A stretch of 35,465 nucleotides of DNA from a virus (lineage: Duplodnaviria; Heunggongvirae; Uroviricota; Caudoviricetes), in the IMG/VR virus record IMGVR_UViG_2534681764_000015; one strand, given 5' to 3'. This document shows positions 1 to 35,465 of the stretch, one piece after another. The number at the start of each line of letters is the position of its first letter. The stretch's first letter is position 1. The position numbers and the translations under genes are program-made. Under the pieces are notes generated by a model that was not told the origin of the DNA, ran no database searches, and saw nothing but the letters and a program-made list of their open reading frames with translations.

Positions 1-98
1 AAATTAGATACTAAATATATGTGAAGGGTGTTGAATGGGTCAACGCCTACGGGGGAGAACATCCCCCGCTAACCTTTTTCTTATTTGAGGATTTACCT

Positions 99-200
99 AT
101 GGTTGAATTTTTGATTTATCTGGCTGTAGGATTAACTATCGTATATTCACTGGCACATATTGGCATTTCTACTTTGTGTAACGCTTTCAAGTATAATTAA
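99..200 (+). CDS. small hydrophobic peptide (33 aa), hypothetical
   Basis: ATG at 99 with GAGGA 7 nt upstream; product MVEFLIYLAVGLTIVYSLAHIGISTLCNAFKYN is one predicted TM helix; below ORF-track size cutoff. Confidence 0.3.
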   Translation: MVEFLIYLAVGLTIVYSLAHIGISTLCNAFKYN

Positions 201-253
201 TTAAATCGATGAATTGAACTATAGATGATGGTCGTTTTCAAAGAGGATTATCT

Positions 254-427
254 ATGGATCTTTTTGTCTACTTTGCTACTCTGCTGTTTTTGACTATCGT
301 CGCTGGCATTAAATTGATTTTTATATCGCTGGTGGTGTTTTTCAAATTTCTAATCGGTACGCCTTACGGCTGGGTATGCTTCTTTTTGTTTATTCTTTTT
401 AGTTGCTGTAAAAAGGATACTAAATAA
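254..427 (+). CDS. small membrane protein (57 aa), hypothetical
   Basis: ATG at 254 preceded by AAGAGGA; product MDLFVYFATLLFLTIVAGIKLIFISLVVFFKFLIGTPYGWVCFFLFILFSCCKKDTK strongly hydrophobic; preferred over antisense ORF 350..556. Confidence 0.4.
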   Translation: MDLFVYFATLLFLTIVAGIKLIFISLVVFFKFLIGTPYGWVCFFLFILFSCCKKDTK

Positions 428-584
428 TAGTGTAATCTGCCTTTTCTCCTTATGGTTATTAACAGGGGATCTTCTTTGAGGATTCCCGATTAAAAGCCAT
501 AAAACACACTCCAGTACAGTGTTTTCATAGTCAGGATCTATACAACATAAAAACATAACAAGTATAGATTGAGTATTAATCCTC

Positions 585-610
585 CCGCCTCGAAAGAGGC
601 GGTTATTTTT
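585..610 (+). terminator. rho-independent terminator candidate
   Basis: hairpin CCGCCTC-GAAA-GAGGCGG followed by TTATTTTT. Confidence 0.5.
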
Positions 611-687
611 CTGGCTTTAAAGAATAATGTAGCATTATGTTCATTATAACCTCATCTTTGTTGTGCAAACCTAACCTAAACTTACTA

Positions 688-711
688 GGGACTCTTCGGA
701 GTCCCTTTTTT
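688..711 (+). terminator. rho-independent terminator candidate
   Basis: perfect hairpin GGGACTC-TTCG-GAGTCCC followed by TTTTTT; abuts stop codon of minus-strand gene 710..1654. Confidence 0.55.
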
Positions 712-1654
712 ATTGGCAGTAAGAAAAGTTAGTACCGTACATTTCATCATGAAGCATTGCAACATTGCGTTTCTGTTCTTCTTCCTCGTCTACCGCATCA
801 CTAGAAAAATGAGATTTGCCCTTAAAAGAACGAAGCAATTGCAGTGCAGCCATCGGATCACGCATCACATCGATTTTCACTTCTACTTCATCATTTGCGG
901 CCTCATCAGCCGCATTTTCAACTACTGCCACCGGAGCAACTTCTTTAGCTTTCAGTTCTTCAATCTCAGCTTTCTGTGCTTCGATGATCTGGTCTTTTTC
1001 TTCCAGCGCAGCTTTCAGTTCTGCGATCTGTGCTTCCAGTGCAGAGAAACGATCTTCAACAGCAACCGGAGAAACAGCATTAACCTGTGCTTCCAGTTCT
1101 ACGAAAGCGTCGCAAGATTCAATACGTGCTTTTTCTTCACCTTCATATGCAACCAGTTCTACTACTTCTTTCTCAGTAGTGTGGCTGTTAAAGAATACAG
1201 CAAAGTAAGGATTGCCGGATTTGGTGAAGTTCAGTTTAGCTTTTCCGGTAACTTCTTTACGACGACCAAAGGTAATGTTGCAATCAGCGGTATCCTGAAA
1301 ATCCATGTTAGGAGCGGAAACGATAGCAGTATCACCAGCAATCACTAGGTGGAACAGTTCAGAAGAGTTCTTAACGGTGAAAGTAACGATGTGGTCTACT
1401 GCAACGTCTTTAGCAGGTTTAACGCGGTCGATTGCTTTACGAATGCCGTTAGGCAGTTTACCGTCAACACCAAAGCCAGCCGCGATCAGTGCTTCACGAT
1501 GTGCTTTAAAGCCAGCGAAAGCGGATTTCTGCTGCGCAAAGGAAACATGAGCAACAACTTTCGGCTGAATCTTCTTGTTTGCTTCGGTGCCAAATTTGAT
1601 AACTGCTTTAGCGTTGGTTACTTCGTTAGTGAAAAAGTTAGCGGAAAATAACAT
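710..1654 (-). CDS. hypothetical protein with central coiled coil and acidic C-terminal tail (314 aa)
   Basis: long ORF with AGGAG 8 nt upstream of ATG; heptad-like segment ALEAQIAELKAALEEKDQIIEAQKAEIEELKAK; function not recognised. Confidence 0.6.
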   Translation of the reverse strand: MLFSANFFTNEVTNAKAVIKFGTEANKKIQPKVVAHVSFAQQKSAFAGFKAHREALIAAGFGVDGKLPNGIRKAIDRVKPAKDVAVDHIVTFTVKNSSELFHLVIAGDTAIVSAPNMDFQDTADCNITFGRRKEVTGKAKLNFTKSGNPYFAVFFNSHTTEKEVVELVAYEGEEKARIESCDAFVELEAQVNAVSPVAVEDRFSALEAQIAELKAALEEKDQIIEAQKAEIEELKAKEVAPVAVVENAADEAANDEVEVKIDVMRDPMAALQLLRSFKGKSHFSSDAVDEEEEQKRNVAMLHDEMYGTNFSYCQ

Positions 1655-1696
1655 TATAAATACTCCTGTAGAAAGTTAGTTTTAATTGTTCATTTC

Positions 1697-1740
1697 AAGC
1701 CTCCTTTGCTGCAACAAGGGAGGCTTTTTCTTTTTTTAAA
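1697..1740 (+). terminator. rho-independent terminator candidate (plus-strand polarity)
   Basis: hairpin AAGCCTCC...GGAGGCTT with extended stem followed by TTTTTCTTTTTTT. Confidence 0.5.
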
Positions 1741-1769
1741 GCCATCATATAATTCTCAGTGAAAGTGGA

Positions 1770-1949
1770 TTAACAAACTTGAACGTTAATCTTTACCTGA
1801 ATTTCGTATTTCTTCATTAGCTTGTAGAATCCGCTTCTATCAATTCCTTCCTTCTTAAAGAAGTTTTCCCCGCCTCGCTCAGTGTCGCTGTAAAAGCGTT
1901 TAGCAATATCAACAATCATTTCACGAGTGAACTTAACAGGTCTAGCCAT
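1770..1949 (-). CDS. small putative DNA-binding protein, GRP/ARP-motif family (59 aa)
   Basis: ATG at 1949 with GAGGAA 9 nt upstream (ORF track starts at GTG 1964); N-terminal ARPVKFTREMIVDIAKRFY and C-terminal GFYKLMKKYEI motifs shared with 5376..5609. Confidence 0.5.
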   Translation of the reverse strand: MARPVKFTREMIVDIAKRFYSDTERGGENFFKKEGIDRSGFYKLMKKYEIQVKINVQVC

Positions 1950-2048
1950 CAGTCGATTCCTCACATGTGGATTAATAATTTCTTAAAAAAGAGCATTTCG
2001 CTCTGAACACTTGTATTTATAAAATGATTTTCAGAAAACCCTGTAAAA

Positions 2049-2070
2049 CCACTGTATATCCGATCAGTGG
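2049..2070. promoter_or_regulatory. 22-bp palindrome CCACTGTATATCCGATCAGTGG, SOS-box-like operator candidate
   Basis: CTGT-N8-TCAG core, one mismatch from LexA CTGT-N8-ACAG; perfect 6-bp dyad arms. Confidence 0.4.
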
Positions 2071-2133
2071 GAGCACGAATTGCTAAAGAGAAGATTAATT
2101 ATTAATCAATTCGTACAATATTCAACCGAAAAA

Positions 2134-2155
2134 GCACTGTATATCTAACCAGTGC
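2134..2155. promoter_or_regulatory. 22-bp palindrome GCACTGTATATCTAACCAGTGC, second SOS-box-like operator candidate
   Basis: shares ACTGTATATC with first box; outer arm base changed compensatorily so dyad symmetry is kept. Confidence 0.4.
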
Positions 2156-2306
2156 TGTATGAATTAGCAGTGAATCAGGAGATTTTCAGAAGTGAACAAT
2201 CATTTCACACATGTATTTATAACGTGGAAATTCTTGCTTATCATCTATATGGGGACTGTTTAGAAAATTTCAACCCCCACCAGTGAGAAAAAGTATAAAA
2301 TAATCC

Positions 2307-2320
2307 TTGACAGTTGTCAA
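2307..2320. promoter_or_regulatory. palindrome TTGACAGTTGTCAA (operator or -35 candidate)
   Basis: perfect inverted repeat of TTGACA hexamer; related palindrome at 3829..3848. Confidence 0.3.
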
Positions 2321-2516
2321 TACACTTGACCTAAGCGAGAAATGACTATCAAAATTTTTGTTTGAAAATGGTAGATCAGGATTATCAACCTTTATAACCT
2401 ATTATAGCACGGAGACCTTTTGACAATTCTTTTTAAATCATTAACTTACGCCACTTTTTGGTGATTTTTTGATTAAATAATATACAAGAATTTTCTATCA
2501 AAATATTTGATGGGAA

Positions 2517-2711
2517 TTGCCCCTGAAATTCTGAATTTTGCCCCCGAACCAAAATACCCAAGATTCCACTATCCCATTTTTGCCCCTGAAACCCACTATT
2601 TTTGCCCCTGAAATTCTGGGAAACAGTGATTTTGCCCCTCATTTTTGCCCCTGAAATGCCAATAATTGCCCCTGAAAATCTAATTTTTGCCCCTGAAATT
2701 TGCCCCCGAAA
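2517..2711 (+). repeat. array of nine direct iterons, consensus TTTTGCCCCTGAAA
   Basis: copies starting 2517, 2538, 2580, 2602, 2632, 2645, 2666, 2687, 2700; spacings mostly 21 bp multiples; no ORF. Confidence 0.7.
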
Positions 2712-2844
2712 AGGATTGGTAAGAAAAACTCTTTATAAAACATTAACTTAGTGAGGGGTAAAACGGGGAATCGGGCGTGCATAGATATTATATAACACAT
2801 TCGCTACGCTCATGTGTAAAACCAAAAATAACCAAAAAGATATT

Positions 2845-2864
2845 AGGAGGGCTTTGCCCGACTG
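2845..2864 (+). repeat. left copy of 20-bp direct repeat AGGAGGGCTTTGCCCGACTG
   Basis: 19/20 identical to copy at 3238..3257. Confidence 0.6.
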
Positions 2865-2974
2865 CGCGTAGCGCTAACCAATTACTTCTAGTAACAACTA
2901 ATTTAAACTAGATGATACTAGATGGTCTTAGAAGGAATTAACTAGTTTGCTCGCTCGCTTCGCTCACTCTCAAA

Positions 2975-2997
2975 CGTCTGCGACGCCACTGCGTGGC
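2975..2997. promoter_or_regulatory. GC-rich twin palindrome CGTCTGCGACG / GCCACTGCGTGGC
   Basis: two abutting perfect palindromes in an otherwise AT-rich non-coding region; candidate protein-recognition or cleavage site. Confidence 0.3.
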
Positions 2998-3237
2998 ATC
3001 GAGAATCACTTTTGAAAGGATTTTCTTAGAAAGGGATTTTAATACTAGATGATAACTGATTCTAGTAAACGAACGAAGTGAGTAACAATCACTTTCTAGA
3101 AAGGTATTGGTTATCCCTTCGGGATCGCAACCTGCGGTTGCTGAAATTGCTTCCTGATTATTCTTTCTTCGAAAGAAAGATTCTTATATTCTAAAGATAC
3201 TTCTTCGTTTTGATGATGATTTAATCAAAATCTATGA

Positions 3238-3257
3238 AGGAGGGCTATGCCCGACTG
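3238..3257 (+). repeat. right copy of 20-bp direct repeat AGGAGGGCTATGCCCGACTG
   Basis: 19/20 identical to copy at 2845..2864; lies about 90 bp upstream of gene 3348. Confidence 0.6.
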
Positions 3258-3347
3258 AATACCAATCCCTTCCAAATAGATAAAAAATTCTCGTTATAAA
3301 TACTAGTGTAATTTGTTTGATTCACTTTCTTTTAGAGGATTTCCACT

Positions 3348-3806
3348 ATGAACCACAAGATGACTACCACTACTCCTTTTATCCTTCTGGGTCTGGATTC
3401 TGATAGCTTCCACAATGACAAGTTAATGAAGATGTTCCGTGAACGTGGTTATAACATCCTTTTCAACTCTGATGAATCCCATTTCTCTAGTGCATGGTAT
3501 GCGTTTTGCCGTAATAAGAAGCCGACCATTGTTGTTAACGTCTTCACCGATGAAGAACGCTTAAAGTACCAGAATCTACCAGCAATTATTGTTCGTGATG
3601 ATCTGCCGTTTCAAGTCCGTTCCGGTGACATTGACCTGGGTAGCTTCTTGACTCTTCGTGAACTGGATGAAGCAATGTTTAATTACGGTAAAGAAACCGC
3701 TCAGGAAGCCCCAGAACAAGATGAGGAAGACGAAGACTACGCACCAATCGCTTTCTCTTCTCACGGTGGCTTCTACGGTTACGATGAAGGCTTAGATATG
3801 CTGTAA
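3348..3806 (+). CDS. hypothetical early protein with acidic C-terminal tail (152 aa)
   Basis: ORF with AGAGGA RBS; C-terminal EAPEQDEEDEDYAPIAF; first gene after the 1.4-kb non-coding region. Confidence 0.6.
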   Translation: MNHKMTTTTPFILLGLDSDSFHNDKLMKMFRERGYNILFNSDESHFSSAWYAFCRNKKPTIVVNVFTDEERLKYQNLPAIIVRDDLPFQVRSGDIDLGSFLTLRELDEAMFNYGKETAQEAPEQDEEDEDYAPIAFSSHGGFYGYDEGLDML

Positions 3807-3841
3807 GTTAGGTCAACCCTTTGGCGTCTTGTCAAGGGGTA

Positions 3842-3870
3842 TTGACAAAAATTTCTGACTTTTTTATGAT
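3842..3870 (+). promoter_or_regulatory. sigma70-type promoter TTGACA-N17-TATGAT
   Basis: consensus -35 at 3842-3847, 17-bp spacer, near-consensus -10 at 3865-3870, about 57 bp upstream of ATG 3927; -35 is the right half of inverted repeat 3829..3848. Confidence 0.55.
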
Positions 3871-3926
3871 TATCGCACTTGACAACTTTGAACCTATTTG
3901 ACCTAGATTTGTAAAGAGGATGTAAC

Positions 3927-4259
3927 ATGAAAGAATTTACCATCACTAAATCCCTGTATGACTGGACTGTTAAAATCTCCGGCAAAACCGTTTCTGTAAC
4001 CCCTAGCCATGTAGAAAATGATTGGGGTGTATCCCGTGAAACTATCTCCCGTAGTATGCATGTTCCGTTTGATCTGATGACCTTAACTGGTATTCATGCA
4101 ATGCTGGAAGTTCGCGAGCAATTCGAAGCTGGTAATCACAATGCGACTCCAGTTAACAATCACCTTCTTACTAATGAAGAACGTGAAATCATCGAAAATT
4201 GGCGTTATGAATATGCGATTCCTTATTATGAAGAAGACCAAGTAGAAATCGATTGGTAA
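3927..4259 (+). CDS. hypothetical protein (110 aa)
   Basis: ORF downstream of strong promoter with AAGAGGA RBS. Confidence 0.6.
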   Translation: MKEFTITKSLYDWTVKISGKTVSVTPSHVENDWGVSRETISRSMHVPFDLMTLTGIHAMLEVREQFEAGNHNATPVNNHLLTNEEREIIENWRYEYAIPYYEEDQVEIDW

Positions 4260-4348
4260 TAAATTTCTATCATAAATAAAATTGTTCCGGTTGAGATGCC
4301 GGAACTAGGAGGACCAAATCACTAAACCGTTTAAGGGGAATTTTTACT

Positions 4349-5182
4349 ATGAATACTGTTACTACTATGAATACTGCTGTTAAAACTGCTTCCGTGTCTC
4401 TGGTTGTTGATAACACCAAACCACTGACCATGTCTTCTCGTCAGATCGCTGAATTTACCGGAAAAGAACACCACAAAGTTAAAGTTGATATAACTAAGAT
4501 GTTGAATGCTCTAGGTTATGAAGATCACGCGAAGTTTCGCGTCATCTATTTTGACCAATACGGACGCGAACAAAACGAATATCAACTAGACGAAGAAATG
4601 ACTCTGACTCTTGTCACTGGTTACGATGTTAAGCGTCGAATGGTTGTTATTCAGGAATGGAAACGACTGAAAGAAGAAAATGAAAAACTGCGTTCTCAGC
4701 AAGTCAACCCATACGCAAACATGACTAAGCTCGATTGGATTCGTGAGGCAATGGAATTAGAAGCCGCAAACGAACAACTGATTCAAGAAAAAGAACAATT
4801 AGTTGATCTTCATATCCGTAAAGCTATTGATGCACACAGTCTTAGCCGCTTATTAGGCGAAAAACGAGGCTCTACGAAGGTACAAATGATTCTGAAAGGT
4901 TTATGTGCTGCTGGTGTTCTTGAGCGTCGTCTGGATGCTTCTGGTAAGCCTAAAGGCTATGATCTGCTTCCTCCTGGCTATATGTTCGCTCGTATGTCGG
5001 CACACGGTCAGATCGAGTTCACTGCTGATGCTATCCCGCATCTCGTAAAACTCGGATTGCTTGAAGAAGAAAAGGCCGCAACTTTGAAATTGCCACAGCC
5101 GAATAACTCACGAGCAATCATTAATAACACTGCTTTGCTGATTCGTCAGAATGCTGGCTCTCTGGAAGTCTTCGGACTGTAA
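4349..5182 (+). CDS. Rha-family phage regulatory protein / antirepressor-like (277 aa)
   Basis: N-terminal LTMSSRQIAEFTGKEHHKVKVDITKMLNAL...YFDQYGREQNEYQLDEEMTLTLVTGYD matches the Phage_pRha signature as recalled; coiled-coil middle. Confidence 0.65.
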   Translation: MNTVTTMNTAVKTASVSLVVDNTKPLTMSSRQIAEFTGKEHHKVKVDITKMLNALGYEDHAKFRVIYFDQYGREQNEYQLDEEMTLTLVTGYDVKRRMVVIQEWKRLKEENEKLRSQQVNPYANMTKLDWIREAMELEAANEQLIQEKEQLVDLHIRKAIDAHSLSRLLGEKRGSTKVQMILKGLCAAGVLERRLDASGKPKGYDLLPPGYMFARMSAHGQIEFTADAIPHLVKLGLLEEEKAATLKLPQPNNSRAIINNTALLIRQNAGSLEVFGL

Positions 5183-5188
5183 TAATTT

Positions 5189-5216
5189 TTGCCCCTGAAT
5201 TTCAGGGGCTTTTTTG
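5189..5216 (+). terminator. rho-independent terminator built from the iteron motif
   Basis: TTTTGCCCCTGAATTTCAGGGGC hairpin followed by TTTTTTG, directly after stop of 4349..5182. Confidence 0.65.
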
Positions 5217-5375
5217 TATCTGTAGATGCGCTGAACTTTAAGCGCATCCCTCCAGATTTGGATGCATCTATAGATCAGTCCAGATTTGGACTCAACTTAG
5301 AAATGAGCGCAGTTTTGCGCCGATTGTTTTACATACAAAAAAGCCACTCCGAAGAGTGGCAAAGAGAATCAAAAC

Positions 5376-5609
5376 TCAAAAACCTGTTGCTTCTACGATC
5401 TGACCATCACCGATCTGAACATAGAATTTAATGTCCAACTTCTTCATATTCTTATAGAATTGGGCGATTGAGATCCCATGTTCACTAAGAATCTGTTCTT
5501 TCGCTTCCTTACCACGATCCGCTGTATAATAAGCGTAGGCAATATCAGCCATCTGTTCAGCGTTAAAACGGGCAGGGCGACCGCGAGTAGCTTTAGTAGT
5601 CATAGTCAT
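5376..5609 (-). CDS. small putative DNA-binding protein, GRP-motif family (77 aa)
   Basis: ATG at 5609 with GGAGA upstream (track start 5636 is GTG); TRGRPARFNAEQMADIAYAYY and FYKNMKKLDI motifs paralogous to 1770..1949. Confidence 0.5.
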   Translation of the reverse strand: MTMTTKATRGRPARFNAEQMADIAYAYYTADRGKEAKEQILSEHGISIAQFYKNMKKLDIKFYVQIGDGQIVEATGF

Positions 5610-5638
5610 TTTCTCCAAATTAAAGTGAATGTTCACCT

Positions 5639-6244
5639 TTATTTAGAGGACTTACATTTTATCGGAAAAAGTTCTCCATCGTCAACCGACATAAAGAACT
5701 CTGCCTTAATCCCGTACTTCTTCAACCGTGAATAATATGTACCCCGACTAATATCAACCTTGCGCAGCACTTCGAAGAACTCTTTAGGATTCCTGTAATA
5801 GTGGCTATATCGCACGTTAGCGAGTTCTACAAACAATTCCCTTGAATCACCATAGCCTTTCTTAAAAGCCACATTACGATAGCGTGTAATGGCATGATTC
5901 AATCTCTTCTGTTTAAGCACTTCCCTAATCGGTGTCCACTGCAACCGATAGATAGGACCGTCATCTACTCGATAGAATCGCTTAATGTCAAAATCAAACC
6001 ATTCACGAACTCTATTAAACTCTGTCTGTGATGTACGATGCTTCTTAAAGAAGTTATGAATATCGGTATACCCATGATCGCGATACAACTCGATTAAAAT
6101 CTGTTTAGCTTCCTCACGACTAAAGCCAGATGTTGTGTAATCAGTCTTCTTGTGATGGTGCTTAACTGGCAAACGATATTCATGATCGGTACAACAAGAA
6201 AAGGCTAATTCTAATGCATCTCTTTGTTGCTGATTAATTAGCAT
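5639..6244 (-). CDS. hypothetical protein with C-terminal HTH-like motif (201 aa)
   Basis: ORF divergent from terminase; C-terminal ISRGTYYSRLKKYGI resembles the C-terminal motif of the two small GRP-family proteins. Confidence 0.55.
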   Translation of the reverse strand: MLINQQQRDALELAFSCCTDHEYRLPVKHHHKKTDYTTSGFSREEAKQILIELYRDHGYTDIHNFFKKHRTSQTEFNRVREWFDFDIKRFYRVDDGPIYRLQWTPIREVLKQKRLNHAITRYRNVAFKKGYGDSRELFVELANVRYSHYYRNPKEFFEVLRKVDISRGTYYSRLKKYGIKAEFFMSVDDGELFPIKCKSSK

Positions 6245-6331
6245 ACACCCCCCTTAAATCTTAATACCCGTATTTATCAAAATATCAACAATTTAATAAA
6301 TACCTTCATATTTCGTAATGAGGGTAATTAC

Positions 6332-8236
6332 ATGAAACTGATTTCTAATAAGGCAAAATTAAAAAAGATTCTCAGAAATATCTCTGCTGCAATTCGCCCA
6401 CCTAAAGCCATGAAACCTAGCGAATGGGTAGAGGCTAATGTAGTTGCAACCGATGGTGTTAAAGCCGGATCGCTAATTAAATTGCATCCTTTCCAACGTG
6501 GGATGATGGACGCGATCACCGAAGATAGGCGAAAAATTGTGCTAAAGTGCTCGGCGCAGTTGGGTAAAACTCTTGTGCTAAACGGTATTATCTTTCATAG
6601 GATCGCCAGCAACCCCACTAATATAGGTGTTTTGCAAGCAAACGTCCGCGAGTTGAATAGCTGGATCGCGGGTAAGGTGAAGCCAGTATTAGAGGCAACC
6701 CCAGAATTAAAGGCGATGATCACCGACAAGTCAGATCGCAATGCCGTTAACAACTCATCGATTATTCAGCTTCGTAACGGATCATTCATGTATTTCATGT
6801 CGTTGAATAGTCCATCACATCTTCGCGGTAAAACACTACCTTTGATTATTCTTGATGAAGTTGATGCGGCTGATGAGTCAGACGAAGGGAACCCGATCCA
6901 GCTAGCGGAACAACGCGCAACCACTTTCGGTGATGATGCAAGGATCGTAATTGCTTCTACTCCAACTTCGCGGGATGGGGCGATAAACCAACAATGGGAA
7001 CTCTCGGATAAAAGAAAATACCACGTCGTTTGCCAGCATTGCGGACACAAACACGTAATGGAATGGAGTAGAGTATTCTTTGATTGGCATGTAATCAATG
7101 GTAAATCACTGCCGAATCCAGACACAGCCGTTTACCGTTGCCCGTCATGTGAAACTGATTGGTCAGAACCAGATCGCCTCCGTGCTGTTGCTCAGGGAGA
7201 ATGGGTCGCCACCGAACCAAATGCGGAAGTAATCGGTTTTCATGCTAACCGCCTTATGTCTCCGTTTAGTTCTATCCGTGCGTGTGTGGTGGACTTTGCT
7301 GATAGCTACGCGAATATGTCGCTGGCAACGTTCTATAATGTGGTGCTCGGTGAAACCTTCGATGATCTTAACGAAGACCGCACAGCCGACGAACTGGAAA
7401 CGCTGAAAACTGACATTAGCTTAGATAATATTCCTGATGATGTTTTGGCTCTGGTAGGTGGAGTTGACCAGCAAAAAGACCGTCTGGAATCTACCTTGCT
7501 GGGTATCTCTCGTAAAGGGATATGCGTAGTTGATCACCGATCATTCTATGATGTGAACTGCGAACGCCACGAATCACCAGCATATGACCAGCTTTACAAC
7601 TTCCTGAAAGCAAAATTCTATACCCGATCCGGTCAACGAATCCCGATGCTATCCGCTTTCGTGGACTCATCAAACGGACGAGCTACGCAAGTGATCTACC
7701 GCTTTTGCACTAGGTGGCAAAATCTATGCGCCATTAAGGGCGCAAGTAATGTTGATGCTCCAATCCTTCCGGTAAAAGACACAAGAACGGGCGGTTTTAC
7801 CCTTAAAATTCTGGGCGTAAACAACCTTAAGACGATGATCCGTGAAATGATTAACCGGAACTTGAGAGACAGCGATCCTCATACGGTCTTCCAGATTGGT
7901 GACGTTCCTGATGACTACTGCGAGCAATTGCTATCTGAACAGTTGAAACGGCAGGGTAATACCACACGTTGGGTAAAAGTTGGTCAGCAACGCAACGAGG
8001 GCTTGGACTGCCTAACCTATGCGGTGGCTAGTTATCGCCATGTACTCAATAAAATGTCATGGGAAAAACTCGAAGCCATCAAAGATAGTTTGAACCGTGA
8101 ACCAGAAGAATCCGTAGAAGCTCCTAAATCGCAATCTGACGAGCAAATCGAAGAAAATAAGCCAATCACACGACCACAACGTAAAAACATCGCCAGACGC
8201 CCAAATAGAGGCCGTAGCTGGGTAACATCGTTCTAA
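6332..8236 (+). CDS. terminase large subunit, GpA (lambda) type (634 aa)
   Basis: Walker A-like CSAQLGKT, Walker B-like LIILDEVDAADE, Cys cluster CQHCGH...CPSC, size and position ahead of portal. Confidence 0.85.
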   Translation: MKLISNKAKLKKILRNISAAIRPPKAMKPSEWVEANVVATDGVKAGSLIKLHPFQRGMMDAITEDRRKIVLKCSAQLGKTLVLNGIIFHRIASNPTNIGVLQANVRELNSWIAGKVKPVLEATPELKAMITDKSDRNAVNNSSIIQLRNGSFMYFMSLNSPSHLRGKTLPLIILDEVDAADESDEGNPIQLAEQRATTFGDDARIVIASTPTSRDGAINQQWELSDKRKYHVVCQHCGHKHVMEWSRVFFDWHVINGKSLPNPDTAVYRCPSCETDWSEPDRLRAVAQGEWVATEPNAEVIGFHANRLMSPFSSIRACVVDFADSYANMSLATFYNVVLGETFDDLNEDRTADELETLKTDISLDNIPDDVLALVGGVDQQKDRLESTLLGISRKGICVVDHRSFYDVNCERHESPAYDQLYNFLKAKFYTRSGQRIPMLSAFVDSSNGRATQVIYRFCTRWQNLCAIKGASNVDAPILPVKDTRTGGFTLKILGVNNLKTMIREMINRNLRDSDPHTVFQIGDVPDDYCEQLLSEQLKRQGNTTRWVKVGQQRNEGLDCLTYAVASYRHVLNKMSWEKLEAIKDSLNREPEESVEAPKSQSDEQIEENKPITRPQRKNIARRPNRGRSWVTSF

Positions 8237-8308
8237 TAACTCGCCGTCCTTCGGGGCGGCCTCCCCCTAAATATTGTTAATCCAATAACAATTAAATAAG
8301 GGGTAATT

Positions 8309-8803
8309 ATGAGTTTAGAACTAATTCCCTTAGTAATTCGTAAAGGTGAAAAAATCACGCTGGCGAATGAAGAGAGTGTAACAATTCAGGTAGGAAATAG
8401 TAAAGGTATCATTTATCAGGTTGATGACACTCCGGCTAATCACGAGATTAAAACCTTAGATTTTGCCGAAGGTAAATATACCATCGTAACCACTTTGGAA
8501 GAAGAACTGGTATCAATGCAGGAATTAACTGTTTTGCCAGTATTCGCCAAAATCTCCAAAAAAGACTATCTGCGGGAAACTATCGCCTTAATCGAGCAAG
8601 TTATTTTCGCCCGTTTATCTGGGGACGAAGCCGCATTATCAGCAATGACAGTGAAAGGGAATACTTTCGCCTATGAGTCATTGGCTGTTCTCCAGACTCT
8701 AAAAGTCGATTATGAACGTCAGTTATCAAAATTAATTCAAGCCGAACGACGTAAACAGGGAATTAGCCCGATTAAAAATATCAAATTACGTCTTACGCGA
8801 TAA
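8309..8803 (+). CDS. hypothetical head-module protein (164 aa)
   Basis: ORF between terminase and portal with AAGGGGTAA RBS; function not recognised. Confidence 0.5.
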   Translation: MSLELIPLVIRKGEKITLANEESVTIQVGNSKGIIYQVDDTPANHEIKTLDFAEGKYTIVTTLEEELVSMQELTVLPVFAKISKKDYLRETIALIEQVIFARLSGDEAALSAMTVKGNTFAYESLAVLQTLKVDYERQLSKLIQAERRKQGISPIKNIKLRLTR

Positions 8804-8813
8804 GGGGTAAATC

Positions 8814-10325
8814 ATGTTTAATCTTTTTCGACGCAAAAAGGCGGTAGAAACTCCAGTTAAAACTAATCACCGCCAGCAACAACAAAAAATCTTTATCGAC
8901 AAACAAGTAGAAAAATTCCAGAAAGATTTGTCTAAGCGTTCTTTGGGCTTAGTTGGTGATCGCATTGATGGACAGCTTCAACAAGACACCATTACAGGAA
9001 CCTTCAATAAGGCTCTCAAATCGAACGGTAAGCGCCTTTATGATCAGGGTCGTACTCTGGCCTTAAACACTTCCGTAGGCAGTCGATACACGCAATACAT
9101 CACCGATATGGTGGTAGGTACTGGCCTAGATCCGAAGCCGTCAATCGTTAAATCGAATGGCAAACTTGATAGCGCACTGAATAAGCAGATTGAGAATGCT
9201 TTTTGGAAGTGGGCGCAGAATGCTAAACGCTTCTCTCGTAACGGTCGCTTTAACTTCCGTGAACTGCTGGTAATGGCTGAACGTGAGCGCGTTATGGGTG
9301 GTGAGTGCTTCATCGTTTTAACCAAAGAAAACAATGAGTTAAATGTTTCTATCCTGTCTGCTGATAAGTGCGACTGGTCGCTCAACCGTGAAGTAAGCAA
9401 AGAACGCGCTATCTATCAGGGGATCGAGTATGACGTAGAAACAATGCGCCCTGTTGCATACTGGTTTCGTAAAATCAACCTACTGACTCAGACTTACACA
9501 GGTGATAACTATCGCGTAGATGCTTCGCAAGTATGCCATTATTATCAACCACTTGCGGCTGAATCTCTGCGTGGTGTGACTGACTTCCTGCCAGTGATCA
9601 AGGATATTGCGCATCAAGACGCATTCCGCGAAACCGCGATCGTCCAGAAACGTATTGCGGCTAGTTCTATGGGCTTTATCGAACGTCCGAAAGATTCTGG
9701 TGACGATTTTGATACTGGTGAAGAGGATGAACAATATCAAGCGCCGGAAGTAGTACAGGATTTTGCACCGGGCACTATTCAGGAATTGCCGGAAGGGGCA
9801 ACGATTAAATCAATCCAAGCTACTCAATCAGGCGATGATTTCAATTCCTTCAATGATGCGATGTTTACTAGCGTATCAATGGGCTTAGGAGTGTTCAAAC
9901 AGGGCTTGACTGGTGATACTTCCCAGATCAACTACTCAGCCGCGCGTTTCGGCGAATTAACCCAGCGCACACGAGTTAAAGCACTGCAAAACAAATTAAT
10001 TGAAACAGTGGTATTGCCAATTTTCGAAGCATATCTACGCCATTATTCCGCGCGTGGTATTGTTCCGATTCGTATTACTGCAATTCCGCATATTATCGAG
10101 AACACTACTATTATTCGTCCTCGTTTTGAATCCGTCGATCCATTTAAAGACGTAAGCGCCGAGATTGCTTTAATTGATAACGGACTTAAATCACGTACTG
10201 CTGTTATTTTGGAACGTGGTGATGATCCTGAAAAAGTATTCTCAGAGATTCAAGCCGAAAAGAGCGCACTAAATATTATCGTTGATGGTGAGAGCAAGGA
10301 TAACCCTTCTCAAACCGATCCCTAA
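8814..10325 (+). CDS. portal protein (503 aa)
   Basis: size and position between large terminase and prohead protease/capsid; acidic stretch DDFDTGEEDEQYQ typical of portals; call by synteny. Confidence 0.7.
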   Translation: MFNLFRRKKAVETPVKTNHRQQQQKIFIDKQVEKFQKDLSKRSLGLVGDRIDGQLQQDTITGTFNKALKSNGKRLYDQGRTLALNTSVGSRYTQYITDMVVGTGLDPKPSIVKSNGKLDSALNKQIENAFWKWAQNAKRFSRNGRFNFRELLVMAERERVMGGECFIVLTKENNELNVSILSADKCDWSLNREVSKERAIYQGIEYDVETMRPVAYWFRKINLLTQTYTGDNYRVDASQVCHYYQPLAAESLRGVTDFLPVIKDIAHQDAFRETAIVQKRIAASSMGFIERPKDSGDDFDTGEEDEQYQAPEVVQDFAPGTIQELPEGATIKSIQATQSGDDFNSFNDAMFTSVSMGLGVFKQGLTGDTSQINYSAARFGELTQRTRVKALQNKLIETVVLPIFEAYLRHYSARGIVPIRITAIPHIIENTTIIRPRFESVDPFKDVSAEIALIDNGLKSRTAVILERGDDPEKVFSEIQAEKSALNIIVDGESKDNPSQTDP

Positions 10326-10370
10326 TAACCAACGGGGGCGTAATGCCCCCAATTAATTAAAGGTGATTAA

Positions 10371-12377
10371 ATGCTTAAATTTCGCCGCGAACTTAACGGT
10401 TACGGTGGAGTTATTAACGAAGGGCATAACGATCAATACGAATTTGAAATTGCTTTCTCCAGTGAACAGCCTTATCAGCGCCAATTCTGGGATGAGCAAA
10501 ATCAAGAAATGGTGGTATTAGATGAAATTCTGGTACATACACCGGAAGCGGTTGATCTGTCTCGTCTGAATAATAACGCTCCGTTGCTGTTCAATCATAT
10601 TTTCGATAATCACATTGGTGTCGTTTGTAACGCTCGAATCGATGCGGATAACGTAGGTCGTGCTCTGGTTAAATTCTCTAAACATGGCACTTTGGCTAAT
10701 GATATTCGCAACAAAGTCATTGAAGGTACGATGGAAAAAATTTCTGTCGGCTATGACATTAAAGAATATCACATCGATTACGCCAAAGGAAAATTGATTG
10801 TTACTAAGTGGGAACCTTTTGAAATTTCATTTGTGACGGTCCCTGCCGATGATACGGTCGGTTTAAATCGCTCTCTAAATACTATCACAGTTAATTTGGA
10901 GGCTAAACGCGATATGACTAAAGAACAAATTGAAGAAATCAAAGAAGAACAAGAATCCGCTCAGGTTGAAGAAACTCCGGTAGAAGAAAATAAAGAATCG
11001 GAAGTTGAAGAAACTCAAGAGCGCCAAGTTGAAGAGAATAAAGAAAATGAAAATCTCGAAGACGGAAAAGACGCTGAACATCCTGAAAGTGTTGATGATG
11101 ATAGTTCAACTGTTCGGGAAGCAGAAGAAGTAAAAGAAGAACGTGAAGCCGCTCCGGTTGAAGAAGAAAAAATCGAAGAAGTGGCTGAACGTTCCGAAGA
11201 AGACGAATTAGAAATCCGCGAGATCGCGCGGGAACTAAATATTGACGACGAAGAATTAGAACGCGCACTAGCAATTAAAGACATGACGCCGGAAGCATTC
11301 CGCACTAAGGCACTAAATAAAATCGCTACTGCTCAACGTAACAACGAACAAATTAATAAGGAACAAATCATGGAAAAAACTTTCGATCTTAATAACGTAA
11401 TTCGCTCTCTGGTAGATGGTGCTGCTCTGGGTGCTAACGAAGCTGAATATTCCGCTATGGCTGCTGGTGCTGCAATGCAGCGTGGTCGTGCTGCTCGTGG
11501 TGGCTCTGTATTCGTTCCGGCTGCTGCTCTGCGTGCTGCTTCCGAAGGTAACACCAAAGCTACTCTGACTGATATCACCGACGAAAAACTGCTGACCGAA
11601 TCCTATGTAGAAATGCTGCTTCCGCAGTCTGTTTTGGGTCGTCTGGGTGTGACTGTTCTGTCTGGTCTGAATGCTCCGATTGCTGTACCGAAAATGACCG
11701 CTTCCAGCGTTGACGCTTTCGGCTTCGTTGATGAAAACGGTGCTGCACCGGAAAGCAAAGCTGAATTTGCAAACGTGAAAATGGCTCCGAAAACTTTTGC
11801 TGGTGGCAACCCGATCAGCCGTCAGTCTCTGAAAACTGTTCCGAATATTGCTACCCTGATCACTGATCACATTAACAAAGCTGTTCGGATCAAACTGGAA
11901 CAACTGATTCTGTCTGACAAAGACAATACTCGTGGTCCGAAAGGTCTGGTTAAACAACTGGTAGACGGTGGTCGCGTTGCTAAGAAAGCCGCTTTCTCTT
12001 ACAAAGACTTCCTGAAAGAAATTGCAGCACTGACCGACGCTGGCGTTCCTGCTCAGGCGATCAAGTTTGCAATGAGCGGTGCAACTGCTGCTGAACTGGA
12101 ATCTACCCTGAAAGATAACGGCGTTTCCGGTTATATCATCGAAAACGGCAAACTGGCTGGTTACGATGTAGTTACTTCTGGTGTTATCCCGGCAGATCAC
12201 ATCGTTCTGGGTGACTTCTCCGGTATCATGATCGGCGAATGGGGTGGTCTGGAACTGGATATGGATGACACTACCTACCGTGCACAGTCTGCTATCGTTC
12301 CGCGTATCTGGGTAGACCTGGACTTCACCGTAGTTCAGCCGGAAGCTCTGAAAGTTCTTCACATCTCCGCTGAATGA
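10371..12377 (+). CDS. prohead protease / Glu-rich scaffold-like linker / HK97-fold major capsid fusion protein (668 aa)
   Basis: N-terminal domain ends with EISFVTVPADD (HK97-type prohead protease signature as recalled); residues about 180-300 are E/K-rich low complexity; C-terminal about 350 aa are capsid-like with strongly biased codon usage. Confidence 0.8.
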   Translation: MLKFRRELNGYGGVINEGHNDQYEFEIAFSSEQPYQRQFWDEQNQEMVVLDEILVHTPEAVDLSRLNNNAPLLFNHIFDNHIGVVCNARIDADNVGRALVKFSKHGTLANDIRNKVIEGTMEKISVGYDIKEYHIDYAKGKLIVTKWEPFEISFVTVPADDTVGLNRSLNTITVNLEAKRDMTKEQIEEIKEEQESAQVEETPVEENKESEVEETQERQVEENKENENLEDGKDAEHPESVDDDSSTVREAEEVKEEREAAPVEEEKIEEVAERSEEDELEIREIARELNIDDEELERALAIKDMTPEAFRTKALNKIATAQRNNEQINKEQIMEKTFDLNNVIRSLVDGAALGANEAEYSAMAAGAAMQRGRAARGGSVFVPAAALRAASEGNTKATLTDITDEKLLTESYVEMLLPQSVLGRLGVTVLSGLNAPIAVPKMTASSVDAFGFVDENGAAPESKAEFANVKMAPKTFAGGNPISRQSLKTVPNIATLITDHINKAVRIKLEQLILSDKDNTRGPKGLVKQLVDGGRVAKKAAFSYKDFLKEIAALTDAGVPAQAIKFAMSGATAAELESTLKDNGVSGYIIENGKLAGYDVVTSGVIPADHIVLGDFSGIMIGEWGGLELDMDDTTYRAQSAIVPRIWVDLDFTVVQPEALKVLHISAE

Positions 12378-12517
12378 ACTAGCGTAGAACCTTCTGAACC
12401 TTCCCCCGATTTGGGGGAAGAAAATCTGATTCCATCTCAGGAAGAAGAATCCCAGACGGTTACGGCGAAAGCCACAGCTAAAAAGGTGGGACGTCCACCG
12501 AAAGCAAAATAATAATT

Positions 12518-12545
12518 AGCCCTGCCTAACGGTGGGGCTTTTTTG
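12518..12545 (+). terminator. rho-independent terminator candidate after capsid region
   Basis: hairpin GCCCTGCC-TAAC-GGTGGGGC (two G-U pairs) followed by TTTTTTG. Confidence 0.55.
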
Positions 12546-12574
12546 TATGTAAATACTCCATAAAGGGGGTAACT

Positions 12575-12865
12575 ATGTTCAAATTATCAGAATCACAATT
12601 ATCAAGAATGTTTAAGAGTGCTCCTGTATTTTCGGTGGAAGGTGGTAAATCAATTCGTGCTTACCATGAAATTACTACTACCGACGAATCAGGGGTAATG
12701 ACAGAGACAGAATTTCTATTTTGTCGTGAGGGAGACTTAAATCAGGGTGATATTGTCATTGTAGAAAACCAGCGTTTCAAAGTTCAATATATTAAGCGCA
12801 ATGGTGACAATACTTCTGATTGCTTTATTACTCTGGCAGGGGGTACACATGCTCGCTACCGTTAA
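12575..12865 (+). CDS. head-tail joining/completion protein candidate (96 aa)
   Basis: small ORF after capsid with AAGGGGGTAA RBS; assignment by position only. Confidence 0.4.
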   Translation: MFKLSESQLSRMFKSAPVFSVEGGKSIRAYHEITTTDESGVMTETEFLFCREGDLNQGDIVIVENQRFKVQYIKRNGDNTSDCFITLAGGTHARYR

Positions 12866-13271
12866 TAACATGCCTAGACTGAAAATCAAACGCGCCTTGC
12901 AAGATATTATCGAACAAGATCTAGGTCTGGCTTTAAACGTAGAACAAACCCAAACCGGATTTTCGGAATCTGTTGTGTGTTGGATTACTGGCATGAATGA
13001 AACTTATACGCGTGTTCGTGGCGGTAATGCAATGCAAGCTGAATGCGTTATCGAAATGCAGTTATATTCTCAGATTCATGAAACGAAAATTCATGAGGGT
13101 ATTTGCCAGATAATCCAGATTCAGCCGGATAACCCACGTTTTAAAGATTTGGGCTTCTCTATTTCAGATATCACTCCAGTAGCTTCTAATACCGATTATG
13201 ACGATGATTCTAGTGATGGGGGTATCGTTGGGACACTTAGCCTTAAATTTTCTTATCTAGCGCGTTTTTAA
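12849..13271 (+). CDS. head-tail joining/completion protein candidate (about 140 aa)
   Basis: ORF track 12801..13271; ATG at 12849 preferred because of GGGGG upstream; overlaps previous gene by 17 nt. Confidence 0.4.
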   Translation: MLATVNNMPRLKIKRALQDIIEQDLGLALNVEQTQTGFSESVVCWITGMNETYTRVRGGNAMQAECVIEMQLYSQIHETKIHEGICQIIQIQPDNPRFKDLGFSISDITPVASNTDYDDDSSDGGIVGTLSLKFSYLARF

Positions 13272-13280
13272 GGGGTAATA

Positions 13281-14114
13281 ATGAATATTACACAAGATAA
13301 CTTAGACATTTTCACGGGGTCGCATGTTGAAGTCTCCGTGTCTACTATGGTGGATAACCAGCCGGACTTTTTCGATCCTGCATTTAGTCCTATCGAGAAC
13401 ATCGCAGCATTCCCGATGATAACCGAATCCACAGAGATCCAGACGTTAGAAGAGTATGATCAGGACGCTACGGGTAAACTTGCTGGCTATCGTAAACTTG
13501 AATCAACTACGTTAGTAGTAAACCGTGTTCTGGATGACGAACATCAAGACATGTTGATGAAAGCGGTGAATGATAAAACTCCTTTACGCTTTCGTATGTT
13601 CTATGTTGTGAACTCTGGTTACAGTGCTGCTAACACAGGTTACTACGTCATTTTTGACGCTTATGTCTCGTCACATAAAACAAAATCCGGTGATAACAAA
13701 GTTACTACAATCGAGTTTAAATTAGAACCTGATGGCGGGATTCTAGATCGCGGTATTGCTACCGAAGGCCGGATCTTACGTCAAGGTGATTTTGGTTTGG
13801 GTGCTGGTGTAAATCCATTCACGGGTCCGATTGATAGCGAAGCATTAGCCGGAAACCGTTTCGTAACTTATCAGGGATCGAGCGCATCTAATCCATTTAG
13901 TGCTGATACTTCACTAATTCACGTTCAACCTAATGAAGATGGTGGATGGCAATTAACTTGCACCGCTTCCGGCGCACCACGTTTACGAGTTCGCACAGTC
14001 CAGAAAGACGGTAATTCTGGATGGGTGAAAGTGTATTCCACGGAAGAAAAACCGACACCAGCCGAGATTGAAGCCGTTTCTATCCATGACCGGATCGACT
14101 TCGGGGAATACTGA
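13281..14114 (+). CDS. hypothetical virion structural protein (277 aa)
   Basis: ORF with AAGGGGTAA RBS between head completion genes and tail fiber; function not recognised. Confidence 0.45.
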   Translation: MNITQDNLDIFTGSHVEVSVSTMVDNQPDFFDPAFSPIENIAAFPMITESTEIQTLEEYDQDATGKLAGYRKLESTTLVVNRVLDDEHQDMLMKAVNDKTPLRFRMFYVVNSGYSAANTGYYVIFDAYVSSHKTKSGDNKVTTIEFKLEPDGGILDRGIATEGRILRQGDFGLGAGVNPFTGPIDSEALAGNRFVTYQGSSASNPFSADTSLIHVQPNEDGGWQLTCTASGAPRLRVRTVQKDGNSGWVKVYSTEEKPTPAEIEAVSIHDRIDFGEY

Positions 14115-14187
14115 TTGCTTCTCTAAATAAAACATGACGCGGGGAGGTTAACGCCTCCCTTATTCCTGTTTTATGTGAGGTGATTAG

Positions 14188-17100
14188 ATGCAATCAATCC
14201 AATTTAAACGAACTAATGTTTCTGGCAAAAAGCCAACGCCGGAACAATTACAGGTCGGTGAGGTAGCAATCAACCTTAAAGACCATGTTATTTTTACCAA
14301 AGACCGAGATCATGAAGTAGTTCAAATCTCTGTTTCTCCTGAAACTCACGCGGCACTAGAATCTAAAGTTGATGCTAACAAACAAGAATTGGATAGCACA
14401 ATTGCAGTAAATGACCGCAATATTCACGCTAAAGTAGATGAAATTAAACAAACTACTGATGCAACCATCGCAGCAAATCACGCAGAAATTAACAATAAAG
14501 TTGATGTAATTAAACGCGAAACCGACGCGACAATCGAGGCCAATAAAAATAAAGCTGCTTCCGATCTTGCTGGTGTTAAAGCTGAATTGTCGGATACCAT
14601 CAACGCTAATAAAAATGCGGCTGCTGTAGCAACTCAGGAACTGGACACCCGCATCAATAAAAAAGTTGATGATATTAAATCCCGTACCGATGCAACCATC
14701 GTAAGCAATCACAAAGCAATCAATGACAAAGTTGATTTGATTAAGGCAGAAACTGACCGCACTATCGCAGCAAATCACGCCTATGCGGAAAATCAGTTAA
14801 CTGACACCTACAATAACCTTACTGGTGTGATTGCAGCCAATAAGCAAGAGGCAGCGGATAACGTCGCAGCATTAACCCGTGATGTTGAAGCCAAAAATAC
14901 AGCAATTCATAGCAAAGTTGACAATAACAAGTCTTACACTGATTCTGAATTGGCACGCTTAGAAAGCCGTATTGATGCAGCCGATGGATCAAGTGATGGT
15001 AAGTACATCAAAAAGCACGTAAACACTTGCACTGATGGCTATTTGCTGTCTAAGACCGCAAACCCTTTTGATGATCCGAGTGCTCTTAATCTTGATTACT
15101 TTGGTGCATTTCGCATGAATGACCTGGCGGGTCATATTGCAATGATCTTGCATGTTCCGCACCCATCCGGCGTTAATCATGCTCGTGGTTTTGAGTTCAC
15201 TTATGGGTCTAATCCGGTTCCTACGGTAAGAACATACGGCTATGATGAATTGGGACATTTGGCATATTCTCACCGCATGTATCATGAAGGTGATAAACCT
15301 ACTCCGGCTGAAATTGGCGCATATTCGAAAGCAGAAATTGACCGACTGTTCCAGAAGACGCTTAATTTTGGTATCGAGGGTGGTTGGTTTAAACTAGGCA
15401 CTTTGACAATGCCACAACAACACGGTCGCACGGCTAAGATCCGTTTGGTTGGTGGTAACGGTTATAACGTCGGGATGAATGGACAAGCCAATATTATCGA
15501 ATTGGTGATCCGATGCGGCAACAATAGCCCGAAAGGTGTTGTATTCAATGCGTATTATACTATTTGGCATCATGAACAACATTTTTGCGCTATTCCAACC
15601 GATGGCGACAATTACGATCTTTACGCTTACTACGGTGCACATACAGGATTTGTTTTAGCAGAATATCAAGTTTCTTCCGGTGGTGTTTCTTTAAACCTGT
15701 TGGATACTCCTGAATATCTGGGTGGTGAAAAACCTGTTGCAGACGAAATTTTTGATGCTCTTAACATTTCATCGTTCAATAACTTTAGCAACCGTGGAAC
15801 GTTAAATTTTGCTGGAAACCATCAAGGCCAATACGACATTGAGCATTTGAACGAACAGCAAACAAATGCCAAGAAAATGTTGCGTCGCTTCCGTAGTTCT
15901 GCTCCTGCCACTATCTGGCATGAGACAGTTGATGATAACGCATATCGTCTTGCTACTGGATACGAAGATACAAATCAGGAATTATTGCTGACAGTAACAT
16001 CCGGGTTACATGTCAAGAAATTAACATTGGATGGTGGTGTTGGTGGAAATTCTGGTATTGATATTCGTCGAGGACCAAACGAAGCAAGCCATTTTAATTT
16101 CATGGATTATCGCACTGGACAAGATGTTCGTAATGGTTGGTTTGGTTTTGGTGATGGAACAACCAAAGATTTTATTTGGTGGAACGACAACGGTCAAAAC
16201 TCTATAAACCTGATTGCAGATGGTGAATTACATATTTCTGGCGGTAAAGGCCAGAAAATTGTAATGAATAGCGAAGTTGCATTATCTGAAAATGCTCGTT
16301 TGGCTGTTAAAGGTGGCAATTATGGTTTGATTTTACGCAATGATGGTTCTAGCTTCCATATTCTTACTACCGATTTAAAAGATTCTTTTGGTAGTTGGAA
16401 TAATCGCAGACCATTCAGCTATGATTTTGCGGACGGTGGATTGTATTTAGGTGGTACTGCAACCGCTCGTTGTTTGCATCTCGGAATTGATGGTAGTACC
16501 CGTCTTGAAGACAACCTTTTCTTTAAAGCTGGTTCTCGTCAATCTATGGACTATATGGAACTCGTCCATTGGGGTGCAAGCAATACAGGTCGAAATAACG
16601 TTTTAAGTCTTCGTGACTCAAAAGGATTTTTCGCAGAATTTGAACGATTGGGTGATAATACCATTAAAAACACCTTCTTCGGGAAACTTAAAGTTAATCG
16701 TGGTTCTGACGCAATCGTCATGAATGCCGAAACGGGTGATTCGTCTATATATTTGCTGGGTACTTGTGCTGATAATAACAACTGGTATATCGGTAAAGGT
16801 GGTGCTGATAATGGATTAGCGTTCTATAGCTATGCTACTAATGCTGCTATCAATATTACAAACGCGGGTGATATCGCGCTAAGTCCAAAAGGTGTCGAAA
16901 TGACTCATGTCAATAACGTTCGATTCTATGTTCATGGTGAACGTTGGACTGCTAGCCAATCTGGAGGTTGGGGCGATCAATGGGGATTAGAAGCGCCGAT
17001 ATTTGTCGATCATGGTTATGTAGGACCAGATAGCTATTATCCAATTATTAAAGGAAGAAGTTTAATCACCAATCAAGGGTATACAACTGCCGTCGATTTT

Positions 17101-17598
17101 GGTATGCGTCGTGTTCCTCAAAATTGGGGGCAAGCTATTATTCGTGTTGGATCTGCGGAGGCATCGCCAGCGGCTGGTCATCCTCAAGCGGTGTTTGAAT
17201 TTCATCATGATGGTACTTTCTATTCTCCTGGTAATGGTAACTTTAACGATGTTTATATTCGTTCCGATGGTCGTCTGAAAATTAATGTTGAAGATTACGA
17301 AGAAAATGCGGTGGATAAGGTAAATAAACTCAAAGTTAAAACCTACGATAAAGTTAAATCTCTTAATGACCGAGAAGTTATAGGTCATGAGATTGGTATT
17401 ATCGCACAGGATTTACAAGAGGTATTACCGGAAGCTGTTAAAACCGCAAAAATTGGTGGTCTTGATAACCCAGAAGAAATTTTAACAATTTCAAACTCCG
17501 CAGTGAACGCGCTTTTAATTAAAGCGGTCCAAGAAATGAGCGAAGAAAATAAACTTCTTCGTGAACGTCTTGCTGCAATTGAAGCTAAATTAGGGTAA
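14188..17598 (+). CDS. long tail fiber with C-terminal intramolecular chaperone (peptidase S74-like) domain (1136 aa)
   Basis: N-terminal MQSIQFKRTNVSGKKPTPEQLQVGEVAINLKD fiber-anchor-like motif; 24-aa coiled-coil repeats; C-terminal SDGRLK...HEIGIIAQDLQEVLPE...LLRERLAAIEAKLG resembles the self-cleaving chaperone of T5 pb1 and endosialidases. Confidence 0.8.
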   Translation: MQSIQFKRTNVSGKKPTPEQLQVGEVAINLKDHVIFTKDRDHEVVQISVSPETHAALESKVDANKQELDSTIAVNDRNIHAKVDEIKQTTDATIAANHAEINNKVDVIKRETDATIEANKNKAASDLAGVKAELSDTINANKNAAAVATQELDTRINKKVDDIKSRTDATIVSNHKAINDKVDLIKAETDRTIAANHAYAENQLTDTYNNLTGVIAANKQEAADNVAALTRDVEAKNTAIHSKVDNNKSYTDSELARLESRIDAADGSSDGKYIKKHVNTCTDGYLLSKTANPFDDPSALNLDYFGAFRMNDLAGHIAMILHVPHPSGVNHARGFEFTYGSNPVPTVRTYGYDELGHLAYSHRMYHEGDKPTPAEIGAYSKAEIDRLFQKTLNFGIEGGWFKLGTLTMPQQHGRTAKIRLVGGNGYNVGMNGQANIIELVIRCGNNSPKGVVFNAYYTIWHHEQHFCAIPTDGDNYDLYAYYGAHTGFVLAEYQVSSGGVSLNLLDTPEYLGGEKPVADEIFDALNISSFNNFSNRGTLNFAGNHQGQYDIEHLNEQQTNAKKMLRRFRSSAPATIWHETVDDNAYRLATGYEDTNQELLLTVTSGLHVKKLTLDGGVGGNSGIDIRRGPNEASHFNFMDYRTGQDVRNGWFGFGDGTTKDFIWWNDNGQNSINLIADGELHISGGKGQKIVMNSEVALSENARLAVKGGNYGLILRNDGSSFHILTTDLKDSFGSWNNRRPFSYDFADGGLYLGGTATARCLHLGIDGSTRLEDNLFFKAGSRQSMDYMELVHWGASNTGRNNVLSLRDSKGFFAEFERLGDNTIKNTFFGKLKVNRGSDAIVMNAETGDSSIYLLGTCADNNNWYIGKGGADNGLAFYSYATNAAINITNAGDIALSPKGVEMTHVNNVRFYVHGERWTASQSGGWGDQWGLEAPIFVDHGYVGPDSYYPIIKGRSLITNQGYTTAVDFGMRRVPQNWGQAIIRVGSAEASPAAGHPQAVFEFHHDGTFYSPGNGNFNDVYIRSDGRLKINVEDYEENAVDKVNKLKVKTYDKVKSLNDREVIGHEIGIIAQDLQEVLPEAVKTAKIGGLDNPEEILTISNSAVNALLIKAVQEMSEENKLLRERLAAIEAKLG
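14356..14800 (+). repeat. in-frame tandem repeats (about 72 nt / 24 aa) inside tail fiber gene
   Basis: at least five KVDxIKxxTDATIxANHxxIN units. Confidence 0.6.
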
Positions 17599-17636
17599 TT
17601 GGAAAGCGGGGAGAAATCTCCGCTAAGGATTCTTAT

Positions 17637-17933
17637 ATGGGATATTGGGTAAGTAGTGAAATTAATACTAAAATCGATGCTTTAAAATGGCATGTATTTG
17701 ATATTCCTAACGGCTATGGTACTGCTCGTGCTGGTGTCGCTGTAATGCGTCATAATGCTGGTGGTGGGTGGTCTGATGCACATATTAACGTAGATGGTTT
17801 GACCGTTGCTCGTCGTCGTGGTGGGACCAATTGGGGATCTACTATAAATTCGTTTGTTCCTGCTGGCTGCACCGTCTCCTTTGGTTTAGGGGGTGAAGGT
17901 GGTGTTGAATATTTTAAATTCATGGAGTTTTAA
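17637..17933 (+). CDS. small Gly-rich protein, paralog A of tandem triplet (98 aa)
   Basis: shares FDIPNGY/W, Gly-rich loop and TVSFxLG...YFKF with the next two ORFs. Confidence 0.6.
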   Translation: MGYWVSSEINTKIDALKWHVFDIPNGYGTARAGVAVMRHNAGGGWSDAHINVDGLTVARRRGGTNWGSTINSFVPAGCTVSFGLGGEGGVEYFKFMEF

Positions 17934-17935
17934 TT

Positions 17936-18241
17936 ATGGCTGGATGGATAAATCAAAGAATGTCAAACGCTATTAGTATTTGGGCTAATGGTGGATATTT
18001 TGATATCCCCAACGGCTGGGTTACTGATTCATGCGGAATTGTTTTTGCTCATATGGAAGCCATTAACGGTGCTGGTGATCTTGATTCTGAATTGGCTGTA
18101 AATGGATTGATTGAATCAGGTCATCATGCTGGTGATGCTGGGAGTTGGGGCGCTAGTTCTTTAGTTGGCGCTGGTGCTACCGTTAGCTTTACATTGGGTA
18201 AAGGTAGTTTGCATTATTTTAAATTCAGGAGAATGCACTAA
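17936..18241 (+). CDS. small Gly-rich protein, paralog B of tandem triplet (101 aa)
   Basis: YFDIPNGW, DSEL, ATVSFTLG, YFKF motifs; start 2 nt after stop of paralog A. Confidence 0.6.
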   Translation: MAGWINQRMSNAISIWANGGYFDIPNGWVTDSCGIVFAHMEAINGAGDLDSELAVNGLIESGHHAGDAGSWGASSLVGAGATVSFTLGKGSLHYFKFRRMH

Positions 18242-18543
18242 TGGCATTTTGGGTAGATGGCGCTTTGGGGAATAGGGCGGGTAAAGCAAATCAAGGATGG
18301 TTTGATATTCCTAACGGTTGGACAGCCGACGCTTTCGGGACTATTTCATTCTGTGCTCATTCTTCCGGTGGTGGCGGTGGTGACTCTGAATTGCTTATTC
18401 ATGGTTTGTGTGTTTCTGGAAGCCATAAGGGTCATGATTGGGGACAGATTCATTCTTGTATTGCACCGCAAGGGGCGGTAATTACCGTTAGCACAAATAG
18501 GGGGATCGCTCATCTTCGTTATAGACGTTTGAGCAACCGCTAA
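18241..18543 (+). CDS. small Gly-rich protein, paralog C of tandem triplet (100 aa)
   Basis: WFDIPNGW, GGGGGDSEL motifs; ATG overlaps stop of paralog B (TAATG). Confidence 0.6.
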   Translation: MAFWVDGALGNRAGKANQGWFDIPNGWTADAFGTISFCAHSSGGGGGDSELLIHGLCVSGSHKGHDWGQIHSCIAPQGAVITVSTNRGIAHLRYRRLSNR

Positions 18544-18597
18544 ATAAATAGAATTACGGGTATGTGCCCTATTGTTTAAAATAGAAGGAAAAGAATA

Positions 18598-19068
18598 ATG
18601 ACTACTAAATTTGATATTTTTTCTGGTGGCCTCGTTGGTCTGTTTCTGCATGAAGAAGTAACTAACACCGATCTTGACAGTGAAAGCTATCTGGAAATTC
18701 CAGAATGTGCGGCTTTCCCGGAAACTGGTGTAGAACGTTCTACTATCGATGTTCCTAACTTCGGTGGTCCGTATAACCGTAAGCTGGTTGGTCGTATGTC
18801 TGTACCGGATATCGAACTTTCGATCAACTACATGCCGGGTAACGAAGTACACGAAAAACTGATTAAAGCAACCGAAGACGGTAAGCGCGTACAGCTTAAA
18901 ATTGCTTACTACATCGACGCTACGAAAAAATCTGGTGTACATATCGCTTATAACGGCTTCCTGTCTAAAACTACCATGACTGGTGGTGAGGATGCTGTAG
19001 TAGGCCGTACCTTCACCTTTGTAGTAGATGGTGCTCCGGTTAAACAAGCTGTTTTCCAGAAACTCTAA
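18598..19068 (+). CDS. major tail (tube) protein candidate (156 aa)
   Basis: immediately upstream of the chaperone pair and tape measure; biased codon usage; followed by strong terminator. Confidence 0.6.
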   Translation: MTTKFDIFSGGLVGLFLHEEVTNTDLDSESYLEIPECAAFPETGVERSTIDVPNFGGPYNRKLVGRMSVPDIELSINYMPGNEVHEKLIKATEDGKRVQLKIAYYIDATKKSGVHIAYNGFLSKTTMTGGEDAVVGRTFTFVVDGAPVKQAVFQKL

Positions 19069-19076
19069 TATTATCT

Positions 19077-19102
19077 AGCCATCCTTCGGGGTGGCTTTTT
19101 TG
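19077..19102 (+). terminator. rho-independent terminator
   Basis: hairpin AGCCATCC-TTCG-GGGTGGCT followed by TTTTTT. Confidence 0.65.
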
Positions 19103-19150
19103 TTTCCAATTCTAAATAAACATATCGAATTAACTTAAGAGGAAACAAGA

Positions 19151-19459
19151 ATGAATATTAATGAAATGCTGAAAGCTCTTTCTCCGAAACGCGAATCTCT
19201 GACCATCGGTGGATTCACTTTCTATGCTCGCCCTATGTCAGTAAAAGAATTTAACGAACATGTTTTCAATACCGATAAAGATGACCGTGATGAACGTTCT
19301 ATTCTTCGTTGTATTGAAGATGAAGACGGTAAGCCAGTATTTGAATCTATGGAACAAGTTAAAGCACTGTATACTAACGTTCGCAGTGAATTAATCGGTT
19401 TGGTTGCTCAAGCGTCATTGATGCAAGATGCGGCGGTAATTGAAAACGAGGTAAAGTAA
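19151..19459 (+). CDS. tail assembly chaperone (gpG-like) (102 aa)
   Basis: small acidic ORF directly before tape measure; position-based call. Confidence 0.55.
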   Translation: MNINEMLKALSPKRESLTIGGFTFYARPMSVKEFNEHVFNTDKDDRDERSILRCIEDEDGKPVFESMEQVKALYTNVRSELIGLVAQASLMQDAAVIENEVK

Positions 19460-19488
19460 ACCCGCTTCTGAATTTCTATTTCCGGCAA

Positions 19489-19830
19489 ATGATGAGATCG
19501 GGGCTTAGTAAAGATGAAATGGATAATATGCCAATCACTCTGTTTTGGAAGTTATACATTTTCGACACCTACTTAGAACCACAAAGCCCCGCGTTTCATG
19601 ATATGCAGAATGCGATGTTGCAATATTCCATGTATATGACGTCGCAAGGAATGACACGCGAAACTGCACGCAAACTCAAGCCTAGCCAATTCCAATTAAT
19701 TAGAGAAGAAAAACTCTTTAAAACTAAAGAAGAACTGGAAGAACTTGCACGCAAGAAAGAAGAAGAACGTAAAGCGGCAATGCTGAACATGTTTGATCCA
19801 TCTTTGCTTGAGAAACTCAGAAGCGGTTAA
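19489..19830 (+). CDS. tail assembly chaperone T-like segment (113 aa as stand-alone ORF; possibly expressed as G-T fusion)
   Basis: ORF in -1 frame relative to G; its frame is open from 19456, overlapping the last G codon. Confidence 0.5.
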   Translation: MMRSGLSKDEMDNMPITLFWKLYIFDTYLEPQSPAFHDMQNAMLQYSMYMTSQGMTRETARKLKPSQFQLIREEKLFKTKEELEELARKKEEERKAAMLNMFDPSLLEKLRSG

Positions 19831-19841
19831 AGGGGTAATTT

Positions 19842-22271
19842 ATGACAAGACATATAGTAACAATAGAAGGGGATAATAAAGGTCTAAGGAGAAGCACCAA
19901 TGAAGCCGCCGACCTTCTCGATAGTTTGTCTGAAAAGGCAAGTAATATTGATTTTGGTGGTGGCTTATCTGGTCTGACTGGATCTCTTCGTGGGATCGCT
20001 GGCTCTGCTGGTTTAGCTGCTGGTGGTATCGGCTTAGTTGCGACCGCAGTGGTTGCAGCCGCTAAAGCTGGCGCGGAATACGTTAAACAATATTCAGAAG
20101 TATCTAAGGCGACCGGACTCTCGATTGAATCCCTTCAAAGACTGGAAAAGGAATTTTCTGGTACTGGCCTAACAGTTGAAAAATTCGGTGATATCAACAA
20201 AGACACCTTAGATAAGATGGGTGATGCATGGGCTAACGGTGGTGGTATTGCTGATGACTTAGAATCGGTTGGCCTTAAGTTAGAAAACTATGCTCACTTC
20301 ATGACTGATCCGCAAGGTGGTATGAAAGCGGCGATCCAAGTGTTCTATGACATGAAGAAAGCCGGAAAATCAATGGCTGAAATCAAGTTCATGATGGAAT
20401 CTTTAGCCAGTGATTCAAGCCATATGACCAGCCAGCTTGAGAAATATAATACTGCTCAAGAGGCGATGATCGCTATTCAGAATCAATCTGTTAACGTCAC
20501 CGAAGAAAACGCTAAAAAATATGATAAATTTTCTCAAAATATCAATAAGCTGGAAAATAACCTGAAAGGTGTCGGTATGACCATTTCTGGTCCGCTGGTT
20601 GATAGTTTAAACTGGTTATTTGACTGGTTTAATATTGATTGGGAAAAGAGTTCTCTATTCAGGGCATTAGATCGACTGAATAAAGAAGGCAAGACCGCAA
20701 CTGGCGGTATTCTTAACGCCAACCATAAAGACGCTCAAAAAATTATTGACAAGTACAATAAAGAAAAGCGTTGGAATAATCTGGCAGATTGGGAAAAGGC
20801 CGCGATCCGTGGTGCTGGTGTCGATCCTCGTACTGCTGGCTTTGATGTTGAAGGATTTAAGAAACGTTTTGGTGATTCTTATAAGAAAAATGGCTCTCTG
20901 ATTGTTGTCGATAACGGGGAACATCTAACCCGCAAGGCAGATCCTAACCGTGATTTGACTATACCAAATAAACCAGTAAGACCAGAATCATTGGGTAAGT
21001 CTGGTAATGAGAAGAAAGCCGAAGAAGAAGCACGCAAGAAAGCGGAAGAGGCAGCTAAAAAGGCTAAGGAAGCCGCAGAAAAAGCACAGAAAGCACGCGA
21101 GGATGCAATCAAGCGACTGAATGCACTTGATGTTAAATTGCAAGGGCAAGTTGCAGCGTCTATCACTTCTCAAAATAGCCAGTTGCAAAACAGCTTAAAA
21201 GATGTGAACGACGCGTTAGCTCTGGGCTTAATCTCTCAGGAAGACGCAGCCGCGAAACGCCAGGCGCTAATCGATCAGAATACTGAAAACGTTTATAAAA
21301 TGATGTTGGGTGCTGATCCGATTGATGCTCTGAATGCTTTAACACAATTGCAACAAATCAGGGACAACGAGCTAGAAAGCCATAAACGGTTACTTGATGG
21401 TAAAGCTATCTCCTACGAAGAATATATGCGTCGTGTGAACGATACCGAGCAAAACTATTCTCAGATTGAAAATTCTTTACAGGGAATGGATGGTTATAAA
21501 ACCAATCAATTAACTAGTAGTTATGATTATCAAGACTCAAATAATCCGTTTGCTAAATTTAATGCAATCGATAAAGAGAAATCGGATGCTGAACAAGATT
21601 ATAAGACCGATAAACTCAAGATTGATGGGATCACCGATCCGGCTAAACGGATGGAAGCATTAGAAAAACTCAATGAAAACCATCAAAAACGAATGGCTGC
21701 AATTGAGAAGAAATATGCTGATGCTCGCCAGTCAATAGCCGATGATATGTACGGCGGTTTTGCTGCTGCAATGACTCTCTTCGGGCAGGAAAACACTAAA
21801 GCTATGCAGATGGCTTTCAATGCTCATAAAGCATTCTCTATCGGACAAGCGACGGTGAACATGTGGACGGCTGCTACCGATGCATGGAACGATCCGACCA
21901 ACGTCACCACAGGTCAAAAAATCGCGGCTGCTGCATTGGCTGTTTCTCAGAACATGGGGAACATCGCAAACATCAAGTCTACTAACGTTAGCGGTATGGC
22001 TCATGATGGTATTGATAACATCCCTCGTGAGGGTACATGGTTGCTTGATAAGGGTGAACGAGTAGTTGATCAGCGTACTAACGGTGATTTGAAAGACTTC
22101 CTTGCTGCTCAAAAATCAGGTGGTGGTAACTCTCAGCCGATTGAAGTTAATGCGCCTTTGAACATTAACGGCAACGTTAATAGCTCAGACAAGATGGTCA
22201 TGGATGCTATCAAACGTCACGCTAAGTTTGTTGCTCAGGCGATAGAAGACGTTCAGCGTCGTAAGATGTAA
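19842..22271 (+). CDS. tail tape measure protein (809 aa)
   Basis: large alpha-helical, Ala/Gly/Lys/Glu-rich protein with coiled-coil segments after the chaperone pair. Confidence 0.85.
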   Translation: MTRHIVTIEGDNKGLRRSTNEAADLLDSLSEKASNIDFGGGLSGLTGSLRGIAGSAGLAAGGIGLVATAVVAAAKAGAEYVKQYSEVSKATGLSIESLQRLEKEFSGTGLTVEKFGDINKDTLDKMGDAWANGGGIADDLESVGLKLENYAHFMTDPQGGMKAAIQVFYDMKKAGKSMAEIKFMMESLASDSSHMTSQLEKYNTAQEAMIAIQNQSVNVTEENAKKYDKFSQNINKLENNLKGVGMTISGPLVDSLNWLFDWFNIDWEKSSLFRALDRLNKEGKTATGGILNANHKDAQKIIDKYNKEKRWNNLADWEKAAIRGAGVDPRTAGFDVEGFKKRFGDSYKKNGSLIVVDNGEHLTRKADPNRDLTIPNKPVRPESLGKSGNEKKAEEEARKKAEEAAKKAKEAAEKAQKAREDAIKRLNALDVKLQGQVAASITSQNSQLQNSLKDVNDALALGLISQEDAAAKRQALIDQNTENVYKMMLGADPIDALNALTQLQQIRDNELESHKRLLDGKAISYEEYMRRVNDTEQNYSQIENSLQGMDGYKTNQLTSSYDYQDSNNPFAKFNAIDKEKSDAEQDYKTDKLKIDGITDPAKRMEALEKLNENHQKRMAAIEKKYADARQSIADDMYGGFAAAMTLFGQENTKAMQMAFNAHKAFSIGQATVNMWTAATDAWNDPTNVTTGQKIAAAALAVSQNMGNIANIKSTNVSGMAHDGIDNIPREGTWLLDKGERVVDQRTNGDLKDFLAAQKSGGGNSQPIEVNAPLNINGNVNSSDKMVMDAIKRHAKFVAQAIEDVQRRKM

Positions 22272-22321
22272 TTAAAAGCCCCCATAGTGATAAATAATCA
22301 TAAAACTATGGGGGCTTTTCT

Positions 22322-22882
22322 ATGTTCAAATCCAAGAATATTAAAATCACAGATTTTACTCTTAAATCAAAACAGCCTTTCTTCAAGGCGCAATCTATCT
22401 CCGGTAAGTTCCAGCGTCGCTTTACTGGCATCCATTTTTACGAAGCAGAATTTACCGCGAATTACATGGCTCAGGATATTAACGAAGTAAAAGAATTTGT
22501 AGCACGTCACCTTTTTGGTCGTCCTTTTAGTGTGCCACTGTCTTACTTTTCAAAATATACAGGCGATGTACGCCAGATGGTTACGGCTGCTGCTGGTACT
22601 GCTCGCGGTGGGCGTAAGGTAAGACTCTCCAACTTCACCGGAACACTGAAAGCGGGAACTGTCATCCAGTTTGAGAACCACAAGAAAATCTACACGATCA
22701 CCGAAGACGTGAAATCAGGTGGTGAAATGAAACTCTTCCCTAACTTGCGTCAAAACGTCCTGGCTGGTGAGGTGATCAAGTATCAGAACGTAGAAGGTGA
22801 ATTTGTTCTCAAAACTGAAAACATCGATTGGAAGATCGCCCAGATTGGCAAGATGAAATTCGAATTAGTGGAGAATGTATAA
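22322..22882 (+). CDS. minor/distal tail protein (186 aa)
   Basis: first gene after tape measure, same operon; position-based. Confidence 0.55.
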   Translation: MFKSKNIKITDFTLKSKQPFFKAQSISGKFQRRFTGIHFYEAEFTANYMAQDINEVKEFVARHLFGRPFSVPLSYFSKYTGDVRQMVTAAAGTARGGRKVRLSNFTGTLKAGTVIQFENHKKIYTITEDVKSGGEMKLFPNLRQNVLAGEVIKYQNVEGEFVLKTENIDWKIAQIGKMKFELVENV

Positions 22883-23535
22883 TGGCAACTATTCAGGAAT
22901 CATTCAGCAAACTATGCACTAATCTGGACTTCATCGAGGTCTACAACGACCAGACAGGTCAGAACGTGTCTAGATTGACGCTACCGCAGCTTTTTTCCAC
23001 TGGATCGATGTTTCACATTATCGAAGTGATTACCGCGTCAGGGGACGTTCTACGGCTTACAGATGGGTACTTCGATTTGGACTATAACGGATTTACATAT
23101 CTCGCAACGGGTGATTTTCTTCAAATCTCATCAAATACCGAAGAGAAGGAGATCAACAACAACGGGATTAACGTAACCGTTTCTAACGTTCGCGAGGAAT
23201 ACATTACCCTGATTCGAAACAAGCAATTCGATAAATCAGATGTGAAAATCGAAATGGTGTTCCTGAACCCTAACACGGGCAAGGTTGAAACCACTTACCC
23301 TGTTTTCCGTGGGGTAGTCGATTCCATCGGGATTAACATCGAACATGAAGATGATGAGTGTAAAAACGAATCAGAATTTCAGCTTAATAGTATCTGGGAA
23401 GTTCTAGATAAAAACGCTCGTAGTCATGCCTCCGATGGTATCCACCGATCCTATGCCGGAAACGAGAATGATCTATTCTTCTCAAGGACCGGGCGCTGGC
23501 AATCGGAAAGCAAGTGGCATTCATCGAAGAAATAA
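22882..23535 (+). CDS. minor tail protein, gpL-position (218 aa)
   Basis: ATG 22882 overlaps upstream stop (TAATG); ORF track 22828..23535 uses an upstream in-frame start. Confidence 0.5.
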   Translation: MATIQESFSKLCTNLDFIEVYNDQTGQNVSRLTLPQLFSTGSMFHIIEVITASGDVLRLTDGYFDLDYNGFTYLATGDFLQISSNTEEKEINNNGINVTVSNVREEYITLIRNKQFDKSDVKIEMVFLNPNTGKVETTYPVFRGVVDSIGINIEHEDDECKNESEFQLNSIWEVLDKNARSHASDGIHRSYAGNENDLFFSRTGRWQSESKWHSSKK

Positions 23536-23581
23536 TCCCTTCTCCCTAAGCCTAGTAAATAACAGCATGGAGGTATTCAAC

Positions 23582-24001
23582 ATGCTAAAAACTAGGCTTA
23601 TCACCGATTACATCAATTCTTTAATAGGTCAGGAGTTCGTTCAAGGCGAGAATGATTGCAATATAATTGCATGTAAGATCATCGATATTCTCGCTGGTAC
23701 TGACCTATATAATTCTCTTTATAAAAAATATTCAACTAAAGAAGAAGGCTTGAAAATCTGCAAAGAATTAAGCGGATACACAAATATCCTTCAACCAATT
23801 AAGAAACATTTCAAATTAGTCACTGATGATTTACAGGACGGCGACTTACTGGTCACAGCCCACAAATTAGGAAACCGCAAATATTATTCCGTAGTTCCTC
23901 ATTATTCCGGTTATGGCCTCGTTGAAGAAGATGGTATCTGGATGACCATTCCTGTTTCAGACATTGACTATGAACAAGTTTATAGATTCGGGGGTGAATA
24001 A
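23582..24001 (+). CDS. tail assembly protein, gpK-position, possible NlpC/P60-like Cys-His protein (139 aa)
   Basis: ATG 23582 with GGAGGT 8 nt upstream; ENDCNIIAC and downstream His; position between L-like and I/J-like genes. Confidence 0.45.
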   Translation: MLKTRLITDYINSLIGQEFVQGENDCNIIACKIIDILAGTDLYNSLYKKYSTKEEGLKICKELSGYTNILQPIKKHFKLVTDDLQDGDLLVTAHKLGNRKYYSVVPHYSGYGLVEEDGIWMTIPVSDIDYEQVYRFGGE

Positions 24002-27000
24002 TGGGATTTGAAATATTAGTAGGCGCGGTTATTGCTGGTGCGTCTGCTGGGATGGCTGCTGCTGCAACATTTTCTGTTATGACCGCAGTCGCTATCGGGA
24101 TGGCTGCTGGTGCAATGACCTTGATCGCTTCCACTGTAGGCGCACCAAAAACACCGAAAGTACAAAGCCCAGATAATGCGGTGACACTAGGAACATCAAA
24201 CGATCCGAAAACAGTATTACCCGTTCTTTTTGGTACTACCCGCACGGGTGCAATCTGCGTTTACAAGGCAATTTCACAGCGTGAAAATAACAAGCTGGTA
24301 CAAATTTTTGCTATTGCCGAAGGTGAGATCGATCACTTTAAAGCACTGCACATCGATAATAAAAACGTTCTCATTAGCCAGAATATGACAATTCGTGATG
24401 GCATTCTCGATAAAGGAAACATTAAAGACGAATACCGCAAAGTTTTAGAAGTCGAGTTTCGCACGGGTAAAAATCCTAACACTGCATTGGATTTAGCTAA
24501 ACATCATTTGGGCGCTGATTGGGATGATCGGTATCAGGGTAACGGCATTGCGACCATGTGTATTGTTTTACGTCGTGATGACAAATCTTTGGCTGCTGGT
24601 GTTGATATTCTCCAGCCTAATAGCCAGGTAGCGGTCGATGTTATGGGCTTAAAGATTCGTAACCTTGAAACCAATGCTATTGAGGCTAGCACTAACGGCG
24701 TGGACCAGATTTTCCATTATCTGACAAATACAAAGTATGGTCTTAGTGTACCGATTGAAAATATTAACGTTGATTCATTCCTGAAAGTGCGTAAACAAGT
24801 ACGCCAGATGGATTTACATTCCAACGGTGCATGTGATCCGAACGCCAGCTTTAAAGAGAACTTAACTAGCCTTATGCAGACTTTCGGCGGGGTGATGTTC
24901 GAATCCTTTGGACGTATTACGCTGAAACTGGATGCTCCTGATATTGTTAAGCATACCTTCAATGAAGACAATATCATGATGGGAAAAGTATCACTGAAAA
25001 CAGGTGGCACTAACGGTTATTTCAATACCATTAACGCGATGTATCAAGAACCATCAATCGACTATTCAGAGCAAATGCTACGTTATCCGGCTGATGCTGA
25101 AAACGATGCTACTATTCGTCAAGATGGTCGAATTATCGCTAAAGATATTGAATATCGTTTTGTTAAGTCTAAAGCCCAGATTGATAAACTTGCGAGTGTA
25201 GAACGAAATAAATCTCGTATCACTCAGGTTATCAGCTTTATGACTACTGACGCATTCACCGCCGAAGTATGGGACGTTATCAGCGTAACCTATGATGAAT
25301 TGAAACTGAATAATTCACTTTGGCGCATTACTGCAATTGATCGTTCTATTGATTCTGGTATTGCTGGGATGATGACTATCACCGCCACAGAATATAATTC
25401 TCAGGTTTATACTGACCTGAACTATGCGGCAACTCCAGACAATAGACCTACTGGTTTACCGGATTCAATGACAGTACAGAAACCGACTAATTTCAGAATT
25501 AAGGCAACTGGTGAGACAATCCACGGTAAAAACGTTACTTTGACATGGGATGCACCGGAAGATTTTAACCGCTACGGTTTCCAGATTGATTACCGTGTAA
25601 GTGGATCGCCTAACTGGATTAAGCTGGGGCAGACTTCACAGCAAATTTTCAATATCAATGCACTGGCAAAAGATCGCTCCTACGATTACCGCGTTTGTGC
25701 TTTCGGTATTATTGCTCGTTCCGAATGGGTGGAACTGGTTAACCAGAATCCTACTGTTACCTATGAATTGCCGACTCCGGTTATTCGAATCAAAAATCAG
25801 GGTAGCACGCCTGGTACTTTCGAAGGCAATGATCTGATTATCGAATGGGAAAATCAGCAACAATTAGATGTGATGATCAACGGTGAAGCTAACAAGTTTA
25901 GTGACCTGTTTGAAGCATACATTATCAAGGTAACTAACAAGGCTGGTAAGTCTATTCAGTACCGTACCCGCGATCCTGAATCATGGACTTATACGCTTGA
26001 TATGAACCAGTTTAACGGCCTTTCCCGTGAATTGACGGTAGAAGTATCAGTCAAGGGCTATAACAACTCAGAGAGCGCCCCAGCGCGTTTAGTGGCTATC
26101 AACCCACAACATAAGCCGATGAAAGGTTTTAGTGCGCGTGGTGGCTTTAATACTGCGTTTGTTAGCTGGGCGGATGACGTAGAACATGACTATGCAGGGT
26201 CAATCATCCAGTATGCAACCGATAATACTTTCTCCGATGCAAGGGCAGTGACTACCAATAGCGTTAGTCATACTTCCTTTGATTTGGCTGACGGTGATTA
26301 TTATATCCGTGGTGCTCACTATGATATTTTCGGTATGGATGATGCTGTTTGGTCTGAACCGTATTTCATGCAAATGAAATCTACCATTAGCTGGGACGAT
26401 CAGGACAAAGAAGCACTGGAAGACCTGATTGGTTTACAAGATCGCTTAGATGAAACCATCGCGGATGCTATTGCTCAAGCTGGCGCTAATGCCGATGCTA
26501 AGATTGATGCAATGCATAAACAGATTACTACCGAAACCGGAAAGACGGTCCAAGCCTCAGCCGATACCCTTAAGAATCTGATTGCTACCAGTGAGCAAGC
26601 CAGCGCAACTAAGATTGATCAGGTTAAAGCTGAACTGAAAGGCGATATCACCAAAGAAGTTAGCGCATCCGCTACTACCCTGAAACAAGCAATTGCTACC
26701 AGTGAGGCAGCAAGCGCAAGTAAGATTGATCAAGTTCGGGTAGAAATGGATGGCAAGATTGCTGGTGTGAATCAGGAAGCAGATGTAAAAATCGATGCTT
26801 TGAAGGGAACCATTAACAGCAAATATAATCTGGCAGTTAATGCAGATGGTCGCGTGGCTGGTATTCATATGAGCGCAACCAATGATCCGGCAGAACCGAC
26901 AAGAATCATCTTTACGGCTGATAAAATCGCGGTAGCTCCACAAGACGGATCAGAAGTTTGTCCGTTTGGCATCGAAGATAACAAAGTTTATCTTGATAAT

Positions 27001-27747
27001 GCGATGATTCGTAATGCTGCAATTGGCACAGCCCAGATTAGTGATGCTAGTATCACCACGGCTAAGATCGGCACAGCCCAGATTAACGGCGCTCACATCC
27101 AACACGCACAGATCGGAACAGGTCATATCATTGATGGCTCTATCGATAATGCTAAAATTGGTAACTATATCCAGTCTTATAACTGGAATGGTAACGATGG
27201 ATGGTATATCGGCAAAGATGGCACTTGTCATTTTAGACACGCTAATATTCGTGGTCATTTGGTGGCTGATTCCGGCGAAATGAACAACGTAACGATTAAT
27301 TCAAGTTGCCGCATTTTGGGTATGCTTGATGCTAATCAGGTGCGTGGTGACTTCGTGAAAGTGGTTGGTAGGAGTTTCCCGCATCGCCAACCAAACTGGC
27401 CTGATGGTGCAATCACTGTAAGGGTCGAAGATGATCATCCATTCGATCGCCAAATAGTGATTCCAGCGATTCATCATAACGGGTCTGTTCGTAGTGGCGA
27501 AAGTAGCGATCATTGGGATACTTGCCGACTAATCGTTAAGAAAAATGGTGGTGTTCTATATGATCGCACTGCAACTTCTGGCTGTATGTACAGTGGAGTT
27601 ATTGACATGCCAGCCGGACACGGGGCAGTAACAATGACTTTTGAAGTTTACTGTAAGGGCGTTAACAACTATAACCCAAGTGCATATATCAGCGATCTAA
27701 CGGTAATGGTAACTAAGAAAGCCGCTACTGGTATTTCTGTTTCTTAA
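24001..27747 (+). CDS. central tail fiber / tip attachment protein J-like with gpI-like N-terminus (1248 aa)
   Basis: N-terminal hydrophobic Gly/Ala segment and VLPVLFGTTRTG recall the lambda gpI C-terminus; fibronectin-III-like repeats; C-terminus DDHPFDRQIV...IDMPAGHG...MVTKKAATGISVS recalls the lambda gpJ receptor-binding end. Confidence 0.85.
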   Translation: MGFEILVGAVIAGASAGMAAAATFSVMTAVAIGMAAGAMTLIASTVGAPKTPKVQSPDNAVTLGTSNDPKTVLPVLFGTTRTGAICVYKAISQRENNKLVQIFAIAEGEIDHFKALHIDNKNVLISQNMTIRDGILDKGNIKDEYRKVLEVEFRTGKNPNTALDLAKHHLGADWDDRYQGNGIATMCIVLRRDDKSLAAGVDILQPNSQVAVDVMGLKIRNLETNAIEASTNGVDQIFHYLTNTKYGLSVPIENINVDSFLKVRKQVRQMDLHSNGACDPNASFKENLTSLMQTFGGVMFESFGRITLKLDAPDIVKHTFNEDNIMMGKVSLKTGGTNGYFNTINAMYQEPSIDYSEQMLRYPADAENDATIRQDGRIIAKDIEYRFVKSKAQIDKLASVERNKSRITQVISFMTTDAFTAEVWDVISVTYDELKLNNSLWRITAIDRSIDSGIAGMMTITATEYNSQVYTDLNYAATPDNRPTGLPDSMTVQKPTNFRIKATGETIHGKNVTLTWDAPEDFNRYGFQIDYRVSGSPNWIKLGQTSQQIFNINALAKDRSYDYRVCAFGIIARSEWVELVNQNPTVTYELPTPVIRIKNQGSTPGTFEGNDLIIEWENQQQLDVMINGEANKFSDLFEAYIIKVTNKAGKSIQYRTRDPESWTYTLDMNQFNGLSRELTVEVSVKGYNNSESAPARLVAINPQHKPMKGFSARGGFNTAFVSWADDVEHDYAGSIIQYATDNTFSDARAVTTNSVSHTSFDLADGDYYIRGAHYDIFGMDDAVWSEPYFMQMKSTISWDDQDKEALEDLIGLQDRLDETIADAIAQAGANADAKIDAMHKQITTETGKTVQASADTLKNLIATSEQASATKIDQVKAELKGDITKEVSASATTLKQAIATSEAASASKIDQVRVEMDGKIAGVNQEADVKIDALKGTINSKYNLAVNADGRVAGIHMSATNDPAEPTRIIFTADKIAVAPQDGSEVCPFGIEDNKVYLDNAMIRNAAIGTAQISDASITTAKIGTAQINGAHIQHAQIGTGHIIDGSIDNAKIGNYIQSYNWNGNDGWYIGKDGTCHFRHANIRGHLVADSGEMNNVTINSSCRILGMLDANQVRGDFVKVVGRSFPHRQPNWPDGAITVRVEDDHPFDRQIVIPAIHHNGSVRSGESSDHWDTCRLIVKKNGGVLYDRTATSGCMYSGVIDMPAGHGAVTMTFEVYCKGVNNYNPSAYISDLTVMVTKKAATGISVS

Positions 27748-27852
27748 AATTTAATTCTAATAATTAATCCCGCTTAATTCTTTTGAGTTAGGCGGGATTA
27801 TTTTTATCTAAATAATTCTGCCATTAAATTATATAAAAATATCGGGGGCGTA

Positions 27853-28131
27853 ATGACTGAAATTATATATGGCGGTATCGGTGTTATCGCCTTAATTTGT
27901 GGTGGGCTTTGGAGACTTCACCGAAATCAATTAGCCACAGAAAATAGATTGTCGAAATTGGAATCCAGCGACGCATTGTTAAACCAGAAGTTTGAGACGA
28001 TGCAGAATAACCATACTCAGATTGCTGAACGTGTTTACCAAATGGAACAAACACTACACGGTATAGAGAAGAAAGTGGTTGCGATGGACGCCAAATTTGA
28101 CCAAGTTCTCGACATACTCAAACAAAAATAA
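27853..28131 (+). CDS. membrane-anchored coiled-coil protein (92 aa), possible lysis accessory
   Basis: N-terminal TM helix IIYGGIGVIALICGGLW then coiled coil. Confidence 0.5.
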   Translation: MTEIIYGGIGVIALICGGLWRLHRNQLATENRLSKLESSDALLNQKFETMQNNHTQIAERVYQMEQTLHGIEKKVVAMDAKFDQVLDILKQK

Positions 28132-28149
28132 TAATAAAGGGGTGAATAT

Positions 28150-28320
28150 ATGAAGAATAAACTTAAGAAATATTTTGGTTATCTCTTGATTGTCGCCCTC
28201 ACTTATAACGTAGCTATTAGACCTCTGCTAACGTCCTTTGGGCTTGAACTCCCGGCTATGACCGTGGATGAACAATTGCTAAGGACACTGGCGGGGGTCT
28301 TTTCGTTATTAGGGGGCTAA
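28150..28320 (+). CDS. small membrane protein (56 aa), possible holin-like
   Basis: ATG 28150 with AAAGGGGTGAA RBS; hydrophobic YFGYLLIVALTYNVAI; below ORF-track cutoff. Confidence 0.35.
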   Translation: MKNKLKKYFGYLLIVALTYNVAIRPLLTSFGLELPAMTVDEQLLRTLAGVFSLLGG

Positions 28321-28321
28321 C

Positions 28322-29005
28322 ATGGCAACCAGTACCAATAAACGAAACGCTCTAAGGACAAAGAAAGCGTTACGCCAATGGACTGATAAAGCAACCGATA
28401 CATTCGAAAGGGCGATAGGGGAAGGGGCGATCTTTGCTGCTCGTGCACTCCAGAAGAAGATTAACAAGAATGTTGATAGACCTACTCGATGGACTCAGCA
28501 AGCTGTAGGTAATACCAACTACAAGAACCGATCAGGGACGAGACACCAAATCTTCATCAAGGGCGCAAGGGATAAGGACAAGAAGATCGGCAGTCAGGAT
28601 GACTATCTGAAACACTATTTCGATGGTGGCAAAATCAATAAGCTAGTTCCAATCGCTAACGGCAAGGTCTTAGACGCCCACGGGAACATTAAGGCCATCA
28701 AAGGCGGTAAGATGATGCGTAACCTCGAAAACGGCAACTTCATCAAGGTAGAGAACAAGGAAGGGACTTTTATCATGAAGAAGTACAAGCCTAAGAAATC
28801 CCGAACCAAACGCGCTAGGAATGGATCGGCGGTGGCAAAACGTCGCTTAGAGAAACGCATACAGAAACAGAGCAAGCGAATTGTTGCCGTTAAATCGGAT
28901 AAAATTTCTACTCGTTATTCGACGCTAGGATCGTGGGAAAGCAACGAAGCAATGATGCTTGAAAACATCAATAAGCACATTAAATCGCGCATGAAATACG
29001 TTTAA
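28322..29005 (+). CDS. highly basic hypothetical protein (227 aa)
   Basis: Lys/Arg-rich throughout; start overlaps previous stop. Confidence 0.55.
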   Translation: MATSTNKRNALRTKKALRQWTDKATDTFERAIGEGAIFAARALQKKINKNVDRPTRWTQQAVGNTNYKNRSGTRHQIFIKGARDKDKKIGSQDDYLKHYFDGGKINKLVPIANGKVLDAHGNIKAIKGGKMMRNLENGNFIKVENKEGTFIMKKYKPKKSRTKRARNGSAVAKRRLEKRIQKQSKRIVAVKSDKISTRYSTLGSWESNEAMMLENINKHIKSRMKYV

Positions 29006-29043
29006 TCCATAAATACCCTCATAGAAACTTATGGGGGTATAAC

Positions 29044-29391
29044 ATGGCTAAAAATATTTTCACTGAATTTCCTACTTATCCGGTCGATCAGCTTTCCGGT
29101 ATTTTTATTAATGGCATTAGCCCAGAATCTATGACACATGATTTTGAGGCGAAGAGAGTTAAACATAAACAATATAAAGAATGTATCCGCGATCATGAAA
29201 AAGGGACCGTGTTTTGTGTCGCTACATTGGCTAAACGTCCTAAGTATCGTTTTCGTGTCGGACAAGAAGTTGATGTGGTTAATCCTTATAGCTTTAACTG
29301 TCTGGGCGATGCACGCGCGGTGTGTGTAGGCACAACTAATTACTACATTAAAGGACTCAGATTTACCGGGTATATAATGGAATACATCTAA
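29044..29391 (+). CDS. hypothetical protein (115 aa)
   Basis: GGGGGT RBS and downstream terminator; preferred over antisense ORF 29029..29472. Confidence 0.5.
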   Translation: MAKNIFTEFPTYPVDQLSGIFINGISPESMTHDFEAKRVKHKQYKECIRDHEKGTVFCVATLAKRPKYRFRVGQEVDVVNPYSFNCLGDARAVCVGTTNYYIKGLRFTGYIMEYI

Positions 29392-29405
29392 CTCTAATAA
29401 ATACA

Positions 29406-29431
29406 AGCGACCAATTTCGGTCGCTTTTTTA
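29406..29431 (+). terminator. rho-independent terminator
   Basis: hairpin AGCGACC-AATTTC-GGTCGCT followed by TTTTTT. Confidence 0.6.
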
Positions 29432-29443
29432 TTTGGAGGAATC

Positions 29444-30481
29444 ATGGAGATTTTATTTGCTGAATATATCAACTACACCGGATTTACAAGAAAAACGCCT
29501 CTTGACTATGAACCTATTGCCATTAAACGTTGTGATGAGTTGGGGTACATCTATAACGGTTTTGTTGTGCCGTGGAAAGGGCAACATACACCCGTTTCTA
29601 TAACCTGCAAGAAACATAGCACAACGCGAACAATTGCTTTCAAAACTCTTAAAAAACAAGGTGCGTGTCTTGAATGCTATAAAGAATCATTAAAACTTCC
29701 TAAGAAAAAGAATAGAGATAAGGAAGCTGTATTAGATAAAGCAAGCAATGTGCTGGAACGCAAAGATATGGTTTTAGTTGGATTGTTAGAAGATTATAAA
29801 GGATTAGACACAAAAGTTTCTTATAAGTGCAATTGCTGTGATACTGCATACGAAACCATAATCACTAGAATCATAAACGATGATGCTGGGTGTCGTCATT
29901 GTGGGTCAATTAAGAGAGGAATCAATAAGAGAAAACACACAGACGACGAATGGATGGATCTAATTGAGCATGAATGCAGGAACAAACGACTTGAATTAAT
30001 AGAACAACCTAAATCTCCTATATTGTCAACATCAAAAATACACATCAAATGTGAAAAAGGTCATCTTTCTGATTCTTTGGTAGTTTATGGTTTAGTGTAT
30101 GAAAACTTAGGCTGTCCATGTTGTTCTAAAAATGGTTATAACAGAAGTAAGTCGGGAGTTTTCTACGTTCAACAGGTCGGAGATTATATAAAATATGGAA
30201 TAACAAACCATCTAAACCCACAAAAGCGAGTAACTCAACAAGCTAGGGAATCAGGGTTAAAACACAAGTTATTGTGGTATATAACGTTCGGTGACGGAAA
30301 AGTTGCCAATGACCTAGAGTATTCCGTAAAACATAACATAGGAAATCACGCTGCACCAAAAGAACTAATCCCAGACGGATATACAGAAACATGTGACATA
30401 ACCAAAGAAGCGCAGATTAGAAAAATGGCAATGGATTTTTGTAAAAACTCCAACAACTATAAAATTACATATAGGGGGTAA
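29444..30481 (+). CDS. Cys-rich protein with C-terminal GIY-YIG / T5orf172-like motif, paralog 1 (345 aa)
   Basis: three CxxC-type pairs (CKKH...CLEC, CNCC...CRHCG, CEKGH...CPCC) then GVFYVQQVGDYIKYGIT...RV; homologous to 31247..32245. Confidence 0.6.
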   Translation: MEILFAEYINYTGFTRKTPLDYEPIAIKRCDELGYIYNGFVVPWKGQHTPVSITCKKHSTTRTIAFKTLKKQGACLECYKESLKLPKKKNRDKEAVLDKASNVLERKDMVLVGLLEDYKGLDTKVSYKCNCCDTAYETIITRIINDDAGCRHCGSIKRGINKRKHTDDEWMDLIEHECRNKRLELIEQPKSPILSTSKIHIKCEKGHLSDSLVVYGLVYENLGCPCCSKNGYNRSKSGVFYVQQVGDYIKYGITNHLNPQKRVTQQARESGLKHKLLWYITFGDGKVANDLEYSVKHNIGNHAAPKELIPDGYTETCDITKEAQIRKMAMDFCKNSNNYKITYRG

Positions 30482-30482
30482 T

Positions 30483-30836
30483 ATGTTAAGTAAGCATTTT
30501 TCTCGCAAGGAATTTAAATGTAAATGCGGAAAATGTGATTATGATACAATCGACGCTGAATTACTGGTAATTCTTGAGGATGTACGAGAGCACTTCGGGA
30601 AGCCAGTAATTATTAACAGTGGGAACCGTTGCCCGACTCATAACAAGAATGTAGGCGGGGCAGCCAATAGCTATCACGTTCGAGGCCGCGCGGCTGACAT
30701 TGTTATCAAGGGTGTCTCGCCTGATATTGTTCATGCTTATCTTGATGGGAAATATCCTACTCAATACGGCTTAGGAAAATATAAAACCTTTACGCATATT
30801 GATTCCAGATCAAAAAAATCACGGTGGAATGGATAA
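30483..30836 (+). CDS. endolysin, peptidase M15 (L-alanyl-D-glutamate peptidase / VanY-like) family (117 aa)
   Basis: zinc-site motifs SYHVRGRAADI and FTHIDSR, small size like T5-type endolysins. Confidence 0.75.
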   Translation: MLSKHFSRKEFKCKCGKCDYDTIDAELLVILEDVREHFGKPVIINSGNRCPTHNKNVGGAANSYHVRGRAADIVIKGVSPDIVHAYLDGKYPTQYGLGKYKTFTHIDSRSKKSRWNG

Positions 30837-30840
30837 AACA

Positions 30841-30867
30841 AAAGCGCCTCTGGTGGGCGCTTTTTTG
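30841..30867 (+). terminator. rho-independent terminator
   Basis: hairpin AAGCGCC...GGCGCTT followed by TTTTTTG immediately after endolysin stop. Confidence 0.65.
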
Positions 30868-30981
30868 TTAGAATATGCTGGCGACGTTAGCTATATTTCT
30901 GACCATTTTTTCATTATAGACAAATATACCGCAGATGATAAAGTGGTATTCGACGAAGTTGATCCGTCTCTGGTTGAAGCA

Positions 30982-31200
30982 ATGAAAGAACCTGAGATCG
31001 TCATTGAAGAAACAAAAGAAGAATCTCCAGCAGTTGAACCAGTGGTCGAAGAAGTTAAGTCAGATGTTGAAGAAGCACCGGAAGTTAAAGTAGAATCTCC
31101 GGTAGCCAACATTTTCTCGGACGAAGCAGAGCATCGTTCTCCTGCACATGACACTGATTCATTTTGCGATCTTACTGGTTTCCAAAACTACAATAATTAA
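30982..31200 (+). CDS. acidic hypothetical protein (72 aa), doubtful
   Basis: ORF track 30799..31200 spans the terminator hairpin; first ATG after it is 30982; no clear RBS. Confidence 0.2.
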   Translation: MKEPEIVIEETKEESPAVEPVVEEVKSDVEEAPEVKVESPVANIFSDEAEHRSPAHDTDSFCDLTGFQNYNN

Positions 31201-31246
31201 TTCTTATAAATAGTAGTGAATATTATTTTATTGAGGATTCACTACT

Positions 31247-32245
31247 ATGAATACTACTTTAGCAAAGGATATCGAATTTACCGCAAAAAGCAAACGTGCG
31301 ACCCCTCCGGTCGAATATGAAACCAGAATCATTAAAGTTTGTCAAGTGCATGGATGGTTATACAGTGGTTTTGTGCTTCCTGTAAAGAAACCATTCCAGA
31401 ACACCAAAGTTTGCATAGAAGTTAACGGAAAGGTTAAAACGCCATGTATTAGTCATGTTCTAACTGGTCAGTTTACTGGCAAAGATAGAGTATCACCGCC
31501 TAAGAAGGAGTTTAGATTTACCGAAGAAGAACACTTAGAAAACGCTCGCAAGTTCTACAAGCCGATAGGGTGGGATGTGTTAGGTCTGGCTGAACCTTAT
31601 CAGGGTGTTGACACTAAACTAATTCTTCGTTGTAAGTGCCACGGAAAGATTCACAAGAAAGGTGATTTACACAATAACCGCAGACAAGGCGGGTTAACAT
31701 GCCCTTTGGTTAGGGGGGTACTTAAATCAATTCAGAATGGTAGAAAACAGGTTATCAGAAACAAGTTTGCACAGCGCCCTATGCACTTTTATCTAATTCG
31801 TGTTGGCGAGAAGTTTTTCAAATATGGAATTACCACTCGCAAAGATCCGATGCAACGGGTAAGAGAACACCAGAAGCACACCAGCGAGAAAATCACCTTT
31901 GAATGCTCACATTTGTTTAACATTGGATGGAAAGCTGGTGATTTAGAAATGGGGATTAAAAAGAATATTCAGGGCAAGAAAATCCCACGTAAGGTAATGA
32001 ATAGCGGATTCACAGAAACGCTACCGATTAGCAAGCTGAAAGATGTTAAATCATTCATCAATGAATACATCCACACCAACCCATCTAAGCCAATGTATTT
32101 TGATGATACCAACGCAATCAATCTGAACAACTACATTAGTGATGAAGACATAGAACGAGATTTATCGCAGTGGATGAATGCACCGTTAGCTGATTTAACA
32201 CCGGAAGACTTAGAACTCGATTTAAGCCCTTTAGAGGCTCTTTAA
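31247..32245 (+). CDS. GIY-YIG / T5orf172-like motif protein, paralog 2, Cys-depleted (332 aa)
   Basis: aligns with 29444..30481 at EYETRIIKVC...GFVLP, YQGVDTK, FYLIRVGEKFFKYGIT...QRV, GFTET. Confidence 0.6.
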   Translation: MNTTLAKDIEFTAKSKRATPPVEYETRIIKVCQVHGWLYSGFVLPVKKPFQNTKVCIEVNGKVKTPCISHVLTGQFTGKDRVSPPKKEFRFTEEEHLENARKFYKPIGWDVLGLAEPYQGVDTKLILRCKCHGKIHKKGDLHNNRRQGGLTCPLVRGVLKSIQNGRKQVIRNKFAQRPMHFYLIRVGEKFFKYGITTRKDPMQRVREHQKHTSEKITFECSHLFNIGWKAGDLEMGIKKNIQGKKIPRKVMNSGFTETLPISKLKDVKSFINEYIHTNPSKPMYFDDTNAINLNNYISDEDIERDLSQWMNAPLADLTPEDLELDLSPLEAL

Positions 32246-32257
32246 TACAATTAAATT

Positions 32258-32290
32258 AAAAAGGGGTACGGATGTACCCCTTAACTGTTT
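32258..32290. terminator. bidirectional terminator between convergent genes
   Basis: hairpin AGGGGTAC-GGAT-GTACCCCT flanked by A-run upstream and T-rich downstream. Confidence 0.6.
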
Positions 32291-32318
32291 TAGCTCGTTA
32301 TACGTCGATTTAGGCCGC

Positions 32319-33998
32319 TTAAATTCCAAATTCCTGTAATGGACCTGGTATTTCCTCTTCTGGTTTCCAGTTCTTATCTGTCAGCATGTCTAAACATGGA
32401 TGCAAAACAAGCCCGTTACTCTCCAGAATCTGCCTATCATTGATAGTTTTCAAATCAATGAATATCCGGCCTTTCCTCGTTCCTCTTGAATTTTCTATTA
32501 CAACTCTCTGGGTCTTTCCATCGATGTATTCCAGCACAAACAAGTTTTTATTTCTGTCAATCCTGCTACACCCGATCCGCTTTAGAGCTTGCTTAATCTT
32601 AAACCGGACCTTTAGTCGTTCCTCGTTATAAACATCTTCTAAATCAAATTCTGCGAGCTTCTCCCAGCCTTGAGAGTCCACAGAATACATTTCCTCTTCT
32701 GCCATCTTGATCTGATTGTAGAGTGTTTCACGCTCGCTATTGAGGGTAGTAATCTGATCGGCTAGCTCCTTCGTTGCTCCTGTCATAGCAGAAAGGGCAA
32801 TCAGGTTATCAATCTTGCGTGATATTTCATCAACCTGTACTTTCAACGCCGGAACCGGATTAGCCTTGTCCTCAGCAATCCAGATTTTATCAGCCAGCAA
32901 TTGCAATACAGCTTTCTCTAATTGATCACCTCGAAAACTCCAGTTTGGATGCTCGCAATCAAGTCTACGTGAACGGGTCGCATCACATGTATAACGATAC
33001 TGGTCAGAACGTTTGTTCGTTCCCTTCACTTTAACCATAGCGCAACCGCAATGATCACATTTCAATAGGCCAATACCACTAAGCAGGGGGATCGGTTTAA
33101 CTTCTTCCTTGTCTCCAAAGTTCCATGCTCTAGCACCAATATTTTTCTTAAGGTGATAGAACGTAGCATCATCAATAACACGAGGGTAATAATCCTTTAA
33201 CTCATAGTTAACACCATCTACAGAGACTTCCTTGATACCAATCAAAGCGCGGGTATGGAACAACCTTTCAACCATTGCCCGTGACCATTTTGAATGCTTC
33301 TTATTACTAACCGCTGGTGGCGGTGTATATGTCTCGTTAAGGTGATCCAGTATTTCGGCGGTTGAACGTCCATTCTTCCGTAATTCCACAATCTCCTGAA
33401 CAACAGGGAAGTATGTAGGATGAGGCAACACATAACCGGAAGTGGTATCCGTCCACCACATATTCTTTCCAACTTCCTCGATTGCCACTGCCGGATTCTG
33501 GGGATTTTCTTGATGGGCTTTAATCTTAATCAGTGCGCTTGAGTTAGTACGATTGCGCTTAGTCTGGCTTTCCTCATTACCACGGATGAATAAAAGGATG
33601 GAGAACATCAGGTCCATCGGGTTAGCGGTAACAGTATCCAGCGAGTAGATCTTGTTATCCATGCCAGTAACAATGGTTATCCCCCTACGGATGATTGAAA
33701 GGAATAACTCCTGCGCACTGACAATATCGGCACGGGATAAGCGGTCCAAGTTTTCAATGAATAGCCAGCTACCAACAGGAACGGATCTACCAATTGCATC
33801 AAGGAAACGAGATAGCGCCCCTGTTTTGGAGTTAGCACCCTTAAACGCAGATACACCCAGATCCTGATAATCATTTACCAGTTCAAGGTCATACTTTGCC
33901 GCAACCTCTCTCGCCATCCTGATTTGTCGTTCATAACTCGAACCATCATTCTGACGCATAGACGAGAAGCGAATATACGAATACAGTTTAGTTTTCAT
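32319..33998 (-). CDS. large serine recombinase (integrase-type) (about 559 aa)
   Basis: N-terminal LYSYIRFSSMRQ catalytic-Ser motif of the resolvase/invertase domain, Cys cluster CDHCGC...C...C (zinc ribbon), C-terminal coiled coil; ORF track extends to TTG at 34013. Confidence 0.85.
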   Translation of the reverse strand: MKTKLYSYIRFSSMRQNDGSSYERQIRMAREVAAKYDLELVNDYQDLGVSAFKGANSKTGALSRFLDAIGRSVPVGSWLFIENLDRLSRADIVSAQELFLSIIRRGITIVTGMDNKIYSLDTVTANPMDLMFSILLFIRGNEESQTKRNRTNSSALIKIKAHQENPQNPAVAIEEVGKNMWWTDTTSGYVLPHPTYFPVVQEIVELRKNGRSTAEILDHLNETYTPPPAVSNKKHSKWSRAMVERLFHTRALIGIKEVSVDGVNYELKDYYPRVIDDATFYHLKKNIGARAWNFGDKEEVKPIPLLSGIGLLKCDHCGCAMVKVKGTNKRSDQYRYTCDATRSRRLDCEHPNWSFRGDQLEKAVLQLLADKIWIAEDKANPVPALKVQVDEISRKIDNLIALSAMTGATKELADQITTLNSERETLYNQIKMAEEEMYSVDSQGWEKLAEFDLEDVYNEERLKVRFKIKQALKRIGCSRIDRNKNLFVLEYIDGKTQRVVIENSRGTRKGRIFIDLKTINDRQILESNGLVLHPCLDMLTDKNWKPEEEIPGPLQEFGI

Positions 33999-34010
33999 AC
34001 CATTTCCAAA

Positions 34011-34047
34011 CAAAAACGCCCCTACCGCGTATTATAACGATAGGGGC
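34011..34047 (-). terminator. rho-independent terminator candidate for gene 34062..34481
   Basis: minus-strand hairpin GCCCCTA...TAGGGGC followed by GTTTTTG. Confidence 0.45.
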
Positions 34048-34061
34048 TAGGTGATTAAAGA

Positions 34062-34481
34062 TTAAAGAATTTCACGGCAGCTAATCAGGGAATAAGACGT
34101 ATCACCTTTTTTAACATCAAATATAGGAGAACCATCAATAGAATGCAGATATTTGATGTAGGCTTTACCATCTTCGGAACCATAATATTCTTCTTTCTCG
34201 TTCTTATCTTCTTTCAATTTAGGGCTTTTGATTGTCTTATCATATACCGGATCGTTGAAAGCAAATTGACTATTATCATCATTCACTCGAACCTTTACAC
34301 CGATAAAACCACGGTATTTGCCAGACGGCGCATGATAATAACGGTCGCCATCACTCAGGTAGCGTGTATCATCTCCTTTATATTCGAAGTAGGAATTGCA
34401 CACATAATAGGTATAGGTATTAGCATTCGCAGCACCAACCAAACCCAGAGCAAGAACAACACCCGCGATAATCTTTTTCAT
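34062..34481 (-). CDS. secreted/periplasmic hypothetical protein with signal peptide (139 aa)
   Basis: N-terminal MKKIIAGVVLALGLVGAANA signal peptide; two Cys (possible disulfide); AGAGGAAA RBS. Confidence 0.55.
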   Translation of the reverse strand: MKKIIAGVVLALGLVGAANANTYTYYVCNSYFEYKGDDTRYLSDGDRYYHAPSGKYRGFIGVKVRVNDDNSQFAFNDPVYDKTIKSPKLKEDKNEKEEYYGSEDGKAYIKYLHSIDGSPIFDVKKGDTSYSLISCREIL

Positions 34482-34793
34482 AGTAGAATTTCCTCTTGTT
34501 ATTTGAATTACGATATATTTATATCGTTAAAAGTTGATGCTAATTACCAGACCAAACACAACCGCACCAATCAAATCAATCCAGTTAATACACAATCCGC
34601 TATATTCTTTCTTGAATGTCTTGGATGAAATGCCATCATGAAATTGTTTCATTGCTCACCCCATACTAACGACAAGACAAGAAAGACTAATCATAGTTGT
34701 GAGACTACCTCCCACGAATGAGATAAAAGCTAACATGTTTGATTCTCCAGTTTAAAAAGCGGTGGGAATTGCACCCACCAAATTAGAAATTAA

Positions 34794-35180
34794 TTAAGCG
34801 CGAACGATGGTCAGAGTATCCAGCAAACCTTTTTCGTATAATTCGAAACACGTTTTATATTGCTCAATCTGGAAACCATAGCGGGTGATCTTATTCAGTA
34901 GGACAATCGCGCTATTCTCATCTAGGTATTGTCCTTGCTGTCCAATGACATAAGTCTCGCGGGATAGTTTCAGCTTACGGAAACCTTTAACACCTAATTC
35001 CTTAGCAACCGCTTTAATCTCTTTAATCTCACCCTCAGCCGCAACATATTCAGCGTCGATAATCTCAGGTGATGATCTCAGTGCTACCAGAACTAAGGCC
35101 ATTGCTTCTTCTTCTGTACGCGCAACACCAGCTTTCTCGAAAGTCATCTCACCAAATTTACGAATCATGATATTGAACAT
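34794..35180 (-). CDS. hypothetical protein (128 aa)
   Basis: ORF only. Confidence 0.5.
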   Translation of the reverse strand: MFNIMIRKFGEMTFEKAGVARTEEEAMALVLVALRSSPEIIDAEYVAAEGEIKEIKAVAKELGVKGFRKLKLSRETYVIGQQGQYLDENSAIVLLNKITRYGFQIEQYKTCFELYEKGLLDTLTIVRA

Positions 35181-35192
35181 TGTTTTGCTGCC

Positions 35193-35465
35193 TTACTTCT
35201 TGCTGATAAACTCTTTAGCGATAAAGTTGATTACTTCTTTCAGCTTCTTGTCTGTATCGATGCACGCCGGTAATTCTTCTTTAATCTCCTGCGGCAGATA
35301 CACATTGCCTTTAAAGTGGAGGAAACCATCATTACCAATCATGTAGGAGAACATCCATTCACAATCGTTATCCGCTTCCCAGAACGCTACGGTCTCATCG
35401 CCAATCAAGGTAATGTCCATGTTGCGACGTGCTGCGTAGTTGATGATTGCTTTACCGATGTTCAT
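35193..35465 (-). CDS. hypothetical protein, start at or beyond window edge (90+ aa)
   Basis: ORF reaches the last base of the window. Confidence 0.4.
   Translation of the reverse strand: MNIGKAIINYAARRNMDITLIGDETVAFWEADNDCEWMFSYMIGNDGFLHFKGNVYLPQEIKEELPACIDTDKKLKEVINFIAKEFISKK

Follow-up and report, generated by a model that had tools for sequence, protein, structure and literature searches.

Two genes resembling GIY-YIG nucleases lie on either side of the endolysin gene in a 35,465-nt stretch of tailed-phage DNA (IMG/VR record IMGVR_UViG_2534681764_000015; hereafter, the window), raising the question of what these genes, ORF A and ORF B, are and how they came to be there. Both exist as open reading frames where a preliminary description, made from the sequence alone, had placed them (Table 1), and we conclude that they are probably free-standing homing-endonuclease-type genes of the T5orf172 branch, situated in the late/cargo region of a lambda-like Escherichia coli prophage. 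Their fold, family, and genomic behavior are established by the comparisons given below, which make them new members of an already described family and not a new category.

Table 1. Features of the endolysin–integrase region, numbered from the first nucleotide of the window
Feature	Position	Strand	Basis or remarks
Upstream 115-aa late gene, function unassigned	29044..29391	+	ORF list; stop codon marks where the ORF A insertion site starts on the left
Putative 58-nt co-conversion tract, 3′ end of the 115-aa gene	29334..29391	+	Different allele, inherited with ORF A
Cassette leader with terminator-like hairpin (29405–29426 plus T-run)	29392..29443	+	Terminator scan
ORF A, 345 aa, T5orf172-family homing-endonuclease-type gene	29444..30481	+	PHROG 681 “endonuclease,” 8.8e-43
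ORF A zinc-finger DNA-binding repeats (three), CapR/DUF4379-type	29498..30127	+	Residues 19–82, 93–155, and 167–228
ORF A GIY-YIG-fold (T5orf172/MUG113-type) nuclease domain	30155..30478	+	Residues 238–345
M15_3 peptidase endolysin	30483..30836	+	Pfam, 8.8e-28
ORF X, chimeric remnant ORF	30829..31200	+	Native start, minus-strand nuclease scar, in-frame inh fragment
Deletion scar of a third CapR+T5orf172 gene	30840..30918	-	Alignment, terminator scan
Internal fragment of inh (prohead-protease inhibitor), T4-like Krischvirus origin	30926..31183	+	97–99% identity
ORF B, 332 aa, T5orf172-family paralogue with decayed zinc fingers and acidic C-terminal tail	31247..32245	+	PHROG 681, 3.8e-20
ORF B GIY-YIG-type nuclease domain, all core residues retained	31778..32101	+	Residues ~178–285; aligns to ORF A 240–343
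ORF B acidic C-terminal extension (...DEDIERDL...PEDLELDLSPLEAL)	32135..32242	+	Kept in distant alleles
Bidirectional terminator hairpin between ORF B and the convergent integrase gene	32261..32282	.	Terminator scan, both strands
Large serine recombinase (prophage integrase)	32319..34013	-	Pfam Resolvase 9.6e-15, Recombinase 4.1e-9, Zn_ribbon_recom 2.4e-10

The two proteins had been thought to align along their length. Their homology is far beyond chance but is confined to two blocks, comprising residues 1 to 131 of both proteins (32% identity; E = 1e-11) and residues 240 to 343 of ORF A against 181 to 284 of ORF B (30% identity; E = 4e-12); residues ~132 to 239 of ORF A have no counterpart in ORF B. 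The motif reported as common to both, FY..VG..KYGIT...R, is real and belongs to a core that is invariant across homologues (in ORF A numbering, Y241, K250-Y-G-I-T254, R262, E292, and G312-x-T-E-T316). The Cys pairs, previously taken as zinc ribbons, are zinc-finger DNA-binding repeats: ORF A has three Cys/His repeats, each with its full set of ligands (C55/H58/C75/C78; C129/C131-132/C150/C153; C203/H207/C224/C227), and its full-length structure model contains three modules of a helix plus three strands. The loss of ligands noted earlier in ORF B is also genuine, with those of repeat 1 gone and repeat 2 retaining CxCH...CP only. Among Pfam models, CapR matches residues 23 to 63 of ORF A (E = 1.9e-4; 22.0 bits versus a threshold of 24.2) and, below threshold, ORF B (E = 0.014), and DUF4379 and Zn_ribbon_8 weakly match ORF A residues 122 to 155; CapR/DUF723 domains are precomputed on ORF A relatives of 83 to 92% identity. 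The N-terminal zinc-finger repeats of T5orf172 homing endonuclease genes (HEGs) are thereby recognizable in ORF A and, in part, in ORF B.

A family census, a transitive BLASTP link, and a fold match place both proteins in the GIY-YIG superfamily, as had been proposed, and within it in the T5orf172/MUG113 branch. Direct matches of the C termini fall below the Pfam gathering thresholds: ORF A scores 14.9 bits against MUG113 (threshold, 22.3), and ORF B scores 15.4 bits against MUG113 (22.3; E = 0.028) and 13.0 bits against T5orf172 (20; E = 0.15). Sub-threshold as they are, these matches point to the right models (PF10544/PF13455) and the right region. Word-indexed searches returned 7 and then 15 relatives, and an exhaustive representative search was needed to gauge the size of the family; of 56 homologues, 17 match T5orf172 (best, 6e-11), 11 match MUG113 (best, 1.6e-10), and 53 carry DUF4379. 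A 391-aa protein of genome L010, which is matched by ORF B at 4e-20 (BLASTP), scores 27.9 bits against MUG113, and it is through such shared-domain homologues that sequence comparison assigns ORF A and ORF B transitively to T5orf172/MUG113. In a domain-only model, the C-terminal domain matches the GIY-YIG domains of SLX1/HIGLE (Foldseek), and its predicted structure is the GIY-YIG α/β fold, with a hairpin bearing both Tyr motifs, the Arg helix, a third strand, and flanking helices. No meaningful Foldseek match was obtained with the full-length, beads-on-a-string model of ORF A, searching PDB chains directly with its sequence returned noise alone (lamin, Fab), and an NCBIfam search yielded nothing useful. 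Y241, Y251-G252, R262, and E315 are, like E292, invariant or nearly so in 9 to 56 homologues and present in both ORF A and ORF B; judged from order and secondary structure rather than from superposition, the former are presumably the catalytic positions, namely the Tyr of strand 1, the Tyr-Gly of strand 2, the Arg of helix 1, and the metal-binding Glu.

The position of the nuclease core in the C-terminal half, which the preliminary description regarded as an unusual domain order, is the normal architecture of published T5orf172 HEGs: these place CapR/DUF723/DUF4379 zinc fingers at the N terminus and the T5orf172 domain at the C terminus (Netter 2021, PMC8096241; Barth 2023, PMC10448857). The HEGs of ICP1 and of T5-like, Aeromonas, and Vibrio phages share with ORF A and ORF B this architecture, a free-standing intergenic position, and a location at exchange boundaries, the last being a published pattern for the family (PMC10448857), and they too have recombined within the DNA-binding repeats. 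ORF A and ORF B differ from the published HEGs in being carried by a temperate E. coli prophage (PMC10448857 contains neither “prophage” nor “temperate”) and in falling under the Pfam nuclease-domain thresholds; ORF B differs further in lacking most zinc ligands and in possessing an acidic tail. Direct relatives of ORF A by sequence are the “RB49p240/ORF238c-like” endonuclease genes of Krischvirus (RB49-like) phages (26 to 30% identity over ~90% of the length), and T5p137 of phage T5, a gene located between tail genes and encoding two strong CapR domains (2.5e-24), is a direct relative of ORF B (27% identity). Unlike the genes in the window, these relatives belong to virulent phages, often with two to three copies per genome, and, given the low identities, their target specificities must differ. 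An equation of T5p137 with the eponymous “T5orf172” was dropped: this gene is annotated as RB49-like only and matches CapR/DUF4379 but not T5orf172 (Pfam, E ≤ 10).

The Seg-type and I-TevI-type endonucleases of T4 share the superfamily and the free-standing lifestyle, but the N-terminal GIY-YIG domain matching PF01541 and the C-terminal DNA-binding region of that type were not found in ORF A or ORF B. With SLX1/HIGLE, structure-specific GIY-YIG (URI) nucleases, the two proteins have the fold alone in common; those enzymes serve DNA repair in eukaryotes, carry a RING/PHD partner domain, and depend on Slx4, and their context and biology differ.

Neither gene is universal at this position. Synteny among 55 related E. 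coli prophages includes all four combinations of ORF A and ORF B, a polymorphism in keeping with the free-standing, homing-endonuclease-type behavior suggested at the outset. ORF A itself is a free-standing intergenic gene, present or absent among otherwise near-identical genomes: it is a precise ~1.08-kb (~1,082-nt) insertion found in 3 of 5,426 E. coli genomes, and 52 of the 55 prophages, being ORF A negative, have a clean empty site in which the 115-aa gene ends 9 to 10 nt before the endolysin ATG. A plasmid collection contained no match. The cassette is self-contained (hairpin, ribosome-binding site, and gene) and is placed between the stop codon of the 115-aa gene and the endolysin ribosome-binding site. 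Its leader is conserved in L012 and L016 and folds at −19.6 kcal/mol (z = −4.7), the extended stem of the hairpin covering the GGAG of the ORF A Shine-Dalgarno sequence. Downstream, the M15 peptidase assignment of the endolysin was borne out, whereas the overlap of ORF A with its start was not: a single base separates the stop codon (30479 to 30481) from the ATG at 30483 (TAA-T-ATG), and the native endolysin Shine-Dalgarno sequence (GGGGG) is preserved within the last codons of ORF A, as seen in the junction alignment.

The upstream junction has a different structure. Over its first 290 nt, the 115-aa gene is 99.7% identical to that of the ORF A-negative relative L002; over its last 58 nt, identity is 62% to L002 and 94.8% to the ORF A-positive L016. 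This 58-nt tract does not vary among the three ORF A-positive genomes and differs at 22 of its positions from every aligned ORF A-negative relative; the recombination breakpoints lie at 29333/29334 and ~30472. Strictly linked to ORF A and derived from a diverged ORF A-positive donor, the tract bears the signature of co-conversion, and the alignments indicate that ORF A arrived in an otherwise empty-site backbone together with this 58-nt donor flank. The matching sequence of the empty site is a candidate recognition/cleavage region. By its substitution pattern, ORF A is under purifying selection (dN/dS of 0.09 to 0.14; omega of ~0.1), which is strong for the nuclease core.

SegE, SegG, and I-TevI cleave the gene-less allele and co-convert its flanks, and target-site polymorphism protects the carrier. 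For the genes considered here, N-terminal CapR/DUF4379-type repeats, of which three are intact in ORF A and two are decayed in ORF B, would read the DNA, and both proteins would act through the predicted C-terminal GIY-YIG-fold nuclease domain with its Tyr...Tyr-Gly...Arg...Glu core. We infer that, when ORF A-positive and ORF A-negative phages meet within one cell, the ORF A protein would cut the empty allele at or close to the 3′ end of the 115-aa gene, that repair from the ORF A-positive genome would copy in the cassette along with a short stretch of flank, and that the substitutions in this flank (22/58) would shield the carrier from self-cleavage. A direct demonstration of homing was not found for this family in the papers examined on T5orf172 HEGs.

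ORF B has another history. The two genes had been viewed as a pair bracketing the endolysin, but ORF B is not adjacent to that gene, with ~410 nt of remnant DNA lying between, and the two are independent elements, ORF A having been gained by conversion and ORF B being lost by deletion. Of the 55 prophage-bearing genomes, 18 have ORF B at full length; most related prophages lack it or have it deleted. An empty homing site was ruled out as the explanation of the ORF B-negative state, which results from microhomology deletion instead, and the acidic tail survives in the deletion derivatives as the end of a 65-aa fusion ORF; flanking co-conversion was not seen at ORF B. Nor is ORF B simply degenerate, as first supposed: its catalytic core is intact, and alleles of only 55 to 59% identity (L011 and L012) conserve the core, the CxCH..CP site, and the acidic tail (dN/dS versus distant alleles is not computable, synonymous sites being saturated). 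ORF B, a member of the T5orf172 family like ORF A, is the older resident, having conserved its core, reduced its zinc sites, and gained an acidic tail. The protein could remain a nuclease whose targeting is relaxed or altered; alternatively, the prophage may have co-opted it.

If co-opted, ORF B especially, and perhaps other T5orf172 genes of the cargo, would cut superinfecting phages (e.g., Krischvirus), and the outcome would be defense or marker exclusion that serves the lysogen/prophage and not selfish spread. Odn of ICP1 and SNIPE/PD-lambda-1 each fuse a C-terminal nuclease of the same superfamily to a targeting module, and both illustrate that conflict between mobile elements can draw on nucleases of this kind. 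The targeting modules themselves, RepA_N in Odn and a transmembrane segment plus DUF4041 in SNIPE, are not present in ORF A or ORF B (for DUF4041, by Pfam); in SNIPE, the transmembrane segment is at the N terminus and the GIY-YIG nuclease at the C terminus, together with DUF4041 (bioRxiv 10.1101/2025.11.03.685801). PADLOC gave no significant match for ORF A and, for ORF B, a match to PD-Lambda-1 limited to 22 residues at the core motif (E = 0.005). On the PADLOC result and the missing transmembrane and DUF4041 domains, membership in the SNIPE/PD-lambda-1 defense system was rejected, and, with ORF B lacking from most related prophages, we consider it unlikely both that these nucleases act against superinfecting phages and that their maintenance reflects a service to the lysogen.

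The right border of the variable cargo interval is formed by the serine recombinase gene. Within the interval, ORF X, whose length in relatives ranges from 65 to 148 aa, is probably not a functional gene. The scar that it incorporates consists of a terminator (30864 to 30840) and the last ~17 codons (30868 to 30918) of a third nuclease gene, with AGACA microhomology at the junction; the gene is intact on the minus strand in L003, L005, and L011, and its 193-aa product exceeds the Pfam thresholds for both CapR (8.2e-6) and T5orf172 (21.1 bits). The inh fragment is 97 to 99% identical to 59 Krischvirus records. In phage SSG23, uvsW adjoins inh, and sequences of Krischvirus origin, uvsW (81% identity) and inh (97 to 99%), flank T5orf172 nuclease genes in related prophages. 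Import of the nuclease genes along with Krischvirus DNA is unsupported, since the search for relatives of the 193-aa nuclease beside uvsW/inh in T4-like phages produced only distant Klebsiella phage matches and none of the Krischvirus relatives of ORF A and ORF B is adjacent to inh.

Such mosaicism could mean that the nuclease-like genes are passive cargo, moved by general homologous recombination only, and that the ORF A breakpoint is coincidental. The window is mosaic in many places, including tail-fiber segments shared with Krischvirus; ORF A is itself a recombinant of L016-like and L012-like parts; and sequence gives no proof of a double-strand break. Yet the imported tract corresponds almost exactly to the cassette plus 58 nt and ends at the endolysin ribosome-binding site, all three carriers of ORF A have the same tract, the nuclease core is under strong purifying selection, and HEGs at exchange boundaries have been published for the family (PMC10448857), such that we find purely passive movement improbable. 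A wider reading, to which we likewise attach little probability, holds that the endolysin–integrase interval is a site of exchange between the temperate prophage and virulent Krischvirus, with a nuclease cutting near uvsW–inh and with ORF B co-opted. The uvsW and inh flanks could then serve as homology arms, and a prophage nuclease could cut infecting Krischvirus near uvsW–inh, leading either to exclusion (defense) or to copying into Krischvirus; if true, this would be homing across phage lifestyles. It is very improbable that the zinc-finger repeats make these proteins sequence-specific repressors or activators with a catalytically dead C-terminal domain, as might be suggested by the sub-threshold CapR matches in both proteins and by the example of CapR itself, which in the Vibrio PLE satellite is a DNA-binding module domesticated from the T5orf172 family (PMC8096241). 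CapR is without a nuclease domain, whereas ORF A and ORF B keep the full domain and all of its invariant core residues (Y, YG, R, E), and ORF B, the candidate for domestication, lost zinc ligands rather than the nuclease core.

As homing-endonuclease-type genes, ORF A and ORF B extend the T5orf172 family from virulent phages to a temperate prophage, and ORF A offers a clean natural example, in E. coli as the most tractable of hosts, of a homing endonuclease gene of the T5orf172 type shortly after its invasion. Sequenced strains provide the empty and filled sites, the donor-type flank, and each of the four ORF A/ORF B states, so that a test of homing would be straightforward in them. The locus is also a record of recent DNA exchange linking a lambda-like prophage with T4-like Krischvirus phages. 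A single 3-kb interval holds stages in the life cycle of selfish nucleases: invasion, selected maintenance, IS disruption, zinc-finger decay, and deletion scars.

ORF A and ORF B, both T5orf172-family genes in the late region of a lambda-like prophage, are additional members of a known branch of GIY-YIG homing-endonuclease-type genes. The coordinates first given for them agree with the ORF list, and the original observation is confirmed apart from small corrections. The two proteins are homologous, as the preliminary description held, although not along their whole length: they align in two blocks (A1-131 with B1-131, E = 1e-11, 32% identity; A240-343 with B181-284, E = 4e-12, 30% identity), and ORF A residues ~132-239 have no equivalent in ORF B. 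All three Cys/His-rich repeats of ORF A have complete ligand sets; ORF B has, as noted earlier, lost most of its ligands (all of those in repeat 1, and in repeat 2 all but CxCH...CP). The reported overlap of ORF A with the endolysin start does not exist, as a single base separates stop and start codons (TAA-T-ATG).

Coordinates of features in the window and in related prophage loci (L-numbered)
Feature	Position	Strand	Evidence or remark
ORF A, 345 aa	29444-30481	+	ORF list
M15_3 peptidase endolysin	30483-30836	+	Pfam E = 8.8e-28
Scar of 193-aa CapR+T5orf172 gene	30840-30918	-	only last ~17 codons and terminator left
inh (prohead-protease inhibitor) internal fragment, in-frame	30926-31183		97-99% identity to 59 Krischvirus records
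ORF B, 332 aa	31247-32245	+	ORF list
ORF B acidic C-terminal tail, residues 297-332 (…PEDLELDLSPLEAL)	32135-32242	+	kept in alleles only 55-59% identical
uvsW-like helicase, full or truncated	L010 127-1617; L016 3375-4868; L012-L015 5423-6094	-	endolysin-integrase interval
185-aa T5orf172-type protein	L010 1617-2174	-	43% identity to 193-aa minus-strand nuclease
391-aa T5orf172-type protein	L010 2340-3515	+	endolysin-integrase interval

Pfam matches of the two proteins are all below threshold: each matches the CapR homology domain, and their C-terminal domains match MUG113/T5orf172 at E 0.03-0.15. Both match PHROG 681, “endonuclease” (8.8e-43 for ORF A, 3.8e-20 for ORF B), and the ORF A repeats match PHROG 559, “HNH endonuclease” (4e-12), and thus form a DNA-binding module common to nucleases of another class. 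The GIY-YIG/T5orf172 identity originally proposed is nonetheless firm, since three independent lines converge on it: a family census, a transitive link, and structure. An exhaustive profile search places the family at 47,986 cluster representatives (E ≤ 1e-3); among a sample of 56 representatives that have the C-terminal domain in common with ORF A and ORF B, Pfam detects T5orf172 in 17 (best 6e-11) and MUG113 in 11, along with the zinc-finger domains DUF4379 (53/56), CapR (28/56), and DUF723 (20/56). ORF B also matches (4e-20) the 391-aa protein that occupies its position in the related locus L010 and that scores above threshold in Pfam for both CapR and MUG113. The isolated domain (ORF A residues 228-345) gives a confident AlphaFold model (pLDDT 90.7, pTM 0.85), and Slx1/HIGLE structures take 10 of the 11 top places in its Foldseek search (probability up to 0.98), with E-values of 0.04-0.3 that are not significant taken alone. 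The invariant residues (Y241, K250-Y-G-I-T254, R262, E292, and G312-x-T-E-T316 in ORF A numbering) are all retained in both proteins, and their modeled placement on strand 1, strand 2, helix 1, and the later Glu position is consistent with the expected GIY...YIG...R...E core. In the full-length ORF A model, three predicted zinc-finger modules, each a helix plus three strands, precede the C-terminal nuclease domain.

Exactly this architecture has been described for the “T5orf172 HEGs” (Netter et al. 2021, PMC8096241; Barth et al. 2023, PMC10448857). Their C-terminal T5orf172 domain follows DNA-binding zinc fingers of the CapR/DUF723/DUF4379 types at the N-terminus, often present as repeats, and the genes lie at the borders of genetic exchange. 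For one T5orf172 nuclease, Odn, Glu-dependent activity has been shown (PMC10448857). The domain order initially regarded as unusual is therefore the norm of this branch, and is unusual only by the standard of Seg/I-TevI enzymes. Membership in the latter group was ruled out, as the nuclease domains of ORF A and ORF B are C-terminal and Pfam yields no PF01541 match. In a metagenomic protein of 508 aa (P0006), a zinc-finger and T5orf172-type module of this kind is naturally fused to domains of ATP-dependent DNA ligase (PF01068, PF14743).

Judged by sequence comparison, ORF A displays the footprint that would be expected from homing with flanking co-conversion. The 4-kb region around ORF A and ORF B has a match in 55 of 5426 complete E. 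coli genomes (96-98% identity), with no single genome covering more than 72% of it, and ORF A DNA occurs in only three of the 5426 (99.8-99.9% identity), in one of which, E. coli HCP5S3_I4 (L017 3053-5426), it is interrupted by IS2. Synteny shows ORF A to be polymorphic: most relatives have a clean empty site, the endolysin lying 9-10 nt from the upstream 115-aa gene. The insertion of ORF A is precise: it spans ~1082 nt from the stop codon of the 115-aa gene to the endolysin ribosome-binding site (the right-hand breakpoint of the import), carries its own hairpin and GGAGG, and ends in codons that read into native GGGGGTAATATG. The initial 290 nt of the 115-aa gene are 99.7% identical to ORF A-negative L002, whereas the final 58 nt (29334-29391) share 94.8% identity with the diverged ORF A-positive L016 versus 62% with L002; this 58-nt tract has 22 differences from every ORF A-negative relative examined and none among the three ORF A-positive genomes. 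ORF A itself is mosaic, being L016-like across the zinc-finger repeats (29600-30099, 98-100% identity) and L012-like at the end of the nuclease domain (30300-30499, 98%). Alleles with 83% and 92% amino-acid identity to ORF A fill the same site in other family members, and dN/dS is 0.09-0.14 for ORF A and similar for the endolysin. A predicted leader hairpin (-19.6 kcal/mol, z = -4.7) overlaps part of the ORF A Shine-Dalgarno sequence and may hold expression low, as is the case for T4 homing-endonuclease genes. The event would have started with a double-strand break made by the ORF A protein.

ORF B, which the preliminary description considered possibly degenerate, is full length in 18 of the 55 matching genomes (98.5-99.6% identity), and other genomes contain far more diverged alleles (55-59% amino-acid identity). 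Even at that distance, the alleles retain an acidic tail (EDLELDLSPLEA) that ORF A lacks, together with the CxCH...CP remnant and the core of the nuclease domain; ORF B is therefore under constraint rather than a pseudogene. The ORF B-negative state was rejected as an empty site: window position 30995 is fused to 32200 at a microhomology, marking a deletion, so the polymorphism of ORF B records loss, and the relatives compared give no sign of recent gain. The 65-aa “hypothetical protein” of ORF B-negative prophages (L004 2948-3145; L007 4438-4635) is a fusion ORF, produced by the ~1.2-kb deletion, that joins the start of ORF X (a chimeric remnant) and part of inh to the acidic tail. On a metagenomic contig (L015 6166-7161), a B-like gene is broken into 118-aa and 162-aa ORFs.

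The cargo of the endolysin-integrase interval varies between relatives. Three of them (L003, L005, and L011) have an intact minus-strand gene for a 193-aa CapR+T5orf172 protein that is above both Pfam thresholds. In the window this gene is reduced to a scar that abuts the inh fragment, with AGACA as the microhomology at the junction; L003 and L005 retain ~105 nt more of inh. With the 185-aa and 391-aa genes of L010 counted, no fewer than four separate lineages of the T5orf172-type family occur in this hotspot. Other relatives contain a gene for a uvsW-like helicase (PF21241 UvsW_N, E = 2e-34) that is ~81% identical in nucleotide sequence to Krischvirus uvsW and is oriented as uvsW is beside inh in Krischvirus; this gene and the inh fragment together suggest that a uvsW-inh segment was captured from a T4-like phage. 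Among the relatives searched, there was no evidence for a Krischvirus origin of the nuclease genes. Elsewhere in the window, a stretch at 15051-18559, comprising part of a 1136-aa ORF plus downstream sequence, matches the Krischvirus long-tail-fibre distal subunit region, with up to 96.8% identity across 15784-17904, and again points to exchange with T4-like phages. ARAGORN calls a 91-nt tRNA-Glu(ttc) at 13036-13126 (-), whose length and location within ORF 12801-13271 suggest a false positive.

Defence, or another co-option by the prophage, is plausible, chiefly for ORF B: the location fits and Odn and SNIPE/PD-lambda-1 offer precedents, but PADLOC gives no support, and the defining SNIPE domains are absent from both proteins. 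Passive carriage, with the genes moved through ordinary recombination, is a less likely reading: the imported tract coincides closely with the cassette, and the nuclease core is under purifying selection, neither of which it fits well. A nuclease-dead regulator resembling CapR is unlikely because all core residues are retained. The core interpretation of these genes as homing-endonuclease-type nucleases is correct and the finding real; its added value lies in an invasion footprint in E. coli prophages that is very clean and open to experiment, and in evidence for DNA exchange between prophage and Krischvirus.

Follow-up and report, generated by a model that had tools for sequence, protein, structure and literature searches.

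The gene at 32319-33998 on the minus strand of the DNA analysed here (35,465 nucleotides, hereafter the window) very probably encodes the integrase of a temperate siphovirus-like E. coli prophage of about 36 kb, which would insert into the host gene ycdX by crossover at an AA dinucleotide (probability about 0.88). The window holds this provirus in trimmed form. Among 5,426 complete E. coli genomes, about 60 carry the element in the chromosome and none carries it on a plasmid, and halves of ycdX lie on both sides of it in PEC41 and GN4741. An earlier note on this DNA had suggested a temperate lifestyle or a prophage, and had advised a search of bacterial genomes for the integrated form so that the att sites could be defined from its junctions. 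This search was successful, and the suggestion is well supported. The prophage carries no other integrase, and no tyrosine integrase is annotated anywhere in it. A plasmid or phage-plasmid origin was rejected because the E. coli matches are all chromosomal and the plasmid matches are distant (at most 42% identity).

The recombinase gene and its predicted product

The open reading frame at 32319-34013 (minus strand) gives 564 aa from a TTG start and 559 aa from ATG 33998 (ORF listing). The earlier note named both starts without choosing between them, and ATG 33998 is now the likelier one. Integrase homologues begin with MKTKLYSY or MTKLYSY, in support of the coding sequence from ATG 33998, and a length of 559 aa is also found in the RefSeq annotation of PEC41, GN4741 and PE15. 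TTG 34013 lies inside the T-tract of the upstream terminator. As the earlier note had stated, the intergenic flanks are mostly taken up by terminators, and the upstream hairpin carries TATAAT inside its loop. The gene, its predicted domains and the two hairpins are as follows.

32261-32282, no strand assigned: bidirectional terminator-like hairpin just 3' of the integrase stop, common to a convergent 332-aa gene
32319-33998, minus strand: large serine recombinase (integrase) coding sequence, 559 aa from ATG 33998, stop included (ORF listing, Pfam, PHROG 95)
32379-32621, minus strand: extra C-terminal alpha/beta domain, aa ~460-540 (model and allele comparison)
32682-32855, minus strand: coiled-coil motif of two long antiparallel helices, aa 382-439 (model)
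32883-33065, minus strand: zinc-ribbon domain (ZD), aa 312-372, with four invariant Cys (PF13408, alignment, 4KIS profile match)
32946-33413, minus strand: candidate site-specificity block, aa 196-351, comprising the recombinase domain and the first half of the zinc ribbon (allele comparison)
33129-33413, minus strand: recombinase domain (RD), aa 196-290 (PF07508 and model)
33507-33620, minus strand: long alpha-E helix, aa 127-164 (AlphaFold2 secondary structure)
33624-33998, minus strand: catalytic resolvase-type domain, aa 1-125, with R10, S12, Q16, D46, S50, D85, R86 and R89 (Pfam, alignment, model)
34018-34047, minus strand: hairpin resembling an intrinsic terminator, with an 11-bp stem followed by TTTTTGTTT, located between the integrase start and the 139-aa gene upstream of it

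Sequence and model together confirm the product as a large serine recombinase whose catalytic set is intact and whose predicted fold is that of a serine integrase. Three Pfam matches exceed their gathering cut-offs, with residue ranges counted on the 564-aa TTG-start translation: Resolvase (PF00239) at residues 11-158 (E 9.6e-15, 55 bits against a cut-off of 23), Recombinase (PF07508) at 203-292 (E 4e-9, 37 bits against 21) and Zn_ribbon_recom (PF13408) at 315-373 (E 2.4e-10, 41 bits against 25). Consistently, the protein matches PHROG 95 'integrase' at 1e-63. In a 39-sequence family alignment, R10, Q16, S50, D85, R86 and R89 of the catalytic domain and C314, C317, C338 and C348 of the zinc ribbon do not vary, while conservation of S12 and D46 is 90% or higher. 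S12, within YSYIRFSS, is the predicted nucleophile. The large serine integrase architecture proposed in the earlier note, with a resolvase-type N-terminus and a Cys-rich zinc ribbon, thus agrees with the domains, the invariant residues and the AlphaFold2 model (pLDDT 80.7). That note had also called for a domain search to separate an integrase from other large serine recombinases. The product falls far below the equivalog cut-offs of XisF, the fdxN element excision recombinase (NCBIfam NF041201, 52.3 bits against 375), and CcrB, the SCC cassette recombinase (NCBIfam NF047343, 16.7 bits against 900), and both candidates were rejected.

The integrase sequence alone gave one weak match in the PDB, and its structural relatives surfaced through a family profile and a fold search. 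The fold search ranked full-length serine integrase-att complexes highest, those of PhiC31, Bxb1 and LI among them; the catalytic domain matches TP901-1, Sin and gamma-delta; and the alignment of the family profile to 4KIS spans profile positions 260-478. The coiled coil is not C-terminal, as had been thought, but internal, with predicted helices at 382-406 and 410-439, because the alpha/beta domain, which is nearly invariant between alleles, comes after it. In every database copy seen, the sole annotation is 'recombinase family protein'. The family amounts to about 1,000 or more cluster members. A protein scan of genome contigs gave a single match, a contaminant contig of 512 bp from an Actinacidiphila assembly.

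The prophage, its junctions and its attachment sites

Comparison of the prophage junctions with K-12 places attB inside ycdX as ...ATCCCGGA-AA-TCCCAAATATG..., and intact ycdX across the crossover reads ...CCCGGA-AA-TCCCAAAT.... The crossover is confined to 2 bp, the AA at nt 400-401, with mismatches on either side: attL equals attB as far as ...CCCGGAAA and attR equals attB from AATCCC..., leaving AA alone in common. The insertion, which leaves no target duplication, cuts YcdX to 140 of its 245 aa, a likely consequence of lysogeny for the host. All 10 contexts that carry the identical 559-aa protein, the allele of the window, adjoin ycdY-ycdZ-csgG. Their attR is GTACATGATATTAGGG-AA-TCC[C/G]AAATATGA, with a single P-arm base change (AGGC) in one copy. 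The assignment of the window copy to ycdX rests on protein identity with these flanked copies because the att arms lie outside the window.

The reconstructed attP is about 52 bp long and has significant dyad symmetry; 16-17 of 25 positions agree between its arms, whereas shuffled sequences average 7.6 (P <= 0.0002). Its junction is GTACATGATATTAGGG-AA-CCCGAACGTAGTC, also written ...GTGGGTACATGATATTAGGG-AA-CCCGAACGTAGTCAACCCC.... The P arm begins just beyond the right end of the window, where the AA core of attR lies 43-44 bp past 35465 (PEC41), and the P' arm lies about 0.9-1.3 kb to the left of position 1. Roughly 1.5 kb and three small genes thus separate the attP from the integrase gene. 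The earlier note had found no attP-like repeat, and the window indeed contains no such sequence with up to 3 mismatches allowed; the attP was missed because both att arms fall outside the window. As with serine integrases, the attP is an inverted repeat, imperfect and about 50 bp long, and the short attP and attB sites have only the central dinucleotide in common, which holds at both ycdX and hicB. The excised attP junction, sought with exact and degenerate patterns, had no match in viral and metagenome contig collections.

Three genes occupy the stretch from the integrase start to the right end of the window.

34062-34481, minus strand: 139-aa gene with an N-terminal signal-peptide-like sequence (ORF listing; signal peptide read from the sequence)
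34794-35180, minus strand: 128-aa gene, PHROG 14908, conserved between the integrase gene and attR
35193-35465, minus strand: 90-aa gene, PHROG 6147, the last prophage gene, whose ATG is the window end

The slot of the 139-aa gene holds variable cargo, and 81-aa and 113-aa genes occupy it in other copies. The prophage has a full complement of genes for packaging, head, tail and lysis. Packaging and tail genes are lambda-like, with a gpA-type terminase and a GpJ-type tail tip, and the T4-like part is the distal tail-fibre segment only. The contrast drawn in the earlier note with a lytic-phage-like layout is unwarranted, as lambda-like packaging and tail genes are normal for temperate siphoviruses. 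The Rha-like regulator that it named is present at 4349-5182. Its SOS-box-like sites reduce to a single CTGT-N8-ACAG at 1185-1200, which is not above chance, and SOS control of the element through this LexA-box-like site was rejected. The sole rve gene in prophage copies belongs to an IS-type insert that is absent from the window. A DNA search of INPHARED found no related cultured phage, and hence no phage-form genome is available for comparison. A literature search that did not extend to the supplement of the recombinase catalogue of Durrant et al. turned up no description of ycdX or hicB as the target of a serine integrase, nor any mention of the RefSeq accessions; an LF82 paper and a Salmonella Enteritidis ycdX paper proved not to be relevant.

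Sister prophages in hicB and the origin of site choice

Near-identical sister prophages sit in hicB, also with an AA core bounded by mismatches. This insertion takes away the C-terminal part of the HicB antitoxin, in which an HTH-like sequence can be read, and is likewise likely to have consequences for the host. One hicB lysogen carries a frameshifted hicA toxin gene. The hicB-type integrases are 92-94% identical to that of the window, with near-identical coiled-coil and C-terminal domains, and the catalytic domains of P0004 and P0014 are identical to that of the window. The alleles form two discrete classes, and the class matches the site in 20 of 20 cases (12 ycdX and 8 hicB, none discordant). 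Twenty-nine residues segregate fully between the ycdX and hicB alleles, 28 of them within aa 196-351. This block of 156 residues is the sole systematic difference between the two classes, which suggests that its exchange by recombination may cause the change of site. There is an even chance, in our estimate, that the exchange represents a compact natural case of modular attB retargeting between the unrelated genes ycdX and hicB, with attP recognition left intact. If the block is causal, the determinants that read attB are separable from those that read attP.

It is also conceivable, if unlikely, that the gene is a true integrase but the 196-351 exchange is not what sets the site: both sites would be usable, or attP differences or host factors would decide, and the correlation between allele and site would reflect the shared ancestry of two prophage lineages. 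The attP sequences of the ycdX and hicB types are identical at 50-51 of 56 positions (about 90%), which a simple model in which the block determines the site leaves unexplained, and the two attB sites are themselves related, with right arms alike at 11 of 20 positions (P = 0.008) and a common GGN-AA-NCC core. Moreover, the 20 concordant cases are phylogenetically non-independent, and the flanks of the block are likewise linked within lineages. Against this, nearly all segregating residues fall within the DNA-binding domains; RD and the zinc ribbon make sequence-specific contacts in large serine recombinases, as in LI integrase-attP structures such as 4KIS. The catalytic domain of PE15 has been exchanged (dS 1.1) while its insertion site is unchanged. 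Salmonella enzymes that target ycdX agree with the ycdX alleles at 12-14 of the 29 positions and with the hicB alleles at 2-4, and neither double lysogens nor discordant patterns occur among 12 ycdX-positive and 22 hicB-positive genomes. A relative in E. fergusonii uses codB; the crossover is not bounded there, as attL is lacking.

The integrase reading of the gene itself has to be weighed against two further explanations. A cryptic, immobile prophage remnant whose recombinase no longer acts is very unlikely. No replication or CI-type repressor genes are recognisable in the left 6 kb, some prophage copies carry IS or transposon insertions, and the failure to find an excised form or a cultured relative would fit such a remnant. 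However, the identical integrase protein is recorded in 130 assembly blocks, dN/dS does not exceed 0.28 in any segment of the gene, a sign of purifying selection, and the structural and lysis set is full. Prophages of this type are found in ycdX or hicB in unrelated host strains from pig, human, chicken and frog, which requires repeated integration events. A tail-fibre tip 97% identical to that of a T4-like phage, and so recently exchanged with it, also suggests that the phage is active. That the gene encodes an accessory serine recombinase like the lambdoid YbcK, or an invertase or resolvase, with entry into ycdX by another route, is scarcely credible. The nearest coliphage homologues are indeed YbcK-like, there is a weak secondary match to PHROG 125 'DNA invertase', and attP does not adjoin the gene. 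Yet identity to YbcK is only about 32% and the element has no second integrase, so that a YbcK-type role was rejected; no invertible segment flanked by inverted repeats was seen close to the gene; and the insertion site changes together with the DNA-binding block. The junctions have just 2 bp in common, as with serine integrases, and tyrosine-integrase sites typically have longer identical cores.

Proposed mechanism and comparison with known systems

After infection, the circular phage genome would carry the attP in the intergenic region that separates two divergent genes, the small-terminase gene, which lies immediately to the left of the window, and the 90-aa gene at the right window end. 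Integrase dimers would occupy attP and the site within ycdX, with the recombinase and zinc-ribbon domains reading the target. Staggered 2-bp cuts at the central AA, subunit rotation and religation would then leave ycdX split into two halves around the prophage with no target duplication, and sister phages with the exchanged aa 196-351 block would go to hicB. Excision would need a phage-encoded directionality factor, for which no candidate is named, and would restore the host gene exactly. Catalysis by the integrase is predicted from its sequence and from the population distribution of the element because searches found neither an excised or circular form nor a cultured relative; excision and its directionality factor are likewise presumed.

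The integrase, the host target ycdX and the att sequences of a temperate prophage are now defined. E. coli serine-integrase prophages with defined sites may be useful as orthogonal integration tools in enterobacteria, and the pair of ycdX and hicB alleles forms, with the relatives that use ycdX in Salmonella and codB in E. fergusonii, a small natural series in which to study attB choice.

The nearest phage-encoded relatives are the YbcK-like recombinases of DLP12, 4A7 and Perceval and those of Burkholderia phages Bcep22, Bcep176 and JC1, with 28-32% identity over more than 80% of the length, and are too distant to be orthologues. Lambdoid phages with YbcK-like genes integrate by a tyrosine integrase. 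The large serine integrase SprA of SPbeta places its prophage in spsM, and precise excision restores the gene, a process called active lysogeny. The E. coli prophage likewise interrupts a host ORF, but ycdX, hicB and codB are unrelated to spsM, and no evidence for regulated excision of this kind is seen in it. The cryo-EM complexes of PhiC31 (9rah) and Bxb1 (9iu2) are full-length Foldseek matches (E 1e-15 to 1e-16). The predicted mechanism is the same, whereas identity is 13-17% and PhiC31 and Bxb1 come from actinobacterial phages. Directionality factors are known for both. The integrase of Listeria A118 (LI; 4KIS) has the same order of catalytic domain, alpha-E helix, RD and zinc ribbon with an inserted coiled coil, and its C-terminal domain matches the family profile (E 2.4e-11). 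There is a fold match as well. Identity is about 14%, the att sequences differ and the host of the E. coli integrase is Gram-negative; unlike A118/LI, the E. coli enzyme continues past the coiled coil with an additional alpha/beta domain of about 100 aa. A118-type phages insert within the host gene comK through a 2-bp crossover without duplication.

Integrase gene, domains and fold

The ORF encodes 564 aa from TTG 34013 and 559 aa from ATG 33998:

32319..34013 (-), integrase gene

The Resolvase, Recombinase and Zn_ribbon_recom domains, the trio that defines large serine recombinases, all score above the Pfam gathering cut-offs, and PHROG 95 'integrase' matches the ORF at 1e-63. In an alignment of 39 family members (27-89% identity), R10, Q16, S50, D85, R86 and R89 as well as the cysteines C314, C317, C338 and C348 are invariant, with at least 90% conservation at S12 and D46. 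We take R10, S12, Q16, D46, S50, D85, R86 and R89 to correspond to R8, S10, Q14, D36, S39, D67, R68 and R71 of gamma-delta resolvase. A single-sequence search of the PDB gives one weak match only. The family profile matches the C-terminal domain of A118/LI integrase (4KIS, E 2.4e-11), the PhiC31 and TP901-1 integrases and a 500-aa integrase, 9iu2, which is Bxb1 according to the fold search. The AlphaFold2 model (mean pLDDT 80.7) consists of the following parts:

aa 1-125, catalytic domain
aa 127-164, long alpha-E helix
aa 196-290, recombinase domain
aa 312-372, zinc ribbon
aa 382-439, two-helix coiled coil
aa about 460-540, additional alpha/beta domain

The top Foldseek PDB matches of this model are full-length serine integrase-att complexes at 13-17% identity. 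By every feature tested, the protein belongs to the large serine recombinase/serine integrase family. The large serine integrase architecture proposed in the earlier note agrees with Pfam, alignment and model, except that the coiled coil is internal rather than C-terminal.

Upstream of the gene, the order on the minus strand is the stop codon of a 139-aa gene, a hairpin (GCCCCTA...TAGGGGC, 11-bp stem), TTTTTGTTT, GGAAATGGT and ATG. ATG 33998 is the likelier start than TTG 34013 would be, because TTG falls within the T-tract of this upstream terminator, because family gene calls open 2-5 residues ahead of the conserved LYSY[IV]R[FW]SS, as MKTKLYSY or MTKLYSY, and because the RefSeq annotation gives 559 aa in the E. 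coli lysogens PEC41, GN4741 and PE15. The loop of the upstream hairpin contains TATAAT. A bidirectional hairpin at 32261-32282 lies beyond the integrase stop codon, so that the gene is bracketed by terminators, as noticed earlier. A 512-bp contig 99% identical to the integrase in an Actinacidiphila cocklensis assembly (JANCAF010000145.1) is almost certainly contamination.

An integrated prophage in ycdX

No cultured phage in INPHARED is similar to the window region at the DNA level, and the best phage match of the window terminase is only 43% identical. Of 5,426 complete E. coli genomes, 60 have the region 31200-35465 in their chromosome, with 92-99% identity, and none of these complete-genome matches is on a plasmid. 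In PEC41, a ycdX pseudogene 'missing N-terminus' lies to the right of the element and one 'missing C-terminus' to the left, about 36.5 kb apart; the ycdX halves flank the element of GN4741 in the same way. Because the last gene's start codon is precisely where the window terminates, and almost all 28 IMG/VR proviruses with this recombinase are trimmed likewise, the window is a gene-trimmed provirus. The small terminase subunit gene (PHROG 57) lies directly left of position 1. The RefSeq annotation of the whole element contains no tyrosine integrase; its sole 'integrase core' gene encodes an IS-type rve/HTH transposase, present in PEC41 and absent from the window. In the PEC41 copy, the tail region contains an IS5, and this transposase gene is placed between the Rha-like gene and a 201-aa gene (9661-10641 of locus L001 and 5394-6440 of locus L002, local coordinates).

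Both PEC41 junctions were aligned with K-12 ycdX:

ycdX attB (K-12), ...ATAATAAGCCATCCCGGA-AA-TCCCAAATATGAAATAG...
ycdX attL (PEC41 junction), ...AAGCCATCCCGGA-AA-CCCGAACGTAGTCAACCCC...
ycdX attR (PEC41 junction), ...GTGGGTACATGATATTAGGG-AA-TCCCAAATATG...

Mismatches on either side bound the exchange to the dinucleotide AA, with no duplication, as is characteristic of serine integrases. The core is ycdX nt 400-401 in codon 134, and YcdX is 140 aa long in lysogens versus 245 aa normally. The attR core lies 43-44 bp past position 35465 (PEC41), and the attL core lies about 0.9 kb (GN4741) or about 1.2 kb (PEC41) left of position 1. The earlier note found no attP in the window because both att cores sit beyond its ends; the search for integrated copies that it suggested has yielded the ycdX-flanked prophages of PEC41 and GN4741, whose junctions define the sites.

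The reconstructed attP, ...GTGGGTACATGATATTAGGG-AA-CCCGAACGTAGTCAACCCC..., forms an imperfect inverted repeat that reaches about 25 bp outwards from the core in both directions. Its arms match at 16-17 of 25 positions against a shuffle mean of 7.6 (P <= 0.0002), and the half-site consensus is CCCnAAnnTnnTnnACCCnnAATAA. The exact 559-aa protein is recorded in 130 assembly blocks; all 10 of the identical-protein contexts shown lie beside ycdY-ycdZ-csgG with the same attR, one copy having a single base change in the P arm. The ycdX junction occurs in at least 12 complete genomes, and in 2 more with variant phage ends. A 14-mer within the integrase gene (33173-33186, CCCTCGTGTTATTG), present only in ycdX-type alleles, recurs in the distal part of the P arm immediately beyond the window, probably by chance.

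Several other features of the element were observed:

1770-1964 (-), 5376-5636 (-), 5639-6244 (-), three proteins that resemble one another in a short HTH-like motif at the C-terminus (...FYKLMKKYEI, ...FYKNMKKLDI, ...YYSRLKKYGI)
2645-2711, 21-bp tandem repeat TTGCCCCTGAAATGCCAATAA, 2.6 copies, overlapping a 13-bp repeat, within a gene-poor stretch (1965-3347)
15784-17904, distal tail-fibre region
29444-30481 and 31247-32245, two paralogous PHROG 681 'endonuclease'/CapR-like genes on either side of the M15 endolysin region

The three HTH-like-motif proteins have no family match and may be unrecognised regulators of the element. The tandem repeat resembles iterons or operators; the element has no recognised replication gene. 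KFS-EC, a lytic T4-like phage, has a long-tail-fibre distal subunit region with 96.8% identity to the tail-fibre region listed here, and the remaining structural module of the window is lambda-like, which indicates that temperate and virulent phages recently exchanged an adhesin. Because the PHROG 681 genes come and go among otherwise syntenic copies, they are suggested to be free-standing mobile endonuclease genes. In Salmonella and E. fergusonii relatives (loci L026-L029), a UvsW-like helicase gene adjoins the integrase gene; the Salmonella copies have a UvsY-like gene as well. Neither gene occurs in the window.

The hicB site and the allele block

Sister prophages are inserted in the antitoxin gene hicB, adjoining ydcR, and this junction is found in at least 22 complete genomes. 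The lysogens and sites are:

lysogens PE15, 266917_2 and 14EC029
4 metagenome or assembly contigs and 3 IMG/VR proviruses
hicB attB, ...GCGAATTGGC-AA-ACCTAAACAGGAGATT...
hicB attL, ...GAATTGGC-AA-CCCGAATGTAGTCAACCCA...
hicB attR, ...GTACATGATATT[A/T]GG[G/C]-AA-ACCTAAAC...

The exchange is likewise bounded to AA (hicB nt 304-305, codon 102). Both crossovers fall at codon positions 1-2 in the coding context G-(N/K)-P-K-x-E-I. Between the two attB sites, 11 of 20 right-arm positions agree (P = 0.008), and every E. coli attP and attB site in the comparison has a GGN-AA-NCC core. Salmonella relatives with 71-76% identity insert in ycdX as well, and the insertion of an E. fergusonii relative with 73% identity is in codB, at approximately nt 361. 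In 14EC029 (NZ_CP024141.1, L033 4106-4260), the HicB antitoxin is truncated by the prophage and the adjoining hicA toxin gene is annotated as frameshifted, which may compensate for the antitoxin damage; hicA is intact in the 266917_2 lysogen. In PE15 (NZ_CP041628.1, L007 1-3914), a composite transposon for colistin resistance, ISApl1-mcr-1.1-pap2-ISApl1, occupies the left end of the prophage and adjoins the left-end genes.

Comparison of 3 ycdX alleles with 5 hicB alleles, the integrase variants of the two prophage types, gives 29 fully segregating positions, 28 of them within residues 196-351, a stretch covering the recombinase domain plus the N-terminal half of the zinc ribbon. Over residues 1-175, the ycdX alleles do not differ from two of the hicB alleles, P0004 and P0014. 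Among 25 IMG/VR copies, each is discretely of one type (28-29/0-1 or 0/28-29 at the 29 positions), except for one divergent copy only 73% identical to the window protein. Where allele and site are both known, they agree in 12 ycdX and 8 hicB cases and disagree in none, these cases being phylogenetically non-independent.

Divergence between ycdX alleles and the 92-94%-identical hicB alleles
Segment; nt identity; dS; dN/dS
Block aa 196-351; 86%; 0.38; about 0.25
Flanking segments; 95-98%; 0.06-0.19; 0-0.09

This block-versus-flank pattern indicates that a diverged module was exchanged by recombination and is held by purifying selection, rather than mutated in place. PE15 has a different catalytic block (dS 1.1), yet retains both the block and the insertion site of the hicB type. 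Of the 29 segregating positions, Salmonella enzymes that target ycdX agree with the ycdX type at 12-14 and with the hicB type at 2-4. We infer from these alleles that the block may cause site choice. The attP sites of the two phage types are identical at 50-51 of 56 positions. Because attP and attB are read by the same domains in serine integrases, a near-identical attP despite the differing block is a puzzle.

Mechanism and relation to known enzymes

The best-supported mechanism is the standard serine-integrase pathway on the defined ycdX sites, in which the integrase would catalyse recombination and the prophage would be able to excise. The attP junction is absent from the public contig collections scanned. 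In the circular form, about 0.4 kb of intergenic DNA containing attP would separate the small-terminase gene from the integrase-ward minus-strand genes, and integration would therefore part these minus-strand genes from their phage-form upstream region.

No paper was found in the literature on ycdX or hicB as a serine-integrase attB, or citing accessions of these prophages; an earlier listing in a computational recombinase catalogue (Durrant et al.) is possible. The integrase scores below the equivalog cut-offs of XisF and CcrB. The naturally retargeted ycdX/hicB allele pair is the most interesting aspect of the system. The integrase is distant from every characterised family member: identity is only 13-17% to serine integrases of solved structure and about 32% to the YbcK-like and Bcep22-type proteins, which are its closest homologues in phages. 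It is now well defined and is a new addition to the known serine integrase family.
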